A stretch of 64,000 nt of DNA from Anaerolineae bacterium (GTDB taxonomy: Bacteria; Chloroflexota; Anaerolineae; JAAYZQ01), in NCBI GenBank assembly GCA_034435455.1, contig DAOTXL010000137.1, positions 54,687 to 118,686 on the forward strand, in the 5' to 3' direction. How positions within the stretch are numbered: position 1 is the stretch's first letter; the number at the start of each line of letters is the position of its first letter. The translations under genes and the position numbers were made by a program. Below the pieces are notes generated by a model. It searched no databases and was not told the DNA's origin. It saw only the letters and a program-made list of their open reading frames with translations. This document shows positions 1 through 64,000 of this stretch, piece after piece.

Positions 1-1063
1 CGTTGACCCTGGCTGCCAGGTCGGCGGCGTCGCCGGGGGTGTAGAACAGGCTGGCTGCCTCATCGCCGACCACCTCTTGCAAGGCCGGCAGGCGGGGCAG
101 GACCGCGGGGATGCCGCAGGCCCAATATTCGAACTCTTTGAGCGTCACCCGCCCCCGCGCCGAAAGTACATCGGGCAGGATGACCAGCCCCAGGTCGCTG
201 GCCGATATGTAGCGGGCTACGTCGGCCTGGCGCACCCAGCCGGAAAAGTAAAAGCGGTCGGCCAGACCGGCAGCCGCGGCCCGCGCTTTGAGGTCGGGCA
301 CGGCCGTGCCGTCGCCGATCAGCCAGAAGCGGGTGCGGGGGTGACGGGCCAGGATGGCCGGCGCTGCTTCGACGAGCAGTTCCGGGCCATCCTGGGGGTC
401 TATGACGCCGTGAAAGATGAGCACATGGTCGGCGCCGGCGGCATATTTTTCGCGCAGGTCAGCCGCTTCCTGCCGGTGAAAAAGGTGGGTGTCCACGCCG
501 TCGTGGACAAGGTCCACCCGGTCGGAGCTGGCGCCGTAGGTGCGGACCAGGATGTCGCGCATGGCGTTGCTGATGGTGATGACATGGTCGGAGCGGCGCA
601 CGGTGGTCCGCTCCATCCAGCGGCCCACCGAGGCGGCCAGCCGCAGCCAGCGGCCCTTGTAGTCATCCAGGTACTCGAACAGCAGGTCGGTCAGGTCACA
701 CACGGCGACGGTGCGGGGCCGCAGCAGCCTGCCCAGCAACGCGGCGAACCCGGCGGCGGTGTTGTGGGTCAGGATGATGTCGGGTCCTAGCCGCCAGGCA
801 TAGGCGGCGGTGCGCAGGATGTTGAGCGGATAGATGAGGGCATATTTGCGCATCTTGCCGGGGTCCATGCGGCTGACGCCGGCCAGCGGCAGCACCCCCG
901 CCGCACCCAGTTCGCGCCCTGCTTCCTCCAGGCCCACGCCGAACGAGGCAGCGACATAGACCTGATGACCCCGCCCGGCCAGGGCACGGACAATGTTGAA
1001 GGTGCGGGGCGTCCCCCCGCCGCTGATGGGCACCAGCTCCTCAAAAATGACGACAAGTGCTTT
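1..1063 (-). CDS. Family 4 (GT4) glycosyltransferase; C-terminus runs off the window start
   Basis: Minus-strand frame with no stop inside the window (absent from the ORF track). The N-terminus reads MKALVVIFEELVPISGGGTPRTF...GRGHQV and the C-terminal part carries the EFEYWACGIPAV GT4 motif. Start is GTG near 1061-1063 directly after GGAGG; the exact start is uncertain. Confidence 0.7.
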
Positions 1064-1065
1064 CA

Positions 1066-1160
1066 CACCTCCAACTCCTCGTATACCCGCTCCATCCGGC
1101 CCACCTGGGCCCGCCGGCTATACTGGGCCACGGCCTTTTGCCGCGCCGCACGGCCCAGCA
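1066..1160 (-). pseudogene. Duplicated 3'-end fragment of the GT4 gene at 1570..2751 (relic ...RVYEEL(E)V-stop), abutting the start of the first GT4 gene
   Basis: About 95 bp nearly identical to 1573..1666 (ctcctcatacacccgctccatccggcccacctgggcccgcc(g/a)gctatactg(g/c)gccacggccttttgccgcgccgcacggcccag). The relic stop codon is preserved in the ancestral frame. Confidence 0.6.
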
Positions 1161-1167
1161 ACAAGTT

Positions 1168-1470
1168 TTATTCCTGGCAATAGTCGGGACTCGATTCCCG
1201 CAGGATCCTGACGTCTGCCAGAACTCTCTCTCTGACCCAGGTGTTGACGAGCACCTCAGAGGACGTATGCCTTGTTCTGGCAATCTCTGTCAATTTCTCG
1301 GCAAGATCTGCATCAAGGGCGACGAGATGAACCCGTTGCCTGATCTCCACGTCGAAATCAGCTTCGGGCATCTGCTCCAGATAATCTCCCCAGTCGTGGG
1401 TGTCAAAATGCTCGATCAACCGGTCGAGAGACCCAAATTGTGGCAGGCTTCCTGTCTCACTTTCTGTCAT
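1168..1470 (-). CDS. brnA: BrnA-like (CopG/RHH-type) antitoxin
   Basis: MTESETGSLPQF...HLVALDADLAEKLTEIARTRHTSSEVLVNTWVRERV matches the BrnA C-terminal ribbon-helix-helix pattern. The ATG overlaps the stop of the upstream toxin remnant (ATGA coupling). Confidence 0.55.
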   Translation of the reverse strand: MTESETGSLPQFGSLDRLIEHFDTHDWGDYLEQMPEADFDVEIRQRVHLVALDADLAEKLTEIARTRHTSSEVLVNTWVRERVLADVRILRESSPDYCQE

Positions 1471-1578
1471 ATTGTCGCCTTTCCTTCTTTGCCATGTCCC
1501 TGGCACTCAAGACAAGCGCTTCCCTGGTCGTCTTGTAGATGAAAAGCACGGCCAGATACCGCTCGATTCTCACACCCC
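1468..1578 (-). pseudogene. brnT: BrnT-family toxin, C-terminal remnant only (about 35 codons), truncated at the junction with the GT4 3' end
   Basis: The frame reads ...VRIERYLAVLFIYKTTREALVLSARDMAKKERRQYDRK-stop, close to the BrnT C-terminus (..IRIISARKATKKERKxYEE). No N-terminal part survives; upstream the sequence is the GT4 coding region in another frame. Confidence 0.45.
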
Positions 1579-2751
1579 CAGCTCCTCATACACCCGCTCC
1601 ATCCGGCCCACCTGGGCCCGCCAGCTATACTGCGCCACGGCCTTTTGCCGCGCCGCACGGCCCAGCCGCGCCCGCAGGTCGGCATCGGCCAGCAGGTGGA
1701 GGGTGGCTGCCACGAACGCCTGGTCCACCTGGTCGGTCAGCAGGATCTCCTCGCCGTCCACAAACTCCTGCCCCTCGGCGCCGAGGCGGGTGGAGACGAT
1801 GGCCCGCGCGTTGGCCGCCGCCTCCACGATCTTGAGCCGGGTACCCGACCCCGCATCGAGGGGCACCAGCACCAGGTCGGAGGCGGAGAGGTAGTCGCTC
1901 AGGTTGGGCCGGACGCCCGGGCGCGCATCTACAAAGCCGGTAAAGATCATACCATCTCGCCGGTAGTTTGTCAATCTCTCAGCCCCCTGGCCGATGATCA
2001 GGAAGCGGGCTTCGGGATAGTGCGCCCAGACCGCCGGCGCAATTTGGTCGGCGATGTAAGCCACGGCGCGGAGGTTGGGCAGGTAGTCCAGTTTGCCGAC
2101 AAAGGTCAGCACCGGCACCTGGTCGCTCAAGCCCAGCGCCCGGCGGGCAGCGGCCGCCCCGGCGGGCCGGTAGTCGAACAGCTCGGGGTCCACGCCGTGG
2201 GGGATGATCGTAAACCGCTCCGATGGCACATGGTACAGGTCAACCATGAACTCGCGATCCACGTCGGACAGGGCCACCACCCGGTCGGCGGCGCGGCAGG
2301 CCCAGCCCTCCAGCCATTTCAGGAACTTCAGAAACGGGCTGGTCAGGCCCATGCGCACAAATTTCTGATACTCGACATTTTCCTGCATCAGCACCACCGG
2401 CACTCCCAGCCGCTTTCGCAGCCAGAGGGCCGCCGGCGCGGTCCACAGCAGTTCGGCCTGGATGACGTCGGGCCGGAAGCGGCGGGTGGCCTGCCGGGCC
2501 GCATGGTAGTAGAAAGGGTTGACGAGCAGCCCCTTGTAGCCCAGCCGGTCCAGGGGGGAGGGGCGGCAATAACGGATCGTCAGGTTGGGGTGCTGCAGGT
2601 CGATCTGACCATGCTGCGAGTAGAGCCTGCACAGCAAAGCGTAGAGCTGGTTGGTTTCAGATAGGAATTGGACGGTGTGGTAGATGGCCGTGCTGCTGCC
2701 GTGCACCGGCGGGAAGATGTCGCACGGGGAGAGGAGCAGAATCTTGCGCAT
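1570..2751 (-). CDS. GT4 glycosyltransferase
   Basis: 393-aa ORF with a GT4 fold signature (..FVGKLDYLPNL..., EGxGxxxVEAAANARAIVSTRLG). Confidence 0.8.
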   Translation of the reverse strand: MRKILLLSPCDIFPPVHGSSTAIYHTVQFLSETNQLYALLCRLYSQHGQIDLQHPNLTIRYCRPSPLDRLGYKGLLVNPFYYHAARQATRRFRPDVIQAELLWTAPAALWLRKRLGVPVVLMQENVEYQKFVRMGLTSPFLKFLKWLEGWACRAADRVVALSDVDREFMVDLYHVPSERFTIIPHGVDPELFDYRPAGAAAARRALGLSDQVPVLTFVGKLDYLPNLRAVAYIADQIAPAVWAHYPEARFLIIGQGAERLTNYRRDGMIFTGFVDARPGVRPNLSDYLSASDLVLVPLDAGSGTRLKIVEAAANARAIVSTRLGAEGQEFVDGEEILLTDQVDQAFVAATLHLLADADLRARLGRAARQKAVAQYSWRAQVGRMERVYEELGV

Positions 2752-2812
2752 TGTGGTTCAAAAAGGCCTGGCAGGTTCAGGAGGTTGTCCCTCTCTGGCG
2801 ACCCCGGTCGGG

Positions 2813-3940
2813 TTAGCTGACCAGGGCTTTTTCGGCCAGTTCCTTCTCGACCTGGGCAAAGCGGTCCTCTACCGTCTGCTCCCGCACCCAGGTCAGCAGG
2901 TCCCCCATCCCCTCTGACAGCGGGACGCGCGGATCAAAGCCCAGCAACCGGCGGGCCTTGCCCAGGTCGGCGTAGCAGTGGCGGATGTCGCCGGCACGGT
3001 ACTGGTGCCGGATCACGGGCCGGACCTCCCCGTTCGTCAGGTGCTGGCTCAGCATTTCGGCAATCTGGAGGACGGAGGTCGGCACGCCGGTGCCCAGGTT
3101 CAAGACCTGGTAGTCGGCTTCCGGCCGGTCCATGGCCAGCAGCATCCCCTGCACGATGTCACTGACATGGATAAAGTCCCGGCTCTGCAGACCATCTTCA
3201 TAGATGACCGGCGGCTGGCGGTTGAGCAGCCGGCTGGAAAAGATGGCCATGACGCCGGTATAGGGGTTGGAAAGGGCCTGGCGGGGGCCATAGACGTTAA
3301 AGAAGCGGAGCGCCACCGTCGGCAGGCCGTAGGCCAGGCCGGTGCACAGGAACATCTCTTCGTGGTCTCGTTTGGTAACGGCATAGATGGAGGTGGGGAA
3401 CAGCGGCTTGGCCTCGTCGGTCGGGGCGGGGCGTACCTCCCGGCCGCAGTGGGGGCATTTCATCTCCCACTCGCGGGCCTGGAGCTGGGCTTCGGGCCGC
3501 AACCGGGGGTAGACGACGCCGCAGCCGGCACATTCATATTTCCCCTCGCCATAGATCGACATGGACGAGGCGACGATCACCTTGCGCACCGAATGCCTGA
3601 TGTTGGTCAGCAGGTCGAGCAGCGTGGCACCCCCCAGGGTGTTCATTTCGGTATAGTAGCGGATCTGGTACATAGATTGACCCACCCCCACGGTCGCCGC
3701 CAGGTGAAAGACCACCTCTATGCCGTCCAGCGCCCGGCGCAGGGCCTCCGGGTCGCGCACATCCCCCCTGACAAATTCGGCGGCCGGGTTGAGGTAGCCG
3801 GGTACCGCCTGTTGGGGGCCATGCACCTGGGGCACCAGCGCATCGTAGACGCGCACCGTGTCCCCTCGTTCCACCAGCGCATCCACCAGAAATGAACCGA
3901 TGAATCCGGCTCCGCCTGTGACCAGAACCTTTTCTGCCAT
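2813..3940 (-). CDS. NAD-dependent epimerase/dehydratase (SDR) with an inserted CxxC...CxxC zinc-ribbon
   Basis: MAEKVLVTGGAGFIGS Rossmann start; the YxxxK region is present. A GGAGGAATAATG RBS lies upstream and the start overlaps the upstream stop (TAATG). The longer track ORF (to 4528) is a spurious 5' extension into the GT2 gene. Confidence 0.8.
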   Translation of the reverse strand: MAEKVLVTGGAGFIGSFLVDALVERGDTVRVYDALVPQVHGPQQAVPGYLNPAAEFVRGDVRDPEALRRALDGIEVVFHLAATVGVGQSMYQIRYYTEMNTLGGATLLDLLTNIRHSVRKVIVASSMSIYGEGKYECAGCGVVYPRLRPEAQLQAREWEMKCPHCGREVRPAPTDEAKPLFPTSIYAVTKRDHEEMFLCTGLAYGLPTVALRFFNVYGPRQALSNPYTGVMAIFSSRLLNRQPPVIYEDGLQSRDFIHVSDIVQGMLLAMDRPEADYQVLNLGTGVPTSVLQIAEMLSQHLTNGEVRPVIRHQYRAGDIRHCYADLGKARRLLGFDPRVPLSEGMGDLLTWVREQTVEDRFAQVEKELAEKALVS

Positions 3941-4881
3941 TATTCCTCCCCGGTCGCATCCCATAGGTAGCGGATAGAGTATTCCTCTTCTGCCCGAAAG
4001 GTCATGTGGCGCAGCATCTCGCCCAGCAGGCCCACGCTGACAAGCTGGATGCCCACCACCAGGGCGGTGATGCCGAAGAAGAGCAGGGGCCGCCAGCCGA
4101 TCCCCCCCTCGATCAGCCATAACGCCGTCAGGTAGAGCATGATGACCGTGCCGATGGCGGCAAAGAGGCTGCCCGCCAGGCCGAACAGGTGCATGGGACG
4201 CTTCAGATAGGTGGTCAAAAAGAGCACACTGAGAAAGTCCAGATAGCTGCGGACAAAGCGCCGCCCGCCGAACTTGGAACGCCCGAAGCGACGGGGATGG
4301 TGAACGACCGGCACTTCGGCGACCCGATAACCCTTCCAGTGGGCCAGGACCGGGATGTAGCGGTGAAGCTCGCCATACAGGCGGAGCTCCTGAACCACCG
4401 GGCGGCGGTAGACCTTGAAACCGCAGTTGAGGTCGTTGAGCCGGATGCCGGTCAGGGTTGAGACGGTCCAGTTGGCAAAACGGGAAGGCCACCGTTTGGA
4501 GACCGGGTCCTGACGCTTCACCCGCCATGCCCCCACCAGGTCGTACCCTTCCTCCAGCCTGGCCAGCAGCCTGGGCAGTTCGGCCGGGTCATCCTGCAGA
4601 TCGGCATCCAGGGTGACCAGGATCTCGCCCTGCGCCCGGGCAAAGCCGGCACTCAGCGCCGCCGTCTTGCCAAAGTTGCGCCGGAACTGCACGACCCGCA
4701 CGTGGGCCCGGTCTCGTTCGTACAGGTCATGCAGGATGGCCGGGGAGCGGTCGGTGCTGCCATCGTCCACAAAGAGGATCTCGTACGGATAGGGCAGCGA
4801 GCCGGCGACCTGGGTCACCGCCTGGTACAGGAGCTCCAGCGAACCTTCCTCGTTGAGCACCGGGATGACAAACGAAATCAT
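3940..4881 (-). CDS. GT2 polyprenyl-phosphate glycosyltransferase (DPM1/ArnC/GtrB-like) with C-terminal TM helices
   Basis: MISFVIPVLNEEGS...DDGSTD...DADLQDD motifs, followed by 2 TM segments. The start could instead be the upstream GTG/ATG (4896/4911). Confidence 0.75.
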   Translation of the reverse strand: MISFVIPVLNEEGSLELLYQAVTQVAGSLPYPYEILFVDDGSTDRSPAILHDLYERDRAHVRVVQFRRNFGKTAALSAGFARAQGEILVTLDADLQDDPAELPRLLARLEEGYDLVGAWRVKRQDPVSKRWPSRFANWTVSTLTGIRLNDLNCGFKVYRRPVVQELRLYGELHRYIPVLAHWKGYRVAEVPVVHHPRRFGRSKFGGRRFVRSYLDFLSVLFLTTYLKRPMHLFGLAGSLFAAIGTVIMLYLTALWLIEGGIGWRPLLFFGITALVVGIQLVSVGLLGEMLRHMTFRAEEEYSIRYLWDATGEE

Positions 4882-5013
4882 TGTGGTTTGATCCATCAGC
4901 CAGATATCCACCGGTCAGGCAACGGAAGCCATTATATCACGAAAGGGAGGCATTTCCAAATGGGCCGGCCCGGCAGATTGTCAGCGATCGGGTTCCCTGG
5001 TATAATGACTGCT

Positions 5014-6117
5014 ATGAGAGGAAGGGGATGCTGGGGGCGGGCTTTGTTGGCGGCGCTGGCTCTGCTGGCCGGCGTGCCGCTCTCACCGCTGGTGACCCTG
5101 GGGCCACAACAGGTGGTGCCCAGTGTCAACCCCAAGTTGGGTGTCCACACCCGGCTGACCGACGAGGTCGAGCCGTGGAAGATCAAGCGCACGCTGGAAA
5201 TGGTGCGCGAGATGGGGGCGAGCTGGATCGTCGAATATTTCCCCTGGGCCTATTCCGAGCCGACGCCGGGCCGCTTTGACTGGAGCCACGCCGACCTGGT
5301 GGTGGATCACGCCCGCCGCCAGGGGTTGACCGTCATCGCCCGGTTGGGCTTTGTGCCCGAGTGGGCCCGGCCCGATCCGACGGTGCAGCCGACAACCTTT
5401 ACCTACCTGGACGAGGAGCATTATGACGATTTTGCCCGCTATGTCGCCGCTTTCGCGGAGCATTTTCGCGGGCGCGTGAGCCACATCGTCGTCTGGAATG
5501 AGCCGAACATCAGCCTGGAATGGGGCTATCGCCCGGTGGACCCGGAGGGCTATGTGGAACTGTTGCGTGCCGTCTATCCCCGCGCCAGGGCTGCCAACCC
5601 CGATCTGGTTGTGCTGGGTGGGGCACTGGCTCCCACCCTGGCCCCTGTGGGCGACCCGGAGGGCATGAACGACCTGGACTACCTGCGGCGGATGCTGGCT
5701 GCCGGAGCGGGCGAGGTGATGGACGGGCTGGCCGTCCACGCCTATGGCTGGCAAAAGCCACCCGATGCCCCGGCCAACCCCGCTGAGGTGAACTGGAACC
5801 GCACGGAGCTGCTCCGTCAACTGCTGGTCGAGGCCGGCTACGCCGACCTGCCGATTTACATCACCGAAGGGGGCTGGAACGACCATCCCCGCTGGACCAA
5901 GGCGGTGCCCCCTGCACAGCGGGCGGCCTTTACCGTGCAGGCCTATCGGCAGGCGTTGGAAGAGTGGCCCTGGTGCCGGGCGGTCGTCCTGTGGGCCTTC
6001 CGCTTTCCTCGCCCGGCCAACACCTACCAGGACTATTTCACCTTTGTCGGTGCCGATTTCACGCCCAGGCCGATCTACTTTGCCGTGCAACGCTATGCCC
6101 GGGGGGAGGGGCCATGA
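5014..6117 (+). CDS. Secreted/anchored clan GH-A glycoside hydrolase (GH5/GH39-like)
   Basis: N-terminal hydrophobic signal; VVWNEPN acid/base motif and ITEGGW nucleophile motif. A TATAAT box sits 8 nt upstream of the ATG (possibly leaderless). The start is uncertain (5005/5014). Confidence 0.6.
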   Translation: MRGRGCWGRALLAALALLAGVPLSPLVTLGPQQVVPSVNPKLGVHTRLTDEVEPWKIKRTLEMVREMGASWIVEYFPWAYSEPTPGRFDWSHADLVVDHARRQGLTVIARLGFVPEWARPDPTVQPTTFTYLDEEHYDDFARYVAAFAEHFRGRVSHIVVWNEPNISLEWGYRPVDPEGYVELLRAVYPRARAANPDLVVLGGALAPTLAPVGDPEGMNDLDYLRRMLAAGAGEVMDGLAVHAYGWQKPPDAPANPAEVNWNRTELLRQLLVEAGYADLPIYITEGGWNDHPRWTKAVPPAQRAAFTVQAYRQALEEWPWCRAVVLWAFRFPRPANTYQDYFTFVGADFTPRPIYFAVQRYARGEGP

Positions 6118-6914
6118 CGGCCAGGCAGCGGTGGCTGCTCGCCGCGATTCTCATGGCGGTGCTGCTGGCGGTGGGGCTGTGGCTGCTGCGGCGGGTGTTG
6201 CCGCCGGCGGTGGATCCAACCTGGGAGCGGGTGGTGGAGACAGGCGTGCTGCGGGTGTGCACCGACCCCAGTTGGCCTCCCTTTGAATTTGTGGATGAGG
6301 GGACCGGGCAGGTCCGGGGGTTCGACATGGAGCTGGCCGGATTGCTGGCGGCCCGGTTGGTGCCGCGTGGGCGTGCCCAGATCGTTTCTGTCGGCTTTGA
6401 TGGGCTGTACGATGCGCTGCTGGCGGGCCGCTGCGATGCCGTCCTCTCGGCCCTGCCCTACGAACCGCTGCGCACCCGCGATGTGGCCTACTCGGTGGCC
6501 TACTTTAACGCCGGGCTGGTGTTGGTGGTGCGGGAAGGAACCACCGATATCGAGGCGCCCGAGGACTTGGCCGGCCGGGCGGTGGGCGTCGAGTGGGGCT
6601 TTGTGCCGGAGGGCGATAGCCGGCAGCGGCTTTTTCTGCAGAGCCTGGGCCTGCGCCGTTACAACACGCCGCTGGACGCGCTCCGCGCCCTGCAGGCCGG
6701 TGAGGTGGAGGCGGCGCTGGTGGATCGCATCACCGCTCTGGCCTATCTACGCGATTGCCGGGGGTTGCGCATCGTTGGCCGACCCCTCACCGACCTGAAC
6801 TACGTCATCCCGGTGCGGCCTGATAGCTTCCGGCTGCTGGAAGAGGTCAACCGGGTGCTGCTAGAGATGCGCCGGGATGGCACGCTGGAACAGCTCCAGG
6901 AGGCGTGGTTTTGA
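6114..6914 (+). CDS. ABC transporter substrate-binding protein, family 3 (polar amino-acid type)
   Basis: Signal/TM anchor then an SBP_bac_3-like core (VGFDGLYDALLAGRCDAVLSALP...). GGGGGGAGGGG RBS; the ATG overlaps the upstream stop. Confidence 0.65.
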   Translation: MTARQRWLLAAILMAVLLAVGLWLLRRVLPPAVDPTWERVVETGVLRVCTDPSWPPFEFVDEGTGQVRGFDMELAGLLAARLVPRGRAQIVSVGFDGLYDALLAGRCDAVLSALPYEPLRTRDVAYSVAYFNAGLVLVVREGTTDIEAPEDLAGRAVGVEWGFVPEGDSRQRLFLQSLGLRRYNTPLDALRALQAGEVEAALVDRITALAYLRDCRGLRIVGRPLTDLNYVIPVRPDSFRLLEEVNRVLLEMRRDGTLEQLQEAWF

Positions 6915-6919
6915 TCCCG

Positions 6920-7657
6920 TCAGGCCCGGCACGCTTCGGCCAGAGCGTCGAACAGGCGCCGGGCGCGGTCATCCTGGCCGGCCAGCTCTTCCGGGTGCCA
7001 CTGTACGCCGATGAGGAACGGATGCTCCGTCCCTTCCACCCCTTCGATGATGCCATCGGGGGCGCGGGCGACGACGGTCAGGCCGGCGGCGACCTCTTTG
7101 ATCGCCTGGTGATGGAGGCTGTTGACCGGCAGAGAGGTTGTACCCAGAATACGGGCCAGGCACGAGCCAGGGGTCACGACGACCGGGTGAGGCAGGTGGT
7201 CGCGGGGATAACCGGGATACCAGTCGTGTTTCCCGGCCTCCGGCAGTTGAGCTTCGATGTCCTGATACAGGCTACCACCCAGGGCCACATTCAACACCTG
7301 GATGCCCCGGCAGATGCCCAGCAGCGGTTTGCCCTCCGCCGCTGCCCAACGGACCAGCGCCAATTCCGTTTCATCGCGGATAGGGGTCACGCGGCCGCAT
7401 CGTTCATGGCGCACCTCGCCATAGTGGACCGGGTCCACATCCCCGCCGCCGGGCAGCAGCAGGCCATCCAGGCGCTCGTACAGGCGCCGTAGCCGGGCCG
7501 GATCGGTCACTTCGGGGATCAGGAGCGGCACGGCCCCGGCCTGGAGCACCGCCTGGATGTAGGTCTGGCTCTGCCCAAAGCGGGACGGTGCCTGGCCTCC
7601 GTTGGTCTGGAATTCACTACAAATGATACCGATAACCGGCGGTAAAGGGTGGCTCAT
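6920..7657 (-). CDS. Class I glutamine amidotransferase-like hydrolase (gamma-glutamyl-GABA hydrolase PuuD / peptidase C26 family)
   Basis: GICRGIQVLNVALGG and HHQ motifs. Confidence 0.7.
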   Translation of the reverse strand: MSHPLPPVIGIICSEFQTNGGQAPSRFGQSQTYIQAVLQAGAVPLLIPEVTDPARLRRLYERLDGLLLPGGGDVDPVHYGEVRHERCGRVTPIRDETELALVRWAAAEGKPLLGICRGIQVLNVALGGSLYQDIEAQLPEAGKHDWYPGYPRDHLPHPVVVTPGSCLARILGTTSLPVNSLHHQAIKEVAAGLTVVARAPDGIIEGVEGTEHPFLIGVQWHPEELAGQDDRARRLFDALAEACRA

Positions 7658-7706
7658 CGCTCAAGACTCCGTTGGGGTGGTCTGCCTCAGGATCGATTGG
7701 CGCTGC

Positions 7707-10028
7707 CTACTCCTGGTTCCCCCGCTTCTGGATGCCGTCCAGATAGGCGACGTCGCCGGTGTTCAGGTCGGCGGCGTTGGCTTCGTCGGTGTCCAGGTGC
7801 AATTCCAGCTTGAATTTGGGTGAAACCCGCACCACCACGTCGCCAAAGATCAGCTCCCGTTCGTCGCCGGCCCGGACGCGTACCACATCGCCGTCCTGCA
7901 GGCCGAGGCGGCGGGCGTCGTCGGGCGTCATGTGGATATGCCGCTGGGCATAGATGACGCCGTTTTTGATCTCGATCTGGCCGGCCGGGCCTTCCAGGAT
8001 CAGCCCCGGCGTGCCGTCCAGATCGCCCGACAGGCGCACAGGGGCGTTGATGCCCAGCCGGTAGCCCTCTGTCCGGGAGATCTCCACCTGGGTCAGGGTG
8101 CGTGCCGGGCCGAGGACCCGGACGTTCTCTATGCTGCTGCGGGGGCCGATGAGCCGCACCGTCTCTTCGGCGGCGTACTGGCCCGGCTGCGACAGGGGGG
8201 AGCGGGGGGTGAGTTGATGGCCGGCGCCGAACAACCGCTCCACGTCGGCCTGGCTCAGGTGGACGTGGTGGGCCGACACGCCGATGGGGATCGGGATTTT
8301 GCTGGCCTGCATCTGGCGGGTGATGGCCTGGTAGCCCAGGATGCGGATCGTCTCGCGGGCGATCATGCGCGAGGCATCCGAGTGAATGACCAGCACCTTG
8401 ACTTTGGAATCGGGGTGGGAGATCTCTTCCACGCCCGTTACCCCGTCGCGCACCGTCCGGTTTCTGACGGCGTCTATCAGGATGCCCAGGCCCCACATCC
8501 CCTGACAGGCCAGGGCCCGCACCCCGGCCGCGTTCTCCCCGATGCCGCCGGTAAAGACCAGCACATCCAGGCCGCCCAGGACAGCATAGTAGGCGCCGAT
8601 ATACTTGCGCACCCGGTAGGCAAACACCTCGGCGGCCAGCAGGGCCCTGGAGTCGCCGGCGTTGGCCGCAGCGGCGATCTCACGGGTATCGCCCGACAGC
8701 CCCGATAGCCCCTTCAGGCCGCTCTCCCGGTTCAGCAGGTCGTCGATCTGATCGGCCGACAGCCCCTGACGCATCAGGTAGGTGACGATAGCCGGGTCCA
8801 GGTCGCCAGAGCGGGTGACCATGACCAGTCCCTCCAGGGGGGTGAGGCCCATGCTGGTATCCACCGAGCGGCCATGGTCGATGGCGCACACCGAAGCCCC
8901 TTCGCCCAGGTGACAGGTGATGATCTTGAGGCGGGAAAAGGGCCTTTTCAGGTAGGTGGCCGCCATGAGTGCCACATAGTGGTGCGACGGCCCGTGGAAC
9001 CCGTAGCGGCGGATGCCCTCCCTGGTGTACAGTTCCTCCGGCAGGGCGTAGCGATAGGCGTAGGGGGGCATGGTCTGGTGGAAAGCGGTATCGAACACCG
9101 CCACATGGGGCACGTCGGGCAGCAGTTCGCGCAGCCACTCGATGCCCTGGGCCTGCATCGGGTTGTGGAGGGGGGCCAGGGGGGCCAGGCGGCGGATGTC
9201 GGCCAGCACCTGGTCGTCAATCACCACGGGGTTGGAGTACTTGTCGCCGCCATGGACCACCCGGTGGCCAACGGCTGTGATCTCGCCCAGGTCCTTGATG
9301 ACGCCGATCCTGGGATCGGTCAGCCGGTCGAGGACGGCCTGGAGCGCCTGCCGATGGTCGGCCTGGCCTAGCTCGAAGCGGTGCTCGCCGCTGACGGTCC
9401 GGTGGGTCTGGAGGGTGCCCGGCCGGTCAATCCATTCGATCTGCCCTTCGACATGGTGGCTTTCGTCGCCGGTGTCGAAAAAGCGGTACTTGAGCGACCC
9501 GGTGCGCAGGTTGATAACCAATATCTTTTGGGGACCTTCGGGGCCGGGGGTCAGGTTCAGGCCGTAGGGATCGGCCTCTTTTTCGGCCTGCTGGCGGATA
9601 TGTTCTTCTCTGTCTCGCTCGATCAACGTGCCGCGCCGGGCGACGGTCCTGGCAAAACGTTGGAGGGCTGCCGGATCGGCCTGGACCCAGCGGTGAAACA
9701 GATGGCCCGGCACCAGCAGCACCTGGCAGGGGGTGGTGGCGATCACATCTACCGGGGAGGGGATGCCGGCCATCAGCGACAGGGTGCCCAGCTCGCCGCC
9801 GGCCCGGATCGTATCCAGCCGGCGCGGCTCTCCCTCTTGTTCGGCGGTGAAAAAGCCGGCCTCTCCTTCCAGGATCACCCCGAAAAAGGTGAACGGCTGG
9901 CCAAAGGGGACGATCACCTCGCCCGGCGCATAGGGTGCGATCTGGGCCTGTTCCTCAATGGCCTGGGCGATCTCGGGCGGCAGGCCTTCAAAGACCGGGT
10001 ACCGGTTCAGGATTTCTCGCGTAATCAT
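7707..10028 (-). CDS. Tri-domain fusion: cNMP-binding domain + acetate/propionate kinase + PduL-type phosphate acyltransferase
   Basis: The N-terminus has a CAP effector domain (FFGVILEG...ELGTLSLMAG). The middle is AckA (ILVINLRTGS, VVHGGDKYS, HGPSHHYV, ITCHLGEGASVCAIDHGRSVDTSMG, VFTGGIGENAA). The C-terminus aligns nearly residue-for-residue with Salmonella PduL (GVSAHHVHLS, SQPGQYAAEETVRLIGP, AQRHIHMTP, HLDTDEANAA). Confidence 0.85.
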   Translation of the reverse strand: MITREILNRYPVFEGLPPEIAQAIEEQAQIAPYAPGEVIVPFGQPFTFFGVILEGEAGFFTAEQEGEPRRLDTIRAGGELGTLSLMAGIPSPVDVIATTPCQVLLVPGHLFHRWVQADPAALQRFARTVARRGTLIERDREEHIRQQAEKEADPYGLNLTPGPEGPQKILVINLRTGSLKYRFFDTGDESHHVEGQIEWIDRPGTLQTHRTVSGEHRFELGQADHRQALQAVLDRLTDPRIGVIKDLGEITAVGHRVVHGGDKYSNPVVIDDQVLADIRRLAPLAPLHNPMQAQGIEWLRELLPDVPHVAVFDTAFHQTMPPYAYRYALPEELYTREGIRRYGFHGPSHHYVALMAATYLKRPFSRLKIITCHLGEGASVCAIDHGRSVDTSMGLTPLEGLVMVTRSGDLDPAIVTYLMRQGLSADQIDDLLNRESGLKGLSGLSGDTREIAAAANAGDSRALLAAEVFAYRVRKYIGAYYAVLGGLDVLVFTGGIGENAAGVRALACQGMWGLGILIDAVRNRTVRDGVTGVEEISHPDSKVKVLVIHSDASRMIARETIRILGYQAITRQMQASKIPIPIGVSAHHVHLSQADVERLFGAGHQLTPRSPLSQPGQYAAEETVRLIGPRSSIENVRVLGPARTLTQVEISRTEGYRLGINAPVRLSGDLDGTPGLILEGPAGQIEIKNGVIYAQRHIHMTPDDARRLGLQDGDVVRVRAGDERELIFGDVVVRVSPKFKLELHLDTDEANAADLNTGDVAYLDGIQKRGNQE

Positions 10029-10091
10029 AGACTCCTCACCCGTGATGGTTGCTTTTCTTCCTGACCTGGCAGGCTGTGGCAGGACGGAGCT

Positions 10092-10119
10092 ATTATACCA
10101 CCTTTCCTTTCGGCAGCAA
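10092..10119 (-). promoter_or_regulatory. Sigma70-like promoter (TTGCTG-N16-TGgTATAAT) for the kinase fusion gene
   Basis: Hexamers read on the minus strand; leader of about 55 nt to the GGTGAGGAG RBS. Confidence 0.4.
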
Positions 10120-10122
10120 AGA

Positions 10123-10156
10123 CAGGCCTCCGAGGTTTCCCGAACCCCGGAGGCCT
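10123..10156 (-). terminator. Hairpin downstream of the rubrerythrin-like gene (10-bp perfect stem CAGGCCTCCG/CGGAGGCCTG)
   Basis: Stem-loop followed on the minus strand by a weak U-tract (UCUUUGCUG). Confidence 0.35.
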
Positions 10157-10204
10157 GTGATGTGGGCTCTCCGATGGCTTTCCAGGAGGGTACTGCCGGT
10201 ATGA

Positions 10205-10666
10205 TCAGAAGTCGCGGTAGATGACCTCTTCGTACCAGCCTTCTACCAGGTTTTTGTGCCGGAGTTCATCTTTGGCCATGGCCTCGAACAGGTCGCGGAT
10301 CTCGCCCTCGTTCTGCTCTGCCAGGTCGCGGTATAGCTCATAAGACTGCTGTTCTTTCCGCGAGGCAAAGATGCACACATCCTGGAAGGTCGAGTCGGGT
10401 CCCAGCGGCTGGACAACCAGATGATCGCCGATCTTGTAGTCCTGGATGGGGGCCTGTTGCAGGCGTCGGACGGCCCGGCGGACGCTGCCGGGGCTGGCCA
10501 GCATCCGTTCCAGGGCGGCTTTGTGCCCCAGTTCCTCCTGGGCGAGCTGGCGCAACGTCTCTTTGACATGCTCGGCCTTGACCAGGGCCACGGCGTGGGT
10601 GTACAGTTCATGAGATTCGATCTCACCCTGGATCGCTTCTTTCAGGATCTCTTCAATGGCAGACAT
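10205..10666 (-). CDS. Rubrerythrin/ferritin-like diiron protein
   Basis: Two E-x-x-H motifs (EELGHKAALERM, DELRHKNLVEG). AAGGAG RBS 6 nt before the ATG (MSAIEE...). The track ORF's TTG extension was rejected. Confidence 0.6.
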   Translation of the reverse strand: MSAIEEILKEAIQGEIESHELYTHAVALVKAEHVKETLRQLAQEELGHKAALERMLASPGSVRRAVRRLQQAPIQDYKIGDHLVVQPLGPDSTFQDVCIFASRKEQQSYELYRDLAEQNEGEIRDLFEAMAKDELRHKNLVEGWYEEVIYRDF

Positions 10667-10718
10667 CGTTCGCTCCTTGGTTTTGACTTTCAAAAGTGGC
10701 GGGTGCAGGTCGGCCGGA

Positions 10719-11096
10719 TCACTGCTTCAGCAGCCGGTTGACCTCTTGGACCATCCGCTGCAGTGGGACAGGCTTGGTCAAGAAGGTGTCCAGGTGGATG
10801 TACTCGTCGGTCGGGAACAGTTCGGCATAGTCGGTGTTGGCGATGGAGGTCACCATGATGATCGGAATCTCTTTATAGTCCGGGTGTTCGCTCAGGGCTT
10901 GAGAAACCGACAGGCCGTCCAGGACGGTGGCCATGATGATGTCCAGGATGATCAGGTCGGGGGGTTCCTGGTTGATCTTGCGCAGGGCTTCGTCGCCGCT
11001 GGCGGCGCTGTCAACCTGGTAGCCTGCCTGTTCGAGGGCGATGGAGGTGGCGGCGACAAAGTCGGGATCGTCATCTACCACGAGAATTTTAGCCAT
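10719..11096 (-). CDS. Stand-alone response-regulator receiver domain (CheY-like)
   Basis: MAKILVVDDDPDF...D...ILDIIM...K motifs; GGAGAAGGAAAATG RBS. It overlaps the upstream stop. Confidence 0.8.
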   Translation of the reverse strand: MAKILVVDDDPDFVAATSIALEQAGYQVDSAASGDEALRKINQEPPDLIILDIIMATVLDGLSVSQALSEHPDYKEIPIIMVTSIANTDYAELFPTDEYIHLDTFLTKPVPLQRMVQEVNRLLKQ

Positions 11097-12363
11097 TTTC
11101 CTTCTCCTTACATTGCCGGTAACGGATATGGTCTTGGTATTCATGGCGGAAATGCTGGAGGGAAGAGAGGACCGGGTTCACCACGGCGTCGCCCATGGGG
11201 CACAGGGTATGGCCGGCGATCCCCTGACACAACGATTCCAGACGGTCCAGGTCGTCGGGCTGGCCCTGTCCCTGCACGATGCGGGTCAACGTCTCCAGCA
11301 GGCGCAGGGAACCCATGCGGCAGGGGGTGCACTGGCCACACGACTCGTGGGCGAAAAAGTCGATCAGGCGGCGGGCCACTTCGACCATGCAGGTCCCCTC
11401 TTCCATGACCACGATCGCCCCGGTGCCCAACATGGTGCCGGCCTGGGCCAGCGATTCAAAGTCCATCGGGATGTCAATCTGGTCGGGCAGCAACATCGGC
11501 GTGGAGGCTCCGCCGGGGATCACCGCCTTGAGGGGGCGGTCGCCGCGCATCCCGCCGGCATACTGCTCGAGGAGGGTGCGCAGGGGCGTGCCCAGCGGCA
11601 GTTCATAGTTTCCCGGTCGCCGCACATGCCCGCTGATGCAAAAGAGTTTGGGCCCGGGGCTCTTTTCTGTCCCCATCGTTCGGTACCACTCGGCGCCGTG
11701 CAGGACGATGTGGGGCACGTTGGCCAGCGTTTCGACGTTGTGGACCAGGGTGGGCCGGTTCCAGAAGCCTCTCTGGGTCGGGTAAGGCGGCTTGAGGCGC
11801 GGCTCGCCCCGTTTCCCTTCCAGGGAGTTGATGAGGGCCGTCTCTTCGCCGCAAATGTAGGCCCCTGCCCCCCGGTGCACCGACAGGTCCAGGTCAAAGC
11901 CGCTGCCCAGGATATTTTTGCCCAGGAAGCCGTAGGCATAGGCGTCGTCAATGGCTTTGATCCAGCGTTTGACCCCCAGGAAAAACTCGCCGCGGATGTA
12001 GACAAAGGCGCGATGGGCGCCCACTGCATAGGCAGCGATGATCGTCCCCTCGATGATCGAGTGGGGATCGTGCTCCACCAGCAGGCGGTCTTTGAAGGTC
12101 CCCGGTTCCCCTTCATCGGTGTTGACGCAGAGGTATTTGGCGACCGGTTCTTTGGGCATAAACCCCCACTTGACGCCCGCCGGGAAGCCGGCCCCCCCCC
12201 GTCCCCGCAGGCCGGAAGCTTTGACCAGGGCGATCAGCTCTTCAGGCAACATCTGCAGGGCCTTGCGCAGGGCGGTGTAGCCGCCGCGCTCCAGGTAGAC
12301 GGCGATCCGTTCCGAGTTGGGGATGCCCACGTTGCGCGTCAGGACCGGCGCAAAGGTGCCCAT
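11089..12363 (-). CDS. NuoF/HoxF/FdsB-type NAD(H)-binding FMN + 4Fe-4S flavoprotein
   Basis: GRGGAGFPAGVKW, ICGEETALINSLEG and ESCGQCTPCR motifs. Confidence 0.85.
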   Translation of the reverse strand: MGTFAPVLTRNVGIPNSERIAVYLERGGYTALRKALQMLPEELIALVKASGLRGRGGAGFPAGVKWGFMPKEPVAKYLCVNTDEGEPGTFKDRLLVEHDPHSIIEGTIIAAYAVGAHRAFVYIRGEFFLGVKRWIKAIDDAYAYGFLGKNILGSGFDLDLSVHRGAGAYICGEETALINSLEGKRGEPRLKPPYPTQRGFWNRPTLVHNVETLANVPHIVLHGAEWYRTMGTEKSPGPKLFCISGHVRRPGNYELPLGTPLRTLLEQYAGGMRGDRPLKAVIPGGASTPMLLPDQIDIPMDFESLAQAGTMLGTGAIVVMEEGTCMVEVARRLIDFFAHESCGQCTPCRMGSLRLLETLTRIVQGQGQPDDLDRLESLCQGIAGHTLCPMGDAVVNPVLSSLQHFRHEYQDHIRYRQCKEKENG

Positions 12364-12818
12364 GGGGCTGCCCTCTCGATCAGCTCATCAATCAACAGGT
12401 CCACTTTGGCCGTGGTGAGGTTTTCGTACAGCTCGTCGTTCACCCGCATGGCCGGGGCCGTGCCGCACGAGGCCAGGCATTGCACCGTTTCCAGGGTAAA
12501 CAGGCCATCGGCCGTCGTTTCTCCGACCTGGATTTCCAGTTTGCGCTGCAAATAGTCCACCAGCCGCTCGGCCCCGTCGGCCAGGTAGCAGCTCAACCCC
12601 CGGCAGACCTGGAGCACGTACCGGCCCGCCGGCCGGGTGCGGAACAGGGTGTAGAAGCTGGCCGTGCTGTACACCCCGGCCTGGGGCAGGCCCAGCCGTT
12701 CGGCCACCCGTTCCAGCGCCTCCGGGGAAAGATACCGTTCTTGCTCCTGGGCGATGTAGAGGGCGGTGAGGAGGCGCGCCCGTCTGGCAGGGTCAGGGAC
12801 CTGGGGGCCTGTGGCCAT
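12339..12818 (-). CDS. NuoE/FdsG-type thioredoxin-like [2Fe-2S] subunit
   Basis: CRGLSCYLADG...CLASCGTAPAM cysteine pattern. Confidence 0.85.
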   Translation of the reverse strand: MATGPQVPDPARRARLLTALYIAQEQERYLSPEALERVAERLGLPQAGVYSTASFYTLFRTRPAGRYVLQVCRGLSCYLADGAERLVDYLQRKLEIQVGETTADGLFTLETVQCLASCGTAPAMRVNDELYENLTTAKVDLLIDELIERAAPWAPLRRS

Positions 12819-12860
12819 CAGCCGCTCTCCTTTCCTGGTTCCCTGTGGCCCTGGGGGCCG

Positions 12861-13355
12861 TTATCCTCCCCAGGGCATCTGGGCGTACTCTTCAAAGGCC
12901 CGGTCGTGGAGCGTCTTGAACAGCTTTTCGTGCTGCCGCTCCCAGCCGGCCAGCATCTGGAGCGATTTTCGGGCGGCGGCGTCTTGCACCCGCTCGGCGG
13001 CCAGGTCGTAAAACTCGGCAAAGTCGCGTTCGATGAGATAGGCCATGCGCAGCACCGCCAGGTCGGGCACCATGGCTTCGATAACCGTTTGATCGAGCAG
13101 TTCGCTCACGGCCCGATCGGAGAAAAAGCCCGACCGTTCTAGCTCCAGGCCGGCCTCCGGGCCGGTGTCGCCGGCGGCATCCAGGGCGCTGAGGAGGGTC
13201 TGGATAAACTGGATATGTTTTTCCTCCTCCTGGGCCAACTGCTCGAACACGCCGATAACGGCCGCGTGGCCGAAGCGACCGGCATTGGCCCGGAAAAAGT
13301 CCCGCCCTTCCTCTTCACGTTTCAGGGCGTATTGGTATATTTTTTCCAGGTCCAT
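12861..13355 (-). CDS. Rubrerythrin/ferritin-like diiron protein (second copy in the operon)
   Basis: E-x-x-H pairs (EEEKHIQF, WERQHEKL). CAGGAGGAAACGATG RBS in front of MDLEKIY... Confidence 0.6.
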   Translation of the reverse strand: MDLEKIYQYALKREEEGRDFFRANAGRFGHAAVIGVFEQLAQEEEKHIQFIQTLLSALDAAGDTGPEAGLELERSGFFSDRAVSELLDQTVIEAMVPDLAVLRMAYLIERDFAEFYDLAAERVQDAAARKSLQMLAGWERQHEKLFKTLHDRAFEEYAQMPWGG

Positions 13356-13390
13356 CGTTTCCTCCTGGCAGGGCGAAATGACATCTTGTC

Positions 13391-16090
13391 CTACAACGCT
13401 TCGACCTTGATGGCACACACCTTGAACTGCGGGATCTTGCCGACCGGGTCCAATGCGGCGATGGTCAGCTTGTTGGCTGCTGCTTCGGCAAAGTGCCAGG
13501 CCATGAACACAACGCCCGGATCGGTCCTGGGGCTGACCAGGGCCTCTGCTTCGACGGAGCCGCGCCGCGACGACAGGCGCACCCGTTGGCCGTCGGCGAT
13601 GCCCAGCCGGGCGGCGTCATCGGGGTTGATCTCGACCAGCGGTGCCGGGTAGATGGCCGTCAGCCCGGCCGACCGGCGGGTCATGGAGGTGGTGTGGTAG
13701 TGGTATAGCACCCGGCCGGTGGTCAGGATGAACGGATAGGTCTCGTCCGGCTCCTCGGCGGGCGGTTGCCAGTCCACGGCGCTGAACAGGCCCAGCCCGC
13801 GGCTGAACTTGCCTACGTGCAGGATCGGGGTGCCGGGGTGGTCGGGGTTCGGGCAGGGCCATTGCAGGCCCTGGTCACCGATGCGGTCGTAGGTGATGCC
13901 GGCGTAGCTGGGGGTCAGGCGGTTGATCTCGTCCATGATCTCCCGGGGCGAGGGGTAGGTCAGGCCGTCGTAGCCCATCCGGCGGGCGATCTGGCCGATG
14001 ATCCACCAATCGGGCCGGGCCTCGCCGGGCGATGGCACTGCCGGTCGGACAAACTGCACCCGTCGTTCTGAATTGGTAAAGGTGCCCAGCTTTTCCGCCC
14101 AGCTCTGGGTGGGCAGCACCACGTCGGCCAGGGCCGCTGTCTCGGTGAGGAAAATATCCTGGACCACCAGGAACTCCAGGCTGCGCAGGCACTGTTCGGT
14201 GTGGTTGGCGTCCGGATCAGATAGCAGGGGGTTTTCGCCCATGATGTACAGGGCGCGGATTTCGCCGGTTTCGGCCCGGGATAACATCTCGGTCACCGTC
14301 AGGCCCACTTGATTGGAGAGGGGCACTCCCCAGGCCTCTTCAAACTTTTTCCGACTGGCCTCCAGGGTCACGGCCTGGTAGCCGGTGTAGACGTTGGGCA
14401 GGCCGCCCACATCGCATGCGCCCTGGACGTTGTTCTGACCGCGCAGGGGGTTGACTCCGCCGCCCGGCAGGCCGATATTCCCCAGGAGCATCTGCAAGTT
14501 GGCGCAGCTCAGCACGTTCCGGTGGCCGGTGTTGTGCTGGGTGATGCCCATGGCGTACAGCATCGCGCCCGGTTTGTGGGCCGCCAGCAGGTGGGCCGCT
14601 TCGACGATCTGTTCGGCCGGCACACCGCAGATCGCCGCCACCCGCTCCGGCGGGTATTCCAGGATTTTGGCTTTGAACTCCGCAAAGCCCTCGGTCCGTT
14701 CGGCGACGAACTGTTTGTCGTACAGATCCTCGGTGATCAGGACGTGCATGATGCCGTTGAGCAGGGCGATGTCGGTGCCCGGTTTCTGGCGGATGTGGAG
14801 GGTGGCGTATTCGGCGATGGGGATGGTGCGCGGGTCACACAGGATGATCCGGGCGCCCCGCTGCTTCACCGCCTGGCGGAGCCGCATGCCCAACACCGGG
14901 TGGTTTTCGGTGGTGTTGGAGCCGATGATCAGGTAGATCTGGGCCTGTAGGGCGATATCGTCGAAGGAGTTGGTCATCGCCCCGGAGCCGAAAGCTGTGA
15001 CCAGACCGGTCACGGTCACGCTGTGTCAAAGGCGAGCACAGTGGTCTACATTGTTCGTTCCCATCACAGCGCGGGCGAACTTTTGCATGACATAATTCTC
15101 TTCGTTGGTGCATTTGGCCGAGGCCAGGGCGGCGAACGCCGAGGGCCCATACCGGTCCTTGATCTCCCGCAGCCGGGTGGCAACCAGGTCGAGGGCCTCG
15201 TCCCAGGTGGCCTCTTCCAGCTCGCCCCCCTTTTCTCGACGGATCAAAGGCCGGGTCAGCCGGTCGGGGTGGTGGACGAAATCCCAGCCGAAACGCCCCT
15301 TGACGCAGAGCCAGCCGTGGTTGGCCGGGGCGTCCCACTTGGAAGCCACGCCCAGGATGCGCCCGTCTTTGACCTTGAGGTAGAATTGGCAGCCCACGCC
15401 GCAGTAGGGGCAGGTGGTCGCCACCTGGGTCATCTCCCAGGCCCGGCCCTGACCCTGACCCAGGAGGGGGTGCAGCGCCGCCGTTGGGCACAGTTCGACG
15501 CACATGCCGCAGAATTCGCATGGGCTGTCCTGGAGCGTGCCGTCGAAAGCGGTGCCGATCTTGCTTTCCCAGCCGCGCCAGATGACGCCGATGGCCTCCA
15601 CGCCGTTGATCTCCTGGCAGGCGCGGACGCAACGGCGGCAAAGGACGCACTTGTTATAGTCGCGGATGAAGAACGGGTTAGAGGTGTCCAGGGGGTAGTG
15701 GTGCTGGGCGCCGGGGAAGCGGCTCTGTTTGATGCCGTATTGATAGGCCAGGTCTTGTAGCTCGCAGCTCCCCGTCCGCTCGCAGGTCATGCAATCCAGG
15801 GGATGGTCCGAGAGCAGCAGTTCCAGGACAAACCGCCGGGCTTCCTCCACCTGGGGCGAGTGGGTCTTGACCTCCAGGCCATGGGTTGCCGGAAAGGTGC
15901 AGGCCGGTTGCAGCGTCCGCTGCTGCGCCACTTCTACCAGACACAGGCGGCAGGCACCGATGGGGGCCAGGGCGGGGTGATGGCACAGGGTGGGGATTTT
16001 GATGCCCGCGGCGGTGGCTACCTCCAGGATCGTCTGCCCCTCTCGGGTCTGGATTTTCTGTCCGTTGATGGTAAGGGTCACCGTTGTCAT
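13391..16090 (-). CDS. fdhA: Formate dehydrogenase catalytic (alpha) subunit, selenocysteine-containing: N-terminal 2Fe-2S/4Fe-4S (NuoG-like) domains plus molybdopterin domain
   Basis: ORFs 15026..16090 and 13391..15019 are in the same frame and separated only by TGA. Read-through gives ...[33 protein letters not shown], which aligns to E. coli FdhF ...CARV-U-HGPSVAGLHQSVGNGAMSN. Confidence 0.8.
14990..15025 (-). ncRNA. SECIS-like hairpin directly 3' of the in-frame UGA
   Basis: mRNA reads UGA CAC AGC GUGACC-GUGACC-GGUCU-GGUCAC: a 6-bp stem with a GGUCU apical loop about 15 nt after the UGA. E. coli fdhF has GGUCUG at the same place. Confidence 0.5.
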
Positions 16091-16140
16091 TGCCGATTGC
16101 CTTTCCGTTCAGGATGAAATATGGGGCCGGGGCCTCTTGT

Positions 16141-19100
16141 TTATACCAATGAGCCAACCTGGCGCGGCGGAACCGGCTCGAAGGCCAACTCCATCTCTTG
16201 CAGCCATTCCAGGTCGCAGCGCAGGCAGCGCTTGCATTCCTCCTGGGCTGCCCGCTCGTCCAGCCCCAGCTCTACCTCGCGAAAGTTGCCCCGCCGCTCC
16301 TCCACCGGAAGTTCGGGCATCTCCGGCGGGTGGGCCTGGGCATAGTCGTCCAGGTTGAAGGGCTGGTCCACCACTTCGTAGCCGGGTATGGTGATGATCG
16401 GCTCCACCCTGCCGGTTTGCAGATAATAGTCCACCGTCCGGGCCACAGCGTTGCCCTGGGCCACAGCTTCGACCACCGAAGCCGGCCCGCTGACGGCGTC
16501 GCCGGCAGCAAAGACGCCGGGGCGGGAAGTGGCCAGGGCGTCGTTCACGAGCAGGGTGTTGTCCCGCCGCACCTCGACCTGCCCTGCCAGCCCATCCGGG
16601 TCGGGTGTCTGGCCGATGGCCGGGATCAGCACATCCAGGTCGAGGACGAACTCGGAACCGGAGAGCGGCACCGGGCGGCGGCGGCCACTTCGGTCGAATT
16701 CGCCCAGGGTGTGGCGCAGGCATTCCACGCCGGTGACGTGGCCGTCGCCCAACACCCGGGTAGGGTTGGTCAAAAAGTGAAAGACCGTGCCTTCCTCTTC
16801 GGCAGCCTCGATCTCCTCTTTGTAGGCCGGCATCTCGTCGCGGCGCCGCCGGTAGAGGATGTGCACCTGGCTGGCGCCCAGCCGCCAGGCCGTGCGCGCG
16901 GCGTCAATGGCCACGTTGCCGCCGCCGACCACGCCGACCCGTTTGCCCTTCAGGTCGGGGGCATGGCCCAGGGCCACGTCGCGCAAAAAGTCCACACCGT
17001 GGATGACCCCCTCCTTTTCCTCCCCTTCAATCCGCAACCGGCCGCTATAGTGGGCGCCGATGGCCAGCACCACGGCGCTGTATCCCTGCTCCAGGAGGGA
17101 GTCCAGGGTAAAGTCGCGGCCCAGGGCTTGATTGCAGCGGATCTCGACGCCGGCGCGGCGGATGTTGTCAATTTCGACCTGGAGGATCTCCTTGGGCAGG
17201 CGGTAATCGGGGATGCCCACGGCCATCATCCCGCCGGGGATGGGGAGCTTTTCGAATACGGTGACCCTGTACCCCTGTTGGGCCAGGCGCAACGCTGCGG
17301 TCAGGCCGGCCGGACCGGAGCCCACCACCGCCACCTTCTCGGTCTTGGGCTTGCCCAGGAGGGGAGGCGTCCAGGGGTTCTTGAGCTCATGGTCGGCCAT
17401 AAAACGTTTCACGGCGCGGATGGCGATCGGTTCGTCAATGTCGCCGCGCCGGCAGCGGGACTGGCAGAAGGCGGGGCATACCCGACCGCAGACCAGGGGG
17501 AAGGGGTTGGTCCGGCGGTGGATCTCCAGCCCCTCGGCGTAGCGGCCCTGGGCGATGAGGGCCACGTAGCTGGGCACATCCACATCGGCCGGGCAGGCGT
17601 TGGTGCAGCGGGCCCGGACCAGCTCTTTGCAGACGCCGGCCGGGCAGCGCTTTTCCACGATGTGGGCTCGGAACTCGTCCTCAAAGTAGCGCAGCGCCGC
17701 GTTGATCGGCCCCGGTGTCAGTTGCCCCAGGGCGCACAGGCTGCCGGTTTCCATCCCAGCCGCGATCTGGCGGATGGCATCCAGGTCTTCTAGCCGACCC
17801 TGCCCCTTGGTGATGCGGGCCAGCACCTCCAGCAGCCGCTTGCCGCCCATGCGGCAGGGGATACATTTGCCACAGCTCTCGGCGGTGGCAAAGGTCAGGA
17901 AGAACCTGGCGAACTCGACCATGCAGGTGTCTTCGTCCACCACGATCATGCCGCCGGAGCCCATCACCGCGCCCACTTCTTTGAGGGAGTCGAAATCCAC
18001 CCGCACATTCAGGTGTTCGGCGGGGATGCAGCCACCCAGCGGGCCGCCGGTCTGCACGGCCTTGAACCTTTTGCCGTTGGGCACGCCACCGCCGATGTCA
18101 AAGATAATCTCCCCCAGGGTGATGCCCATGGGAACCTCAACCAGGCCGGTGTTGTTCACCTTGCCGGTGAGGGCAAAGATGGCCGTGCCGGGGGAACGGG
18201 GCGAGCCGATGTTGGCAAACCATTCTGCCCCGCGCAGGATGATCTGCGGCACGTTGCAGTAGCTCTTGACGTTGTTCAGGTTGGTGGGTTTGTTCCACAA
18301 CCCCCGGACGGCGGGGAAGGGAGGGCGGGGGCGGGGTTCGCCGCGGCGGCCTTCGATGGAGGCTAGCAGCGCCGTCTCTTCGCCGCAGACAAAAGCGCCC
18401 GCGCCCTCTTTGACATAAAGGCGGAAGGAGAAGTTGGACCCCAGGATATTGTCCCCCAACAGCCCATATTCCTCGGCCTGGGCGATGGCGATCTTGAGGC
18501 GTTTGATGGCCAGCGGATACTCGGCCCGGCAATAGATGTACCCTTCCCGGGCCCCCACCGCGTAGCCACAGATGGTCATCCCTTCGATCAGGCTGTGGGG
18601 GTCACCTTCGATAAGGGAACGGTCCATGAAGGCCCCCGGGTCCCCCTCATCGGCGTTGCACACCACATATTTGACGTCGCCGGGCGCCTTGGCGGTCAGC
18701 TCCCATTTGATGCCGGTGGCAAAACCGGCGCCACCTCGCCCCCGCAGCCTGGAGGCTTTGACCTCTTCGATCACTTCGGCCGGTGTCATGGAGGACAGGA
18801 CCTTGACGAGGGCCTGATAACCATCCCGGGCGATATATTCCTCGATATTCTCCGGGTCGATCATGCCGCAGTTGCGCAGGGTGATGCGCAGTTGTTTGCT
18901 GTAGAAGGGGATTTCGCCGTAGAACGGCACGGCCTGGTGGGCCGAAGGCTCCTTGTAGGTCAGCCGTTCTACCACACGCCCTTTGAGCAGCGTCTCTTCG
19001 ACCAGAAACGGGACATCTTCTGGTTGGACCTGACAGTAAAAGATGCCGTCGGGGTAGATGATCATCACCGGCCCCATGGCACAGAACCCCCGGCAGCCGG

Positions 19101-19242
19101 TGTGCACCACCTGGACCTCACCTGCCAGCCCCTGGCGTTCGACCTCCTGCACCAGGGCCTGGTAGACGCCGGTCGATCCAGAGGCTTCGCAGCCGGTTCC
19201 GCCGCAGACCAGCACACTGGCCCGATAGATTGCTTCGGTCAT
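16141..19242 (-). CDS. Multidomain flavoprotein: NuoE-like [2Fe-2S] + NuoF-like (FMN/NAD, 4Fe-4S) + 2x[4Fe-4S] + GltD/NfnB-like FAD/NAD(P) oxidoreductase domain
   Basis: 1033 aa. VLVCGGTGCEASGS...CRGFCAMGP, then GRGGAGFATGIKW and ESCGKCIPCR, then two CxxCxxCxxxCP ferredoxin motifs, then VAVVGSGPAGLTAA...VGVVGGGNVAIDAAR...VFAAGD. Confidence 0.8.
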   Translation of the reverse strand: MTEAIYRASVLVCGGTGCEASGSTGVYQALVQEVERQGLAGEVQVVHTGCRGFCAMGPVMIIYPDGIFYCQVQPEDVPFLVEETLLKGRVVERLTYKEPSAHQAVPFYGEIPFYSKQLRITLRNCGMIDPENIEEYIARDGYQALVKVLSSMTPAEVIEEVKASRLRGRGGAGFATGIKWELTAKAPGDVKYVVCNADEGDPGAFMDRSLIEGDPHSLIEGMTICGYAVGAREGYIYCRAEYPLAIKRLKIAIAQAEEYGLLGDNILGSNFSFRLYVKEGAGAFVCGEETALLASIEGRRGEPRPRPPFPAVRGLWNKPTNLNNVKSYCNVPQIILRGAEWFANIGSPRSPGTAIFALTGKVNNTGLVEVPMGITLGEIIFDIGGGVPNGKRFKAVQTGGPLGGCIPAEHLNVRVDFDSLKEVGAVMGSGGMIVVDEDTCMVEFARFFLTFATAESCGKCIPCRMGGKRLLEVLARITKGQGRLEDLDAIRQIAAGMETGSLCALGQLTPGPINAALRYFEDEFRAHIVEKRCPAGVCKELVRARCTNACPADVDVPSYVALIAQGRYAEGLEIHRRTNPFPLVCGRVCPAFCQSRCRRGDIDEPIAIRAVKRFMADHELKNPWTPPLLGKPKTEKVAVVGSGPAGLTAALRLAQQGYRVTVFEKLPIPGGMMAVGIPDYRLPKEILQVEIDNIRRAGVEIRCNQALGRDFTLDSLLEQGYSAVVLAIGAHYSGRLRIEGEEKEGVIHGVDFLRDVALGHAPDLKGKRVGVVGGGNVAIDAARTAWRLGASQVHILYRRRRDEMPAYKEEIEAAEEEGTVFHFLTNPTRVLGDGHVTGVECLRHTLGEFDRSGRRRPVPLSGSEFVLDLDVLIPAIGQTPDPDGLAGQVEVRRDNTLLVNDALATSRPGVFAAGDAVSGPASVVEAVAQGNAVARTVDYYLQTGRVEPIITIPGYEVVDQPFNLDDYAQAHPPEMPELPVEERRGNFREVELGLDERAAQEECKRCLRCDLEWLQEMELAFEPVPPRQVGSLV

Positions 19243-19283
19243 CTCTATCCTCTTCCTATTGTTGTCCGATGCCGGTAACTGTT

Positions 19284-19326
19284 CAGGTGCCAGGCACTTG
19301 GGCGAATTCTACAAGTGCCTGGCACC
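19284..19326. promoter_or_regulatory. Dyad-symmetric element, copy A: two AAGTGCCWGGCACTT-type 15-mers separated by 13 bp
   Basis: aactgttcAGGTGCCAGGCACTTgggcgaattctacAAGTGCCTGGCACcc. It lies in the 5' region of the fusion flavoprotein gene, between two copies of a 27-bp direct repeat (19248-19274 and 19336-19362). Confidence 0.5.
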
Positions 19327-19343
19327 CGATAGTAACCCTCTTC

Positions 19344-19733
19344 CTATTGTTGTCCGATGCCGGCGGTGGGTACCCGGCCCATGGCCCATTCCTGAATGAC
19401 CCGGCCGTGGATCAGATGCTCTTCGATCAGCCGGGGTACCATGTCAGGGTGGACGTTGCAGTAGGTAATGCGCGGTTGGCCCGCCTGTTCGATATCCACC
19501 AGCGGTTCTTTGGAGCACATCCCGATGCAACCGACCGTGGAGACATGGGCATCAATCCCCCGCTTTTGTAGTTCGGCCAGGATGGCGTGCATGGTCTCGC
19601 GGGCACCGGCGGCGATGCCACAGGTGCCCATGCCGACGACGATCCGGGTCCCCGTCTCGGTCCGGACTTTGAGGGCTTGTTGGGCTTGTTCGCGGATTTT
19701 TTGCAGTTCGTCAATATTTTTGAGCCTGGGCAT
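19344..19733 (-). CDS. Thioredoxin-like [2Fe-2S] ferredoxin (HndA/NuoE C-terminal-domain-like)
   Basis: VVGMGTCGIAAGARE...VGCIGMCSKEPLV cysteine pattern. Confidence 0.7.
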   Translation of the reverse strand: MPRLKNIDELQKIREQAQQALKVRTETGTRIVVGMGTCGIAAGARETMHAILAELQKRGIDAHVSTVGCIGMCSKEPLVDIEQAGQPRITYCNVHPDMVPRLIEEHLIHGRVIQEWAMGRVPTAGIGQQ

Positions 19734-19990
19734 AGTCTCCTCTCTTCTTCATGGCCTGCGGCCGATCAGGTGTCTGGCGTTCTTGCTGCCCCGGAGGACC
19801 GGGCCTTGCAGAAGGTTTGATCTGGACATTCTGCCCGGTTCGGCCCCGGCGAGAAGCTGGAACCTTGGGACCGGGCAGACCTGGGCAAAGGGCAAAAGGA
19901 TGTCTGAACCCTCGTCAGAAACTTTTTTCAGCCGGACAGGGTTGTCCCCTTGTCTCACGACAGGCACTCCCTATAGCCGGCCCCTCGTGA

Positions 19991-20076
19991 GAGCCTGTCC
20001 GAAAGCCTGGGGGGCAGGCTTCCCAGCCTGCCCGGACGGCCTGGAAGGGCCGTTCCACACCCGTTTTCGGATCGGC
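19991..20076. repeat. Dispersed intergenic repeat, copy 1 (also at 48545..48613; partial at 20255..20310)
   Basis: gagcctgtc(c/t)ga(a/g)a(g/a)cctg(g/t)ggggcag...aagcctgcccgga...acacccgttttcggat(c/g)gg is shared. It contains a conserved hairpin GGGCAGGCU-N4-AGCCUGCCC. Confidence 0.5.
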
Positions 20077-20090
20077 TCTTAGCCTTGTGA

Positions 20091-20119
20091 AGTTTAGCAC
20101 GAACCCGGTTGCCTGTCAA
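20091..20119 (-). promoter_or_regulatory. Sigma70-like promoter, TTGACA-N17-TGcTAAACT, reading leftward into a roughly 345-nt leader
   Basis: Consensus -35 hexamer, 17-bp spacer and extended -10. The same GTGCTAAACTTCACAA block recurs at 25905-25925. Confidence 0.45.
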
Positions 20120-20342
20120 ATATCTGCCCGGCTGTGGGGTTGGCCCTGGATGGGGCGGGGGCGTTGGAGGGCGGTGGCGGTGCCTGGAATCGAGAACTTG
20201 AATTTTCCGGGACAGTGTGATACGATAAGAGCCGGTCCGAAGGACCGGCGGGCGGGCCGTTCGGCCTGCCCGGAGCGGCTGGAAAGGCCATCTGGCTGTT
20301 TGGGGATGGGTTCCAGGTGGGCAGAGGAGGGGAGGGGCAGGT

Positions 20343-21728
20343 ATGGAGGGTGGCATCCCTTTTGAGACAGAGCTGATCGAGCGCATCGGCTGGCTCATCC
20401 GCCTGCGCTGGCTGGCCGTTGTCGGCACGGCGGTGGCTGTGGCCCTGGGCTGGTTGATATACCGGGGCGCGTTGCCTGTGGGGCCCCTGCTCGGTACTGT
20501 CCTGGCCATTGCCCTGTACAACGGCCAGTTTTCCTTCTACGCCCACGCCCTTCGGTCGAGCCAGGCCGGCATCGTCCGGCTGCGGCAGGCGAGCCGCTTT
20601 GCTTCCCTCCAGATCGTGTTGGACCTGCTGGCCCTGGCCGTCCTGCTCCACTTTTCCGGCGGGGTCGAGAACCCGATGGCCCTGTTTTTTGTGTTCCATA
20701 CCATTATTGCCAGCATTCTCCTGTCGCAGCGGGTGAGCTTTGTGATGGCCACGTTGGGAGCTGTGCTGTTTGCCGCTGTCGCCGGGAGTGAGTATGCGGG
20801 CCTGCTGCCCCACTATCATCTGCCTGTCCTGAAGGGGATCGAATTCTATCGGGCTGGTGGCTATGTGCTGACCGTTGTGGGGGTGATGGCCCTGACCCTG
20901 GGGCTGGTGGCCTACATGACCTCTTCCATCAGCGTCAGGCTGCGCGAGCGGGACCGGGAGTTGGTGCAGAGCCACCAGGCTATCCTGGCCAAGAGCCTGG
21001 AATTGCAGGCGGCCAATGAACGGTTGCGGCGGGTGGATGCCGAGCGCACCCGGTTCATAACCCTGGTTACCCACGAACTGCGGGCGCCTATCAATACCAT
21101 CTATACCTGTGTGGAGCTGGCCCTGACCGGTTCTGTTTCCCCGGAAACGGTGCGTGACATGCTGGAACGGGTCAAAAGGCGGGCGGCTGAACTGTCGGAA
21201 TTGATCGGCGACCTGTTGCGGCTGGCCCGGGCGCGGGAGGAGGCCAGTCGGGATGAGGAGGTGGGGATCATTCAGCCGGCCGAGGTGTTGCAGAGTGTGG
21301 TCCAGCTCATGAGGACGGAAGCCTATAGCAAGGACCTGTTTCTCAGCGTGGATATAGACCCGGATCTGCCCCCGGTCCGGGCCAATCCCGACCGTCTGAA
21401 GCTGGTGTGGACCAACCTGTTGAGCAATGCCATCAAGTACACCGAACCGGGCGGCATCGTGGCTGTGGCCCTGAAGCATACTCCTGACCAGGTGGTGGGC
21501 ACTGTGCGGGATACCGGCATCGGCATTGCGCCGGAGGATCAGCAGCGGATCTTTGAAGAGTTTTACCGCGCTGACAATGCCCGGGCCCTCTGCCCGACGG
21601 GGACGGGGGTGGGGTTGGCCATCGTGCGGCGCATTATTGAAAATTGGGGGGGCAGGGTGTGGGTCGAATCGGAGCTGGGTCTGGGGAGCAAGTTCACCTT
21701 TGTCCTGCCCAGGGCGGATGTGGGGTGA
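20343..21728 (+). CDS. Membrane sensor histidine kinase (HisKA + HATPase_c)
   Basis: Multiple TM helices, the H-box ITLVTHELRAPIN and N/G boxes (LLSNAIKYT, DTGIGI, GTGVGLAIV). Confidence 0.8.
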   Translation: MEGGIPFETELIERIGWLIRLRWLAVVGTAVAVALGWLIYRGALPVGPLLGTVLAIALYNGQFSFYAHALRSSQAGIVRLRQASRFASLQIVLDLLALAVLLHFSGGVENPMALFFVFHTIIASILLSQRVSFVMATLGAVLFAAVAGSEYAGLLPHYHLPVLKGIEFYRAGGYVLTVVGVMALTLGLVAYMTSSISVRLRERDRELVQSHQAILAKSLELQAANERLRRVDAERTRFITLVTHELRAPINTIYTCVELALTGSVSPETVRDMLERVKRRAAELSELIGDLLRLARAREEASRDEEVGIIQPAEVLQSVVQLMRTEAYSKDLFLSVDIDPDLPPVRANPDRLKLVWTNLLSNAIKYTEPGGIVAVALKHTPDQVVGTVRDTGIGIAPEDQQRIFEEFYRADNARALCPTGTGVGLAIVRRIIENWGGRVWVESELGLGSKFTFVLPRADVG

Positions 21729-21743
21729 ACCGGCATGGAGGGC

Positions 21744-22211
21744 TCACAGCGTTTCAGCCGACCGTTCACACGCTTCGCGGGTATGATGGAGCCGGGAGGC
21801 GATGACCTCGGCCAACTGTTTCATCACCACGAACCCGATGTGGGGCTCGCGGTCAAAGAGGGCGTTGAGGTCATCGGCCTTGAGGGTGAGCAGGGTCACC
21901 GGTTCCAGAGCGGTAGCCGAAGCGGTGAAGCGCTGCTGTTTGACTAACGAGGACCAGCCAAAGATGCGTCCCGGCTTGACCTCCTCGATGGTGGTCTCGC
22001 CGCCGGGCTCCAGGGTGGAGCGCAGGCGGATGTGGACCTGGACCCGGCCGGTCTGCAGGATGAAGAGCCGGTCGGCCAGTTCTTGCTCGGCGCAGATCAG
22101 GTCGCCGGCCTGGTACGTTTCTTCGCGGACGAGGGGGGCGATTTGGGCCAGGGCATCGTCGCTCAATTCATAGAATAGTTCGCAGTCACGCAGGGCTTCT
22201 GGCGAAATCAC
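21744..22211 (-). CDS. Stand-alone cyclic-nucleotide-binding domain protein
   Basis: CAP-effector-domain pattern (FILQTGRVQV...GRIFGWSSLV...ASATAL); GTG start with a GGGAGGAAAAGAAC RBS. Confidence 0.65.
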   Translation of the reverse strand: MISPEALRDCELFYELSDDALAQIAPLVREETYQAGDLICAEQELADRLFILQTGRVQVHIRLRSTLEPGGETTIEEVKPGRIFGWSSLVKQQRFTASATALEPVTLLTLKADDLNALFDREPHIGFVVMKQLAEVIASRLHHTREACERSAETL

Positions 22212-22243
22212 GTTCTTTTCCTCCCGACGGTGGGGCAGGCTTC

Positions 22244-22789
22244 TCAGGGCAAAGTCAGTTCTGCCTCCCCTTCAGCGATATACTCGCCCAGCCATAGCCA
22301 GACCTGGGGATGGGAGAGGGGGACCTCGCCCAGTTCGGCCTGCAGGTCGGCTGTGTCGAACTCGAACGTTTTGCCGTTGACCTGGTGGCGGTAACGCAGG
22401 CGCACCTCCTGTTTGGAGAGCAGGAAGGCCAGCAGGGTATCGGCAATGTTGCCCAGCGGGGCTCGATCCAGATGGCTGTGGCGAAAGCTGGCTGTGACCG
22501 TGGTGCCCTGGCCACAGGCCGATTGCAGGGTCAGGCCGCCCTCGCACAGTTCTGCCGCCTGGGCCAGAAGCGGCAGCCCCAGGCCTACATGGCGGGTGGT
22601 CCGGGTGGTGAAGAACGGGTCTACGGCCTGCCGGGCCGTCTCGGCGTCCATGCCCCGGCCGTTGTCGCGCACGGTGATGGTCAGCCGGTCGGCCGCCAGG
22701 TCTTCGACAATGTTCAGATCCACCTGGGTGGCTCCGGCTTCCAGGGCGTTCTGCAGCAGGTCCAGGATGTGCAGGGACAGCTCGCGCAT
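22244..22789 (-). CDS. GHKL-type ATPase (histidine-kinase-like ATP-binding domain only)
   Basis: NALEAG...DNGRGMD...GLGLPL (N, G1, G2 boxes); AAGAGG RBS before MRELSL... Confidence 0.6.
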   Translation of the reverse strand: MRELSLHILDLLQNALEAGATQVDLNIVEDLAADRLTITVRDNGRGMDAETARQAVDPFFTTRTTRHVGLGLPLLAQAAELCEGGLTLQSACGQGTTVTASFRHSHLDRAPLGNIADTLLAFLLSKQEVRLRYRHQVNGKTFEFDTADLQAELGEVPLSHPQVWLWLGEYIAEGEAELTLP

Positions 22790-22830
22790 CCTCTTGTCCT
22801 CGCCGGGTAGGACCACCCTCTGGGGTCCGG

Positions 22831-23298
22831 TTACTCCAGGCTGTCTACAAGGGCGGCCATGCTCTCCGGGACCAGGTGGCCCACCACCTTGTCGTCAATC
22901 ATGGCTACCGGGGCCAGGCCGCAGGAGCCCAGGCAGTAGACCACTTCGTAGGTCAGCCGATAGTCGGGGGTTGTCTCGCCCGCCTGGATCCCCAGGCGGT
23001 TTTGGATCGTATCAATAATGCGCGCGGCGCCTCGCACGTGGCAGGCGGTGCCATCGCATTGGCGGATGACGTGTCGCCCGCGGCGGGTGAGGTAGAACTG
23101 GGAGTAGAAGGTCACCACGCCATAGATCTGGCTCAGCGGGACCTTCATTTCCTGGGCGATCGTTTTGAGCACCGGCTGGGGCAGCCAGCCATAGATCTCC
23201 TGGGCTTTTTGCAGGACCGGGATCACCGCTCCGCGCTGTGTTTTATACCTTTCCAACACCTCGTACAGGGGAGCCAGGTTTAGAGCCTCTTCTGCCAT
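22831..23298 (-). CDS. NuoE/HoxE-like thioredoxin-like [2Fe-2S] protein
   Basis: CDGTACHVRGA...CLGSCGLAPV pattern. Confidence 0.8.
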   Translation of the reverse strand: MAEEALNLAPLYEVLERYKTQRGAVIPVLQKAQEIYGWLPQPVLKTIAQEMKVPLSQIYGVVTFYSQFYLTRRGRHVIRQCDGTACHVRGAARIIDTIQNRLGIQAGETTPDYRLTYEVVYCLGSCGLAPVAMIDDKVVGHLVPESMAALVDSLE

Positions 23299-23332
23299 CT
23301 ATTTCCTCCGTCGAAAGGGTTACCAGGTATGC

Positions 23333-24073
23333 CTACTGAATTCTGACCCACCGGCCGGCCTGACCTGCCAGCGCCAGGGCCAGTTCGGCCACGGTAGGCT
23401 GCTGCACTTTGAACATTGTCCGCGCCGTCATCTCTTCCAGGCGGTGGGCATCGCCGCTGACGATTATGCCATAACCTGCCGTCTGAGGCAAACGCCGGGC
23501 CACTTCTAGCGGGTCGGCTTTGCGCGACAGCTCCAGGCCGGCGATCGGCAGGTGGGGGGGGATGAACCCCAGGTTGACGATCAGGCTGTTGGTGGGGCGA
23601 TCGAGGTGGGCCGGCAGCACGATCCCCCCCAGCGTCTGTGTGCCGGTCACCACCTCCTCCACCGACAGGGAGGCTGCGACCGACAACAGCCGTTTTTCGG
23701 TGTAGAGGTACTGGCCGGTTGCGTCTACGACGAACTGGGCGCCAAAGAACTCTTCGTTGTTCTCCCGGTCTGGCAGGGCGGCCCATACCTGTTTCTGCCA
23801 GGCCAGGACCTGTTCCACCGTGTCGAACAGGCAGATCAGGTGCACCTCCTCCCGGCTCTGGACCTCCATGCCGGGCAGGACCGTCAGGCCGGTGCCGGCT
23901 GCTGCTTCGACCACGGCGGCGGTGTTGCCGGCCGCATTGTGGTCGGTGATGGCCAGCAGTTCCAGCCCCAGTTCCCTTGCCCGCCTGACGATGAGGGGGG
24001 GGATCATTTCCACCTCAGCGCAGGGTGACAGGACGGTATGCACATGGAGGTCGGCCAGCAGGTAGTGCCACAT
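23333..24073 (-). CDS. PHP-domain (polymerase/histidinol-phosphatase-like) metal-dependent phosphoesterase
   Basis: LADLHVHTVLSPCA...ITDHN...GMEV motifs. Confidence 0.7.
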   Translation of the reverse strand: MWHYLLADLHVHTVLSPCAEVEMIPPLIVRRARELGLELLAITDHNAAGNTAAVVEAAAGTGLTVLPGMEVQSREEVHLICLFDTVEQVLAWQKQVWAALPDRENNEEFFGAQFVVDATGQYLYTEKRLLSVAASLSVEEVVTGTQTLGGIVLPAHLDRPTNSLIVNLGFIPPHLPIAGLELSRKADPLEVARRLPQTAGYGIIVSGDAHRLEEMTARTMFKVQQPTVAELALALAGQAGRWVRIQ

Positions 24074-24113
24074 GGTTGCTTATCGGGTGGGAGGTGGTTC
24101 GCGGGGGGCTGGC

Positions 24114-24452
24114 CTATGCTCCGGCGATGCCCAGGGCGCTCAACTGGCCGGTCACGGTAAAGGTCGTTTGCGGTGAGCTCAACAGCGTTACCTCATTCTC
24201 CCGGGCCCGGTCCACCGTTTCCCGATCCGGCATCACCCCTTCGGTGATGATCACGGCAGCCAGGTCCAGCAGCGAGGCTACAGCTACGACGTTGGGGTGG
24301 GCCTGGAGGGTGACCCACACGTTGCCCGACCGGGCCCGGGCCATCACACAGCTCAGCAGGTCTGAAGCATAGCCGCCGGTCACCGGGCGGTTCATCTGGC
24401 CGGGGGTGATCACCTGCAGCCCCAACCTGCTCACCAACTCTTGGACAAGCAT
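24114..24452 (-). CDS. DRTGG-domain protein
   Basis: QVITPG...VMARAR...SLLDLAAVIITEG pattern, typical of the DRTGG family. Confidence 0.6.
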   Translation of the reverse strand: MLVQELVSRLGLQVITPGQMNRPVTGGYASDLLSCVMARARSGNVWVTLQAHPNVVAVASLLDLAAVIITEGVMPDRETVDRARENEVTLLSSPQTTFTVTGQLSALGIAGA

Positions 24453-24463
24453 CCTGGCCTCCT

Positions 24464-25393
24464 TTATCTTTCGGGCGGTGGAATGCGGAACCAGGTCTCC
24501 AGGCGGGTGCCGGCGCCCGGCTCCGATTCCAGCTTCATCTCATCGGCACAATGCTGGATGTTCAAGAGCCCCATGCCGGCACCAAAGCCCATTTCGCGGA
24601 TCCATTCGGGGGCGGTGGAAAAACCGGGACGCATGGCCTGTTCTACGTCGGCGATGCCGGGGCCGGTGTCGGTAGCTACGATGTGCACCTGGTCTGGCTG
24701 GATTTCGACCACCAATTCGCCGCCCTTTTCAGCGTGGATGATCAGGTTCATCTCGGCCTCGTAGGCGGCCACCCCCACGCGCCGGGCGATGACGGGGCTC
24801 CCCCCCAGGCGTTCGATGGCCCGCTTGATTCGGCTGGAGGCAGCTCCGCCGTGGGTGAAATCCAGGGGCCGCACCTGGTAGCGCAGGATCAGGCTGGTGC
24901 GGTCGGACATAATGTCCTCAAAGATGTGGCTGGCCCGATAGCGATGGATCTCTTCCTCGTGATAATCTACTTCCAATCGCCGCAGCAGTCCCCGGATGAT
25001 CTCGCCCCGGGTCAGGATGCCCACCAACTGCCCAGAGCGGTCCAATACCGGGAAGCGGCCAAAGTCAAAGCGGATCATGCGGTTGATGGCCTGGACCAGC
25101 GGCTCATCGGCGTAGAGCACTTCGACCCTGGTGGTCATTTTGTCTCTGACCAGGGCATCCATTTCCCCTTTTTCCAGGGCCTTGATCAGGTCTTCCAGGC
25201 TGATGATCCCCACCAGCCGGGTTTCTTCGACGACCGGTGTGCCGGAAATGCGCTTGAGGCGCAATAGCTCCTTGAACTCGCGCATGGAGGTATGGGGGGT
25301 GACGGTGACCACCTCGGCTTTCATGACATCTTGGATTTTGAGGGTGTAGATCAGCTCTTGGAGCCGTGAGCCTTCGGCGGGGCGGACGGTCAT
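24464..25393 (-). CDS. CBS-pair + GHKL (HATPase_c) protein
   Basis: Two CBS-like repeats (VMKAEVVTV..., GRFPVLDRSGQLVGILTRGEI) then an anti-sigma-kinase-like ATPase (LIIHAEKGGELVV..DTGPGI..GFGAGMGL). Confidence 0.7.
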   Translation of the reverse strand: MTVRPAEGSRLQELIYTLKIQDVMKAEVVTVTPHTSMREFKELLRLKRISGTPVVEETRLVGIISLEDLIKALEKGEMDALVRDKMTTRVEVLYADEPLVQAINRMIRFDFGRFPVLDRSGQLVGILTRGEIIRGLLRRLEVDYHEEEIHRYRASHIFEDIMSDRTSLILRYQVRPLDFTHGGAASSRIKRAIERLGGSPVIARRVGVAAYEAEMNLIIHAEKGGELVVEIQPDQVHIVATDTGPGIADVEQAMRPGFSTAPEWIREMGFGAGMGLLNIQHCADEMKLESEPGAGTRLETWFRIPPPER

Positions 25394-25767
25394 TTTTTAT
25401 CCATCAGGTGGCCGGGCAGGCAGGGGTTGGAGACGGGGAGGCCGGCGGCGAACAGACGGCCACACGCTTCGTACATGGTCAGGCGGGTGGAGAGGAGGGG
25501 GATTCCGATCTCTTCGGCCAGGGCTACCGTCTCCGGGGGGGGCACCTTGCCCCGCACAAAGACGATGGCCTGGATGCCGGCCATTTCTGCGGCCCGCACG
25601 GCCTGGGGATGGACCAGCCCGGTCAGGAGGACGGAATTGGGGCGGGCGAAGGCCAACACGTCGCTCATGAGATCGGCGGCGGCTCCGCCGGTGACCGTCT
25701 GTTCCAGGTTTGGCTGGCGGGAGACGATCTCCCCTTCGAGCAAATTCAAGATGGTCTGCAAATCCAT
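25390..25767 (-). CDS. DRTGG-domain protein (second copy)
   Basis: TVTGGAAADLMSDVL...VLLTGLVHPQAVRAAEM pattern; the ATG overlaps the downstream start (ATGA). Confidence 0.6.
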   Translation of the reverse strand: MDLQTILNLLEGEIVSRQPNLEQTVTGGAAADLMSDVLAFARPNSVLLTGLVHPQAVRAAEMAGIQAIVFVRGKVPPPETVALAEEIGIPLLSTRLTMYEACGRLFAAGLPVSNPCLPGHLMDKK

Positions 25768-25795
25768 TGGTTACTCCGATCGGATGGCCGGATTG

Positions 25796-25839
25796 AAAAA
25801 AAGATGAGGAATGGCCTGATGGTAATAAGGGCCTTCCTC
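25796..25839 (-). terminator. Intrinsic-terminator-like hairpin + U7 inside the 5' leader of the DRTGG/CBS/GHKL/PHP operon (candidate attenuator)
   Basis: mRNA GAGGAAGGCCC-UUAUUACCAUCA-GGCCAUUCCUC-AUCUUUUUUUC (10-bp stem, one bulge), 25-30 nt upstream of the start codon at 25767. Confidence 0.4.
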
Positions 25840-25911
25840 CCTTCGGGCAGATCTTCTGGAACCCGGATGATAGCATTGTCCACGGTCCTGCCGATAGTCG
25901 ATCCGTTGTGA

Positions 25912-25940
25912 AGTTTAGCACAAGTTGAGGGGGGCGTCAA
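25912..25940 (-). promoter_or_regulatory. Sigma70-like promoter TTGACG-N17-TGcTAAACT for the regulatory operon
   Basis: Same extended -10 block as the promoter at 20091-20119. Confidence 0.45.
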
Positions 25941-26032
25941 ATCGGCGACCGTCCGCTGGCCTGGTTGGGGGGGATGGGCCTGAAGTCACCGATGGGGGAA
26001 GGGGGTTGAGGTCTGCACCGTTTGGCTCGGAT

Positions 26033-26061
26033 TTGACAAGGGGCTGAGATGGTGGTATGAT
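26033..26061 (+). promoter_or_regulatory. Sigma70-like promoter TTGACA-N17-TGgTATGAT (divergent)
   Basis: Consensus hexamers about 70-100 nt upstream of the glutaredoxin-like gene. Confidence 0.45.
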
Positions 26062-26130
26062 TATGATGGTTTCTGTCCTTCTTCAAACGAGCAACCTGAC
26101 AATGAGCAGCTCTTTCAGGTCCTTCGCCGG

Positions 26131-26436
26131 TTGGAGCCGACTGCAGTCGAACCTGCCCCTGTGTCGGCGGCAGTGCGCCCGGACCGGCCCGGGCCGGTGA
26201 TCCTCTACTGCCGACCGGGCTGCATTGACTGTCGGTTGGCCCGCCGTTTTCTGGAGGACCATGGGGTACCCTACACCGAGATCGACATCCTGGCCTCGCC
26301 GGAAGCAGAAGCCCGTGTCCGACAGTGGACCGGCGGTCCCCTTATCACCCCGGTATTTGACATCGCCGGCACCATCGTCATTGATTTCAAGCGGTCGGAG
26401 CTGATAGAGGTTTTGGGCTTGAAGTTGGGAACATAG
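26131..26436 (+). CDS. Glutaredoxin/NrdH-like thiol-disulfide oxidoreductase
   Basis: VILYCRPGCIDCRLARRFLEDHGVPYTEIDI aligns with the Grx YTKxxCPYC...GVxFxEIDI pattern. The true start is probably an internal GTG (26160/26198). Confidence 0.6.
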   Translation: MEPTAVEPAPVSAAVRPDRPGPVILYCRPGCIDCRLARRFLEDHGVPYTEIDILASPEAEARVRQWTGGPLITPVFDIAGTIVIDFKRSELIEVLGLKLGT

Positions 26437-26613
26437 CCGGCTCTCACGGGGACCCTCCTCGCCGGGATCCCATTGTTCTTTGTTCTGGCCGCTCTCCTGA
26501 CCGGCCCCTTCTACGCAACCCTCTGGAACCGGCTCTGCACTGGCCGCAGCAGGGTTTGCTCCACGGCCCAAGTCGGAGTATACTGGATTGCCAGGCGGTG
26601 AGAGGAGAGAGGG

Positions 26614-28269
26614 ATGCCTGTCGTCCATGTCAGCTATGGGACCCAAACGCGGAGCGTCGAGGTGCCCGCCGGGACCGGCCTGGGGGAGGCGATTGCCCGC
26701 ACGGAACTGCCGCTGGAGCAGCCGTGCGCCGGGCGGGGCACCTGCGGCCGGTGCCGGGTCCTGCTCGAAGGGGGCAGTGCCCCTGCCGGCCGGCTAAGCC
26801 CGTTGGATGCGGTCGAGCAGCGGCTCCTGTCGGCGGCAGAACAGGCGGCCGGCTACCGGCTGGCCTGCCGGGCCAAGGTGCTGGGTGACCTCAGCGTCCT
26901 GTTGGCCCCGGTGGTGGTCTATTCCAACAAGGTGTTCCAGGGCAGTGACCGTTTTCACGATAACGCGGAACCCCTGGGCCTGGCCGTGGACCTGGGCAGC
27001 ACTACGGTCGCCGCGTTCCTGGTGGGCCTGGAGAGCGGCCAGGTCTATCGGGGCGCGGCGGCGCTGAACCAGCAGACCACCTTTGGCGCCGATGTCATCT
27101 CCCGCCTGGCGGCGGCCCGCCGCGGATCGCCGGCTGCCCAACGCCTGTCGAACCTGGCCCTGGCCTCCATCGTCCAGGCCGTTGACGCCCTCCACCTGCC
27201 CCGGCGCGTCGTCCGCCGCATCAGGCGGGCCACGGTCGTGGGCAACGCGGCCATGCATCATCTCCTGCTGCGCCTGCCGGTGGATACCCTGGCCGAACTG
27301 CCCTTCCAGCCCTGCTGCCAGGAGCCGATCCGGGGGGCCGATGGGCACCTGGCCGGCGCTTTCCCGGCCGGCGTGCGGGTGGACCTGCCGCCGCTGATCG
27401 GCGGCTTTGTGGGCAGCGATGCCCTGGCCTGCCTGGCCTACTTTGGCTTCCCCGATGGAACCGCTGACCGTTGCCCGCCCCCGATGATGGCGGTGGACCT
27501 GGGCACCAACGGCGAGATCATGGTCACCGATGGCCGCCAGGTGCTGGTCGCCTCTACCGCTGCCGGCCCGGCCTTCGAGGGGGTGAATATCTCCTGCGGC
27601 GCACGGGCGGTGGATGGGGCCATTGTGGATGTCCGGGTCGGGGAAGAGGGGCAGATCGCCTGGCGGACCATCGGCGATGGGCCGCCGGTGGGCCTCACCG
27701 GCTCTGGCCTGTTGACCCTGGTCGCCCAACTGCGCCGGGTGGGAGTGCTGCACGAGAGCGGCCGGTTCAACCCCGACCGGCTCCCCTTCCAGGGTCGGTT
27801 CGACACCGATGGGGAGGGTGTGCGGCGCTTTCTCCTGGCCGGTGCCGATCAGGTGGCCGAGGGGGGGCGGCCGCTCTACCTGACCCAGAAGGATGTGCGC
27901 GAACTACAAAAGTCCAAGGGGGCGATTCGGGCGGCCGGGGAGATCTTGCTGAAGCAACTGGGGCTGGCCCCTGCCGACCTGAAGCGGGTGGTGCTGACCG
28001 GCTCCTTTGGCGGGCAGGTGGACGTAGAGGCCGTGCTGGAGATCGGCATGATCCCGCCGGTGCAGCCCCACGTGGTGGAAACCTGTGCCAACGGTGCCGG
28101 CCTGGGGGCTGCCCTGTTCCTGACGGACGACGGTTTTGCCCTGGGCGAGCGGCTGGCTGCCTATGCCCGACAGGTGGACCTGACTGCGGACGGCCCAGGG
28201 GACCGGGACGCCGGGTTCAATGCCCTGTTCGTCCGCAGCCTGAACCTGTGCGGGGATTGGGAGCGGTAA
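26614..28269 (+). CDS. RACo-like protein: plant-type [2Fe-2S] ferredoxin domain + ASKHA/DUF4445 ATPase (reductive activase of corrinoid proteins family)
   Basis: CAGRGTCGRCRV...YRLACRAKV at the N-terminus; DLGTNGEI and GSFGG ASKHA motifs. TTGCTC-N17-TATACT promoter at 26556-26584. Confidence 0.7.
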   Translation: MPVVHVSYGTQTRSVEVPAGTGLGEAIARTELPLEQPCAGRGTCGRCRVLLEGGSAPAGRLSPLDAVEQRLLSAAEQAAGYRLACRAKVLGDLSVLLAPVVVYSNKVFQGSDRFHDNAEPLGLAVDLGSTTVAAFLVGLESGQVYRGAAALNQQTTFGADVISRLAAARRGSPAAQRLSNLALASIVQAVDALHLPRRVVRRIRRATVVGNAAMHHLLLRLPVDTLAELPFQPCCQEPIRGADGHLAGAFPAGVRVDLPPLIGGFVGSDALACLAYFGFPDGTADRCPPPMMAVDLGTNGEIMVTDGRQVLVASTAAGPAFEGVNISCGARAVDGAIVDVRVGEEGQIAWRTIGDGPPVGLTGSGLLTLVAQLRRVGVLHESGRFNPDRLPFQGRFDTDGEGVRRFLLAGADQVAEGGRPLYLTQKDVRELQKSKGAIRAAGEILLKQLGLAPADLKRVVLTGSFGGQVDVEAVLEIGMIPPVQPHVVETCANGAGLGAALFLTDDGFALGERLAAYARQVDLTADGPGDRDAGFNALFVRSLNLCGDWER

Positions 28270-28298
28270 AGACCGGAAAAGCACAAGAGGGGGAAACG

Positions 28299-28928
28299 AT
28301 GACAGACCGGGTGGAGCAGATGTATCAGGCGGTGAAACAGAAGCTGCTGAACCTGGAGATCAACCCGATTCAGCCGATTGATGAAAAGGCGCTGGTGCGG
28401 GAAACGGGAGGCAGCCTGACCCTCATCCAGCAGGCGCTGGAGCGGCTGGTCAGAGAGGGGATGGTGGTCAAAGAGCGGGGCCGGTGGCGAGTGTCGCGGA
28501 CGGCTACCGCCTCGATCATGCGGGAGATCTTTGAGGTCCGCACCACGCTGGAGGGGATGTGTGCGCGACTGGCGGCGGAGCGGGTCACCCCGGAGCAGAT
28601 CCAGCGGATGGAGCAGGTGCACCGCGACTTTGAGCGGGTGCTCAAAAAGGAGGACAACAAGGCGCTCCTGGCGGTCGATCACCAGTTCCACCAGTTGCTC
28701 TACGAGGCCTCAGGCAACCGTTTCCTGGCCCGGGCCCTGGAAGAGATGTACCTGATGGTCTACCGCCTGTCCTATTTTGCTCTGGACCGCATGGCCAGCG
28801 TGCGGCCCAACGTGGAGGAACACCGCCATATCCTGGATGCGCTCAAGGCCGGAGACGGGCGGGCGGCCGAACAGCATATCCAGCACCACATCACCCATTT
28901 CCAGACGATGGTCGAGGGGTTGCTGTAA
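28299..28928 (+). CDS. GntR-family transcriptional regulator with FCD domain
   Basis: wHTH then the FadR C-terminal domain pattern (...FHQLLYEASGNRFL...EHRHILDAL); AAGAGGGGGAAACGATG RBS. Confidence 0.8.
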   Translation: MTDRVEQMYQAVKQKLLNLEINPIQPIDEKALVRETGGSLTLIQQALERLVREGMVVKERGRWRVSRTATASIMREIFEVRTTLEGMCARLAAERVTPEQIQRMEQVHRDFERVLKKEDNKALLAVDHQFHQLLYEASGNRFLARALEEMYLMVYRLSYFALDRMASVRPNVEEHRHILDALKAGDGRAAEQHIQHHITHFQTMVEGLL

Positions 28929-28934
28929 CGGCGG

Positions 28935-29621
28935 TTACCCCCGCAGCAGGTGGAGGGTCAGCGCCGCTGCGGCCGGGACGGTCAGGTTGTCCATCCCCCA
29001 CGGGGACACGGCTTCCACCAGGGTGCAGACCAGGGACACGGCCCCGCCATAGAGGAGGGTCAGCAGCCAGTGGATGGGCGGTTTGCCGGCCAGGTAGGGC
29101 ATGATCAGCAAGGCCAGGCTGGTGCTGATCCAGCTCCAGAACAACATGGCGATTGAGCCCTCCAGGGAACGGGTCCGCCCACCGATCCGGTAGTGGTAAT
29201 GGCCGTGGCGTTGGCCGATGACGGCGGCCATGGCATCCCCCCAGGTCATGGGCATCAGGCTGGCGACCATCAGCACCGGCTGGCCCCAGAAATAGTAGAT
29301 CAGGGCGGCAAAGGAGATGGGAAAGTAGAGGGTGCCCAGATTGCCCCGTTCTCCGGTCTCCATCGCCTGAAAGGTGCCGCGCCAGTAGGAGATGGCATTG
29401 ATAACCACAAAGGTCGCCGGCGGGATGAGGGCCAGATACCAGGTTTTGAACAGCAGTGCAGTGCCCACGACCCACAGGCCGACGCCGACGTGGATGAATT
29501 TGCGGGTAAATCCGGCCGGGCGATGGCCAATGCGGCGCAGCAATTCCCCCAGAGCGATAACGCCGAACACGTAAGCGTAGGAAACGGCCAGCGCGGTGTA
29601 ATCGGGTTTCCACCAGGTCAT
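28935..29621 (-). CDS. CTP_transf_1 family membrane protein (dolichol/phytol-kinase or CDP-alcohol-related)
   Basis: Multi-TM; TRKFIHVGVG and WGDAMAAVIGQRHG...RSLEGS motifs. Confidence 0.5.
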   Translation of the reverse strand: MTWWKPDYTALAVSYAYVFGVIALGELLRRIGHRPAGFTRKFIHVGVGLWVVGTALLFKTWYLALIPPATFVVINAISYWRGTFQAMETGERGNLGTLYFPISFAALIYYFWGQPVLMVASLMPMTWGDAMAAVIGQRHGHYHYRIGGRTRSLEGSIAMLFWSWISTSLALLIMPYLAGKPPIHWLLTLLYGGAVSLVCTLVEAVSPWGMDNLTVPAAAALTLHLLRG

Positions 29622-29625
29622 CGGT

Positions 29626-30624
29626 TCAGCCTCCTTTGCGGACCAGTTCCGCCAGGGCGACGGCGATCTGGGCGGCCACGGCGGCGTTGTTTTCCAGCAG
29701 GGCTACGTTGGCCTTGAGGCTGGCTCCCTGGGTCTCCCGGGCGATCCAGCGCAGCAGGAAGGGGGTGGAAGCACTGCCCTGGATGCCCCGGGCCTGGGCT
29801 TCGGCCAGGGCCGAGGTGATGGCCGCTTCCAGGCGGTCGGCGGGCAACTCGGCTTCGGCGGGCACAGGCACGACGATCAGGGTACCCCCTGTCAGCCCTA
29901 TCTGCTGTCCGGCGTGGATGATGGCTGCCGCCTCGGCCGGCGTCTCCACCTGCACGTCCACTGGCAGGCCGCTGTGTCGGGTGTAGAAGGCGGGGAACTC
30001 GTCGCAACCATAGCCGACCACCGGCACGCCGGCGGTCTCCAGCCACTCCAGGGTGGCCCGCAGGTCGAGGATCGACTTGGCCCCGGCGCACACCACAGCC
30101 ACCGGCACAGAGGCCAGGGTGGGCAGGTCATTGGAAATGTCGAAGGGGGGGTCACGATGCACCCCGCCGATCCCCCCGGTGGCAAAGATGCCGATGCCGG
30201 CCCAGGCGGCCACCGTGGCCGTAGCGGCGACGGTGGTCGCCCCATCTTCGCGGCGGGCAATGACCACCGGCAGGTCGCGGCGGCTCACCTTGTGGATCGT
30301 TTTGGCGGTGGCCAGGTGTTCCAGCTCGGCGTCGGTCAGGCCGACCCGCAGTTGTCCGTCGAGCACGGCGATGGTGGCCGGGACCGCGCCGTTCCGCCGG
30401 ACGACGGCCTCCATCTGCCGGGCGGTTTCCAGATTGGTGGGGTAGGGCAACCCGTGGGCGATGACGGTGGACTCCAGGGCGACGACCGCCCGCCCCCTTT
30501 CCAACGCCTCCCGTACCTCGTCCTGTAAGCGCAGGTAAGGGATAGGGGATAAGGGGTAAGGGATGGGGGATAAGGGGAATAAGGGGTAAGGGAGAGGGGA
30601 ACTTGGGCCTCCTGCCTCCTGCAT
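29626..30624 (-). CDS. psuG: Pseudouridine-5'-phosphate glycosidase
   Basis: VVALESTVIAHGLPYP...GAVPATIAVLDG...GGIGGVHR motifs. A 30-aa low-complexity N-terminal tail (PLPYPLFPLSPIPYPLSPIPY) is encoded by the G-rich octamer repeat; the true start may lie downstream. Confidence 0.75.
   Translation of the reverse strand: MQEAGGPSSPLPYPLFPLSPIPYPLSPIPYLRLQDEVREALERGRAVVALESTVIAHGLPYPTNLETARQMEAVVRRNGAVPATIAVLDGQLRVGLTDAELEHLATAKTIHKVSRRDLPVVIARREDGATTVAATATVAAWAGIGIFATGGIGGVHRDPPFDISNDLPTLASVPVAVVCAGAKSILDLRATLEWLETAGVPVVGYGCDEFPAFYTRHSGLPVDVQVETPAEAAAIIHAGQQIGLTGGTLIVVPVPAEAELPADRLEAAITSALAEAQARGIQGSASTPFLLRWIARETQGASLKANVALLENNAAVAAQIAVALAELVRKGG
30541..30600. repeat. Tandem octamer repeat (ATAAGGGG)x8-like, G-rich on the plus strand
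   Basis: gataggggataaggggtaagggatgggggataaggggaataaggggtaagggagagggg. A related (GGCAAGGGG/GGCAAGTTG)n array lies at 36741-36836 on the opposite strand. Confidence 0.6.
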
Positions 30625-30642
30625 CTTGCCTCCTGCCTCTTT

Positions 30643-31575
30643 TCAGATCACCAGCCGGTCGTACAACCGCTCCAGGCTCAGGGTGGGGCACACCGTTTCC
30701 CGGCATTCCAGGGTGAGGGCTGCTGCCGAGACGCCCAGCCGCACCGCTTCGCCCACCGGGAAGTCGTGGAGCAGGCCAAAGATGACCGCTGCGGTTAAAG
30801 CGTCGCCGGCCCCGGTCAGGTCCACGATCTCGACCTCGATGGCCGGGATATGGCCGCTCTCCTGCGAGGTGGCGTAGACCAGACCGGTCGCGCCCAGGGT
30901 CACGATGGCGATCTGCACCCCCAGGCTCACCAGCTTTTGGGCGGCGGCCAGGGCACTTTCCCGGTCGGTTACCGGCGCACCGCACAGGGCTTCGGCCTCG
31001 GCGGCATTGGGGGTCACCAGCAGCAGGTTGGCCAGGTGGGGACGGAGCCGGGGGGCCAGGGTAGCGGTAGTTGGATCGGCGCAGACCGGCACCCGGTGCT
31101 GCCGGGCCAGGCGAAAGACGGTGCGCAACGTGGCGGGGGACAGGTTGGCGTCCAGGACGACCATCCGGGCATCGCGGAACAGGCTGCGATGGCTGTAGAT
31201 GTAAGCGGGGGTCATCAACCGGCGGTGGATGCTCATGTCGTCAATGGAGGTCACCAGGTTGCCGGTCTCGTCCAGCACGGCCAGATAAGCGGCGGTGTGA
31301 TGGTCGGGGCTCACCAGGACGTGGCTGACGTCAATGCCGCGCTCGCGGGCCTGGTGCAGGATCTGGCGTCCGGCGCTATCGTCCCCCACGGCCGAGAGGA
31401 GGACCACCTGTTCGCCCAGGCGGGCCAGGTTTTCGGCCAGATTGCGGCCCACCCCGCCGGTGCTGACGCGGATGGTGCCGGGGGTGGAGGTGCCGGGCCG
31501 GAGGGGGTGAGAGGCGCGGCCTTTGGTATCCAGGCTGGCGGCGCCGATGGTGAGCAGGTGAGAGGTTCCCTTCAT
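30643..31575 (-). CDS. psuK: PfkB-family carbohydrate kinase, likely pseudouridine kinase
   Basis: Ribokinase-fold motifs (GGVGRNLAENLARLG, DLTGAGDA); it sits immediately upstream of psuG. Confidence 0.7.
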   Translation of the reverse strand: MKGTSHLLTIGAASLDTKGRASHPLRPGTSTPGTIRVSTGGVGRNLAENLARLGEQVVLLSAVGDDSAGRQILHQARERGIDVSHVLVSPDHHTAAYLAVLDETGNLVTSIDDMSIHRRLMTPAYIYSHRSLFRDARMVVLDANLSPATLRTVFRLARQHRVPVCADPTTATLAPRLRPHLANLLLVTPNAAEAEALCGAPVTDRESALAAAQKLVSLGVQIAIVTLGATGLVYATSQESGHIPAIEVEIVDLTGAGDALTAAVIFGLLHDFPVGEAVRLGVSAAALTLECRETVCPTLSLERLYDRLVI

Positions 31576-31695
31576 TTCCTTTGCCCTCTTGTCGCCGATA
31601 GTATACCCATCTCCTATTACAGCCCCCAACACCGGGTCTGGAACATTCCTTTGGAGAATATCTCTATTCTAACCAATTTTTTTACCTCAAAAGGC

Positions 31696-31724
31696 TTGAC
31701 AAGCCTGTCTTTTTGTGCTATAAT
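31696..31724 (+). promoter_or_regulatory. Consensus sigma70 promoter TTGACA-N17-TGcTATAAT
   Basis: Perfect -35 and -10 with a 17-bp spacer in an AT-rich intergenic island; GGAGGGGAGGAAT RBS follows. Confidence 0.55.
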
Positions 31725-31755
31725 CCCTTTATCTTTGGAGGGGAGGAATTATAGC

Positions 31756-32016
31756 ATGTATCAAGGAACACAGAGAGGTCTCAAGGTATGGTTCAGAGAT
31801 GAGATCCAAAATACCTTGATGGCCATTGACACTGCGAACCTTGACCTTGTTTCTGCCATTGATTCAGCCGAGATGCAGATCTATCGCAGAGGCTATGCCG
31901 CAGCGATCCGGGCGGTTGCTGCGGCTTTTGGCATTCCTTATCCCCCTTCAGGGCTGTCCACCTCTCGGACTGAGGTGGTGGATTCGCCCGGTTGGACCCC
32001 TCGTATCTTTTCCTGA
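31756..32016 (+). CDS. Small hypothetical protein (86 aa) with atypically low GC
   Basis: MYQGTQRGLKVWFRDEIQNTLMAIDTANLDLV...; the first 150 nt of the ORF are about 48 percent GC against 65-70 percent in flanking genes (counted by eye). No recognisable family. Confidence 0.5.
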   Translation: MYQGTQRGLKVWFRDEIQNTLMAIDTANLDLVSAIDSAEMQIYRRGYAAAIRAVAAAFGIPYPPSGLSTSRTEVVDSPGWTPRIFS

Positions 32017-32077
32017 GCCCGGTCGGGCAACCTTCTTGGGAAACAACCCTCGCGCCACCTGTGCTGGACACAGATGG

Positions 32078-33355
32078 CTATTTGTCGTCCGCGTCCCCTT
32101 CCCCAGGGGGAAGTGGCAGGTTGGCTGTCGTTTGCAGCAGCCTGGTTGCCTCGCGGGGCATGTAGGTCATCACCAGAGAGTCTGCATCAATGTTCCGCAT
32201 GGCCAGTTGAAGTTGTAGTTTAGCCCCTGCCACAAAAGCCTCATACCCTCCACTCTTGGTCAGATCATGCAGGACATTGGCAATATCGCGGATCCTTTTC
32301 GCCGTGATCTCGGAGTAGGCTGTCTCCACCTTTTCAATGTACCCGGCCTCGCCTGTGCCCAGATATTCGGTCGCCCACCGCTGCCAGGCGGCCTGCCAGC
32401 TTTCGATCCATTGCTGAGTTACTTTGTCGGCGACTCGGATCTGCCCCAATTCGACCTTTAGGATTTTGGCTCCCACCCTGGCGGCGGCGGCATGCAACGC
32501 CTCCTCCAACTCCTGACGGATGACCTGCCGGGGATGCTCCTGTCCCGGCTCTTTCGGCCCGATGAGACGGTCCAGAGGGTAGCGGGCCAGGATGGAGCGG
32601 AGGGTCCCTTCGGTGGCCGAAATGACGATCAGCCCTTTCCAGTCCAGTACCCGGTCGCCCTCGGGGCGGCTGGCCTCTCGGATCCATTTGCTCGTCGAGG
32701 CGATAAAGACGGCGTTGGGGTCCATGGGAAACGGGTTTTTGCCGCTTGGCGGCTCGCCCCCGTCCTGAATCTGCATCATGATATCGGTCTCACACAGGAC
32801 CGGGATCCCTTCCTTACTCATGCCCTCGACCGGGAACTGCCATCGTCCGGGGCGCAGGTCGATAATGTCATAGATCCGCTCAAAAGGCCGGAGCTTGGGA
32901 AAGCCAGGACCCTCCACCCTGGTAAGTCGCCCGCCCCTCTCCAACACCACAGCCGACTCTTTGCGGATAACCATGTTTCCCGGTCCGCCTACCTTGACGA
33001 GCAGGCTGTGCGGATCGTTGACTCGTGAGCTGATCTTGCTTTCCTCGACCAGGATGTAGGGCCTGAAGTTAGCCTGGCCGAACAGGCGATGGACCAGGTA
33101 CCAGAAAACCTCGCGCCTGCTTTTGAGGGCGTACAGCTTTTGCATGAAATTTGTGGATAGAGCCAGGGCTGCCACGATGGCCAGGGTCGCCAGGAGCAGA
33201 GCAGCGGCAAATTTCAGGCCCGGTTGCCATCCTCGGGTGGGCTGCTCTCCTGACTGCAGGGCGATCCAGACCAGCAGCACCCAAACGGCATAGAATGGGA
33301 TGAGCAGGGCCAGGAGACGCCCCCAGAATTTCAAGACACGCTTGAAACTAAACAT
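32078..33355 (-). CDS. SPFH/band-7 (flotillin-like) membrane protein
   Basis: Two N-terminal TM helices then ...VKVGGPGNMVIRKESAVVLERGGRLTRVEGPGF... and a long helical C-terminus. Confidence 0.5.
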   Translation of the reverse strand: MFSFKRVLKFWGRLLALLIPFYAVWVLLVWIALQSGEQPTRGWQPGLKFAAALLLATLAIVAALALSTNFMQKLYALKSRREVFWYLVHRLFGQANFRPYILVEESKISSRVNDPHSLLVKVGGPGNMVIRKESAVVLERGGRLTRVEGPGFPKLRPFERIYDIIDLRPGRWQFPVEGMSKEGIPVLCETDIMMQIQDGGEPPSGKNPFPMDPNAVFIASTSKWIREASRPEGDRVLDWKGLIVISATEGTLRSILARYPLDRLIGPKEPGQEHPRQVIRQELEEALHAAAARVGAKILKVELGQIRVADKVTQQWIESWQAAWQRWATEYLGTGEAGYIEKVETAYSEITAKRIRDIANVLHDLTKSGGYEAFVAGAKLQLQLAMRNIDADSLVMTYMPREATRLLQTTANLPLPPGEGDADDK

Positions 33356-33357
33356 GG

Positions 33358-34887
33358 CTATTCCCCTTGCCTTTTTGCCGATGGGGCGGAGAGCAATAAC
33401 GGCTTCCCTATCGAACGCAGATAGGTCAATTTGGCCCTGGTGTCCTGTTCCAGTTTTATGCCGGGCTTGTTGGCCATACCCTCCAGGGAGGCTACCACGG
33501 CGGCAGCCAGCAGTTCATCGGACATCTCCTCGCCTTCGGCCAGGGTCTCGGCAAGCATCTTGGAGACCGCGATCAGGAGCTCCTGTTCAACTCTGGCTTG
33601 TGCCTGCCCGATGAGGTGTGCCCGTTGGGCGTCCCCTTCTGCCTGCATGGCCATGATCCGGTTCTGCCATTTGGTCCGCCAGTTGGCGATCCGCTGCTGA
33701 ATCAGTTCGTTGTCGGTGGGCAACAGGTTGCTGATGCCGCCGCCCAACACCTCGATGCCAAAGGGTTTCATCGCCTTCCTGAGGCGTGTTACCAGTTCGC
33801 TACGGATTTGGAGGCGGGGGTCGTGCCTGGGGTCGGCAGGGGCGGGTTCCTCGTCAGACTGATAAAGGAGCACAAGGTCATCTGCCGGCCCGTTGATACA
33901 CGGTCCCAGGGCCAGGCACAGATCGTCGAATTTGTAACGGGAGATGATATCTTGCATGATCCGGGTGCCGTGAATTACAACGAGGTCTTCCCAACCGCGT
34001 TTCTGGCCTTGTTCGACAGGCTCGGCGGTGACAGCCTGGAAGATGGCCCGTTTCTGGAATGGAAAAGGTTTGCCCGGCGTGGGTTTCTGGCCGCCCCAGT
34101 GGATGTGAAATGGACAAAAGGTCAGGACCCGTAGGGGAATCCCATCCAGGGTGCGCGCTTCTACCGGAAAGGCCTTGAGCTGTGGCCGGAGGTCTATCAC
34201 CTCCTGGATCACCTCAAAGCGGCCGGTGAAGGTCAGGCCCGGCTCGTCTGGCACTTTGATGTTGCTGCCATCGGTGATCACGGCGAGGTGATCGCAATCG
34301 GTCATGGCGATCCCCGGCCCACAAAAGAAGGACTTGTAGGGGCTGCCATCCACCCGTTTCTCCAGTTCCCGATCATTCATGACATAGTAGGGGTAATTGG
34401 TACCGAGGGAGAAGGTGAGCAGGCTGTGGAAGGCCTCATCCCGTTGGCTGCTGTCGCGTAGTGGCAACAAGAAACCGGAGAATAAGTAAAGCGCCCCCCA
34501 AAACAGGAGGCCGGTTGCCAGGGCAATGAGGAGAGCTCCGGTGCTGCCGGCGATCCAGTATCCCACCGCCCCGCTCAGACACAAGCCCAGCCACAGCCCG
34601 CTTATCAGCCAGGCCCCTTTCCGTTGGCCCAGCTTGCGGCCCACCACCGCTCCGAGCAGCTCAACCACCCCGATGGCGACCAGCAATCCGGGCCAGCCGG
34701 CCAGCCAGGTGCCCAAGATACACAAGCCGGCGGCGATGGCCGCTGCGCCGGCAAGCAGGATCAGGCCGCAACCTCTTTGCAGAAAGAGGCCCAGGAGTGC
34801 CGCTCCCAAGATCATGAAGGCAGCGAGGCCTGCTTCGGCAAAAATGAGATCATCCATTCTGTAGCCTTCTGGACAGGTCATCCGCAC
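33358..34887 (-). CDS. SPFH/flotillin-like membrane protein, paralog of 32078..33355
   Basis: 4-5 TM N-terminus; FFCGPGIAM...VPDEPGLTFTG parallels the GPG..GPGF region of its neighbour. C-terminal coiled coil with EA-type repeats. Confidence 0.5.
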   Translation of the reverse strand: MRMTCPEGYRMDDLIFAEAGLAAFMILGAALLGLFLQRGCGLILLAGAAAIAAGLCILGTWLAGWPGLLVAIGVVELLGAVVGRKLGQRKGAWLISGLWLGLCLSGAVGYWIAGSTGALLIALATGLLFWGALYLFSGFLLPLRDSSQRDEAFHSLLTFSLGTNYPYYVMNDRELEKRVDGSPYKSFFCGPGIAMTDCDHLAVITDGSNIKVPDEPGLTFTGRFEVIQEVIDLRPQLKAFPVEARTLDGIPLRVLTFCPFHIHWGGQKPTPGKPFPFQKRAIFQAVTAEPVEQGQKRGWEDLVVIHGTRIMQDIISRYKFDDLCLALGPCINGPADDLVLLYQSDEEPAPADPRHDPRLQIRSELVTRLRKAMKPFGIEVLGGGISNLLPTDNELIQQRIANWRTKWQNRIMAMQAEGDAQRAHLIGQAQARVEQELLIAVSKMLAETLAEGEEMSDELLAAAVVASLEGMANKPGIKLEQDTRAKLTYLRSIGKPLLLSAPSAKRQGE

Positions 34888-34965
34888 CTGTCCGACTGCC
34901 GAAACGTGGGCTGAGAGTTGATGGCACAGTCAACTATTCCGCGTTCTATTATACCACAGATCGGC

Positions 34966-35001
34966 CCAAAAACCAACTTGGGCCCCACACGGTTGGGCCC
35001 A
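34966..35001 (-). terminator. Rho-independent terminator (UUGGGCCC-N9-GGGCCCAA + U5)
   Basis: Perfect 8-bp stem then GUUGGUUUUUGGG on the minus strand, downstream of 35012..36748. Confidence 0.45.
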
Positions 35002-35011
35002 ACCCGGCCCT

Positions 35012-36748
35012 TCACACCCTCACCTGAAAGTCGCGCAGGATGCTCCCCCCCACAAACTCGCGCAGGATCGAATTGTCCGGCACCAGGTCCGGCGTCAGCG
35101 GCTCGAACCAGTCCAAAAAGGCCAGCAGCCGCTTGGCCTCCACATAGGCCCGGCTGCCCGGCCTGACCTGCAACAGCAGCGGCTCGGCCAGCGGCTTGAG
35201 CACCGCCAGTTCGTAGACCAGCGCCGAGTTGAACATCCCGTCGGCATGTTCCTGAAAGGGAAAAATCCACCGCTTCTCGCCGCGCCGCACGCTCTCCCAC
35301 CGCTCAATCGTCTGTTGCGCCGAATAGCCCCGCTGTGCTGCATCTCGCACGATCCGCCGCAGCAGGCGCGTGTCGGTCGTGGGCACCCGGTTGTGCTTGT
35401 CTATGTTGAGCTGGGTCAGCGCCGAAACATAGACCCGATAGGTCCGCTCCGGCGGGATGTTGGGCACCAGGGCGGGGTTCAACCCGTGGATCCCTTCCAC
35501 CAGGATGATGTGATCGGGCCGCAATTGGACCCTCTCCCCCGCCTCCCGCCGACCGGTCTGAAAGTTGTAGTGGGGCAGGGTCACCTCCTGCCCGTCCAGC
35601 AGCCGCAGCAGATGATCGTTGAACAGCGCCACCTCCAGCGCGCCCAACGATTCAAAATCGTACTGCCCCTGCTCATCGCGGGGGGTCTTGTCCCGGTCCA
35701 CGAAATAGTTGTCCAGTTCCAGGGCAAAGGGCCGCAGCCCGTTGGCCAGCAACTGGATGCTCAGCCGCTTGCTAAAGGTGGTCTTGCCCGACGATGACGG
35801 CCCGGCGATGAGCACCAGCCGCACCTTCGCCCCGCGTGTATTCTCCCACCGGGCGGCGATGTCGGCGGCGATGCGGGCCACCCGCTGCTCGTGGAGCGCT
35901 TCAGAGACCAGCACCACCTCGCGCACCCGTTCGCCAGCAATCGCTTCGTTGAGGGCGCCCACATCGGGGACCCCCATCAGTTCCAGCCACTCCCCATACT
36001 CGCGAAAGACCCCCACCAGCCTGGGATAATCCACAAAGGGATGGAGGTACATCGGCGGGTCGCTGCGGGGGAAGCGCAGGATAAAGCCGGGCGGATAGTC
36101 TTGCAAGCCAAAGACGCTCAGATAGCCGGTAGAGGGAACCATATAGCCATGAAAATAGTCGCGGAGGCCGCGCAACTGGTAGAGAGTCAGGAAATCTTTG
36201 CGCCGGTGCCGTAGTAACCGTACCTTGTCGTGGTCCCCCCGCGCTTCAAAGAGGGCAATGGCCTCGTTCAGCGGCACCCGCTCTTTGCGGATCGGTTCGT
36301 CGGCGGCCACGATCTCCCTCATGCGACCTTCGATCCGGGCCAGTTCATCGGCGGTAAAGGGCTCGCGGCCGCGCACCTGGCAAAAGTAGCCGCCGAAGGT
36401 CAGGGAGTGGTCCACATAGACCGTTGCCTCCGGAAACAGCTCGTGGACGGCCGTCACCAGGAGAAAGGTCAGCGAGCGGCGGTAGATGCGAAAGCCATCG
36501 CTCTCGGCCATGGTGATGGGCGTCACCTCGATGTCTTTTTCGACCCGGTAGGTCAGTTCGCGCAGTTCGTTGTCAATCAGAGCGGCAACGGTGGGGGCAG
36601 TGGGGTCCGAGCCGGCCGCCCGGACAAACTCTTCCAGCGGCGTGCCGACCGGCCCCTCGAACACACGCCCGTCGTCGAACCAGACCTGCACCGTGTCGCG
36701 GGGCTGCGCCAAATGGATTCTAGACCCCAGATTGCCTGTTCCTTGCAT
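35012..36748 (-). CDS. TGS-domain + uridine-kinase/PRK-family P-loop kinase
   Basis: VQVWFDDGRVFEGPVGTPL (TGS/ThrRS-N like), LIAGPSSSGKTTF Walker A and ILVEG motifs. Start at MQGTGN with an AAGGGGCAGG RBS; the track ORF's N-terminal extension is repeat-encoded. Confidence 0.7.
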   Translation of the reverse strand: MQGTGNLGSRIHLAQPRDTVQVWFDDGRVFEGPVGTPLEEFVRAAGSDPTAPTVAALIDNELRELTYRVEKDIEVTPITMAESDGFRIYRRSLTFLLVTAVHELFPEATVYVDHSLTFGGYFCQVRGREPFTADELARIEGRMREIVAADEPIRKERVPLNEAIALFEARGDHDKVRLLRHRRKDFLTLYQLRGLRDYFHGYMVPSTGYLSVFGLQDYPPGFILRFPRSDPPMYLHPFVDYPRLVGVFREYGEWLELMGVPDVGALNEAIAGERVREVVLVSEALHEQRVARIAADIAARWENTRGAKVRLVLIAGPSSSGKTTFSKRLSIQLLANGLRPFALELDNYFVDRDKTPRDEQGQYDFESLGALEVALFNDHLLRLLDGQEVTLPHYNFQTGRREAGERVQLRPDHIILVEGIHGLNPALVPNIPPERTYRVYVSALTQLNIDKHNRVPTTDTRLLRRIVRDAAQRGYSAQQTIERWESVRRGEKRWIFPFQEHADGMFNSALVYELAVLKPLAEPLLLQVRPGSRAYVEAKRLLAFLDWFEPLTPDLVPDNSILREFVGGSILRDFQVRV

Positions 36749-37094
36749 CCTGCCCCTTGCCTCTCGCAACTTGCAACTTGCCTCTCGTATCTTGCCCCTT
36801 GCCCCTTGCCTCTTGCAACTTGCCTTCTTGCAGGAGCCAGCGGGCGATGAAGAGGAACAGCAGGGCGATGAGGCTGCCTTCCACGACCCGCACCTGGCCA
36901 ATGGTCCACGGGATGAGGTTCAGCAGTGGGCCGGCGATCTGACCGGCGGCAAAACCGACCACGGCTGCCAGCCAGTAGAACAAGAGATCGCGCCACCGGC
37001 GGCCCTGCCACAGGTAAAAGAGCGCGGCATAGATCGAAGCCAGAAGGAGCGAAAAGATCAAAGCCGGCGGTTGCGGCATGATTTTCATCGTCAA
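36720..37094 (-). CDS. Small membrane protein with a repeat-encoded charged tail
   Basis: Three predicted TM helices. The C-terminus ([26 protein letters not shown]) is translated from the GGCAAGGGG repeat array; the start overlaps the mnmA stop (ATGA). Confidence 0.35.
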
Positions 37095-38164
37095 CCATCC
37101 ATCGTCAATCGAATAATCCCCCCACCGAGCACCTCGTCGCCCTGGTAGGCGACCACCGCCTGGCCGGGGGTGATGTCCCGCAGCGGGGTATCGAACTCGA
37201 CTCTGGCGCGTGGACCATCCAGCGGCACCCAGGTCGCATGGGCCAGCACGGCCTTGTAGCGGATCTTGGCCTGGACGCGCAGCGGGCCGCCCGGCGGTTC
37301 TCCATTGACATAACTGACCTCCTCGGCCAGCAGAGACCGGCGCCCCAGTTCCCGTGCCGGACCGACGATGAGGGCGTTGTGCTCCACATCCAGGCGGAGG
37401 ACGTACAGCGCCTCTGCGGCGGCGATCCCCAGGCCTTTCCGCTGGCCGACGGTGTAGAACGGCAGGCCCTGATGCTGCCCGATCTCCCGGCCGGTTGTAT
37501 CGAGGATGGGGCCGGGGCGCACGGCCATGGGCGCGTGTTGGCGCAGGAACCGCCGGTAATCGTCATCGGCGATGAAGCACAACTCCATGCTCTCCTCCCG
37601 TTCGGCCACCGGCAGGCCGCGCCGGGCCGCGATCTCCCGCACCTGGGTTTTGGTCAGGCCCCCGACGGGGAACAGCACGCGGCGCAGTTCCTCTTGCCCC
37701 AGCATATAGAGCACATACGACTGGTCTTTCTGCGGGTCAACGCCCATCCGCAGCCGGTAGCGGCCGTCGGCCCGATCCACCCGCGCATAGTGTCCCGTCG
37801 CCAGATAGTCGGCGTCGAGAGCCTGGGCGTGGCGCAGCAGGCGGCCAAAGCGGATAGAACGGTTGCAGGCCAGGCAGGGGTTCGGCGTCTGCCCCCGGCT
37901 GTACTCGGCGATAAAATAGTCCACCACGCAGGCCCGGAACTCGGCCTCATAGTTGACCAGGTAGAAAGGGATGCCCAGTTGCGCCGCCACGCGGCGGGCG
38001 TCGTCCACCGCCTGGGGCGCACAGCAGCGGTTCTGCCCTTCGGCCCACAGGCGCATCATCACCCCGACAACCTCATAGCCCTGTTCCACCAGGAGGGCAG
38101 CCGCCACGGAGCTATCCACGCCGCCGCTCATGGCCACGACGACCCGGCTTCTGCTAGCTGCCAC
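37091..38164 (-). CDS. mnmA: tRNA-specific 2-thiouridylase
   Basis: [17 protein letters not shown]-loop and [10 protein letters not shown] motifs. GTG start after a GGAAGGAAGG RBS; a TTG start at 38194 is possible. Confidence 0.85.
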
Positions 38165-39110
38165 CTTCCTTCCTTCCCGGCGTATCCCCGGCAAACAGCC
38201 ACCCTTCGAGTTGACGCAGGCGCGCCGTGCCCTTTATCTCCTCGGCAAAGAGGGGCAGGCGGGTGATGGCCATCCGCCCGTCGTATTCGGCCTTCAGCAG
38301 GTCCAGGTAAGGGCGTTGCATCGCCTGGCGGCGGCGCAGGAATTCAGAATCGGCCTGAAGGACCACATGGTTGACGATCAGGTGGTGGATTTCCAGGCCC
38401 ACGCGGGCAAAATCCTGTACCAGCCGCCGCGCCTGGTAGACGCCCAGCGCTTCGGGGATGGTCACCAGAATAAACTCGGCGTGGGCCGGGTTGCGAAAGA
38501 AATCGGCGATCTCTTGCGACAGCGCCCGCCAACTGTCAATCAGCTCCAGGAAGGGCACCTTTTTGAGCTGGAGCTTGTCGCGCACGTTCAGGTACACCCT
38601 GGGCGCGGCCCGCAGGTGGTTCAGGAACTTGTAGGGCAATTCCAGCAGGCGCAGGGTATCGCCGGCGGGGGCGGTGTCCCACACCACCAGGTCGTAGCGG
38701 CCGTCGCGCACCCGTTCCAGGATGAAATCGAGCATAAACTCCTCCTGGATGCCGGGGGCCAGGCCGACATAATCCACCACCTCGTCGTAGGGCATGTCCA
38801 CGAACACCTGCGACGCCGCATAGATTTCGGGGCCGAATTTGTGCTTCCAGCGGCGCATGACCTCGTCAGGGCTGATCTCCAGCCCCCACAGGTTGGGCAC
38901 GCCGGGGATCGGGGTCTCGACGGCACCGATGTCGGTCTCCAGGATGTCCGACAGGGAGGGGGTCAGATCGCTGGACAGGACCAGCGTCCGCCGGCCGGCC
39001 AGGGCAAAGTGCACAGCCGTGGCTGCCGACGTCGTGGTCTTGCCGACGCCACCCTTGCCGCCGAACATCAGCACCCGCTTGTGGGTTTGGTCTAGCGATG
39101 AAAGGGACAT
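38154..39110 (-). CDS. ArsA/Get3-family anion-transporting ATPase
   Basis: [18 protein letters not shown]-loop and [12 protein letters not shown] motifs. A TGgTATACT -10 lies 7 nt upstream of the ATG, suggesting a leaderless transcript. Confidence 0.7.
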
Positions 39111-39217
39111 GCTGCCAGTATACCACAAAAAGGCGGGATGGTAAACATGAGCACTATAATTTGACAAATGGCCCGCTTCATTGTATACGCACAGCAAACG
39201 GTTTTTGCGAGGACAAG

Positions 39218-39877
39218 ATGACCAAACGCCTGGTGCTCGTTGCCGGGAACATCGGCACGGGCAAGACCTCTCTGACGGAGAGGTTGGGGGCGCGCCTGGG
39301 CTGGCGCACCGCCTTCGAGTCGGTGGCCGACAACCCCTATCTGGCCGACTTTTATGCCGATATGCGCCAGTGGTCGTTCCATCTGCAGGTGTTTTTCCTG
39401 GGCCACCGCGCCCGGCAACATCTGGAGCTGGCGCGCTGCCCCGAATCGGCCATCGCCGACCGCAGCATCTACGAAGACGCCCACATCTTTGCCCGCGCCC
39501 TGTACCACCTGGGCAACCTGAGCGAGCGCGATTATCGGGCCTACCGCCACGTGTTTGACCTGGTGGTGAGCGGCCTGCCCCGCCCCGACCTGCTGCTCTA
39601 CCTGCAGGCCCCGGTTCCGGTGCTCATGGAGCGCATTAACCGGCGCGGCCGGGCCATCGAAAGCGGCATCACCGCCGACTATCTGACGCTGTTGGAGACC
39701 TTTTACGGCGAGTGGCTGCGCACCTTCGACCTGTGCCCGGTGCTGACCATTCGCACCGATGACCTGGACTTTGTCCACAAAACCCGCCACCTGGACACCG
39801 TCGTGCAGCGCATCCAGGAGCGGCTGGCGGGCAGGGAAGAGGTGATCCTGGCGAATGAAGGGGCCAGACCCGGTTAA
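39218..39877 (+). CDS. Deoxynucleoside kinase (dNK/dGK/dCK family)
   Basis: LVLVAGNIGTGKTSL and ESVADNPYLADFY motifs plus an ERS-like SERDYRAY region. TTGACA-N17-TATACG promoter at 39156-39186. Confidence 0.8.
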   Translation: MTKRLVLVAGNIGTGKTSLTERLGARLGWRTAFESVADNPYLADFYADMRQWSFHLQVFFLGHRARQHLELARCPESAIADRSIYEDAHIFARALYHLGNLSERDYRAYRHVFDLVVSGLPRPDLLLYLQAPVPVLMERINRRGRAIESGITADYLTLLETFYGEWLRTFDLCPVLTIRTDDLDFVHKTRHLDTVVQRIQERLAGREEVILANEGARPG

Positions 39878-40024
39878 CGGGCCTGGCCTCTGAGGGCTGG
39901 TCTGAAAAGGGGACCGCAAAGGCCAAGATCGAAGGAACAAAAAGGAATAGCCCCAAACCCTTGATGTCCTTCGTGTCCTTGGTGGTTTTCAGACCAGATC
40001 TGACCGACCAGGAGGGCCCTTGGG

Positions 40025-41209
40025 TTAGCCGCCGTACAGCGGGCTTATGCGGCGCAGCTTGGCGACGATATCGGGCAGGATCTCCAGCACGTAATCAATC
40101 TCTTCTTCGGTGTTCTCCCTGCCCAGCGTCAGCCGCAGCGAGCCGTGGGCCACCTCGTGCGGCAGGCCCATGGCCGTCAGCACGTGCGACGGCTCCAGCG
40201 AAGCGCTGGTACAGGCCGATCCGCTGCTGGCCGCCACGCCCATCAGGTCCAGGTTGAGCAGGATCGATTCCCCCTCGATATACCGAAAGACGAAACTGGC
40301 GCTGTTGGGTAGCCGCTGCGTCGGATGGCCGGTCAGTTGGCTGTCGGGGATGCGGTCCAGCACCCCGGCAATCAGCCGATCGCGCAGGCGGGCGATGCGG
40401 GCATTGGCCTCTTCCGCCTCGTCGTAGGCCAGCCGTAGGGCCGTGGCCAGGCCGACGATATACGCCACATTTTCGGTGCCGGCGCGCCGGCCGCGCTCAT
40501 GGCCGCCACCGGTCTGCATCGGCAAAAAGTGAACCCCTTTGCGGGCGTAGAGCAGGCCGATCCCTTTGGGGCCGTAGAACTTGTGCGCCGATAGCGACAG
40601 CAGGTCCACATTCAGCGCCTTCACATCCAGGCTGAGGGTGCCGCCGGCCTGGACGGCGTCGGTGTGGAACGGCACCTTGTGGGCGCGGGCAATGGCGCCG
40701 ATCTCGGCAATCGGCTCGATGGTGCCCACTTCGTTGTTGGCGTACATGATGCTGATGAGGGCTGTGTCGGGCCGGATCGCCTTTTCCACATCGGCCGGGT
40801 CCACCAGGCCGTGGCTGTCCACCGGCACATAGCTCACCTCGAAGCCGAAATATTTGACCAGTTGCTCGACGGTGTGGCCGATGGCATGGTGCTCAATGGG
40901 CGAGGTGATGAGGTGGTTCTTCCTGGCGCTGTGGCGCCGCTCCAGGGCCACGCCGCGCACGGCCAGGTTGTCGCTTTCGGTGCCGCAACTGGTAAAGATG
41001 ACCTCGGTAGGCGCGCAGTTCAGGATCTCGGCCACCGTCTGCCGGGCCTGGTCCAGCGCCTGGTGGGCTTCGCGCCCCAGGGCATAGATGCTCGACGGAT
41101 TGCCATATTTTTCCGTCCAGAAGGGCAACATCGCCTCCACCACCCGCGGGTCCACGGCGGTCGTGGCCGCGTGATCCAGGTAAACAAGCCGTTTGGTTCG
41201 GTTCTCCAT
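40025..41209 (-). CDS. iscS: Cysteine desulfurase (NifS/IscS class V aminotransferase)
   Basis: SAHKFYGPKGIGLLY PLP-lysine region and the SSGSACTS active-site loop. Confidence 0.85.
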   Translation of the reverse strand: MENRTKRLVYLDHAATTAVDPRVVEAMLPFWTEKYGNPSSIYALGREAHQALDQARQTVAEILNCAPTEVIFTSCGTESDNLAVRGVALERRHSARKNHLITSPIEHHAIGHTVEQLVKYFGFEVSYVPVDSHGLVDPADVEKAIRPDTALISIMYANNEVGTIEPIAEIGAIARAHKVPFHTDAVQAGGTLSLDVKALNVDLLSLSAHKFYGPKGIGLLYARKGVHFLPMQTGGGHERGRRAGTENVAYIVGLATALRLAYDEAEEANARIARLRDRLIAGVLDRIPDSQLTGHPTQRLPNSASFVFRYIEGESILLNLDLMGVAASSGSACTSASLEPSHVLTAMGLPHEVAHGSLRLTLGRENTEEEIDYVLEILPDIVAKLRRISPLYGG

Positions 41210-41214
41210 CTTCC

Positions 41215-42156
41215 TTACCTCACTCCTTTATCTGCGGCCTGGTCAAACAGCCCGGTGCTGAGATACCGCTCGCCGGTGTCGGGCAGCACCACCACCACCG
41301 TCTTGTCCTCTCCCAGACGAGATGCTACCTGGAGCGCTGCCCAGGCGGCTGCGCCGGAGGAGATGCCGGCCAGAATGCCCTCTTCGCGGGCCAGGCGGCG
41401 GGCCGTTTCGGCGGCGTCGTGGTTGCTCACGCACACGATCTCGTCAATGATGCCGGTGTTGAGCACCTCCGGGATAAACCCCGCTCCGATACCCTGGATC
41501 GGGTGCTTCCCAGGCGAGCCGCCCGACAGGACCGGGGAGTCGGCCGGCTCCACGGCGACGATCCAGACGCCGGGGAGCGTATCCTTGAGGATCTCCCCTA
41601 CCCCGGTGATGGTCCCGCCGGTGCCTACACCGCCGACAAAGGCATCCACCCGGCCCACCTGGGCCAGGATCTCGGCGGCGGTGGTGCGGCGGTGCACCTC
41701 CGGGTTGGCCGGGTTCTGGAACTGTTGGGGCATAAAGTAGCCGTGATCGCGGACCAGTTCTTCTGCCCTGGCGATGGCGCCTTTCATCCCCTCCGCGCCG
41801 GGGGTCAGGATCAGCTCGGCGCCGTAGGCCTGGAGCAGTGTCCGACGCTCCAGGCTCATCGTCTCGGGCATGACCAGGAGCAGGCGGTAGCCCTTGACGG
41901 CGGCCACCATCGCCAGGCCGATGCCGGTGTTGCCGCTCGTCGGTTCGACAATGACATCGCCGGGCCGGAGCACGCCGGCTTCCTCGGCGGCCTCGATCAT
42001 CGCCAGGGCGATGCGGTCCTTGACGCTGCCGCCGGGGTTGGCCCGTTCCAGCTTGGCCCACACCGCCGCACTGCGGGGCGGTGGCAGGCGGCGCAACCGC
42101 ACCACCGGCGTGTTGCCGATCAGGTCCAGGACGGTTTCTGCTTTGACCGCTTTCAT
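41215..42156 (-). CDS. cysK: Cysteine synthase (O-acetylserine sulfhydrylase)
   Basis: [10 protein letters not shown] and [10 protein letters not shown] motifs and the TSGNTG PLP loop; GAGAGGAAG RBS. The upstream 196-aa extension in the track ORF was rejected. Confidence 0.85.
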
Positions 42157-42953
42157 CCGCTTGCTTCCTCTCTTCTGGCCGCTGTCCCCAGGCAGGCAGG
42201 GGACGGCGGTTCGTCCCGATGGGCCGGGGGAGCCTGGGTCAGGTCCCGCACCTGTTTTTCCAGGGATTCGACCCGTTCTACCAGGCATTTGAGCGTCTCT
42301 ATGACGGGGTCGGGCAGGCGGCTGTGGTCCAGGGGGTCGGTTCGCTGCTCCAGCCGGCAGCCGTTGAGGCGCACCACCCGGCCGGGCACGCCGACGACCG
42401 TTGCCCCCGGCGGTACCGACTCGATGACCACCGACCCGGAACCGACCTTGGCTCCGTCGCCTACGGTGATGTTGCCCAGGATCACAGCGTGGGAGCCGAT
42501 GACCACCCCGTTGCCGATGGTGGGGTGGCGCTTGGTGCGCTCCGACGACGTGCCGCCCAGGATAGCGCCGGTGTACATCAGCACATCGTCGCCCACCTCG
42601 GCCGTCTCGCCGATCACCACCCCGGCCCCGTGGTCCACAAAGAACCTGCGTCCAATGCGCGCTCCGGGGTGGATCTCGATGCCGGTCAGGAACCGGTTGA
42701 GATGGGATACGATCCGGGCCAGGGTCAGGTGGTTGCGGTTCCACAGGCCGTGGGCGATGCGGTGCAGCCAGCAGGCGTGTAGCCCTGGATAGCAGGTCAG
42801 CACCTCGACCAGGCTGCGCGCCGCCGGGTCCTTGCGGTAAATGGTCTGGATGTCCTCGCGCAGCAGCTCCAGCCAGCGGCCAGGATGTCCTGCCCTGCGC
42901 TTCGCCTGCGCCCTGGCGCTATCTCGGTCCAGCGTTCCTACCATTTCCCCCAT
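42153..42953 (-). CDS. cysE: Serine O-acetyltransferase
   Basis: Hexapeptide-repeat core ([30 protein letters not shown]...); its stop overlaps the cysK start (ATGA). Confidence 0.8.
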
Positions 42954-42963
42954 TCGCCCACTT

Positions 42964-43365
42964 TTACTGCAGATTGGCCAGCGTGATCGCATCCAGCGTT
43001 TCCGCCAGCCGGTTGCTCACCTTTTCCCACACACTGCGCGCCGTGCACTCCTCCTCGTAGGAACAGGGAGAGCACTTGTGCTCGGCGACGCATTCCACCG
43101 GCAGGATAGAGCCTTCCAGGGCGCGGATGATGTCGCCGGCGGTAATGGCCTGTGGGGGACGGGACAAGAGATAGCCCCCCTGCACCCCCCGTCGGCTTTC
43201 CAGCAGGCCGGCGCGCCGCAGGTCAATGGCAATCTGCTCCAGGTAGGCCTGGGAGATCCCCTGGTGGCGAGCTACCTCGGCCAGTGAGACCGGACCCTGC
43301 CCAAAGCGGCGGGCAAACTCGCTCATGGCCCGCAACCCGTATAGCTCCCTGGCCGATATCCGCAC
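42964..43365 (-). CDS. Rrf2-family transcriptional regulator (CymR/IscR-like)
   Basis: wHTH with C-x6-C-x5-C near the C-terminus; it heads the cysE-cysK-iscS operon. Confidence 0.8.
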
Positions 43366-43528
43366 CGGACCCCTCCTAATCCCTACTAAAACGTCGGGAT
43401 TATTCTACCACAGGAGTCATGGGCTGTCAAGTAGGGTGGGTACTCAGGGCGTAGAGCGTAAAACGTAAGGCGTGAAGGGCAACTTTGCGCTTTCTTGGCT
43501 TTTGGTGTATCATATTGGAAAGGAGCAG

Positions 43529-45626
43529 AGTGCCCGTGTTGGATATGTTCTTCAATCCCCGGTCGGTGGCCGTGATCGGTGCGTCTCGGACGCCGGGCAA
43601 GTTGGGCTACACCGTGCTCCACAACATCGTCCAACACGGCTACAGGGGGGCTATCTACCCTGTCAACCCAACCGCCGATCAGATTTTGGGCCTGAAGTGC
43701 TATCCCAACATCCTGGCAGTGCCCGGCCCGGTGGACCTGGCCGTCGTAACGGTTCCGGGCAAGATCGTCCCGGCCGTTCTGACCGAATGTGGCGACAAGG
43801 GGGTCAAAGGGGCCATCGTCATCTCGGCCGGGTTCCGGGAGATGGGCCCTGAGGGCCGACACCGGGAACGCGAGATCGTCGAGATCGCCCGGCGGTATGG
43901 GATGCGGTTGATCGGCCCCAACTGCCTGGGCTTGATTGATACCGTCTCTGGGCTGAACGCCTCCTTTGCCGTGGGCATGCCCCGGCGGGGAACGATTGCC
44001 TTCCTGTCGCAATCGGGGGCGCTGTGCACCGCGGTGTTGGACATGGCCCTGGCCGAAGAGGTGGGCTTTTCCCGCTTTGTCAGCCTGGGCAACAAGGCCG
44101 ATACCGACGAAATCGCTTTTCTCGAAGCCTGGCAAGACGACCCGCACACCCGTGTTATTATGGTTTACCTGGAGGGGATCGAAAACGGCCCGGCGTTTAT
44201 GCGGGTGGCCCGGCAGGTGAGCCGTGACAAGCCGATCCTCTGCATCAAGGCGGGGACGACCGGTGCCGGCTCGCGGGCGGTTTCGCTGCATACCGGGGCG
44301 CTGGCCGGCCTGGAGCGGGCCTATGAGGCGGCCTTTCGCCAGAGTGGGGTCATCCGGGCCCGGTCCATTCAGGAACTGTTCGACTATGCCGTTGCCTTTG
44401 CCCGCCAGCCGCCGCTGCGCGATGATCGGATTGCCATTATCACCAACGCCGGCGGGCCGGGCATTATGGCGACCGATGCCTGTGAGCGGGCCGGTTTTCA
44501 ACTGGCCTCCTTTGCGCCGGAGACGATCCAGGCGTTGCGCCAGGCCCTGCCGCCGGCTGCGAGTGGGCTGAATCCGGTGGACCTGCTGGGCGACGCCCCG
44601 GCCGAGCGTTACCGCCTGGCGCTGGAGCCGGTGATCCGGGACCCGAATGTGGGGGGAGTGGTGGTCATCCTCACCCCCCAGGTCATGACCCAGGTAGAGG
44701 AGACCGCTCAGGTGATCGGCGAACTGTCGCAGCGGAGCGACCGGCCGATCCTGGGCTGTTTTATGGGCCGGGGACGGGTGGAGCCGGGCATCCGCCTGCT
44801 CAATCGCTATGGCGTGCCCAACTATCCGGTGCCCGAACGGGCGGTAGCGGCCCTGGCGGCCCTGATGCACCATCGGCGCTGGCGCGAGCGCCCGCCCCAG
44901 GCGCCGGAAAGTTTCGACCTGGACCACGGTCGGGTGCGTCGAGTGCTTGCCGACGCCCGGGCCGAAGGGCGGGTGATGCTGGGCGATGCCGAGGCCGGCG
45001 AGATCCTGGCGGCGTGTGGCATCCCCACGCCTCGCACCTTCCTGGCCGGTGACGCCGAGACCGCCGTGCGCCTGGCCGGCGAGATCGGCTTCCCGGTGGC
45101 GATCAAGGTTGCCTCGCCCGACATTCTGCACCGAACCGATGTGGGGGCCGTCCGGCTCAACGTCGCCGCGCCGGACGAGGTACGCGCTGCTTTTGACCTG
45201 ATCCTCTACCGCGCCCAACGCTACATGCCCGAGGCCGAAATCCAGGGCTGTCTGGTGCAGGAAATGGTGCCGGGCGGCAGGGAGGTCATTGTCGGCATGA
45301 GCCGCGACCCCCACTTTGGCCCGCTGATCCTGTTCGGGTGGGGGGGAGCCTATGCGGAGGTCTGCCCCGAGGTGGCGTGCCGCCTGGCTCCCTTTGACCG
45401 TCGCGAGGTCCGGGAGATGATCGCCGAGGCTCCGGCATACAACCTGCTGCGGGGGGTGCATGGGGAACGACCCTCAGACCTGGAGGCGCTGGTGGAAGCG
45501 ATGTTGCGTCTGGCGCGGTTGGCCCTGGATTTTCCAGGGATTGCCGAGTTCTCCATAAACCCCCTGACCGTCTTGGAGGAAGGCCGGGGGGTGATGGGCA
45601 TTGATATGCGGCTGGTGCTTGGATAG
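43529..45626 (+). CDS. ADP-forming acetyl-CoA synthetase (fused alpha/beta; CoA-binding + ligase-CoA + ATP-grasp)
   Basis: SVAVIGASRTPGKLG, LIGPNCLG, SQSGAL and an ATP-grasp C-terminal half. GTG start 5 nt after AAGGAG; a TTGCGC-N17-TATCAT promoter lies upstream. Confidence 0.8.
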
Positions 45627-45703
45627 CTTGAGGGGGTGAGAAAAGAGCAGCATACCGGTTTACGTTCCGTGTGGTGCATGCGAATTGCTATCGGGAGGGA
45701 TGG

Positions 45704-48087
<2,384 letters not shown>

Positions 48088-48104
48088 TTGAGAGGCAGGC
48101 AGCA

Positions 48105-48431
48105 ATGAAGAGCAGCCCGATTATCCCGACTTATGAGGTCGAAGTCCAGCCTGGTGAGAGGCTGGCCCTGCCCGAGCCGCTTGTTGAGAGCATTGGGGCA
48201 GGGCGCTGGATTATCACCGTACAACCTGCTGTCATGGGAATCCCGGTTACCCCGATCCGCGATCATGCCGCTTTCCTGAACAGCTATACATCAGAAGACG
48301 AAGGGTTGTATGATGACTATCCGGCCAGGTTCAACCCACCGCTGCGCATCGAAGAGGAGCCGGGCGAGGCAGCGCTGTACGCGGGCATGGGAGCGTTCTA
48401 CAACATCAGGCACGGACAATCTGGCCTCTAG
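48105..48431 (+). CDS. Chimeric small ORF: novel 75-aa N-terminus fused in frame to a diverged copy of the last 30 codons of eno
   Basis: MKSSPIIPTYEVEVQPGERLALPEPLVESIGAGRW... then ...FNPPLRIEEEPGEAALYAGMGAFYNIR against the enolase tail [28 protein letters not shown]. At the DNA level 48330-48410 matches 48001-48087. Confidence 0.4.
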   Translation: MKSSPIIPTYEVEVQPGERLALPEPLVESIGAGRWIITVQPAVMGIPVTPIRDHAAFLNSYTSEDEGLYDDYPARFNPPLRIEEEPGEAALYAGMGAFYNIRHGQSGL

Positions 48432-48544
48432 CACCTGACAACGAACCATTCTGAAGTGGGGACCTGGCCGGAAATGCGCTTTTTCCACCGGCTGAAGCCT
48501 CCGCTTCGGCAAGCTGTGGGAAGGAGGGTGGAGTCGAGCTTTGG

Positions 48545-48613
48545 AGCCTGTCTGAGAACCTGTGGGGCAGTCTGGAAAGCCTGCCCGGATACACCCGTTT
48601 TCGGATGGGTTCC
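48545..48613. repeat. Dispersed intergenic repeat, copy 2 (homologous to 19991..20076)
   Basis: About 80 percent identity over about 70 nt including the hairpin GGGCAG(G/U)CU-N4-AG(A/C)CUGCCC. Flanked by imperfect direct repeats GCTGAAGCCTCCGCTTCGGC (48491) and GTGAAGCCTCCCCTCCGGCG (48647). Confidence 0.45.
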
Positions 48614-48779
48614 TGGTTTTCGCAGGAAACGCACCTTTTTTCATCGGTGAAGCCTCCCCTCCGGCGTCTGTGAAAAAGGAGGTGATCAGGCCAGGGAACC
48701 CTTGTTCCGGTTGAGGAGGCAGTGTTCCAACGGAAAGTGTCGGCCTGAGCCGATAACACACAAAGAAGGGGAGGAAACC

Positions 48780-50177
48780 ATGTCTACCAGGAGAATGTTG
48801 TTGGTCGTTTGGGTCGCCAGCGCCGTGGTGCTGGCTCTGAGCGCCGGCCCCCAGCCGGCCGCCACAGTCAACGCCCTGTCCCCGGCAGGGACGACCGTTC
48901 CCTATTCCGGGCGTCTAGGCGACGAGGCGGGACAGCCGGTCGTCGACGGAGCGTACGACTTGAGCTTTGCGTTGTACGACACTCCGGAGGGTGGCAGCTT
49001 ACTCTGGTCAGAAACCCAAACCGGAGTGGCGGTGCAGGGCGGCTTTTTTACCTGCCAATTGGGCAGTGTGAACCCCTTACCGGCCGGCGTGCGGGAGGGG
49101 CAGGGGTGGCTGGCGGTCGGCGTGCGCGGGCCGGGGGAAACCGATTTTACGGCGTTGAATCCACGCCAGGCGTGGAGCGCCTCGCCGGCCAGCCCCACCA
49201 ACGGCGGAGCTTGCCCCCACGACCACTTTGGGGAAACCTGGACCGGAACCGGCCTGGCATTGGCCCTGAATAGCAGCTATGCCGACAACGAGACTCTGTA
49301 CGTTACGAACAATGCCACATCTGGTGATGGGATTCGCGTTTACAATTCCGGCACAGGATCCAACGATGCTGCCGTGAAGGGGAGCAACCTCTCCTCCGGA
49401 CTCGGCATACGTGGCTCGAGCACTACCGGCATTGGCGTCAAAGGTACCAGTGGCTGGGTGGGTGTTTGGGGGGAATCCACGGCAGCGGCCAACGGCGTAG
49501 GCGTAGCCGGCCTGGCCAACGCCTCTGGCTGTTCTACCGGCATCGGGGGTTGCTACGGCGTCCAGGGCAGCAGCACCAACGGGTATGGCGTGGAAGGGGT
49601 TACCGACGGCAGCGGCGTGGCCGTACATGCCTATAGCAACGGCAACGGCGTCGCCCTGCGCGTCGAGGGCCAGTATAGCGGCAACCTGATTGAAGCCTAT
49701 CATGGCCCGCTGTTCCTTGATCGCGAGTTCTACGTGAGCAGCACAGGCGAGGTCTACGCCGATGGCCAGTTCCATTCCGGCGGCGCTGACCTGGCCGAGA
49801 TGCTGCCGGCGGCCAAGGGGCTGGAGCCGGGCGACGTGTTGGTGATGGGAACAGACGGCAGGCTGACCCGTTGCACGCAGGCCTATCAGACCAGCGTCGT
49901 CGGCGTATATTCGACCAGGCCCGGTTTTGTGGGCGGCGCTGAAGACGGCGCCGACCTGAGCGGCAAAGTGCCGCTGGCGGTGGTGGGCGTCGCGCCGGTG
50001 AAGGTCACCGCCGAAAATGGTTCCATCCAGCCCGGCGACCTGCTGGTGGCCTCGTCCACCCCTGGCCACGCCATGAAAGCCGGCCCCAATCCGCCCGTCG
50101 GCACGGTCATCGGCAAGGCGCTGGGCGCGCTACAGTCCGGCACCGGTGTCATCCAGATGCTGGTCACTTTGCAGTAG
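48780..50177 (+). CDS. Secreted glycine-rich beta-helix/tail-fibre-like repeat protein
   Basis: Signal peptide then an N-domain (..GAYDLSFALYDTPEGGSLLWSETQTGVAVQGGFF..). The middle carries about 10 GxxGxGV(K/E)G repeats. The conserved C-domain reads ..VVGVYSTRPGF..PLAVVGVAPVKV..GDLLVASSTPGHAMKA..IGKAL..VTLQ. Confidence 0.55.
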   Translation: MSTRRMLLVVWVASAVVLALSAGPQPAATVNALSPAGTTVPYSGRLGDEAGQPVVDGAYDLSFALYDTPEGGSLLWSETQTGVAVQGGFFTCQLGSVNPLPAGVREGQGWLAVGVRGPGETDFTALNPRQAWSASPASPTNGGACPHDHFGETWTGTGLALALNSSYADNETLYVTNNATSGDGIRVYNSGTGSNDAAVKGSNLSSGLGIRGSSTTGIGVKGTSGWVGVWGESTAAANGVGVAGLANASGCSTGIGGCYGVQGSSTNGYGVEGVTDGSGVAVHAYSNGNGVALRVEGQYSGNLIEAYHGPLFLDREFYVSSTGEVYADGQFHSGGADLAEMLPAAKGLEPGDVLVMGTDGRLTRCTQAYQTSVVGVYSTRPGFVGGAEDGADLSGKVPLAVVGVAPVKVTAENGSIQPGDLLVASSTPGHAMKAGPNPPVGTVIGKALGALQSGTGVIQMLVTLQ

Positions 50178-50188
50178 GAGGGAGGACG

Positions 50189-50455
50189 ATGAAAGCAGGG
50201 GTTGTCATCTTGCTCGTCGCGCTCGCCGGCGCCCTGTTCGTGAGCGGCATCGTTCTGGCCCAGGGCGGCGGCAGCACTCAGCCCGGCGTGACGACCCTCA
50301 GCGGGGGCCACTACCGGCTGGTCAGCCTGGAGGCGCCGACGGGCCTGCTTGCCAGCGGCGGGGGGTACCGCCTGCTGGCGTCCCTCCCTGCGGGGCCTGT
50401 CGGCAGCGGCTGCTGCTGCACCTACCTGCCCTGCGTGTTGCGCACCTTCCCGTAG
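50189..50455 (+). CDS. Small secreted Cys-rich protein (88 aa) co-transcribed with the repeat protein
   Basis: Signal peptide, two GG(H/G)YRL(V/L)(S/A)SL repeats and a C-terminal GSGCCCTYLPCVLRTFP; GGAGGGAGG RBS 12 nt after the upstream stop. Confidence 0.45.
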   Translation: MKAGVVILLVALAGALFVSGIVLAQGGGSTQPGVTTLSGGHYRLVSLEAPTGLLASGGGYRLLASLPAGPVGSGCCCTYLPCVLRTFP

Positions 50456-50516
50456 GAGGTCAAGGACGCATATCAGATTCTATGCGTCCTCCGCTACGGC
50501 GGGTAGAATGACGTAC

Positions 50517-50559
50517 GGACCTCCCGCAGGTTGAGAACCTGCGGGAGGTCTGGTTTGCC
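50517..50559 (+). terminator. Rho-independent terminator (13-bp stem GGACCTCCCGCAGG/CCTGCGGGAGGTC + UGGUUUGCC)
   Basis: Perfect inverted repeat after the two-gene unit; a second 10-bp hairpin lies at 50463-50490. Confidence 0.5.
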
Positions 50560-50583
50560 GTTGCTGCCCGATTGTGCTATACT
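50555..50583 (+). promoter_or_regulatory. Sigma70-like promoter TTGCCG-N17-TGcTATACT
   Basis: The -10 is 18 nt upstream of the ATG at 50602, giving a very short leader. Confidence 0.4.
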
Positions 50584-50601
50584 ATCCCCGTGGCCGATCT
50601 G

Positions 50602-51456
50602 ATGGTTCCCGCCCAATGGAGTTGCCTCGACGTGGAGGATTGGCGCGGTGTTGTGATGGTGATCGGCGCTTCCGATACGGGCAAGTCCACGTTGGCCCGC
50701 TACCTGTTTCAGGAGCTATGTCGTCATGGCCGCCGCGCCGCCTACCTGGACGGCGACGTGGGCCAGAGCACGTTGGGGGTGCCGACCACCATGACCGTGG
50801 CGCTGACCTCGGCGCCGGGCGACGATCGCTTTCCACCTCATGGCCCGCGGGCAACCTATTTCGTCGGAGCCACCACGCCGCGCGGGCACATGCTACCCAC
50901 GGTGATCGGCTGCTATCGTCTCCGGCAAAAGGCGCTGGCCCTGGGCGCCGAGGCGATCGTGGTGGACACCACCGGCCTGGTGGACCCCGCGGAAGGAGGC
51001 AAGGCGCTCAAACAGTGGAAGGTTGAGCTGTTGGCCCCCTCGGTGGTGATCGGCCTGCAGCGGCGGCACGAGCTGGAGCCGATCCTGTGGCCGCTGCGCC
51101 GCGAGGGGCGGCTGCGCTGTATTGAGCTTTCTGTCTCGCCCCACGCTGTGGAACGGCCCCGCGAGGTGCGCATCGCCCGGCGACGGGAGCGGCTGGTCGC
51201 CTACTTTGAGGCGGCCCGGCCCCAACTGCTGGAGTTCAGGCGGCTGGCGGCCTACGACCTGGAGCGGCTGGCCGTGGGTGCCCTCCTGGCGTTCCAGGAT
51301 GCCGAGGGCCTGGTCCTGAGCCTGGGTGCGGTCGAGGAAACCGACCGGCTGGGCGGCACAGCCATAGTGCGTACGCCGTTGCCGGGCCTGGAGGGGGTGT
51401 GCAGTGTGCGCTTTGGTGCGGCCCGCTGGGACCTGGTCAACCGACGGGAATTGTGA
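50602..51456 (+). CDS. Clp1/Grc3-family polynucleotide 5'-hydroxyl kinase homolog (CLP1_P P-loop domain)
   Basis: VMVIGASDTGKSTLARYLFQELCRHGRRAAYLDGDVGQSTLGVPTTMTVAL parallels eukaryotic/archaeal Clp1 (VMVVGPTDVGKST...ELDVGQGS..IPGTM). Confidence 0.6.
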   Translation: MVPAQWSCLDVEDWRGVVMVIGASDTGKSTLARYLFQELCRHGRRAAYLDGDVGQSTLGVPTTMTVALTSAPGDDRFPPHGPRATYFVGATTPRGHMLPTVIGCYRLRQKALALGAEAIVVDTTGLVDPAEGGKALKQWKVELLAPSVVIGLQRRHELEPILWPLRREGRLRCIELSVSPHAVERPREVRIARRRERLVAYFEAARPQLLEFRRLAAYDLERLAVGALLAFQDAEGLVLSLGAVEETDRLGGTAIVRTPLPGLEGVCSVRFGAARWDLVNRREL

Positions 51457-52674
51457 ATGAAGCCAAAATTGCGAGAGGTTGAAGCCCATCCCATCCGCTA
51501 TCAGGGCCAGCCGATGATCCTGCTGCGCGACCCGCTGCGCCTAAGCGATGCCCAGATCGCCGTCCCCCGGCCCCTGGCTCCGCTGCTGGGGCTGATGGAC
51601 GGCAGCCGCGACGAATCAGAGTTGGAGGCGGCGCTGCTGCTCCGCGCCGGGGTGCGGCTGGCCCCTGGCCTGCTGTCCAAACTGCTGGCCGACCTGGACG
51701 CGGCCTGCCTGCTGGACAATGAGCGTTTTGCCGAGGCCAAAGCGGCCGCGTTGCGGGCCTACCGCGAAGCGCCCTTTCGCCCCCTGGCCTCCCTGGATGG
51801 TTCTGGAGCGGCTGACGACCCCGACCGGGTGGCCGCTCATTTGCAAGGCTATCTGGACGCCCTGCCGCCGGCGGAGCAGCCGGCAGACGACCGGCCGATC
51901 CGGGGCCTGATCAGCCCCCACATTGATTACCAGCGCGGCGGGCCGGTGTATGCCCAGGTGTGGCGGGCGGCGGCCCAGGCGGCCTGCCAGGCCGAGCTGG
52001 TCATCATCCTGGGCACCGATCACCAGGGCGACGACGGCACGCTGACCCTCACCGGCCGGTCGTATGCCACGCCGTGGGGGGTATTGCCCACCGATGATGA
52101 GGCGGTGGCCGCCCTGGCAGAGGCGTTGGGCCGGGAAGCGGCCTTTGCCGGAGAACTGAACCACCGCAGTGAACACTCGGTCGAACTGGCCGCCGTATGG
52201 CTCCACTTTATCCGTGGCCGTCGGCCGGTGTCGCTGCTGCCGATCTTGTGCGGAAGCTTCGGCGGCTTTATAGCCGGTACGGGCGATCCGGCTACCCATC
52301 CACCCTTTGTTGCTGCCCTGGAGGTGCTGCGGAGGGTGATGGCCGCCCGCCGGACGTTGGTGGTCGCCGCCGCCGACCTGGCTCACGTTGGGCCGGCCTT
52401 TGGCGACCCCAGAGGGTTGGATTTTATCGCCAGGGCCCAACTGCACAACGCCGACGAACGGTTGCTGGCGGCGGTCTATGCCGGGGATGCGACCGCCTTT
52501 TTCGAGCAGTTAAAGGCCGAGGGTGACCGGCGGCATGTATGTGGCCTGCCGCCCATCTATCTGACATTGCGGCTGTTGGACGGGGCGCAGGGGGAGCCGG
52601 CCGGCTACGCCCAGTGCCCGGCCGATCCGCAGGGGCTATCGTGGGTGACGATTGCCGGAGTAATTCTACGGTGA
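51457..52674 (+). CDS. MEMO1-family (AmmeMemoRadiSam system protein B-like) with a 130-aa N-terminal extension
   Basis: ISPHIDYQRGG...ILGTDH...AAADLAHVG...HVCGLPPI core motifs; the ATG directly follows the upstream TGA. Confidence 0.7.
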   Translation: MKPKLREVEAHPIRYQGQPMILLRDPLRLSDAQIAVPRPLAPLLGLMDGSRDESELEAALLLRAGVRLAPGLLSKLLADLDAACLLDNERFAEAKAAALRAYREAPFRPLASLDGSGAADDPDRVAAHLQGYLDALPPAEQPADDRPIRGLISPHIDYQRGGPVYAQVWRAAAQAACQAELVIILGTDHQGDDGTLTLTGRSYATPWGVLPTDDEAVAALAEALGREAAFAGELNHRSEHSVELAAVWLHFIRGRRPVSLLPILCGSFGGFIAGTGDPATHPPFVAALEVLRRVMAARRTLVVAAADLAHVGPAFGDPRGLDFIARAQLHNADERLLAAVYAGDATAFFEQLKAEGDRRHVCGLPPIYLTLRLLDGAQGEPAGYAQCPADPQGLSWVTIAGVILR

Positions 52675-52686
52675 GGGGAACTGTTC

Positions 52687-52721
52687 AGGTGCCAGGCACT
52701 TTCTACAAGTGCCTGGCACCT
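52687..52721. promoter_or_regulatory. Dyad-symmetric element, copy B (two AAGTGCCWGGCACTT 15-mers, 5-bp spacer)
   Basis: aactgttcAGGTGCCAGGCACTTtctacAAGTGCCTGGCACct, between the Memo-like gene and the DUF4139 gene. Confidence 0.5.
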
Positions 52722-52762
52722 TTGGCGAGTCGGTCTGAATAGTAGCGGGGAAAGGAGCAAAT

Positions 52763-54697
52763 ATGACCTGCCTACCCATTGTGCACATGACCCTGTACAA
52801 ACATGGCATCGGCTTTTTCGAGCGCCGGGCCCGGCTCAGCGGCGAGGAGGTGGCCCTCTCCTTCCGCGTGGAAGAGATGAACGACATCCTCAAGAGCCTG
52901 ACGGCCATTGACCGGGGTGGCGGACAGGTGTTGGGCGTGGACTATGCCACCCCCCAGAGCCGGGAGGAGCGGCTGGCCGGCTGTTCGGTGCGCCTGGGCG
53001 ACGACCGCAGCCTGCGCGACCTCCTGATCGGCCTGCGTGGGCGACGGGTGCGGTTGCTGCTCGACCAGGAGGAGACGGCCAGCGGCACCTTGCTGGGGTT
53101 GGACGAAGTGCCGGAGCGGCAGCCGCTGAGCACGGCGCTGGTCTCGTTGTTGCTGGAGGAGACGGCGCAGGTGCAGGTGGTGAACCTGGGGCGGGTGCAG
53201 GGGGTCGAAATCCTGGACGAGCGAGGGGTGGGTGACCTGCGCTTCTTCCTGCAGACGGCCCTCACCCAGGAGGACTATCGTCAGGTGACGATCCGCCTGA
53301 CGCCCGGCGAGCACGACCTCTCGGTCAGCTACATCGCCCCGGCGCCAACCTGGCGGGTCAGCTACCGCCTGGTGGCCGAACCGGAGACGGACGATGGGCC
53401 GCGGGCCCTGCTGCAGGGGTGGGGCATTTTCGATAACCGGCTGGAGGAAGACCTGAAGGATATCTCCCTGTCGTTGGTGGCGGGCATGCCCATCAGTTTT
53501 GTCTACGACCTGTACACCCCTTTCATGCCCAGGCGCCCGGTCGTGGAAGAAGAAGCCCGCGTCGCTGCGGCACCGGTCCAGTTTGCCGAGGCGACGTTGG
53601 GCGCGGAACCGGAAGCGGCTCCTGCCCCGATGGAGATGGCTGCGATGAGGATGGCCGCGCCGATGGCTCCGCCGCTGCCGCCTGCCATTGACCGCCGGGC
53701 GTTGGCCCAGGCTACGGCGGTGACAACTACCGGGGAATCGCTGGGGGAGCTGTTCCAGTACCTCATCGGCACGCCGGTGACGGTCGGGCGTGGCCAGTCG
53801 GCCATGGTGCCCATCCTCTCGGCGGACCTGAGCTATCGCAAGGATCTGCTCTACAACGGCAGCAAGATGCCGACCCATCCGGTGGCCACCCTGCGCCTCA
53901 AAAACGAGACCGGCCTGACCCTGGAACGCGGCCCGGTGGCCGTCATCGAGCGGGGCGAGTATGTGGGTGAGGCGGTGCTGTCCTTCACCGCCGCCGGCGG
54001 CGAGGTGGTGGTGCCCTATGCGGTGGAATTGGGCATCAGGGTGCGTGAGGAGAGCGGTTCCAGCCGCGAGGTCCACCGCCTGTGGATCAAAGGGGCCTAC
54101 CTGCACTTCGAGGAGTGGGAGGTCCGCTGGCGGGAGTATCAGCTCACCAACCGTACCGGCAAGGCGGTGACCGTGTTGGTCGAGCATCCCCGCACAGCCC
54201 AGTACGACCTGTGGGACACGCCGGAGCCGACAGAACGCACCGAGGAGCAGTACCGTTTCGCGGCCAGGGTCCCGGCGCGGGGCGAGTCGGGGCTACGGGT
54301 ACAGGAGCGCCGCCTGGTCAGCCGTTATGAGGATCTGCAGAGGCAATCGTACGATCTCTTGCAACGCTATCTGCAGCGGGGGTTGTTGGATCGGAAGGCC
54401 TGTGACCGCGCGGCCAGGCTGCTGCGGTTGTGGGAAGAGGTCAAGAATGCTGAGGGGCAATTGGGGAAACTGGATCAGGAGCGGCAAAAGATCTACAAGG
54501 CCCAGCAACAGATCCAGGGGAATATGGGGGCGCTATCCACGACGGGCAAAGAGGGAACCTTGCGGGCCCAGTATGTGGATCAGTTGCAGGCCAGCGAAGA
54601 GAGGCTGAAGGAGGTAGATCGGCAGGAGGCGGGTCTGAAGGCCGGGCTCGAGCGGCTGAAAGCGGAGATCGAGGCGGAGTTGAAGGCCCTCGAATAG
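52763..54697 (+). CDS. DUF4139/DUF4140-like protein with a C-terminal coiled coil
   Basis: 644 aa. N-terminus ..VHMTLYKHGIGFFERRARLSGEE.. and a long charged helical tail (..LERLKAEIEAELKALE). The family assignment is tentative. Confidence 0.45.
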   Translation: MTCLPIVHMTLYKHGIGFFERRARLSGEEVALSFRVEEMNDILKSLTAIDRGGGQVLGVDYATPQSREERLAGCSVRLGDDRSLRDLLIGLRGRRVRLLLDQEETASGTLLGLDEVPERQPLSTALVSLLLEETAQVQVVNLGRVQGVEILDERGVGDLRFFLQTALTQEDYRQVTIRLTPGEHDLSVSYIAPAPTWRVSYRLVAEPETDDGPRALLQGWGIFDNRLEEDLKDISLSLVAGMPISFVYDLYTPFMPRRPVVEEEARVAAAPVQFAEATLGAEPEAAPAPMEMAAMRMAAPMAPPLPPAIDRRALAQATAVTTTGESLGELFQYLIGTPVTVGRGQSAMVPILSADLSYRKDLLYNGSKMPTHPVATLRLKNETGLTLERGPVAVIERGEYVGEAVLSFTAAGGEVVVPYAVELGIRVREESGSSREVHRLWIKGAYLHFEEWEVRWREYQLTNRTGKAVTVLVEHPRTAQYDLWDTPEPTERTEEQYRFAARVPARGESGLRVQERRLVSRYEDLQRQSYDLLQRYLQRGLLDRKACDRAARLLRLWEEVKNAEGQLGKLDQERQKIYKAQQQIQGNMGALSTTGKEGTLRAQYVDQLQASEERLKEVDRQEAGLKAGLERLKAEIEAELKALE

Positions 54698-54720
54698 GCA
54701 GGGGCCGGGTAGTATCGGCT

Positions 54721-55257
54721 TTACCGGGCTGCCTCGGCGAGCATATCCAGCAATGCCTGGCGTTTTTCGGCGTACTGGGGCTCGTCGAACAGCGGGGTGC
54801 AGGCCTTTACTTCGGCCTCGCCAACCGTGATCTGGCCGGCAAAGGCAAAGCAGGAGGGCTGGCCGCACCGCTTGCAGTTGGTCTGGGGCAACAGCCTGTA
54901 AACCTCCATGGCCACCAGGCGCTTGCGGGTCGTGTGGAGCGGCGTCAGGTTGTCACGGTCCATCCAGATGCGGTTGATGGCGGCGATGATCTTTTCCATC
55001 TGGATGGCAGCCGTGTCGCGGTCCGGCAGGTTGCTGATGGTGATCTCGTGGGGTTTCAAGGCCACGGCATGGCCTTCGAAGCGGAGGGTGATTTGCCGGG
55101 CGGCCGGGCTATAGATGGCCTCTTTCCACTGGGCGTTGAGGTAGGGGAACACCTCGCTGATCTCCTCCTCAAAGCGGGCTGTGGCGTTCCAATACTCGGC
55201 GCCGGGCTCGCAGGCCGGGGCCTCCAGATGCATCTCATAATCTTTGGCAATAAACAT
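54721..55257 (-). CDS. Putative Fe-S cluster protein with a CFeSP-like motif (PF04060-type)
   Basis: ...VYRLLPQTNCKRCGQPSCFAFAGQ... matches the corrinoid-FeS-protein N-terminal LPKTNCGxCGxPTCxAFA motif. GGAGGAGCG RBS before MFIAKDY. Confidence 0.5.
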   Translation of the reverse strand: MFIAKDYEMHLEAPACEPGAEYWNATARFEEEISEVFPYLNAQWKEAIYSPAARQITLRFEGHAVALKPHEITISNLPDRDTAAIQMEKIIAAINRIWMDRDNLTPLHTTRKRLVAMEVYRLLPQTNCKRCGQPSCFAFAGQITVGEAEVKACTPLFDEPQYAEKRQALLDMLAEAAR

Positions 55258-55350
55258 CGCTCCTCCCCAGGTCCCCGATGCGTCGGCCGGGGCAGGGGTA
55301 GTATACCATGCTCTGCCGCAAAGGTCAAACCGGCGGGATGGGCTGCTGTT

Positions 55351-55365
55351 CAAGTGCCAGGCACT
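55351..55365. promoter_or_regulatory. Dyad-symmetric element, copy C (single perfect unit AAGTGCCAGGCACTT)
   Basis: gctgctgttcAAGTGCCAGGCACTTtcg in the divergent intergenic region between 54721..55257 (-) and 55482..56432 (+). Confidence 0.45.
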
Positions 55366-55481
55366 TTCGCTTCCAGATGGGAGATACCCTGGCCCGGCCA
55401 ATTTGACAAAAGTCAGAAAATGACTATAATTATATTTTATTGGTGCTGGCTGGGAGAAAATCAAGAAAGGGAGGGTGATTC

Positions 55482-56432
55482 ATGGACCAATTGTTCTGTT
55501 GCGTCTGCCACGCCCCGGTGGGCGACGACGCGCCACGCCTGGGTGGGCGGGCCTATTGTGCGCAACACTATGCCAGGGCATCCAGGGAACGGCGCAGCGT
55601 GTGGCGGTCGGGGGTGGCGCAGATCGTGGCCGTCGTTTTGTTTGCCGTGTTGGTCGCGCTGATCTTGGGTACGATCAAGCCGGCATGGGAGGGTCCGGCG
55701 CTGGTGTTGAGCGGTGCCGTGTTGGCGTTGGTGCCGGCGGCGTTGTGGCTGGCCTTCTTTTATGCCCAGGACCGACTGGAGCCGGAGCCCAAGCCTTTCG
55801 TCATCGGGGTCTTTGTCCTGGGGGCGCTACTGGCCAATGCCATCGGCATTCCGCTGGTGCGCGACCTGTTCCGGGTGCAGGACTGGCTGGGCCGCAGCCT
55901 GCTCACCAACCTCTTGGGTTCGATCCTGGTTGTCGGCTTTGTCCAGGAGTTTCTCAAATATGCGGCGGTGCGCTACAGCGTCTATCTGCTGCCCGAATTC
56001 GACGAGCGGATGGATGGCATCCTCTACGGCACGGCGGCCGGGCTGGGCTTTGCCACGATGCTGAACATCAACTATGTGGTCGAAAGCGGCGGCGTGGACC
56101 TGGGGGTGGGCGTCATCCGCATCGTGGTGACGGCCCTGGCCCAGGCCAGTTTTGCCGGTATCACCGGTTATTTCCTGGGCCGCGCCAGGTTCGAGGAGGA
56201 GCCGGTGTGGTGGCTGCCCCTGGGGGTGACGGTGGCGGCGGTGCTCAACGGCCTGTTCACCGTGATCCTGGGCGGCGTGACCCGCGTTGGATCGGTGTTG
56301 GCCGGAAAGACGGCCAATCCGTGGTATGGGCTGGTGCTGGCCACTGTGGTCGCCGGCCTGATCTTTGGGCTGCTCATTGCCCTCATCCGCCGCGCCATCC
56401 GCCTGACCGTGACCGGTCAGCAGGGGGCCTGA
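55482..56432 (+). CDS. PrsW-family intramembrane metalloprotease with an N-terminal zinc ribbon
   Basis: CCVCHAPV...YCAQHY, then 7-8 TM helices with QEFLKYAAVRY (EExxK-like) and the GILYGTAAGLGFATMLN region. Confidence 0.55.
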   Translation: MDQLFCCVCHAPVGDDAPRLGGRAYCAQHYARASRERRSVWRSGVAQIVAVVLFAVLVALILGTIKPAWEGPALVLSGAVLALVPAALWLAFFYAQDRLEPEPKPFVIGVFVLGALLANAIGIPLVRDLFRVQDWLGRSLLTNLLGSILVVGFVQEFLKYAAVRYSVYLLPEFDERMDGILYGTAAGLGFATMLNINYVVESGGVDLGVGVIRIVVTALAQASFAGITGYFLGRARFEEEPVWWLPLGVTVAAVLNGLFTVILGGVTRVGSVLAGKTANPWYGLVLATVVAGLIFGLLIALIRRAIRLTVTGQQGA

Positions 56433-56457
56433 GGGTGGAGAAAAGGAGAAGGATCTG

Positions 56458-57057
56458 ATGGCAAAAAAGGTTTCTGTACGCACGCCCCGCGACCGCTGGG
56501 CCGATTGGGCTGTCCTCGGTGTGGTCGTCGTGGCCCTGCTCCTGGGTTGGGGGGTGATGGCCATAGCTCAGGGACAGCGAGGCCTCTATGCCGATGACCG
56601 GACCGGGCTGACGGTCTGGTATCCGGAGGGCTGGCTACTCAAGGCCGGTGAGAACCTGGCTTTCCAGGCGGTGGACCCGGCCTCGGGCGAGTTCAAGACG
56701 ACCTACCAGGTGCGCCTGGTGCCGATTGACGCGACGGCGGCAGTCACCCCCACCCTGGCCGCAGTGTTGAACAGGCTCTCGCTGGCCCGCGCCCAGGAGG
56801 GGACCGCCTACCGGTTGTTCGACATCGCCGAGGGAGCAAAAATCGGCGGCCAGCCGACGATGGAGGCCACCTGCGTTTACGTGATAGAGAGCAGTAACCT
56901 GTTCGTCCAGCGCCTGCCGGTGATAGTCCAGGGGCTGGACGTGGCTGTGGCCCACGGCGACCGGGCCTACATCTTTAGCCTGTTGGCCTCGCAGGAGAAT
57001 TTTGAGAAGGCGGAGCCGGCCTTCCGCCGGTTCGTCAAATCTGCTGAGATCAGGTGA
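56458..57057 (+). CDS. Membrane-anchored hypothetical protein
   Basis: Single N-terminal TM helix then a 170-aa soluble domain; no family recognised. Confidence 0.45.
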   Translation: MAKKVSVRTPRDRWADWAVLGVVVVALLLGWGVMAIAQGQRGLYADDRTGLTVWYPEGWLLKAGENLAFQAVDPASGEFKTTYQVRLVPIDATAAVTPTLAAVLNRLSLARAQEGTAYRLFDIAEGAKIGGQPTMEATCVYVIESSNLFVQRLPVIVQGLDVAVAHGDRAYIFSLLASQENFEKAEPAFRRFVKSAEIR

Positions 57058-57081
57058 CAGGGGATTAAGGAAGGGGTGAGC

Positions 57082-59325
57082 ATGATGAAGCGAATGTTCC
57101 GATGGCTCAGCGTGCCGTTGGTGTTGGTGCTCCTGCTGACCGGGTTGGGGCCCTCGCTGGCCCTGGACCGGCAAACCCGGCTGGATGTCATGTCGGCGGT
57201 GGTGCAGATATCTCTGGTCAAGATCGAGGGGGAGGAGGTCTATTATCTGCCCTTGGGTTCGGGCACGATCATTTCGGCCGACGGCCTGATCTTGACCAAC
57301 TGCCACGTGGCCGACCCGGTCCGCTATGGCTTCCCCCCTGAAGAGGTGCCTGCCTATGACTACCTGGGGGTGGCCCTGACCATCCGCTCGGACAGGCCGC
57401 CGCAACTGGCCTATCTGGCCACGGTGGAACAGGCCGATCCCCGCCTCGATCTGGCCGTCATCCGCATCAGGTACAAGACCGATGGGACCGAGCTAAAATC
57501 GTCGGACCTCAAGCTGCCCTACGTGGCGCTGGGGGACTCGGACGTGCTGGTGGTCGGCGATGATCTCAACATCTTTGGCTATCCTGGCATCGGCGGCGAG
57601 ACGGTGACTTTTACCAGAGGGGTGGTAAGCGGCTTTAGCATGGAGGCGGGCATCGAGGGCGCGGCCTGGATCAAGACCGACGCCAGCATCGCCGGCGGCA
57701 ACAGCGGCGGGACGGCGGTGGACGAGGAGGGCCTGCTGGTGGGCGTGCCGACGCGGGGGGGCGACGTGGACTGCCGCGTTGTGACCGACACCAATGGGGA
57801 CGGGAAGGTGGACAACCGCGACAGTTGTGTCCCGGTCGGCGGCTACATCAACAACCTGCGGCCGGTCAATCTGGCCAAACCGCTTATTGAGGCGGCCCGC
57901 CAGGGGCTGCCGGACCCCAACAAGAGGGATGGGCAAAAGGGGACGACCCCTGCCCCTACAGGTCAGCCCAGGCTCAGCAACCTGTTTTTCTCGCCCGGCG
58001 TGAACGAGTTTGACCAGCCGACTACGGTCGTCACCCGCCTGCCGTCGGGCAGCCGCAGCCTGTACCTGTTCTTCGACTATGAGAACATGTCGCCCGACAG
58101 GACGTTGGAGATGAAGCTGTCGTTCAACGGCACAGAGTTGCCCGAATGGGGCCTGCCGGCCGGCCCGTGGAGCGGTGGCGAGCAGGGGACATGGTGGATC
58201 GGCTGGAACGACGCCGCCTTTGCCGACGGGATCTACAGGCTGGCGCTCTATGTGGATGGTACCAGGATGGCCGATGCCGAGATCGAGATCGGCGGCGTGG
58301 CCGAGAACAAGCCGTCGTTCTCCAACATCCTGTTCAGCCTGGAAAAGACGGCCCAGAACCGGCCCGTGGAGCCGGCCGTCCTCTTCCCGGCCGGGACCAA
58401 ACGGCTGCTGGCCTTTTTCGATTATCAGAACATGTCCGGTACGAACAAATGGACCCGCACCTGGCTGGCCGACGGCCAGGTGGCCCTGAGCAAGGATGAA
58501 TCGTGGACCGAGGGCCGGGCAGGGAGCTATGTGCTGGAGTTGACCTCTTCCAAGGGCCTGGCTGCCGGGGCCTATCGCCTGAACCTGTACATTGATGGCA
58601 GGCTGGCCGCGATGTCGAACTTTTGGATCACGGGTGCGCAGGGGGGGGGCGCCTCCTTTGCGCCGATCGTTTTTGCCAGAGGCGAGGACCGCCAGGGCAA
58701 TCCGGTTGGCGTGGCCCAGAGCTTCCCCTCCGGCCTGGAGGAACTGCACGCCTTCTCCGACTATAGCGGCATGAAGGACGGCCTGGCGTTTCAGATCAAC
58801 TGGTACGTGGATGGTCAGAAGGTGATCGAGTCCCCCTTTGACTGGGATGGCGGTGAATCGGGAACATGGCACGACTATCTTTACTCCCAGAAGGGGGTGC
58901 TGCCCGACGCCGAGTACAGTGTGGAGCTGTTGGTGGAGGGCCAGGTACTGCAAAAGGGGACCACGACGGTGGGGACCGGAGCTCGGCCCACCCCAGCCCC
59001 CACACCAGGCCCCAAAGATGGGGTTCAGGTGCAGGGGACGATCACCGATCTGGACACGAACCGGCCCATTGCCGGGGCTATCTTTCTGGTGCTCAAGCCG
59101 GGGATCACCCTGGACACCTTCCAGTGGACCGACGATGAGGTCTATACCTCGGCCGAAAGTGATCGCCAGGGCTTCTATAAGTTGCCCGACCTGCTACAGC
59201 GGGGTGAATGTTATACCATGATCATCGGCGCCCAGGGCTATTGGCCCTACGGCGAAGACGATGTGTGTGTCGGGACGGAAGCGCCGGCAGTGGTCGATCT
59301 GCCGGTGCAACTGGAGAAAAAGTAG
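57082..59325 (+). CDS. Secreted trypsin-like (S1) serine protease with C-terminal repeated beta-domains
   Basis: Signal peptide; catalytic triad context TNCHVAD...DLAVIRI...GNSGGTAVD; four similar ~90-aa repeats (..FFDYENMS.., ..FFDYQNMS.., ..FSDYSGMK..). Confidence 0.75.
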   Translation: MMKRMFRWLSVPLVLVLLLTGLGPSLALDRQTRLDVMSAVVQISLVKIEGEEVYYLPLGSGTIISADGLILTNCHVADPVRYGFPPEEVPAYDYLGVALTIRSDRPPQLAYLATVEQADPRLDLAVIRIRYKTDGTELKSSDLKLPYVALGDSDVLVVGDDLNIFGYPGIGGETVTFTRGVVSGFSMEAGIEGAAWIKTDASIAGGNSGGTAVDEEGLLVGVPTRGGDVDCRVVTDTNGDGKVDNRDSCVPVGGYINNLRPVNLAKPLIEAARQGLPDPNKRDGQKGTTPAPTGQPRLSNLFFSPGVNEFDQPTTVVTRLPSGSRSLYLFFDYENMSPDRTLEMKLSFNGTELPEWGLPAGPWSGGEQGTWWIGWNDAAFADGIYRLALYVDGTRMADAEIEIGGVAENKPSFSNILFSLEKTAQNRPVEPAVLFPAGTKRLLAFFDYQNMSGTNKWTRTWLADGQVALSKDESWTEGRAGSYVLELTSSKGLAAGAYRLNLYIDGRLAAMSNFWITGAQGGGASFAPIVFARGEDRQGNPVGVAQSFPSGLEELHAFSDYSGMKDGLAFQINWYVDGQKVIESPFDWDGGESGTWHDYLYSQKGVLPDAEYSVELLVEGQVLQKGTTTVGTGARPTPAPTPGPKDGVQVQGTITDLDTNRPIAGAIFLVLKPGITLDTFQWTDDEVYTSAESDRQGFYKLPDLLQRGECYTMIIGAQGYWPYGEDDVCVGTEAPAVVDLPVQLEKK

Positions 59326-59341
59326 GGAAAATCGTGGCCCT

Positions 59342-59378
59342 CCCGCCGGTTTCCGGGCCGGCGGGGGGCTTTTTTTTG
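59342..59378 (+). terminator. Rho-independent terminator (CCCGCCGG...CCGGCGGG + U8)
   Basis: GC-rich stem followed by TTTTTTTT immediately after the protease gene. Confidence 0.55.
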
Positions 59379-59393
59379 AGAGGGCAAATAGGT

Positions 59394-59503
59394 CGTAGGG
59401 GCGAGGTTGCCTCGCCCTTTTTGGGTTGCAGGGGTGGGTTGCAGGGGCCAGTTGTAGGGGCCAGTTGTAGGGGCCAGTTGTAGGGGCGAGGTTGCCTCGC
59501 CCC
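59394..59503. repeat. Minisatellite: 5 tandem 13-bp units (GGCCAGTTGTAGG-like) bracketed by two identical 21-bp hairpins GGGGCGAGGTTGCCTCGCCCC
   Basis: gtaggggcgaggttgcctcgccc-ttttt-gggttgcaggggtgggttgcaggggccagttgtaggggccagttgtaggggccagttgtagg-ggcgaggttgcctcgcccc. Confidence 0.6.
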
Positions 59504-59519
59504 CTGGGGCAGGTACATT

Positions 59520-60035
59520 TTATTGGCCGGCCCGGATGAGGAACCGGCAATAGGGATCCCCTTTGCCCTGGCGAAGGGGATAGTGCACCTCCACCGGAAC
59601 GCCGGGCAGCAAGGTCTCCAGCCAGGCGTTCCATACCGTTTCGCAGGCGACGCACGCCTGGTCGGTGCGGGGCAGGGCAGCGCGTTTGGCCCCTTCGTAG
59701 GCGGCGCAGCGACGGACGATCACTTCGGCCCTGTCGGCCTCCACCGTAGCAAACTCGGCGCGCAGGGCCTCGCCCATGAACGCCGCCGTGTAGGTGCGCA
59801 GCAGGCGCATGGCGTCGGGCAGGTTGTCGGCCCGCGATTTGCCCACCACCTTGAGCAGGGTGCGCATTTCGATGCGCCCGAACGAGGTCCGCACCCGGGC
59901 GTTGAGGCCGATGGCGGCCTCCAGCCCAAAGGCCTCGACCGCTTTGAGAAACCATTGCCCATCCCAGTAGAGCATCAGCTTGCGCAGCATCTGCACCTGG
60001 TCGGCGTCGGAGAGGGGATACGGTTCGTCGGTCAT
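59520..60035 (-). CDS. ATC-hydrolase-family protein (L-2-amino-thiazoline-4-carboxylate hydrolase-like)
   Basis: MTDEPYPLSDADQVQMLRKLMLYWDGQWFLKAVEAFG... with a CxxC near the C-terminus; GAGGTGAGG RBS. The track ORF's 128-aa N-extension overlaps the aminotransferase gene and was rejected. Confidence 0.55.
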   Translation of the reverse strand: MTDEPYPLSDADQVQMLRKLMLYWDGQWFLKAVEAFGLEAAIGLNARVRTSFGRIEMRTLLKVVGKSRADNLPDAMRLLRTYTAAFMGEALRAEFATVEADRAEVIVRRCAAYEGAKRAALPRTDQACVACETVWNAWLETLLPGVPVEVHYPLRQGKGDPYCRFLIRAGQ

Positions 60036-60039
60036 GGCC

Positions 60040-61206
60040 TCACCTCTGCCGGCCGGCCGGTCTGGCTCCGCCTGCCTGTAGATCGGCCAGGCAGGCACTG
60101 ACCCGTTCCAGCGCCGTGGCAAAGACCGGCGGGTCCTGGCCGATGCCGATCCGCAAATAGTGCTCCAGGCCAAAGGCCGAACCGGGGGCGAGCATGACGC
60201 TGTATTCCTCGGCCAGCCTGTTGGCCAGTTCCAGCGAGGGGATGTCCAGCTCATAGTGCAGCAGGGCCAGCAGGCCGCCACGCGGCGGGACCCACGACAG
60301 CAGCCCGGCATGGCCGGCGATCCAGGCGTTGGCAGCGGCCAGGTTGGCCGTGATGATCGCCTGGTTGCGGGCGATGATCCGATCCCGGTATCGGATGGCC
60401 AGGATGGCCAGGGCGTCATTCAGCCTGCCGGGGCTTAGCGTGACATAATCGCGCATCCCCCAGCAGCGGGCGACGATGTCGGGGGGGGCGGCCAGCCAGC
60501 CTATGCGCAGGCCGGGCAGGCCGAACGGCTTGGAAAGGGTGCCGACGCTGATGCCGGCCGGCCCCAGGTCGAAGGCCGGGGGGGCCGGACGCTCGCCGCC
60601 GGGGATGGTCAGCCAGCGGTAGGCTTCATCGCTCAGCACCATCGCTCCCCTCGTCCGGGCGATTTCATATACGTGTGCCAGGTCTTCTGCCGACAGGACC
60701 GTGCCGGTGGGGTTGTGCGGGCTGTTGATGACGATCAGGCGGGTGTGCGGTTGCACCAGCCGTTCCAGATCGTCCACATCGTAGCGGAAGCCGGTTTCGG
60801 GGCGGATGGGCCACAGCGATAGGTCGCAGCCCAGCGCCCGGGGCACGCTGTAGAGCTGTTGATAGGCCGGGTAGGGGGCGATCACGTGATCGCCGGGGTT
60901 CAGCAGCACGTTGAACAGCAGGAAATTGGCCTCGATGGCTCCGGTGGTGACCAGGATATTGTCCGGGCTGCCATTGGCGTAGGTTTCGGCCAGCGCCCGG
61001 CGAAGCTCCAGCGACCCCCGGGCCTCGCTGTAGCCCAGCCGCAGGTTGAGCAGGCGCTGCAGTGTCGGACCGCGTTCTGCGGCTGGCACCAGGTCCAGCA
61101 GGTCGTTGGCCGTCAGGGGAAAGATGCCGCTTTCGGCGATGTCGTACTGCACCCGGGTTTCATACGTTGTCATCCAGCGTTCCAGAGCAAAGGGTTCGAT
61201 CTGCAC
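60040..61206 (-). CDS. PLP-dependent aminotransferase, class I/II
   Basis: Fold-type I pattern (..INSPHNPTG.., ..SKPFGLPGLRIGW..); GTG start with a GGAG RBS. Confidence 0.8.
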   Translation of the reverse strand: MQIEPFALERWMTTYETRVQYDIAESGIFPLTANDLLDLVPAAERGPTLQRLLNLRLGYSEARGSLELRRALAETYANGSPDNILVTTGAIEANFLLFNVLLNPGDHVIAPYPAYQQLYSVPRALGCDLSLWPIRPETGFRYDVDDLERLVQPHTRLIVINSPHNPTGTVLSAEDLAHVYEIARTRGAMVLSDEAYRWLTIPGGERPAPPAFDLGPAGISVGTLSKPFGLPGLRIGWLAAPPDIVARCWGMRDYVTLSPGRLNDALAILAIRYRDRIIARNQAIITANLAAANAWIAGHAGLLSWVPPRGGLLALLHYELDIPSLELANRLAEEYSVMLAPGSAFGLEHYLRIGIGQDPPVFATALERVSACLADLQAGGARPAGRQR

Positions 61207-61425
61207 GGGTTGCTCCTCTCCTGTTTCACGTTCCGGGACGTGCCCCAGGCTGAAAGCCTGGGCTACAGCCGTCCGGGTACCAGCCGGTTTCGATCATACC
61301 ACAGGAAATTTCCCGTGTCAAGGCAACTTTTTTGCCCTGGGGGAGGTTTTTTGTGCCGTGCTCGCTTGTCGCCGGTTGGCTTTTGGAGTATAATTTCTGG
61401 GTGCGTGGGAGGAAATGAAAACAGG

Positions 61426-64000
61426 ATGAACGTTCGCCGAGCACACCTGCTGTGGGGCCTGGCCCTGCTCAGCCTGGTGTTTTCCCTGGTCCAACCGACG
61501 GTATGGGCAGCCCAGACACCGCCCATCAGGCCGACCCCAGAGGTCCAGGCCTCGCCCACCAAACCGGCCCCGAAGACCCCACCGGCCGATGAGGCCTGGC
61601 TGGATGCCATGTTGGAGCGCATGACCACCGCCGACAAGGTGGGGCAGCTCTTCCTGGTCACCTTTCAGGGGAGCGATGCCGATGCCCGGTCGGAGATCGC
61701 CCGGTTGGTGCAGGTATTCCGCGTGGGAGGGGTGATCCTCTCGGCGGAAAATGGGAATCTCCGCAACGACCTCCCTGCCCCGGAGCAGGTCCTGTCGCTG
61801 ACGACCGCCTTGCAACAGTTGGCCTTTACCGAATCGGCGCCGATGACCATGACCCAAATAGTGCCCGTCACCGTGACTATTCCCCCTTCGATCACGCTGC
61901 CGGCCACGGTGACGCCGCTGTTGACCATCCCGGCTGAAATTTCCATCACCAACGTCGTCACCCAGCCTCCCCAGGGCCTCCCGCTGCTGATCGCGGTGGC
62001 CCAGGAGGGGGATGGTTTCCCGTTCACGGCGCTGCGCAACGGCTTCACCGAGCTGCCGAGCAGCATGGCCATCGGCGCAACGTGGGACGATCGCAACGCC
62101 GAGGCGGTGGGCCGCATTGTCGGCCGTGAGTTGGCGGCGGTGGGCGTCAACCTGCTGTTGGGGCCATCCCTGGATGTGCTCAAGGTGCCCCGACCGGGGC
62201 AGAGTGGCGACCTGGGCACGCGGGTGTTTGGCGGCGATCCTTACTGGGTAGGACGGCTGGGCCGGCTCTACATCCGAGGGGTGCATCTGGGAAGCGAGGG
62301 CCGGGTGGCGACGGTGGCCAGGCACCTGCCCGGCCTGGGCGCCAGCGACCGCAGCCTGGAGGAAGAGGTCGCCACGGTGGATAAATCGCTCCAGGACCTG
62401 CGGCTCATCGAGTTGCCGCCCTTTTTCGCCGTGACTCAGGTCGGCCTCATTACCGACACAGCCGACGCCCTGATGACCGCCCACATCCGCTACCGGGGTT
62501 TTCAGGGCAATATCCGGTCGGTCACCCCCCCCATCAGCCTGCACCCCCAGGGCTTGCAGCAGATCATGGCCCAGCCGGAGTTGGTGCCCTGGCGGGAGGC
62601 CGGTGGGGTGCTGGTCAGCGATTCGTTAGGGGTGCCGGCCATCCGCCGCTACTATTCGCCCACCCTGAAGTCGTTTCCCCACCGGCAGATCGCCCTGGAT
62701 GCCTTGCAGGCCGGGAATGACCTCCTCAATCTGTCGCGCTTTTCCCTCACCGATTCGTGGGAAGAACAGGCGCGCAACATTGAGGATACCATCCTCTTTT
62801 TCCAGACCCGTTACGAAACTGACGAGACCTTTCGCGCCCGAGTGGACCAGGCGGTGCGGCGCATTTTGAAACTCAAGCGGCGCATCTGCCCGGAATTTAC
62901 TCTGGAAGCCTGTACCGGCCAGGCCGAAGCCCTGGCCGGCGTGGGCGGGGGCCGGGGGGCCATAGCCCGGATCGCCCAGCAGGCGGTGACGCTGCTCTAC
63001 CCTTCGGCCGAGGAACTGGCCCTGCGGTTGCCCCGCCCCCCGCGCCCGGATGAGCAGATCCTGATCTTTACCGATGCGCGCGAAGCCCGTGAGTGCCCGC
63101 TGTGCCCGCCCTTTTACCTGCTGGAGCCCCAGGCCTTGCGCGATACCATTCTGCGGATGTACGGGCCGGAGGCTACCAAGCAGGTCGCGCCCGAACGGAT
63201 CACCGCTTTTACCTTTGCCCAATTGCACAGCTTTTTGCTGAACGGCAGCCCCGATCTCAACGCCTACATCCGTGATGCCGACTGGATCGTATTCGCCATG
63301 ACCGACTATGGGCCCAACGCCGTCCCCAGTTCCATGGCACTCAAACAGTTTCTTAGCGAGCGGGCGGCCAGCCTGGAGGTGCAAAAGATTATCGTCCTGG
63401 CCTATGGAGCACCCTATTACCTGGATACCACCGAGGTCAGCAAGCTGACGGCCTACTATGGCATCTATGGCAAGACGCCCCCCCTTATCGAGGCATCGGT
63501 GCGGGCGCTGTTCCTGGACTTTGTGCCGACAGGCCGCCCCCCGGTGACCGTCGAGGGGGTTGGCTACGACCTGACCCGCCAGTTGTCGCCCGATCCCAAT
63601 CAGGTCATCTCGGTGGATTGGGCCGACGAGCCGGTTACCGGTGAAGGGACGCCTGCGCCGTCGGTGGAGCTGGACGTGGGGGACCCACTGCACGTACGCA
63701 CCAGCGTCATTCTCGACCGGAACGGCAATCCGGTGCCCGATGGCACGCCGGTCATCTTTCACTCGTTCTACGTGCCGGAGCAACTGGAGCGCCGGGTCGA
63801 GGCGGTGACGGTCAACGGCGTGGCCGATGCCATCATCACCCTGGAACTGGAGGGGGAGATCGAGATCCGGGCGACCAGCGACCCGGCGGTCAACTCCAGG
63901 CCGCTGGTGGTCCGGCTGCTGGGCGGCACAACCCAATTCCTGACCCCCACCCCGACCTCCACGCCAACCCCCACCCCTACGCCCACGCCAACCCCCACTC
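61426..64000 (+). CDS. Glycoside hydrolase family 3 (secreted; NagZ/beta-glucosidase-like N-domain), runs past the window end into a Pro/Thr linker
   Basis: Signal peptide; KVGQLFLV, the GH3 N-domain pattern (..RHLPGLGASDRS..), and a (PT)n linker at 63940-64000. Not in the ORF track because no stop occurs in the window. TTGTCG-N17-TATAAT at 61365-61394. Confidence 0.75.
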   Translation, partial: MNVRRAHLLWGLALLSLVFSLVQPTVWAAQTPPIRPTPEVQASPTKPAPKTPPADEAWLDAMLERMTTADKVGQLFLVTFQGSDADARSEIARLVQVFRVGGVILSAENGNLRNDLPAPEQVLSLTTALQQLAFTESAPMTMTQIVPVTVTIPPSITLPATVTPLLTIPAEISITNVVTQPPQGLPLLIAVAQEGDGFPFTALRNGFTELPSSMAIGATWDDRNAEAVGRIVGRELAAVGVNLLLGPSLDVLKVPRPGQSGDLGTRVFGGDPYWVGRLGRLYIRGVHLGSEGRVATVARHLPGLGASDRSLEEEVATVDKSLQDLRLIELPPFFAVTQVGLITDTADALMTAHIRYRGFQGNIRSVTPPISLHPQGLQQIMAQPELVPWREAGGVLVSDSLGVPAIRRYYSPTLKSFPHRQIALDALQAGNDLLNLSRFSLTDSWEEQARNIEDTILFFQTRYETDETFRARVDQAVRRILKLKRRICPEFTLEACTGQAEALAGVGGGRGAIARIAQQAVTLLYPSAEELALRLPRPPRPDEQILIFTDAREARECPLCPPFYLLEPQALRDTILRMYGPEATKQVAPERITAFTFAQLHSFLLNGSPDLNAYIRDADWIVFAMTDYGPNAVPSSMALKQFLSERAASLEVQKIIVLAYGAPYYLDTTEVSKLTAYYGIYGKTPPLIEASVRALFLDFVPTGRPPVTVEGVGYDLTRQLSPDPNQVISVDWADEPVTGEGTPAPSVELDVGDPLHVRTSVILDRNGNPVPDGTPVIFHSFYVPEQLERRVEAVTVNGVADAIITLELEGEIEIRATSDPAVNSRPLVVRLLGGTTQFLTPTPTSTPTPTPTPTPTPT

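Follow-up and report, generated by a model that had tools for sequence, protein, structure and literature searches.

Does one gene of an anaerobic bacterium encode both steps of the route from acetyl-CoA to acetate, and does the same polypeptide carry its own regulatory domain? In anaerobes, substrate-level ATP synthesis and low-affinity acetate activation proceed mainly through the Pta-Ack pathway. The question was raised by an open reading frame in the window, that is, the whole 64,000-nucleotide stretch of Anaerolineae DNA analyzed here. A sequence-only reading had described this frame as a fusion of a cyclic nucleotide-binding-type (CNB) domain, an acetate kinase (Ack) and a PduL-type phosphotransacylase. 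We confirmed this architecture by domain annotation and a database search. A single unbroken frame of 773 codons occupies exactly positions 7707 to 10028 of the minus strand and starts with an ATG that has GAGGAG ahead of it. The Pfam and NCBIfam matches for all three domains exceeded the curated cut-offs and placed a CNB fold at residues ~1–117, an AckA-family kinase at 168–565 and PduL at 580–760 (Table 1). The AlphaFold2 model of the whole protein had a mean pLDDT of 87.6 and a pTM of 0.72, so that its arrangement of the domains is provisional.

An earlier caveat was that separate genes had been joined by an assembly or frameshift error, for which we found no supporting point. Proteins of equal length and architecture occur in more than 130 clusters from NCBI, JGI, ENA and Logan assemblies and in several phyla. 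The complete genome of Ca. Brocadia pituitae (AP021856.1) also carries the three-domain architecture, and in the model one continuous helix runs from Ack into the PduL linker. Because the ~773-residue architecture recurs so widely, a frameshift or assembly artefact at the junctions is ruled out for practical purposes, and we regard its probability as negligible.

Table 1. Features of the CNB-Ack-PduL gene and its upstream region (positions in the window).
Feature	Positions	Strand	Evidence
CNB-Ack-PduL gene, complete, stop codon included	7707..10028	-	ORF list; Pfam and NCBIfam; full-length homologues of 770–799 aa
CNB-fold (CAP/CRP-effector-like) domain, aa 1–117	9678..10028	-	PF00027, 42.4 bits; model pLDDT 89, pTM 0.81; Foldseek
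PBC equivalent, non-canonical, aa 77–97 (GGELGTLSLMAGIPSPVDVIA)	9738..9800	-	HMMER to GlxR; MAFFT to CRP; column counts of 137 members
Long C-helix (aa 119–149) and low-confidence linker with conserved DPYGL(N)L motif, aa 118–167	9528..9677	-	DSSP and pLDDT; linker alignment
AckA-family kinase module, aa 168–565, with remodelled PHOSPHATE1/PHOSPHATE2/LOOP3/Glu384 network	8334..9527	-	PF00871; 1g99 alignment; TM 0.96; motif statistics
End of continuous helix (aa 552–574) and short Ack-PduL linker, aa 566–579	8292..8333	-	Model secondary structure; alignment
PduL-type phosphotransacylase, aa 580–760; Zn ligands H588, H590, E649, H697, H699, H744; R643, S667	7749..8291	-	PF06130; gap-free alignment to 5cuo; residue mapping; TM
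Shine-Dalgarno sequence GAGGAG	10032..10037	-	Sequence; 3-nt spacing to the ATG at 10028
TGGTATAAT, extended -10-like promoter element, ~64 nt upstream of the ATG	10092..10100	-	Read by eye; tentative
16-bp G+C-rich hairpin followed by CUUUG, probable terminator of the upstream rubrerythrin-like gene	10122..10158	-	Sequence; RNA fold

The C-terminal module proved to be a complete PduL. The Pfam family PTAC/PduL (PF06130) matched residues 581–755 over essentially the full model (positions 1–175 of 176; 255.9 bits, E = 2e-76), and the NCBIfam model for phosphate propanoyltransferase (PRK15070) scored 263.5 bits against a cut-off of 209. The module aligned with Rhodopseudomonas palustris PduL (5cuo) without gaps over 184 residues at 50% identity, and its modelled double beta-barrel superposed on that structure with a TM-score of 0.96–0.97 and an rmsd of 0.9–1.0 Å. 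Judged by this relative, the earlier description of a nearly residue-by-residue match to Salmonella PduL appears overstated. All residues of the R. palustris dimetal site, His48, His50 and Glu109 (Zn1) and His157, His159 and His204 (Zn2), whose roles are given in PMC4784909, were conserved. So were the phosphate/CoA contacts Arg103, Ser127, Ser45, Arg97, Leu99 and Asn211, with Lys70 replaced by Ser610.

The kinase module matched the Pfam Acetate_kinase family (PF00871) at residues 168–558 over the full model (positions 1–392 of 392; 462 bits, E = 1e-138) and the NCBIfam ackA model (TIGR00016) with 450.6 bits against a cut-off of 293.4. It is 51.5% identical to Methanosarcina thermophila Ack (MtAck; 1g99), the reference for kinase residue numbers such as N7, G9, N211 and E384, and its ASKHA two-domain fold superposed on 1g99 with a TM-score of 0.96 and an rmsd of 1.6 Å over 400 columns. 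The phosphoryl-transfer and acetate residues (R91, H123, D148, H180 and R241), the acetate pocket (V93, L122, F179 and P232) and the ADENOSINE/LOOP4 residues (D283, R285, G331, I332 and N335) are identical in the query. The earlier statement that the middle 400 residues carry every acetate kinase signature had to be withdrawn: six hallmark positions differ (G9R, S10T, S11G, N211E, G239V and E384A). The PHOSPHATE1 hallmark, N7-x-G-S10-S11-S12-x-K14, reads N-L-R-T-G-S-L-K, retaining N7, S12 and K14, and PHOSPHATE2 Asn211, LOOP3 Gly239 and Glu384 correspond to E376, V404 and A552, respectively, of the query.

Since Asn211 touches the beta-phosphate and hydrogen-bonds Gly239 (PMC4390882) and Glu384 is a proposed metal ligand (PMC6461089), the positions of the G9, N211, G239 and E384 type make up one site. 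We examined column statistics over 137 family members, 120 of which form one closely related clade. G9R was present in all 120 members of the clade and G239V in 119. Among the sequences scored for positions 211 and 384, 122 had an acid at 211 but no E384, 115 had the canonical pair, 4 had both acids and 3 had neither. A caveat is that residue couplings in statistics dominated by one close clade mirror few evolutionary events. As read from these alignments, the Mg/triphosphate site of the kinase clade is a case of coupled remodelling, in which the metal-binding carboxylate would have been relocated from 384 to 211, together with the G9R and G239V changes.

The consequences for catalysis can be argued in two directions. 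The E385A mutation of Porphyromonas gingivalis Ack, equivalent to E384A, kills its activity (PMC6461089), and substitutions of G239 and N211 lower MtAck activity 6- to 200-fold (PMC4390882); the kinase might thus have low activity, depend on a different metal or donor or, should E376 not compensate, be inactive. Taken further, the module might be dead or repurposed, with another phosphoryl acceptor or donor or as a regulatory pseudo-kinase, in a protein that is mainly a phosphotransacylase. The degenerate PHOSPHATE1/2 motifs of some distant members (P0126, P0129 and P0144) fit this idea, and a donor switch has a precedent in the PPi-dependent Entamoeba Ack, which has the same fold (PMC4390882). 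However, G331, which is altered in the PPi enzyme, is kept in the query, and N7, K14 and the phosphoryl-transfer, adenosine and acetate-pocket residues listed above are each retained in 100–120 of the 120 clade members (103–120 for the phosphoryl-transfer and acetate residues). Such near-invariance indicates that catalysis with an adenine nucleotide is under selection. Moreover, the new carboxylate at 211 appears exactly where that at 384 is lost, and intermediates with both (P0141 and P0269) exist, so that the change looks like compensation rather than decay. We consider a dead or repurposed kinase rather improbable. With its acetate pocket, phosphoryl-transfer residues and adenosine pocket retained, the module would, we infer, still act as an acetate/ATP kinase in which the metal-phosphate geometry is altered.

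PduL proteins are best known from microcompartment (BMC) loci, and the NCBIfam name of the match would suit a metabolosome core enzyme that acts on propionyl-CoA, like PduL/PduW of the pdu operon. Against such a role, no Pfam matches to shell proteins (PF00936/PF03319) were found among the large annotated ORFs of the window, a tblastn search of the window with PduA and EutN probes gave no match at E ≤ 1, and shell genes were absent beside the homologues in the other genomes examined. The alignment and the model reveal no separate encapsulation peptide at the Ack-PduL junction, PduL beginning right after the C-terminal helix of Ack; PduLs fused to Ack are described as lacking such peptides (PMC4784909). 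The kinase pocket is of the acetate type as well, with Val at position 93 as against Ala88 in the propionate kinase TdcD. We thus rejected a BMC context and regard a microcompartment function as very improbable.

Because the six Zn ligands and the acetate, phosphoryl-transfer and adenosine residues are all kept, the sequence gives good support to a single chain with the capacity for acetyl-CoA to acetyl-phosphate to acetate plus ATP interconversion, outside any microcompartment. The dimetal PduL module would catalyze acetyl-CoA + Pi to acetyl-phosphate + CoA, and the kinase acetyl-phosphate + ADP to acetate + ATP, both reversibly; the fusion probably eases the passage of labile acetyl-phosphate from one active site to the other, possibly by channelling. 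The earlier proposal that one protein runs acyl-CoA through acyl-phosphate to acid and ATP thus stands as regards its two catalytic cores; the cyclic nucleotide control attached to it fared differently, as described below.

We rejected a conserved operon with the adjacent cluster of selenocysteine formate dehydrogenase, NuoEF, rubrerythrin and REC genes: synteny with the formate dehydrogenase cluster was seen only in a 91%-identical relative (L001); at 75% identity it no longer held, nor did it in any other lineage. The contexts of homologues in other genomes were variable and stand-alone. A strong hairpin and a -10-like element also lie between the gene and the formate dehydrogenase-side genes. 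The hairpin (RNA fold of -38 kcal/mol, z = -4.0; none of 200 shuffles equally stable) was not called by the terminator scan because its T-tract is short, and it probably ends the rubrerythrin-like gene, setting the CNB-Ack-PduL gene apart. The promoter reading of TGGTATAAT is tentative, since scanning for consensus promoters gave no -35/-10 pair ahead of the gene. A riboswitch or other known RNA in the 5′ region was rejected: Rfam gave no match at the gathering score in the whole window, and near the gene only a sub-threshold sodF sRNA (E = 0.2). A SECIS hairpin after the UGA of FdhA was likewise discarded, its fold being no better than those of shuffles (z = -0.87).

The N-terminal domain has a true CNB fold. 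Pfam cNMP_binding (PF00027) matched residues 33–117 above its cut-off of 27.5 bits, and a separate model of the domain had Foldseek matches to GlxR, Mycobacterium tuberculosis CRP, PKG, MloK1 and the CNB domains of HCN channels (TM-scores of 0.65–0.8); the whole-protein model superposed on MloK1 with a TM-score of 0.78. The Pfam match, the model and the structural neighbours agree on the beta-barrel and helical subdomain. The phosphate-binding cassette (PBC) is another matter. HMMER alignment to GlxR and MAFFT alignment to CRP placed Thr82 at the Glu position, beside a retained Gly81, and Ser91-Pro92 in place of Arg-Ser/Thr/Ala, followed by Asp94. In the Arg column (PKA R209/CRP R82), none of the 137 members has Arg or Lys, 94 having Ser and 32 Ala. 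The Glu column (PKA E200/CRP E72) contains E in 88, D in 18, A in 18, T in 7 and S in 4. The segment nevertheless shows good conservation of a family-specific pattern (G81 in 136 of the 137, M83 in 116, S84 in 120, S91 in 94, P92 in 107, V93 in 114 and D94 in 126), giving an S-P-V-D stretch across the family with Asp where the canonical PBC has Thr/Ser, three residues past the Arg position.

These features bear on the proposal that the Ack-PduL enzyme is switched directly when its N-terminal domain binds cAMP, cGMP or a cyclic dinucleotide. The above-threshold Pfam match, the nearest structures, which are cAMP/cGMP-binding domains, the conserved PBC Gly and helix, and the Glu kept by distant family members would all suit it, and mycobacterial Pat, a cAMP-dependent acetyltransferase found through weak matches (4orf/4onu), offers a precedent for a CNB domain fused to a regulator of acetate metabolism. 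However, Arg209, lacking an equivalent throughout the family, is the key cAMP-phosphate contact of the canonical motif as defined by Kannan et al., and families with a non-canonical PBC, such as CooA and CprK, sense other ligands (PMC2246266). In Trypanosoma brucei PKAR (TbPKAR), loss of the PBC Arg abolishes activation by cAMP and the protein binds nucleosides, its incompatibility with cNMPs being described as ‘not absolute’. With the Arg and Glu contacts replaced by Ser91 and Thr82, direct control by cAMP or cGMP is unsupported, and we consider it improbable. Judging from the sequence, canonical cNMP binding is unlikely, although weak or non-canonical binding might occur. The ‘ribose-binding cassette’ type of trypanosomatids was also rejected, the query having Ser84 where the ribose-binding Glu of TbPKAR is needed. 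A stand-alone CNB protein in the window (21744–22211), considered as a canonical-PBC control, was dropped because its own PBC is non-canonical (FGWSSLVKQQRFTASATA).

Could the domain then be ligand-free, a structural module whose long C-helix forms a CRP-like dimer interface and only stabilizes or orients the Ack dimer? The helix of residues 119–149 resembles the CRP dimerization helix, and Ack enzymes are dimers. The varying Glu position in the close clade is what a pocket under relaxed constraint would be expected to exhibit, and conservation is lower in the CNB domain (61% / 27%) than in Ack (80% / 49%) or in PduL (81% / 57%). On the other hand, the conservation of the family-specific PBC segment suggests a maintained pocket, and the domain persists in four or more phyla, as well as in CNB-Ack proteins without a PduL; a purely structural role seems unlikely to us. 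The N-terminal domain, having lost the cyclic nucleotide-binding Arg and Glu, would most likely be an allosteric and/or dimerization module that answers another small molecule and tunes pathway flux. A bolder version, which we offer as a tentative possibility, is that the fold is a receptor for a metabolite other than a cyclic nucleotide, bound in the S-P-V-D pocket, and gates a channelling enzyme with a relocated metal-binding carboxylate; candidate ligands would include nucleosides, nucleotides, CoA, acyl-CoAs and acetyl-phosphate, as well as signals of redox or carbon status. Taken together, a cytosolic, non-microcompartment Pta-Ack pathway in one chain, with a rewired kinase and a CNB fold that is not a cAMP/cGMP receptor, is in our judgment the probable function of the protein.

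Known systems share parts of this design. The predicted chemistry is that of classical Pta-AckA, and the query kinase is a true AckA-family member, but the classical enzymes are separate and include Pta, whereas the query joins the kinase in one chain to the unrelated PduL fold and adds the CNB fold and the rewired Mg/triphosphate site. The two-domain Ack-PduL fusions have the same Ack-then-PduL order, no encapsulation peptide and channelling as the presumed benefit (Erbilgin et al. 2016, PMC4784909); unlike the query, they lack the CNB domain and their kinase motifs are mostly canonical. With PduL/PduW of the Salmonella pdu operon and R. palustris PduL (5cuo), the query shares the PduL fold and all Zn ligands, as well as the logic of a partner kinase that makes ATP from the acyl-phosphate. 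The pdu partners are, however, separate proteins, whereas the query is fused, has neither microcompartment nor encapsulation peptide, and possesses an acetate-type rather than a propionate-type pocket.

Pat (Rv0998/MSMEG_5458) likewise carries a CNB domain ahead of an enzyme involved in the control of acetate/acetyl-CoA metabolism, but it binds cAMP and its PBC is canonical. The catalytic part of Pat, a GNAT, acts on acetyl-CoA synthetase, whereas the query consists of the pathway enzymes themselves. Non-canonical CNB domains include those of CooA (haem), CprK (chlorophenolacetate), the ArsR-type ‘GPYPATA’ proteins and T. brucei PKA-R (nucleosides), in which, as in the query, the PBC Arg of a CNB fold is replaced; in these the pocket is reused for another ligand. 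The I-P-S-P-V-D segment of the query is reminiscent of the ArsR-type ‘P-x-P’ PBC and of the best sequence match (3fx3/3h3z), but S-P-V-D and a fused Ack are absent from all of these proteins.

The family is thus a real, widespread and uncharacterized variation on a known pathway. The architecture proved to be common, and our literature search found no description or characterization of the CNB-bearing form, the bare Ack-PduL fusion being mentioned once, in one sentence, in 2016 (Erbilgin et al., PMC4784909). More than 120 clusters with 72–93% identity have the same three Pfam domains, and about 13 further clusters extend to identities as low as 39%, the homologues being full-length (770–799 residues). 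The carriers comprise Anaerolineae, Ca. Brocadia, Smithella/Syntrophales, Betaproteobacteria and a further Pseudomonadota MAG. Anaerobic digestion, anammox and enhanced phosphorus removal are driven by lineages among these carriers, namely Anaerolineae, Ca. Brocadia, Smithella/Syntrophales and Propionivibrio-like Betaproteobacteria. Databases name the protein only ‘acetate kinase’, which conceals both pathway steps under one label, so that models built from genomes may list pta as absent in these lineages.

The family raises the questions of what a CNB fold without cNMP contacts senses, of how an acetate kinase works without Glu384, and of whether a PduL-Ack fusion channels acetyl-phosphate, which is a global acetyl and phosphoryl donor. 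Should the metabolite-receptor reading hold, it would add a widespread and hitherto unrecognized point of control over acetate activation and substrate-level phosphorylation, spanning Anaerolineae, anammox bacteria, Smithella syntrophs and wastewater Betaproteobacteria. The gene could also serve in engineering as a compact one-gene module for ATP regeneration or acetyl-CoA.

As for relatives, when other enzymes fused to this CNB domain were sought by word-indexed search, only fragments of the CNB-Ack-PduL family were returned. Bare Ack-PduL fusions were found in Myxococcota, Saprospiraceae and Planctomycetota. A crude, midpoint-rooted and unbootstrapped neighbour-joining tree of kinase modules, built from the top matches to the query, gave a weak hint that the CNB-bearing kinases lie mostly apart from the main Myxococcota/Bacteroidota Ack-PduL group.

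The three-domain architecture proposed by the sequence-only reading, in which a cyclic-nucleotide-binding (CNB) fold, an AckA-family acetate kinase and a PduL-type phosphotransacylase form one polypeptide, was recovered at the same coordinates by the open reading frame, Pfam, NCBIfam and the predicted structure. All three Pfam matches exceeded the gathering scores, and NCBIfam gave the same domain picture (ackA TIGR00016, 450 bits; phosphate propanoyltransferase PRK15070, 263 bits). The AlphaFold2 model, for which a family alignment of 83 sequences served as input, had a mean pLDDT of 87.6 and a pTM of 0.72. When searched against the PDB with Foldseek, it matched M. thermophila Ack (TM 0.96, rmsd 1.6 Å), R. 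palustris PduL (TM 0.96–0.97, rmsd ~1 Å) and CNB domains such as that of MloK1 (TM 0.78), but no solved structure covering more than one module.

Table. Positions of the CNB-Ack-PduL gene, its domains and other features (window coordinates unless stated)
Feature	Position	Strand	Details
CNB-Ack-PduL gene	7707-10028	-	773 aa, uninterrupted; Shine-Dalgarno GAGGAG just 5' of ATG
cNMP_binding	aa 33-117		Pfam, 42.4 bits (cut-off 27.5)
Acetate_kinase	aa 168-558		Pfam, whole model, E 1e-138
PTAC/PduL	aa 581-755		Pfam, whole model, E 2e-76
CNB beta-barrel	N-terminal		AlphaFold2 model
Long helix	aa 119-149		AlphaFold2 model
Linker	aa ~148-165		AlphaFold2 model, low confidence
Kinase	after linker		AlphaFold2 model
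Unbroken helix entering PduL module	aa 552-574		AlphaFold2 model
DPY[GD]L(N)[LF] motif	9528-9590 (aa ~147-167)	-	pre-kinase linker
Second NuoE/NuoF pair, two rubrerythrin/ferritin-like genes, single-domain response regulator	10205-13418	-	likely regulator start overlaps nuoF stop
FdhA	13391-16090	-	two ORFs and in-frame TGA (15026-15028)
NuoE-like/NuoF/4Fe-4S/GltD-like pyridine-nucleotide oxidoreductase fusion	16141-19242	-	1033 aa; heads Fdh cluster
Stand-alone cNMP_binding protein	21744-22211	-	155 aa, 69 bits
Histidine kinase, PHP protein, CBS-CBS-HATPase protein	20343-21728; 24464-25393	+; -	near the stand-alone cNMP_binding gene
RACo-type reductive activator of corrinoid proteins	26614-28269	+	2Fe-2S, RACo middle, ASKHA C-terminal
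ADP-forming acetyl-CoA synthetase, AAA_26 + DRTGG orphan, enolase	43485-46801	+	713 aa (synthetase), 376 aa (orphan)
RpiB-transaldolase-PGI triple fusion	3060-6350 of the Ca. Brocadia pituitae locus (AP021856.1)		1096 aa; just upstream of CNB-Ack-PduL

At least 120 homologous clusters at 72–93% identity emerged when 5.8 billion proteins were searched; they are 767–821 aa long (mostly 773) and carry all three Pfam domains, the sole exception being P0110, a 681-aa fragment without the cNMP match. The nearest relative (91%) belongs to an Anaerolineae MAG, which places the window in an Anaerolineae-like Chloroflexota genome with a G+C content of ~65%. When 1.84 billion 50%-identity representatives were searched exhaustively with HMMER, a further ~13 full-length three-domain clusters came to light, with identities as low as 39%, along with ~10 two-domain Ack-PduL proteins and CNB-Ack proteins without PduL. 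By genome and cluster look-up, CNB-Ack-PduL occurs in Anaerolineae, Ca. Brocadia (Ca. B. pituitae, with a complete genome, among them), Zoogloeaceae, Propionivibrio and other Betaproteobacteria, another Pseudomonadota MAG, and Smithella, Smithellaceae and Syntrophales; CNB-Ack occurs in Ca. Magnetobacterium casensis, and Ack-PduL in Myxococcota, Saprospiraceae and relatives, and Planctomycetota. Recurrence in at least 120 plus ~13 clusters of several lineages disposes of the concern that the architecture is an artefact. Of the suggestion that it might be common and already characterised, the first part stands, with at least 120 clusters, and the second does not: our literature search found no paper on a CNB-Ack-PduL protein and none characterising any family member. 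The Ack-PduL fusion had been noted in one sentence in 2016 (PMC4784909), genome-centric papers on the relevant organisms merely list ‘pta’ and ‘ack’, and named close homologues are labelled just ‘acetate kinase’ or ‘acetate/propionate family kinase [Anaerolineae / Chloroflexota]’. The protein is thus an uncharacterised variant of a known pathway and no new kind of system; its significance lies in the question of which ligand a cNMP-blind CNB domain may bind, in the rewired kinase site described below and in the ecological weight of its carriers.

Further Ack fusions were seen among the 50%-identity representatives (P0208, P0262 and P0245). Two of them (759 and 1132 aa) join Ack to what, by motif reading only, resembles a classical Pta, and one (586 aa) has a REC (receiver)-like N-terminus; Ack seems to have acquired sensors or partners repeatedly. 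In Ca. Brocadia pituitae, a Zn alcohol dehydrogenase gene lies downstream of CNB-Ack-PduL.

The PduL module aligns with R. palustris PduL over 184 residues without a gap (50% identical). All six Zn ligands (His48, His50 and Glu109; His157, His159 and His204; 5cuo numbering) are kept, as are Arg103, Ser127, Ser45, Arg97, Leu99 and Asn211, whose roles have been described (PMC4784909); the sole changed contact is Lys70, replaced by Ser610. Neither the alignment nor the model contains an encapsulation peptide ahead of the module, in which respect the protein resembles the multidomain PF06130 proteins annotated as Acks, where such peptides are absent and the Ack-PduL fusion may help channelling (PMC4784909). 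No bacterial microcompartment (BMC) shell genes were found in the 64-kb window, by Pfam among the annotated ORFs or by tblastn with PduA and EutN probes, or beside the genes of other family members, whose neighbours are unrelated central-carbon or housekeeping genes.

On the same strand, 5' of the gene, lies a formate-dehydrogenase cluster (NuoF-GltD fusion; selenocysteine FdhA; ferritin-like gene; NuoE and NuoF; REC protein; rubrerythrin-like gene). This synteny is found only in the 91%-identical relative and is lost already at 75% identity. The gap between the rubrerythrin gene and the fusion gene contains a hairpin of 16 bp (-38 kcal/mol, z = -4.0) as well as a TGGTATAAT element; a consensus scan called no promoter there, and Rfam gave no family in the window. 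Overall, the fusion gene looks like a central-metabolism gene that stands alone. The in-frame TGA of FdhA lies within HCARL-U-HSVTV, which we take to be a classic selenocysteine site; the RNA fold 3' of it falls short of significant stability (z = -0.87), which leaves the motif and the reading frame as the basis of the selenocysteine call.

The kinase module and M. thermophila Ack (MtAck; 1g99 numbering) share 51.5% identity. The acetate and phosphoryl-transfer residues (R91, H123, D148, H180, R241), the acetate pocket (V93, L122, F179, P232; Val, as opposed to the Ala of propionate kinase) and the adenosine-side residues (D283, R285, G331, I332, N335) are kept and essentially invariant among 120 clade members. 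The earlier statement that every acetate-kinase signature is present was nevertheless incorrect: the PHOSPHATE1 loop reads N-L-R-T-G-S-L-K instead of the canonical N-x-G-S-S-S-x-K, and Asn211, Gly239 and Glu384 are replaced by Glu376, Val404 and Ala552, respectively. In MtAck, Asn211 touches the ATP beta-phosphate and hydrogen-bonds to Gly239, and substitutions of either residue lower the activity 6- to 200-fold (PMC4390882); Glu384 is a proposed metal ligand, and the equivalent E385A mutant of the P. gingivalis enzyme is dead (PMC6461089). The changes at 211 and 384 are coupled: among 244 aligned kinases, 122 have an acid at 211 and lack Glu384, 115 have the canonical Asn211 and Glu384, four have both carboxylates and three neither, with the 120 rewired kinases forming one clade and hence representing few evolutionary events, not 120. 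The four with both, P0141 and P0269 (a plain Ack) among them, look like intermediates. The pattern reads as relocation of the metal-binding carboxylate with compensation, as opposed to decay, and we therefore consider it quite unlikely that the kinase of this clade is dead or repurposed. Kinase motifs are fully canonical in the distant three-domain members P0122–P0124 and P0128, and look degenerate in P0126, P0129 and P0144. For the fusion protein itself, the analysis shows two covalently joined catalytic modules, each preserved in its fold and core residues, and no BMC association.

As judged from its domain-only model (pLDDT 89, pTM 0.81), which in structure comes closest to GlxR, M. tuberculosis CRP, PKG, PKA-R, MloK1 and HCN CNBDs, the N-terminal domain is a true CNB fold. 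Its phosphate-binding cassette (PBC) is, by alignment, non-canonical. HMMER placed Gly81-Thr82 opposite the Gly-Glu of GlxR and Pro90-Ser91-Pro92 opposite Pro-Arg-Thr, and MAFFT gave the same register against E. coli CRP (E72/T82, R82/S91, S83/P92). Across 137 family N-termini, the PBC Arg column holds Ser (94), Ala (32) or nine other residues and never Arg or Lys, and is followed by Pro (107), Val (114) and Asp (126). The canonical cassette is FGE[LIV]AL[LIMV]X[PV]R209[ANQV], in which Arg209 grips the cyclic phosphate, and families with non-canonical cassettes (CooA, CprK, FNR and the ArsR-type ‘GPYPATA’) sense other ligands (Kannan et al., PMC2246266). In T. brucei PKA-R, replacement of the Arg together with Glu at the Ala202 position abolished cAMP activation and created a nucleoside pocket (PMC10959531); our protein has Ser at both positions and so is of neither the canonical cAMP nor the T. 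brucei type. The PBC Arg and Glu are thus missing, the outcome that the sequence-only reading had itself named as counting against its model, and direct control of the enzyme by a cyclic nucleotide, as envisaged there, is very improbable.

The CNB domain is 61% conserved among close and 27% among distant members, compared with 80% and 49% for Ack and 81% and 57% for PduL. A ligand-free, purely structural role for it seems unlikely: the S-P-V-D segment is conserved in a family-specific form, and the domain persists across phyla and in CNB-Ack proteins, both of which speak for a function that has been kept.

Taken together, the protein is probably a fused, non-BMC Pta-Ack-type enzyme with a CNB-like module for a ligand other than a cyclic nucleotide; the likelihoods we attach to the alternatives overlap with this picture and need not sum to one. 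Such an enzyme would interconvert acetyl-CoA and acetate with ATP via acetyl-phosphate, the hand-over of which between modules the fusion would ease. In fermenters (Anaerolineae and Smithella, for instance) flux would run to acetate, whereas organisms that consume acetate may use the enzyme to make acetyl-CoA. Together with its CRP-like helix, the CNB-like domain would serve as an allosteric and/or dimerisation module.

Smithella-type and Magnetobacterium-type proteins share the conserved DPY[GD]L(N)[LF] motif with those of Anaerolineae, and P0131, a two-domain Ack-PduL, has it at its N-terminus; the motif may serve in docking or be a leftover of CNB loss. The PBC of the stand-alone cNMP_binding protein is likewise non-canonical (FGWSSLVKQQRFTASATA). 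The ADP-forming acetyl-CoA synthetase would turn acetyl-CoA into acetate plus ATP in a single step, giving this organism a second route; the adjacent orphan corresponds to the N-terminal regulatory half of a class-II Pta without the catalytic PTA_PTB, and is possibly a regulatory subunit of that route. The RACo-type gene is a hint that the source genome encodes the Wood-Ljungdahl pathway or some other metabolism based on corrinoid methyl transfer.

Follow-up and report, generated by a model that had tools for sequence, protein, structure and literature searches.

A predicted BfuB::GltD fusion and a second, plain NuoE/NuoF module beside a selenocysteine formate dehydrogenase gene in an Anaerolineae bacterium

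The window (the whole stretch of 64,000 nucleotides analysed here) encodes a selenocysteine formate dehydrogenase (FDH), FdhA, next to the genes of two different pyridine-nucleotide modules. The reading preferred here, to which we give a probability of roughly 0.55, is that both modules, a Bfu-like one for NAD(H)/NADP(H) and a plain one for NAD(H), would be served by this one FdhA. All genes described below are on the minus strand except where stated.

The genes reported in the initial annotation were all found, on the minus strand and tightly packed. Gaps within the eight-gene row are -25 to 101 nt, followed by 176 nt to the next gene; judged from gaps alone, this spacing is compatible with a predicted operon. 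The extent given for the unit, 10205-19733, was too short, as the functional unit reaches as far upstream as 25767 and has BfuC as a third gene of NuoE type. It was described as one atypical FDH module; the locus instead holds two modules, one of bifurcating type and one plain.

The fusion protein (16141..19242, 1033 aa) was characterised by Pfam, NCBIfam and PDB matches, by alignment with canonical HydB and by ligand conservation in orthologues. Residues 1-95 correspond to a thioredoxin-like [2Fe-2S] domain (B5) and residues ~130-530 to a NuoF core with FMN/NAD(H) and B1 [4Fe-4S] sites; a B2 linker (H527/C533/C538 plus C440) precedes an Stn/NfnL-type GltD domain at residues 543-1012, with two [4Fe-4S] clusters, FAD and the NADP(H) site GGGNVA...YRRRRDEMPA. 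Of the earlier label "NuoE/NuoF/GltD", the last two parts are correct; the N-terminus is not a whole NuoE but just the [2Fe-2S] domain with thioredoxin-like fold that HydB/BfuB proteins usually have. In the alignment the fusion retains the cysteines of B5 and B1, the His/Cys linker of B2 and GAFMDR, a motif of Bfu type, and the protein follows HydB/BfuB as far as the B2 linker (AHIVEKRCPAGVCK). At this point canonical HydB carries two CX2CX2CX3C motifs and the fusion switches directly to GltD; the canonical ferredoxin-like B3/B4 domain is missing from it in both the PDB comparison and the HydB alignment. This key anomaly, a GltD domain standing in for B3/B4, had been overlooked.

In PDB searches the N-terminal half was closest to HydB of the bifurcating NiFe-HydABCSL (7t2r_B, 1.9e-252), followed by other HydB, StnB and NfnB proteins, and the GltD domain was of the permuted Stn/NfnABC type, matching 9bov_A and residues 101-568 of 8oh5_C. 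Its eight cysteines are invariant and its YRR NADPH motif is conserved in the orthologue alignment, and this conserved site of NADP(H) type supports the NADP-coupling element proposed earlier. In 67 full-length orthologues (47-86% identity) every cofactor ligand is kept, with 100% conservation of the junction and of the cluster cysteines, so the fusion is genuine. Among the fusion homologues listed, at least 120 share 71-95% identity, nearly all of them full-length (~1030-1060 aa) with a few truncated or longer. The family forms about ten clusters at 50% identity in the representative library, and its orthologues span several phyla and archaea. On these alignments and structural matches the fusion is assigned to the bifurcating Bfu (HydABC/Stn) enzymes, as a subunit of HydB/BfuB type with GltD replacing B3/B4. 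No description of the architecture was found in the literature, and it is apparently an undescribed, widespread variant of electron-bifurcating enzymes, in which an NADPH-binding flavoprotein domain takes the place of the usual ferredoxin-docking domain.

The true small partner predicted for the fusion by homology and gene order is the HydC-type NuoE homologue BfuC (22831..23298, 155 aa; Pfam 2Fe-2S_thioredx, 4.8e-51), which has a C1 [2Fe-2S] site, CX4C...CX3C. Without exception its eight best PDB matches (top match 7t2r_C, 1e-46) are small subunits of HydC/NfnC/StnA type from Bfu complexes like HydABC and Stn, and in 76 of 84 loci its gene precedes that of the fusion on the upstream side. The proposal of a bifurcating lineage rather than FdsB/FdsG is upheld by this pair, which belongs with HydABC/Stn and has HydB/HydC of NiFe-HydABCSL and the Stn/NfnABC subunits as best solved relatives. 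A HydD-like thioredoxin-fold protein (19344..19733, 129 aa; PDB matches), within the coordinates of the initial annotation but not named there, best matches 9n5u_B residues 7-93 (1.6e-26) and 8oh5_B and resembles a stand-alone NfnB/StnB N-terminal (B5-site) domain with three of the four usual cysteines. The gene is upstream of the fusion in most related loci, and in one protein (P0035) a homologue with 52% identity is joined to the N-terminus of the fusion. By consensus scan only, a promoter-like -35/-10 pair with a TG extension (TTGACA-17-TAAACT, 20091..20119) lies about 360 nt upstream of this gene; no Rfam element was found in its leader.

Further upstream are genes for a DRTGG-domain protein (25390..25767, 125 aa; Pfam DRTGG), a putative regulator with a CBS pair and HATPase_c (24464..25393, 309 aa; Pfam CBS, HATPase_c), a second DRTGG-domain protein (24114..24452, 112 aa; Pfam) and a PHP-domain protein (23333..24073, 246 aa; Pfam), all with conserved synteny. 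Between BfuC and the small thioredoxin-fold gene is a stand-alone HATPase_c protein (22244..22816, 190 aa; Pfam), found in 42 loci. The block DRTGG-CBS/HATPase-DRTGG-PHP-BfuC-HATPase is kept in at least 34 of 80 related loci, and a consensus scan placed a promoter-like site ahead of it at 25940-25912. Neither BfuC nor the conserved DRTGG/CBS-HATPase/PHP/HATPase genes had been noticed in the initial annotation. A cNMP-binding protein (21744..22211, 155 aa; Pfam) is a lineage-specific insertion present only in the window and in L081, a locus from the same MAG as the window.

FdhA (13391..16090, 899 aa) is of the FdsA/FoDH1-alpha type according to Pfam, NCBIfam and PDB matches over its full length (7vw6_A, 1e-241; 6tg9_A). 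Its N-terminus is NuoG-like, with one [2Fe-2S] and four [4Fe-4S] sites, and its catalytic part is a Mo/W-bisPGD domain with U355-H356 and LRGQNNVQG. The in-frame TGA/UGA (15026..15028) has the context VDHCARL-U-HSVTV, and DHCARLUHS is conserved in 20 loci. A SECIS-like hairpin, GUGACC-GGUCU-GGUCAC (14997..15013), occupies nucleotides 16-32 after the U of the UGA; across the 20 loci its GGUCU loop is invariant and its stem occurs in three variants with compensatory changes, but folded from a single sequence alone it had no significance. Selenocysteine at this codon is supported by the comparison. In 17 Anaerolineae loci, from 17 species, FdhA comes right behind the fusion, in the place of BfuA.

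The second module consists of a complex-I/FdsG-type NuoE (12339..12818, 159 aa; TIGR01958, above cutoff), a NuoF of non-bifurcating type (11089..12363, 424 aa; TIGR01959, 606 bits, above cutoff) and a single-domain CheY-like receiver (RR; 10719..11144, 141 aa; Pfam Response_reg, 2.4e-22), for which an ATG at 11096 is the probable start and which has the DD...D...T...K residues. This NuoE is only 35% identical to BfuC of the same window. In alignment NuoF lacks the N-terminal thioredoxin domain and B2-B4 and reads EPGTFKDR against the Bfu-type DPGAFMDR, and its best PDB match is mycobacterial complex I NuoF (8e9g_F). The three proteins are thus assigned to a separate, non-bifurcating triad, and their earlier inclusion in a bifurcating layout is not supported. 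With FdhA, this NuoE and NuoF reproduce the three-subunit layout of the FdsABG/FoDH1-type NAD+-dependent FDHs (Rhodobacter capsulatus 6tg9, Methylorubrum extorquens 7vw6), to which FdhA is homologous over its full length, a 'simple FdsABG-like' enzyme. Such an arrangement is seen in L082 as a stand-alone focA...fdhA-nuoE-nuoF-RR operon, whose FdhA is 78-80% identical to that of the window. The active site of FdsA has Cys where the window FdhA has Sec, and FdsABG/FoDH1 has no counterpart of the attached receiver.

That the receiver belongs to the system, as suggested earlier, is corroborated by recurrence of the NuoE-NuoF-RR triad in L001, L002, L005, L018, L041, L056, L082 and L084, by a single NuoF::RR chain (P0206) and by an adjacent kinase of matching type. 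This membrane sensor histidine kinase (20343..21728, plus strand, 461 aa; Pfam 6TM_PilS, HisKA and HATPase_c) is an opposite-strand insertion, and same-type kinases (37-47% identity) lie beside the triad in L018, L041, L056 and L084, making it a candidate cognate partner of the receiver. As it lies between BfuC and the fusion, the subunits are not all on one transcript.

In the 80 related loci the fusion-type diaphorase is paired with [NiFe]-hydrogenase in 38 (HydA-HydS-HydL), Sec-FDH in 17, all from Anaerolineae, and [FeFe]-hydrogenase HydA in four. The architecture is not FDH-specific and its relatives are mostly [NiFe]-hydrogenases. Since the same diaphorase occurs with all three, it appears to behave as an exchangeable module fed by the catalytic subunit. 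Twelve of the 17 Anaerolineae FdhA loci have no NuoE-NuoF-RR triad within 10 kb.

The Stn/NfnABC (Nfn-Bfu) transhydrogenases (Sporomusa ovata StnABC, 8oh5; Caldicellulosiruptor and Thermococcus NfnABC, 9bov and 9n5u) have the same building blocks as the window: a [2Fe-2S] subunit of HydC type, an FMN subunit of HydB type that starts with a thioredoxin-like domain and carries B1 and the B2 linker, the permuted NADPH-FAD domain of GltD/NfnL type with its two [4Fe-4S], and a subunit resembling NuoG/FDH. In Stn, GltD is inserted in the NuoG/FDH-like subunit, the FDH-like domain is catalytically dead and HydB retains B3/B4 (PMC10482914, PMC7483475), whereas in the window GltD is at the C-terminus of BfuB in the B3/B4 place and the FDH subunit possesses Sec, His and Arg together with complete pterin-binding domains. 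Among solved structures, the N-terminal half of the fusion and BfuC are best matched by NiFe-HydABCSL of Acetomicrobium mobile (NiFe-Bfu, 7t2r), and so is the NuoG-like HydA found in relatives of hydrogenase type, where HydS and HydL lie downstream. HydB of this enzyme has a ferredoxin-like domain with 2x[4Fe-4S] at its end and no GltD, has an extra Cys at B2, C476, where the fusion has Thr478 (PMC9304861), and works with a hydrogenase instead of an FDH. The bifurcating Bfu-family FDHs (Gottschalkia acidurici HylABC-FdhF2 and the predicted type 1 Fdh-Bfu of Carboxydothermus hydrogenoformans) couple FDH to a HydBC-type core, as here, and type 1 likewise has the pterin domain in BfuA (PMC9304861); they use NAD+ and ferredoxin, and their BfuB is canonical, in no case carrying an NADP(H)/FAD domain. 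Moorella thermoacetica FdhAB, a Sec-containing FdhA with an NADP-binding FeS flavoprotein beta subunit (PMC5736913), is a precedent for NADPH-linked CO2 reduction; compared by description only, it differs in being a two-subunit enzyme that lacks an FMN core of HydBC type.

In the proposed mechanism FdhA would be a cytoplasmic, FdsA-type alpha subunit with two different modules. In the first, comprising BfuC, the HydD-like subunit and the fusion, the FeS chain of FdhA would conduct formate electrons to the B1-FMN-C1 site. FMN would be the reaction site for NAD(H), although nucleotide specificity there is not predictable from sequence and NAD(H) is the model's assignment. The usual C1 to B3/B4 to ferredoxin branch would be rerouted by way of the clusters in GltD, ending at FAD and NADP(H), and both nucleotide pairs, NAD(H) and NADP(H), would thereby be coupled to formate/CO2. 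The physiological potentials are -280 mV for NAD, -380 for NADP, -420 for formate and -500 for Fd (PMC9304861, Table 1). Under standard conditions formate can reduce NAD+ and NADP+ uncoupled, so bifurcation is not thermodynamically required; at low formate, bifurcation, or in reverse confurcation, between the NAD(H) and NADP(H) pools may occur. B3/B4 is the published ferredoxin exit and required for bifurcation (PMC12018979, PMC11829005), and because it is absent, bifurcation may be lost altogether, or the clusters in GltD may be where ferredoxin docks, in the manner of NfnSL. The NuoE/NuoF/receiver module would form with FdhA the NAD+-dependent enzyme. Known structures have one NuoF-type subunit per FdhA N-terminus, and two modules therefore need alternative or mixed complexes; the receiver, the PilS-type kinase and the upstream DRTGG, CBS-HATPase, PHP, HATPase and cNMP genes probably choose which module is made or active.

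A tentative alternative, clearly less probable, is that the GltD [4Fe-4S] pair are functional B3/B4 equivalents that reduce or oxidise ferredoxin, with FAD/NADP(H) as an extra port. This would imply an FDH fused with an Nfn/Stn-type transhydrogenase and four substrates (formate, NAD, NADP and Fd). The domain is homologous to NfnL (4ylf_B, 1.4e-92; 5jca_L), whose clusters in NfnSL are described as a low-potential ferredoxin path (PMC10482914, PMC12018979), ferredoxin is used by every Bfu enzyme that has been characterised (PMC9304861), and the extra thioredoxin-fold subunit is conserved. However, the closest GltD relatives are of the Stn/NfnABC type, with bifurcation reported lost and NADPH entry only (PMC10482914), the NfnABC ferredoxin 'trap' depends on the BfuB Fd-like domain absent here, and no ferredoxin gene was found in the conserved operon.

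It is improbable that the two sets of genes are unrelated neighbours brought together by rearrangement, FdhA working only with the plain NuoE/NuoF as an ordinary NAD+-dependent FDH and BfuC/fusion forming its own NAD(P)H enzyme, which would be a transhydrogenase like Stn or would act as diaphorase for a hydrogenase whose genes lie elsewhere. The L082 operon, the FdsA-type character of the whole FdhA and the predominance of [NiFe]-hydrogenase partners agree with this, as do signs of rearrangement in the window (the kinase and cNMP insertions, and the triad inserted between both rubrerythrin-like genes). Yet in at least 12 species FdhA directly follows the fusion (gaps ~20-520 nt) with no NuoEF within 10 kb, it occupies the exact HydA position of the hydrogenase versions, and without it the window's fusion module has no NuoG-like subunit. 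An artefact, either a mis-joined NuoF and GltD or a split FdhA pseudogene, might be suspected in a metagenome-assembled genome where the ORF finder breaks FdhA at the TGA, and a mis-joined FdsB/FdsG pair had been named as a check. This is refuted by the 67 independent orthologues with their conserved junction and by the UGA context and covarying hairpin in 20 loci; an identical fusion protein is also present on a second contig.

Under the reading of one FdhA with two modules, the two diiron rubrerythrin-like proteins probably drain electrons to O2/H2O2 and protect the complex. Both the 185-aa protein (12861..13418; PF02915, 2.9e-12; probable start ATG at 13355) and the 162-aa protein (10205..10693; PF02915, 7.9e-15), which has two ExxH motifs, were correctly placed in the family, but they comprise only the diiron four-helix domain; a rubredoxin domain is absent from both. 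The solved relatives of the 162-aa protein are distant only (2fzf_A and symerythrin). Rubrerythrin-linked BfuBC have been predicted without BfuA as Rub-Bfu (Schut et al. 2022), and here too rubrerythrin-family genes adjoin BfuB-type genes, directly upstream of the fusion in many relatives. In contrast to Rub-Bfu, the proteins here occur alongside an FDH or hydrogenase complex that is complete; they have no rubredoxin domain and resemble solved rubrerythrins only distantly. The suggested link to the system is strengthened by homologues of either protein in 24 of the 80 loci, where their genes often separate the fusion from the small thioredoxin-fold gene, and the 185-aa type follows FdhA in L001, L004, L044, L052 and L061.

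Eight reading frames were found on the minus strand between 19733 and 10205, all with a strong third-position GC bias (the window is ~65% G+C). In order of transcription they encode a 129-aa thioredoxin-fold protein (19344-19733; by PDB comparison), a 1033-aa fusion protein (16141-19242) and the formate dehydrogenase (FDH) alpha subunit FdhA (13391-16090), both assigned with Pfam and NCBIfam, a 185-aa Rubrerythrin-family protein (12861-13418; PF02915), a NuoE (NuoE159, 12339-12818) and a NuoF (NuoF424, 11089-12363), a 141-aa receiver (10719-11144) and a 162-aa Rubrerythrin-family protein (10205-10693; PF02915). Assignments were made with Pfam and NCBIfam, and the gene row is as the initial annotation described it, with amendments. 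The genes are spaced by 101, 50, ~35, 42, -25, ~-8 and ~25-50 nt, and a gap of 176 nt separates the last of them from the gene beyond; this spacing fits a predicted operon. The window sequence matches contig CAZLIS010000137.1 of the metagenome-assembled genome (MAG) GCA_964559445.1, and the closest related locus (L001) is from an Anaerolineae MAG. The gene directly downstream (7707-10028, minus strand) encodes a cNMP-binding domain, acetate kinase and PduL-type phosphotransacylase in a single 773-aa chain, and is 91% conserved and syntenic in L001.

A sigma-70-like site, a consensus match only, is located at 20119-20091, ~360 nt upstream of the 129-aa gene. It falls in a divergent intergenic region of 609 nt (19734-20342) between this gene and a histidine kinase, which would leave an untranslated leader of ~360 nt. 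No Rfam family matched anywhere in the window at the gathering threshold, nor at E<=1 in 19650-20400, and on these scans a riboswitch or other RNA in the leader or elsewhere in the window was rejected. Terminator counts were not above shuffled expectation.

The domain search of 16141-19242 recovered thioredoxin-like, NuoF and GltD parts (Pfam, NCBIfam). The N-terminal 545 residues are of the HydB/BfuB type, with the HydB of the bifurcating NiFe-HydABCSL as best PDB match (7t2r_B, 1.9e-252), followed by FeFe-HydB, StnB and NfnB. Conservation was assessed over 67 full-length orthologues of 47-86% identity. The protein begins with a thioredoxin-like four-Cys domain (B5) in which C13/C18/C50/C54 are 84-99% conserved, and the B1 cysteines C457/C460/C463/C503 are 100% conserved. 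The FMN/NAD(H) core carries the motif GAFMDR typical of Bfu, the HydABC/Stn bifurcating family, where NuoF424 has GTFKDR in the alignment. It also has the counterparts of A202/M204, two Bfu-specific residues of A. mobile HydB; F182 has no unambiguous alignment position and was left out of the comparison. The B2 linker, AHIVEKRCPAGVCK, is close to that of HydB/StnB/NfnB with the His and both Cys aligned, and C440, C533 and C538 are 100% conserved, the His column (H527) at least 95%.

Similarity to a canonical HydB (P0248) and to PDB HydB/StnB stops at CPAGVCKELV. Past this point canonical HydB has two CX2CX2CX3C motifs forming the ferredoxin-like B3/B4 domain; in the alignment with P0248 and PDB HydB/StnB this C-terminal domain (two CX2CX2CX3CP motifs) is absent from the fusion, and a GltD Fer4_20 domain follows instead. 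Residues 543-1012 align to residues 101-568 of 9bov_A and 8oh5_C at ~50% identity, the nearest relatives being the GltD-like insertions of Stn/NfnABC large subunits. The circular permutation of Stn/NfnABC is shared: the RNFxEV...CxRCLxC segment is C-terminal here, whereas in T. maritima NfnB it is N-terminal. GGGNVA (GxGxxA) and YRR NADPH motifs are present and eight cysteines are 100% conserved across the 67 orthologues, predicting a GltD/NfnL-like NADPH-FAD domain with two [4Fe-4S] clusters, as in Stn/NfnABC. The earlier label of a NuoE/NuoF/GltD fusion is therefore right for the NuoF core and GltD, but the N-terminus is a HydB-type B5 domain and B3/B4 are replaced. Judged by its sequence, the protein is better described as BfuB(delta-Fd domain)::GltD, and because it lacks the B3/B4 domain of canonical Bfu it is classed as a Bfu variant rather than a canonical member.

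The operon extent originally given omitted an upstream gene. BfuC, a 155-aa NuoE-type protein at 22831-23298, is syntenic with the fusion in 76 loci and only ~35% identical to NuoE159. It carries CX4C...CX3C (the C1 [2Fe-2S] site, HydC type), and its best eight PDB matches are all HydC/NfnC/StnA-type small subunits of HydABC/Stn-type complexes (top 7t2r_C, 1e-46). The same-strand upstream genes are, in order, DRTGG, CBS+HATPase, DRTGG, PHP, BfuC, HATPase and a cNMP-binding protein, with a PilS-type histidine kinase on the opposite strand upstream of the 129-aa gene. The order DRTGG-CBS/HATPase-DRTGG-PHP-BfuC-HATPase-(129-aa gene)-(Rbr)-fusion-BfuA is kept in at least 34 of 80 loci, Rbr denoting a rubrerythrin-like gene. 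In L001 and other loci the HATPase gene directly precedes the 129-aa gene; here 20343-22211 interrupts, and among the compared loci the cNMP gene and kinase pair is inserted only in this genome, which points to a recent insertion in this lineage.

The 129-aa protein corresponds to the N-terminal domain of NfnB/StnB on its own (9n5u_B residues 7-93, 1.6e-26). In some homologues it forms one chain with the fusion protein, which it then precedes (P0035, 52% identity), and it is therefore very probably a subunit of the complex. Cluster binding by it is doubtful, since it keeps three of the four usual cysteines and P0035 none. The HydABCD operon of Caldanaerobacter has the layout hydC, kinase-like ATPase, hydD, hydB, hydA. 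Just before the regulatory block, 26614-28269 (plus strand) encodes a RACo-type reductive activator of corrinoid proteins (Fer2, Raco_middle and RACo_C_ter), which hints at corrinoid methyltransferase or Wood-Ljungdahl metabolism in the host.

Fusion loci occur in at least 80 species-level genomes of Anaerolineae, Desulfobacterota, Planctomycetota, Hydrogenedentota, Acidobacteriota, Armatimonadota and Poribacteria, as well as in a Nealsonbacteria MAG and Thermoplasmata archaea, and the family forms ~10 clusters at 50% identity. The catalytic partner was classified from the gene following the fusion in 80 loci, of which 19 are on contigs too short to classify and two were scored as 'other'. Sec-FdhA follows in 17, all Anaerolineae/Chloroflexota, and a true [FeFe] HydA in four, the only ones found by an H-cluster motif scan. 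The remaining 38 encode a ~590-aa NuoG-like protein without Molydop_binding whose best PDB match is HydA of NiFe-HydABCSL, and which is followed by hydrogenase small (Oxidored_q6) and large (NiFeSe_Hases) subunit genes. These 38 loci were at one point considered rearranged Stn transhydrogenases with a dead subunit, but this was dropped on the HydA match and the HydS and HydL genes that follow. An FDH-type assembly, as first proposed, thus holds for this window and its 17-locus class, but the module family is dominated by [NiFe]-hydrogenases. The three partner classes lead us to regard the BfuC/BfuB::GltD unit, on sequence grounds, as a general diaphorase combined with [NiFe]-hydrogenase, [FeFe]-hydrogenase or FDH, of which this window has the FDH version.

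A TGA at 15026-15028 interrupts the 899-aa FdhA frame (VDHCARL-U-HSVTV); DHCARLUHS is common to 20 related loci. At 16-32 nt past the UGA is a hairpin, GUGACC-GGUCU-GGUCAC, whose GGUCU loop is invariant in the 20 loci compared. Four fully paired stem versions were seen (GUGACC/GGUCAC, GUGGCC/GGCCAC, GUCGCC/GGCGAC and GUCUCC/GGGGAC), three of them differing from the commonest by compensatory changes. Both the position of this hairpin and its GGUC loop are as in the SECIS of E. coli fdhF. The region folded no better than shuffles when taken as a single sequence (z = 0.07), and only the comparative analysis is informative. Both marks of a Sec-FDH, an active-site in-frame UGA and a downstream SECIS hairpin, are therefore present, while the window contains no tRNA-Sec or sel genes. 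Residues 3-898 match NAD-dependent FDH alpha subunits (PDB 7vw6_A, 1e-241; 6tg9_A), and Sec355, His356, LRGQNNVQG and Molydop_binding are carried in a full-length match to active FDHs. In Stn/NfnABC, by contrast, GltD is inserted in the NuoG/FDH-like large subunit and the FDH part is inactive; here GltD is on BfuB and FdhA has its active-site residues.

The initial annotation favoured a bifurcating or NADP-coupled assembly over a simple FdsABG. The Bfu/NADP-linked reading is right for the fusion, but a simple FdsBG-like module is also present. As in FdsABG-type NAD+-dependent metal FDHs, an alpha subunit with a NuoG-like FeS N-terminus and a bis-PGD domain occurs with adjacent NuoF and NuoE types; NuoF424 lacks the N-terminal domain of FdsB. 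NuoF424 scores above the NuoF equivalog cutoff and NuoE159 above its TIGR cutoff; the best PDB match of NuoF424 is mycobacterial complex I NuoF. With the motif EPGTFKDR, no thioredoxin-like N-domain and no B2-B4, its sequence is of the non-bifurcating type by published criteria (PMC9304861, PMC11829005). The pair was considered as a detached complex I N-module, which was rejected for the window and L082-L084 as nuo genes are absent from them; instead the pair and receiver are found inside an FDH operon or alone with receivers and kinases. The receiver (PF00072, 2.4e-22) has VVDDD, LDIIM, VTS and TKP, predicted to form a CheY-like acidic pocket, phospho-Asp, Thr/Ser and Lys.

The NuoE-NuoF-receiver triad recurs beside the fusion cluster in L001, L002, L005, L018, L041 and L056. 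L082 has a stand-alone focA...fdhA(Sec)-nuoE-nuoF-RR operon, whose FdhA is 78-80% identical to that of the window, as close as FdhAs from fusion-only loci. In L083 and L084 the triad stands alone, accompanied by kinases and extra receivers, and in one chain of 558 aa (P0206, L083 9001-10677) NuoF and a CheY-like receiver are joined. NuoE and a GAF-PAS histidine kinase come before the P0206 gene, and the neighbourhood has no FDH. The PilS kinase type of the window flanks the triad in L018, L041, L056 and L084. At 5886-12905 of L084 an AsnC-type HTH-receiver regulator and four tandem single-domain receivers (five receiver-domain genes) lie upstream of a NuoE-NuoF-receiver-ACT-PilS-type kinase row, with Hdr-like genes (FlpD, CCG) adjoining, and this triad seems to be embedded in an elaborate phosphorelay.

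Both rubrerythrin-like proteins have two ExxH motifs and neither sequence has a rubredoxin CxxC...CxxC domain. Their nearest solved proteins are distant (2fzf, symerythrin), and they are 'erythrin-like' by sequence. Genes of this kind are present in 24 of 80 loci (10 of 17 FDH loci, nine of 38 NiFe loci), and they often immediately precede the fusion gene. They may be protective or an electron sink, and a rubrerythrin-linked 'Rub-Bfu' was predicted by Schut et al. (PMC9304861). In the fusion-only FDH loci L044, L052 and L061 both genes are adjacent, while in the window and L001 the triad lies between them and looks like an insertion.

In known structures there is one NuoF-type subunit per NuoG-like N-terminus, so module A (BfuC, the 129-aa protein and the fusion) and module B (NuoE159, NuoF424 and the receiver) probably form alternative complexes. 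FdhA with NuoE159/NuoF424 would carry out an ordinary NAD+-linked reaction. As one FdhA would be shared with a plain NuoEF-receiver module, the choice of coupling mode may be regulated, and the kinase/receiver pair and upstream regulators would be candidates for this.

In Bfu, mid-potential electrons enter via BfuA to B1/FMN, where NAD(H) reacts, and the mobile C1 domain of BfuC hands low-potential electrons to B3/B4 and then ferredoxin; bifurcation is lost when B3/B4 are deleted (PMC12018979, PMC11829005). The GltD domain of Stn serves only as NADPH entry (PMC10482914). The GltD clusters of the fusion would be tethered exactly at the usual place of B3/B4, so that on the simplest reading the C1 branch would end at FAD/NADP(H). 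Physiological potentials are given as -280 mV for NAD, -380 mV for NADP and -500 mV for ferredoxin, with a standard value of -420 mV for formate (Schut et al., PMC9304861), and our own Nernst estimate for micromolar formate against millimolar CO2/bicarbonate is ~-330 mV. On these values the donor, formate, would lie at mid-potential and its electrons could go to both NAD+ and NADP+; CO2 reduction would be driven the other way by NADH together with NADPH, and the same logic would apply to H2 in the hydrogenase relatives. BfuC/BfuB::GltD may then be a ferredoxin-independent branch of Bfu in which the flavobicluster has NADP+ (E' about -380 mV) as its low-potential acceptor in place of ferredoxin. 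NAD+ and NADP+ would then both be reduced by bifurcation, from formate here and from H2 in the [NiFe]/[FeFe] relatives, with confurcation of NADH and NADPH to formate or H2 in reverse. Anaerolineae, Desulfobacterota, Planctomycetota and others would gain NADPH from trace formate or H2, or could discharge both nucleotide pools into formate or H2, with no need of Nfn or ferredoxin. We give this reading as a whole, bifurcation of formate or H2 included, a probability of about 0.3.

An artefact is refuted: a mis-joined or pseudogene frame is ruled out by at least 120 listed homologues (71-95% identity to the fusion, nearly all full-length at ~1030-1060 aa), by the conserved ligands of the orthologues, by the conserved UGA context and by the covarying SECIS. 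Ferredoxin may still take part through the GltD clusters, as in NfnSL, a possibility that we hold only tentatively. That FdhA belongs only to NuoEF, the Bfu-like module being unrelated, is improbable and is weakened by at least 12 fusion-only FDH loci.

Energy conservation in anaerobes relies centrally on Bfu-type enzymes (HydABC, Stn/NfnABC, bifurcating FDHs), whose mechanism is debated, current models placing the ferredoxin exit at the B3/B4 domain of BfuB. The replacement of this domain by a putative NADP(H)-FAD module, kept in 67 or more genomes of several bacterial phyla and of archaea and combined with three catalytic partners, amounts to a natural experiment on which forms the low-potential branch can take. 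For the abundant, uncultured Anaerolineae and Desulfobacterota it offers a candidate way of making NADPH out of formate or H2. It also plausibly connects active FDH complexes, in evolution, with the Stn transhydrogenase, whose relic, dead FDH domain could derive from such an active state. All parts (Bfu core, Stn-type GltD domain, FdsA-type FDH, NuoEF) are known, and their arrangement is not. No description of a BfuB/HydB/NuoF with GltD in place of the ferredoxin domain was found in a literature search that most subscription journals lay beyond. The published Bfu census picked BfuB by a ferredoxin-type 4Fe-4S InterPro domain and excluded metagenomic data (PMC9304861), and the family was probably overlooked for these reasons; public names for the homologues are only 'NuoF' or 'FAD-dependent oxidoreductase'. 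A study of Dehalobacteriia noted a Stn cluster next to a Mo-FDH as 'of unclear significance'.

Further BfuB-type genes were seen at some of these loci. A second NuoE/BfuB-type cluster lies 5-8 kb downstream in L012, L020 and L074 (a paralogous fusion, 58-59% identity) and in L050 (a shorter BfuB-type match, 55% identity). In the Nealsonbacteria and Thermoplasmata MAGs (L075-L077) a canonical short BfuB cluster is divergent beside the fusion cluster, on the opposite strand. Eight proteins of ~650 aa (P0311, P0316, P0325, P0326, P0329, P0357, P0365 and P0371) match only residues ~410-1010 of the fusion; this 'headless' family has no FMN domain and consists of the four-helix bundle of the NuoF C-terminus, which carries the B1 cysteines, followed by the B2 linker and GltD.

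Follow-up and report, generated by a model that had tools for sequence, protein, structure and literature searches.

Does the in-frame TGA in a formate dehydrogenase (FDH) gene of an Anaerolineae bacterium break the gene, or is it recoded as selenocysteine (Sec)? No bacterial selenoprotein family is more widespread than FdhA, which made up 103 of the 285 bacterial selenoproteins counted in a 2006 census (PMC1794560). We analyzed the locus within a 64-kb stretch of DNA (the window), and conclude that positions 13391–16090 (minus strand) very probably hold an ordinary Sec-containing FDH gene in which the TGA is recoded and does not interrupt the reading frame.

The gene, fdhA (FDH alpha subunit), runs on the minus strand from an ATG at 16090 to a TAG stop at 13391–13393 and comprises 899 codons with one in-frame UGA (codon 355, Sec355). 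A sequence-only reading of this DNA had described two open reading frames (ORFs) in one frame parted by TGA, and ORF positions and translation bear this out: 15026–16090 (354 aa) and 13391–15019 share a frame, the sole stop between them is the TGA at 15026–15028, and the two codons between this TGA and the GTG at which a mechanical ORF list restarts (CAC and AGC) are both open. The translation across the TGA is ...[29 protein letters not shown]..., an exact match to the read-through peptide quoted in that reading. Read through, FdhA is a complete NuoG-type FDH alpha subunit that scores 862.4 bits against TIGR01591 (cutoff 666.25) in a single stretch spanning the TGA (residues 225–896); its best PDB matches are 7vw6/7e5z (W-FDH1 alpha) and 6tg9 (FdsA), with E of about 1e-240. 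The N-terminal NuoG-like Fe-S domains (15269–16090, minus strand) all lie upstream of the UGA and comprise 2Fe-2S, His-ligated 4Fe-4S, 2x4Fe-4S and Mo-enzyme 4Fe-4S domains (Pfam Fer2_4, residues 2–78; NADH-G_4Fe-4S_3, 85–124; Fer4_Nqo3, 143–206; Molybdop_Fe4S4, 220–274). The UGA falls within the Mo/W-bis-pyranopterin catalytic domain (13394–15262, minus strand), where positions 1–81 of the Pfam Molybdopterin profile match before the TGA and positions 98–352 after it, followed by Molydop_binding.

The position of the TGA coincides with the catalytic residue. FdhA is 45% identical to Escherichia coli FdhF over 660 aa, with the TGA opposite Sec140, in agreement with the site proposed from the sequence alone; the TGA also aligns with the X (Sec) of PDB 9t1s_L and the catalytic Cys of 7vw6/6tg9. 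The concatenated protein, whose alignment that reading had suggested, gives one continuous profile match over the TGA, which lies at the catalytic Sec/Cys position. The codon that follows the UGA (15026–15028, minus strand) is the catalytic His codon CAC: His356 corresponds to E. coli His141, and Arg550 to Arg333 of E. coli FdhH (NPLRGQ/NPVRGQ alignment). FdhA thus carries the marks of a Sec-type FDH, namely an alpha-family score above the curated threshold, UGA-His plus Arg, and orthologues with either UGA or Cys. The E. coli peptide and DNA quoted for comparison were also correct, the 60-nt fdhF string being 100% identical to fdhF in three listed genomes and at least 99% identical in 5412 records.

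Downstream of the UGA lies a candidate SECIS core hairpin (14997–15013, minus strand; +16 to +32 from the U of the UGA), in which GUGACC pairs with GGUCAC as a 6-bp stem around the loop GGUCU (15003–15007). The hairpin begins 12 nt after the UGA and the loop 18 nt after it, which makes the earlier estimate of about 15 nt roughly right. Its GGUCUG apical sequence, said to be shared with the E. coli fdhF SECIS, occupies +22 to +27 from the UGA, an offset identical in E. coli fdhF. The bSECIS criteria listed in PMC13188914 specify a loop of 3–9 nt, an upper stem of 4–16 bp, a G in the first two loop positions, 16–37 nt between UGA and loop, and an energy of −7.5 kcal/mol or below. In a simplified implementation the hairpin falls within all of these bounds (5-nt loop, 6-bp stem, G22 and G23 in the loop, 18-nt spacing, −8.0 kcal/mol on its own and −9.5 within its surroundings). 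Rule-compliant hairpins under these simplified rules nonetheless follow 7.3% of the 1573 UGA triplets in the GC-rich window, so that the hairpin alone is weak evidence. It is also short, which was counted against the Sec reading.

The hairpin was likewise picked up by Rfam SECIS_3 (RF01989; 14973–15031, minus strand), which covered the UGA and an extended stem-loop over the full model (34.5 bits, model 1–59/59). When the whole window was compared with all 4227 Rfam families, E was 5.5e-4 for this match, the sole one below 0.01. At gathering thresholds no Rfam family matched in the window, SECIS_3 surfacing only with E-value thresholds; the region therefore resembles SECIS_3 and is not a curated-threshold member (34.5 bits vs a gathering score of 63). 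Like the model, it has the UGA and, at the apex, the cNGUCUg core, whereas the lower stem of the model is unformed in the window (mismatched pairs). Single-sequence folding of a 63-nt stretch gave a competing hairpin as the minimum free energy structure (z = −0.75, not significant), which was counted against the Sec reading. Such folding was dropped as evidence either way. The competing structure uses a window-specific GUGACC duplication that, among relatives, is conserved in L001 only.

Comparative data decide the case. The site codon was located with a tblastn-based finder in 80 related loci from many phyla, and was TGA in 55 and Cys in 25 (TGT 14, TGC 11). Across the hairpin region, 79 loci aligned without gaps (54 TGA, 25 Cys), and GGTCTG stood in register (+22 to +27) in 51 of the 54 TGA loci vs 2 of the 25 Cys loci (Fisher p = 1.4e-14, relatedness uncorrected); because many of the TGA loci are closely related, there were fewer independent events than these counts suggest. 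The GGT within this motif is a rare Gly codon here (7.6%). Stem pairing was retained in 97.3% of cells across 49 distinct TGA-type sequences, compared with 66% in Cys loci. Three of the six pairs had changed on both sides (GC to or from CG or AU, and AU to or from GC), a covariation that is not purely synonymous because it coincides with Thr/Val to Ala/Ala exchanges in either direction. Its score was reached by none of 500 shuffles, slid registers paired in 17–53%, and RNAalifold yielded the same helix. Third-codon-position entropy at +21, +24 and +27 was 0.13 bits in TGA loci vs 1.8–2.0 bits in Cys loci; this low entropy was confined to the hairpin and to TGA loci, and the flanks varied to about the same extent whether the codon was TGA or Cys. 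SECIS_3 was recovered in seven of eight TGA relatives tested and in neither of two Cys relatives, with TGA orthologues scoring 36–47 bits. The comparative evidence is far beyond chance.

The sequence-only reading had named two observations that would speak against it: Cys in close relatives together with a genome lacking selABCD, or an unconserved hairpin. Instead, among the 31 closest relatives the codon is TGA in every case but that of L032, which has TGC and keeps the hairpin stem, and the TGA relatives retain the hairpin with compensatory changes. The 80-locus set offers a clean natural control for RNA-level constraint on a bacterial SECIS and for its decay after Sec-to-Cys replacement.

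We are accordingly confident, short of certainty, that fdhA is one gene encoding a cytoplasmic NuoG-type Mo/W FDH alpha subunit whose metal-ligating residue is Sec, and that the hairpin is a bacterial SECIS. During translation, the UGA would be decoded as Sec and not as a stop, with the GGUCU-loop hairpin recruiting SelB-GTP-Sec-tRNA(Sec) to the ribosome when the UGA arrives in the A site; selA, selB, selC and selD would be encoded elsewhere in the genome. Electrons from formate would then travel through the five Fe-S clusters of the 899-aa FdhA to its neighbors, the HydB/NuoF-GltD flavoprotein and the NuoE-like subunits, with NAD(P)+ as the probable final acceptor.

A different account of the same UGA is that it is read through without Sec, either by a near-cognate tRNA inserting Cys or Trp or through reassignment, leaving the hairpin as a relic or a read-through stimulator. 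Searches for the decoding machinery bear on this. With ARAGORN, neither the 64-kb window nor 60 related loci yielded a tRNA-Sec, tblastn queries with the SelA, SelB and SelD proteins of E. coli had no match at E ≤ 1e-3 in the window and 81 loci, and a Pfam scan of about 50 window ORFs returned no Sel families. That the window and 1.33 Mb of related loci yielded neither sel genes nor tRNA-Sec was counted against the Sec reading and favors read-through of another kind. Termination is weak at a UGA whose next base is C, and the Cys-type relative L032 retains what would be a fossil hairpin, so such relics persist. Reassignment, however, is ruled out: TGA is the commonest normal stop in the window, ending 17 of the 35 Pfam-supported genes. 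The GGUCU loop is strongly constrained in TGA loci alone and decayed in Cys loci, which argues for a working SelB-type interaction, and SelB has been reported in Anaerolineales (PMC4959059). We consider read-through without Sec very unlikely.

Still harder to credit is a pseudogene or an assembly or sequencing error, in which the TGA would be a recent nonsense change and the gene dead or mis-assembled. An in-frame stop is the default pseudogene signature, and gene callers treat fdhA in this way, but TGA occupies the same codon in 55 of the 80 loci, across independent assemblies and phyla, and sits exactly on the catalytic residue. Moreover, identical independent contigs (NCBI and Logan) carry the same TGA, both halves of the protein are conserved (89% amino acid identity to L001, residues 1–898), and the GC3 values flanking the TGA are 0.82 and 0.86. 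The comparative data effectively refute this explanation. A true split gene, its 354-aa Fe-S piece and a pterin-binding piece from GTG 15019 joined post-translationally, has in its favor the GTG two codons past the TGA and the general existence of split Mo-enzymes, but we give it almost no credence, as it would delete the metal-ligating residue and part that site from the catalytic His, cut one Pfam profile mid-domain, allow no ribosome-binding region inside conserved coding sequence, and leave the RNA-level hairpin conservation specific to TGA loci unexplained.

Three more same-frame TGA junctions in the window have coding-like composition on both sides. Those at 51454 (plus strand) and 30645 (minus strand) were rejected as split selenoproteins, each joining adjacent genes of different Pfam families, as was that at 57055 (plus strand), where two genes lie 18 nt apart and Pfam matched nothing in the upstream ORF. 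Because none of the three interrupts a domain profile as the FDH TGA does, no second selenoprotein gene is seen in the window.

Several known systems are close to fdhA. E. coli FdhF shares the in-coding-sequence hairpin immediately 3' of the UGA but is without the roughly 220-aa NuoG-like N-terminal Fe-S extension, and its partners form the hydrogenase-3 complex, whereas those of the window FdhA are of NuoF/NuoE type. The stem register also differs: in the E. coli fdhF SECIS, A-U closes a 4-nt GGUC loop and U17 is bulged, whereas the window hairpin has a 5-nt loop on six contiguous pairs (i+j = 48). Over the full length, the best structural homologues (alignment 3–896) are FdsABG-type and Methylobacterium FDH1-type enzymes (6tg9, 7vw6, 7e5z), which likewise combine a NuoG-like N-terminus with a pterin domain and have adjacent NuoF- and NuoE-like genes. 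They differ in having Cys at the active site, where the window gene encodes UGA/Sec, and in their NuoF-like partner, which in the window is of HydB type and fused to a GltD/NfnB-like module. Further precedents are FdhA from Anaerolineales single-cell genomes (An-B22, An-B16, An-K11), which belong to the same bacterial class and some of which are reported to carry SelB genes, and Moorella thermoacetica FdhAB, where a cytoplasmic NAD(P)-dependent FdhA is annotated with active-site Sec (PMC4959059; PMC5736913). In the available portions of these sources, the reports rest on annotation, without SECIS analysis or a Sec/Cys comparison. Sec-FDHs in Anaerolineales are therefore already reported, and fdhA is a further example.

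The biology adds little, and the value of this gene for annotation is larger. The expectation that gene callers split Sec-containing fdhA proved right: in NCBI assembly GCA_964559445.1, where identical genes lie on contigs CAZLIS010000137.1 and CAZLIS010000374.1, fdhA is annotated in two pieces. Among the best 120 database homologues, 114 are C-terminal fragments of 472–565 aa, and the others (five full-length and one 700-aa partial) all have Cys; an exact database look-up of the 354-aa N-terminal fragment found none on record. Because gene callers stop at the UGA, 114 of these 120 closest homologues are stored truncated in the public protein catalogue, and reconstructions of formate metabolism and the Wood-Ljungdahl pathway from Anaerolineae metagenome-assembled genomes may therefore score the enzyme as broken or missing.

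Upstream of fdhA, a 1033-aa fusion protein (16141–19242, minus strand) joins a HydB/NuoF-type flavoprotein (2Fe-2S, FMN, 4Fe-4S) to a GltD/NfnB-like FAD/NADP(H) module, and its synteny with fdhA is conserved in relatives. Residues 4–543 score 844 bits to the bifurcating HydB 7t2r_B, with the N-terminal 2Fe-2S Cys residues present, and residues 543–1011 score 405 bits to 9bov_A. The CxxCxxCxxxC ferredoxin-type motif expected for a HydB C-terminal domain was not found in this protein, in which the GltD-like domain follows after residue ~530. The flavoprotein is likely the electron-accepting subunit of the FDH. Within the Bfu/Stn family (Sporomusa StnABC, NfnABC, Fdh-Bfu), its N-half matches HydB/StnB-type subunits (656–844 bits) and its C-half the GltD-like part of StnC/NfnA (353–405 bits). 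The linear domain order HydB-GltD-NuoG-pterin is that of Sporomusa stnB-stnC (PMC7483475), but GltD is joined there to the NuoG-like protein and in the window to the HydB-like protein. Judged by sequence, the window pterin domain appears catalytically complete and Sec-bearing; for StnC, in contrast, FDH activity was not seen (PMC7483475). Fdh-Bfu enzymes of type 1, in which BfuA bears pterin, have been predicted (PMC9304861). We tentatively raise the possibility, which we think rather unlikely, that the Sec-FDH serves as catalytic head in a Stn/Bfu-like complex not characterised before, with the HydB-type flavoprotein fused to the NfnB/GltD-like NADP(H)/FAD module and accompanied by the NuoE-like, second NuoF and rubrerythrin-like proteins of the cluster. 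In such a complex, formate oxidation or CO2 reduction could be linked both to NAD(H) and to NADP(H), or, through bifurcation, to ferredoxin. The complex would then be catalytically live, where its counterpart, the Sporomusa Stn transhydrogenase, showed no FDH activity in its FDH-like domain.

Downstream of fdhA, all on the minus strand, lie a NuoE/HydC-like 2Fe-2S subunit (12339–12818; PF01257, 158 bits; TIGR01958 above cutoff) and a second NuoF-like FMN/NADH subunit (11089–12363; Complex1_51K, NADH_4Fe-4S, SLBB). A rubrerythrin-like gene identified by Pfam (12861–13418, minus strand) sits between fdhA and nuoE; it probably starts later than these coordinates imply, and in the identical contig it is annotated with 164 aa. 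Overall, the gene cluster holds two NuoE-like subunits, the second NuoF, and rubrerythrin-like proteins.

The gene at 13391..16090 on the minus strand (fdhA) very probably encodes a formate dehydrogenase (FDH) alpha subunit with selenocysteine (Sec) at a recoded UGA. Its two listed ORFs, an N-terminal piece of 354 aa terminating in TGA (15026..16090, minus strand) and a C-terminal piece (13391..15019, minus strand), share one frame. Translation of the whole interval gave 899 sense codons and one internal stop, codon 355, a TGA at 15026-15028 (minus strand). The read-through peptide quoted in the sequence-only reading matched the translation around this TGA ([28 protein letters not shown]), and its E. 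coli fdhF sequence was accurate: a 60-nt string from the fdhF TGA had perfect fdhF matches in three listed genomes and matches of 99% or above in 5412 E. coli records. BLASTP (45% identity over 660 residues) placed the TGA at the equivalent of E. coli FdhF Sec140, as proposed, and paired the catalytic-site residues His141 and Arg333 with His356 and Arg550.

Pfam domains before the TGA comprise 2Fe-2S, NuoG-type 4Fe-4S, dicluster ferredoxin, and Mo-enzyme 4Fe-4S; the "Molybdopterin" profile spans it (positions 1-81 before, 98-352 after) and is followed by Molydop_binding. With Cys put at the TGA site for scoring, the 13391-16090 product matched TIGR01591 (Fdh-alpha) in a single stretch (862 bits, cutoff 666). 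Full-length alignments with the alpha subunits of NAD-linked FDHs (7vw6/7e5z and 6tg9; E ~1e-240) put their catalytic Cys opposite the TGA, and an X occupies this position in the Sec-containing F420-dependent FDH 9t1s_L. A gene scan of public genomes assigned the window to Anaerolineae (Chloroflexota), the nearest loci being Anaerolineae MAGs (74-89% aa identity).

Downstream of the UGA, the candidate SECIS GUGACC-GGUCU-GGUCAC (14997-15013, minus strand) occupies +16..+32, counted from the U of UGA. It conforms to the bacterial SECIS criteria of PMC13188914, with a 5-nt loop, a 6-bp stem, G at loop positions 1 and 2, a UGA-to-loop spacing of 18 nt, and energies of -8.0 kcal/mol isolated and -9.5 in context. 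GGUCUG lies at the identical offset (+22..+27) in E. coli fdhF. MFE folding of these 63 nt favoured a different hairpin and gave a fold no better than shuffles (z = -0.75). A tandem GUGACC-GUGACC at 15008-15019 (minus strand), from the codons Val-Thr-Val-Thr, provides an upstream copy that permits this competing hairpin; the duplication is limited to the window and one related locus (L001), other relatives carrying GTCACC, GCCACC, and similar. In this 64%-GC window, a simplified implementation of the criteria found a compliant hairpin after 7.3% of 1573 UGA triplets. By itself, the hairpin is thus weak evidence for a SECIS.

Comparison across 80 related loci, of which 55 carry TGA and 25 carry TGT or TGC (Cys) at the site, argues strongly that the hairpin is a SECIS. 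The TGA group covers Anaerolineae, Dehalococcoidia, Bacillota, Desulfobacterales, Syntrophaceae, Geobacter, and Actinomycetota, although many of its loci are close relatives. Among the 79 loci aligned gap-free, GGTCTG at +22..+27 was present in 51/54 TGA loci vs 2/25 Cys loci (Fisher p = 1.4e-14, uncorrected for relatedness), and the six stem pairs were formed in 97% of cells vs 66%; the hairpin is therefore conserved among Sec-FDH relatives, where its absence would have counted against the original proposal. GGT is a rare Gly codon in this genome (7.6%). Third-codon-position entropy at +21, +24, and +27 was 0.13 bits in TGA loci vs 1.8-2.0 bits in Cys loci, whereas outside the hairpin third-position variability was alike in both. 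Of the six stem pairs, three showed two-sided changes across 49 distinct TGA-type sequences, GC<->CG/AU (18-30), AU<->GC (19-29, coinciding with Thr/Val <-> Ala/Ala changes and so not purely silent), and CG<->AU (21-27). None of 500 shuffles reached the covariation score of the actual alignment, pairing fell to 17-53% when the 3' arm was moved by 1-3 columns, and RNAalifold independently recovered the same helix.

The Chloroflexota locus L032 (4704-4751, plus strand, 70% identity) has TGC at the site and loop GGCCT, yet keeps the full GTGACC...GGTCAC stem, a fossil SECIS consistent with recent Sec-to-Cys replacement. Largely intact stems also occur in the Cys loci L051 (TGC, 6/6 pairs) and L037 (TGT, 5/6 pairs). 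One Geobacteraceae contig (L076) carries two FDH alpha paralogues ~9 kb apart (at 1271 and 10464), one with TGA and a GGTCTGG hairpin, the other with TGC and no hairpin. The residue after His tracks the Sec/Cys state, mostly U-H-S vs C-H-A.

In an E-value search of the entire window against all 4227 Rfam families, SECIS_3 (RF01989) was the sole match with E < 0.01 (14973-15031, minus strand, full length, 34.5 bits, E = 5.5e-4). It also matched the orthologous site in 7/8 TGA loci tested (36-47 bits) and 0/2 Cys loci tested. Since all these scores fall below the gathering score of 63, we do not call the hairpin a curated RF01989 member. At a contig end downstream of a Pelotomaculum Sec-FDH locus (L047:7471-7547, plus strand), the Moco/Tuco riboswitch family (RF01055) gave a sub-threshold match, truncated on its 3' side (29 bits; gathering score 36).

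Canonical bacterial Sec insertion is the mechanism with the best support. In this inferred scheme, SelB carrying Sec-tRNA(Sec) would bind the hairpin with the GGUCU loop, so that Sec is inserted at the UGA; as residue 355 it would become a ligand of the Mo or W in the bis-pyranopterin cofactor, beside His356 and Arg550. Read-through of the UGA without selenium would accord with our searches of the window and of 1.33 Mb of related loci, Pfam scans included, which turned up no selA, selB, selD, or tRNA-Sec; it is nevertheless unlikely, because the loop is kept only where UGA is present and PMC4959059 reports SelB from Anaerolineales genomes. Synthesis of two polypeptides from a truly split gene would take away the metal ligand, cut one domain profile in two, and leave the RNA-level hairpin conservation unexplained. 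A nonsense mutation or sequencing error is excluded by recurrence of the same TGA in assemblies made independently, among them identical NCBI and Logan contigs, and by strong conservation of both halves of the gene, and reassignment of UGA in this lineage by TGA being the commonest true stop (17/35 Pfam-supported genes).

Pipeline gene calls bore out the prediction that the gene would be annotated as two truncated genes or a pseudogene. On NCBI contig CAZLIS010000374.1 (GCA_964559445.1), the identical gene was called in two parts, an N-terminal one and another of 528 aa, and among the best 120 homologues of the C-terminal part in a 5.8-billion-protein catalogue, 114 were fragments of 472-565 aa. 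The other six, five full length (895-900 aa) and one a 700-aa partial, all carry Cys there. No bacterial selenoprotein family is more widely distributed than FdhA, which also accounts for most known Sec-to-Cys replacements (PMC1794560; PMC13188914); annotations of Sec-containing FDHs exist for Anaerolineales single-cell genomes (PMC4959059; PMC5736913). The gene is thus correctly read and of a well-known kind, and the finding's value lies in annotation more than in new biology. A second selenoprotein gene in the window was considered and rejected, as no other TGA junction there breaks a protein domain as the FDH TGA does.

The operon suggests a destination for the FDH electrons. Directly upstream of fdhA, a 1033-aa fusion (16141-19242, minus strand) joins a HydB/NuoF-type flavoprotein (HydB/StnB-type; 844 bits to 7t2r_B, a bifurcating NiFe-HydB) to an FAD/NADP(H) module that resembles the GltD/NfnB-like part of StnC/NfnA (405 bits to 9bov_A; 353 for StnC, 8oh5_C) and bears a GxGxxA NADP-type motif. 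The fusion is kept upstream of fdhA in ~25 related loci and the NuoF(-GltD)-FdhA arrangement in most relatives; downstream lie a rubrerythrin-like, a NuoE-like, and a second NuoF-like gene. The Sporomusa Stn transhydrogenase StnB-StnC shares the domain order of the fusion plus the next gene, NuoG-like/Sec-FDH (PMC7483475), but in the window the two are fused at a different point and the FDH domain is catalytically complete. This arrangement is also reminiscent of the predicted Type 1 Fdh-Bfu enzymes (PMC9304861), although electron bifurcation by the complex is putative. Two rubrerythrin-like genes (12861-13418 and 10205-10693, minus strand), interleaved with the FDH, NuoE, and NuoF genes and kept beside fdhA in many Anaerolineae relatives, recall the predicted "Rub-Bfu" class (PMC9304861).

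At the end of the cluster, a 773-aa ORF (7707-10028, minus strand; 91% conserved in L001) has a cyclic-nucleotide-binding domain together with a complete acetate kinase (462 bits) and a phosphate acyltransferase of the PduL type (PTAC, 256 bits), making it a fused and possibly cNMP-regulated Pta-Ack module. Upstream, regulatory-looking genes at 21744-25393 (minus strand) encode a cNMP-binding protein (21744-22211), a stand-alone HATPase_c protein (22244-22816), another NuoE-like 2Fe-2S protein (22831-23298), a PHP-domain protein (23333-24073), and a CBS+HATPase protein (24464-25393), all on the minus strand, and resemble accessory genes often found in HydABC-type operons. The gene at 26614-28269 (plus strand) encodes a reductive activator of corrinoid proteins of the RACo type (Fer2, RACo middle, and RACo C-terminal ASKHA domains), a hint that the organism may use corrinoid-dependent methyl transfer or Wood-Ljungdahl chemistry.
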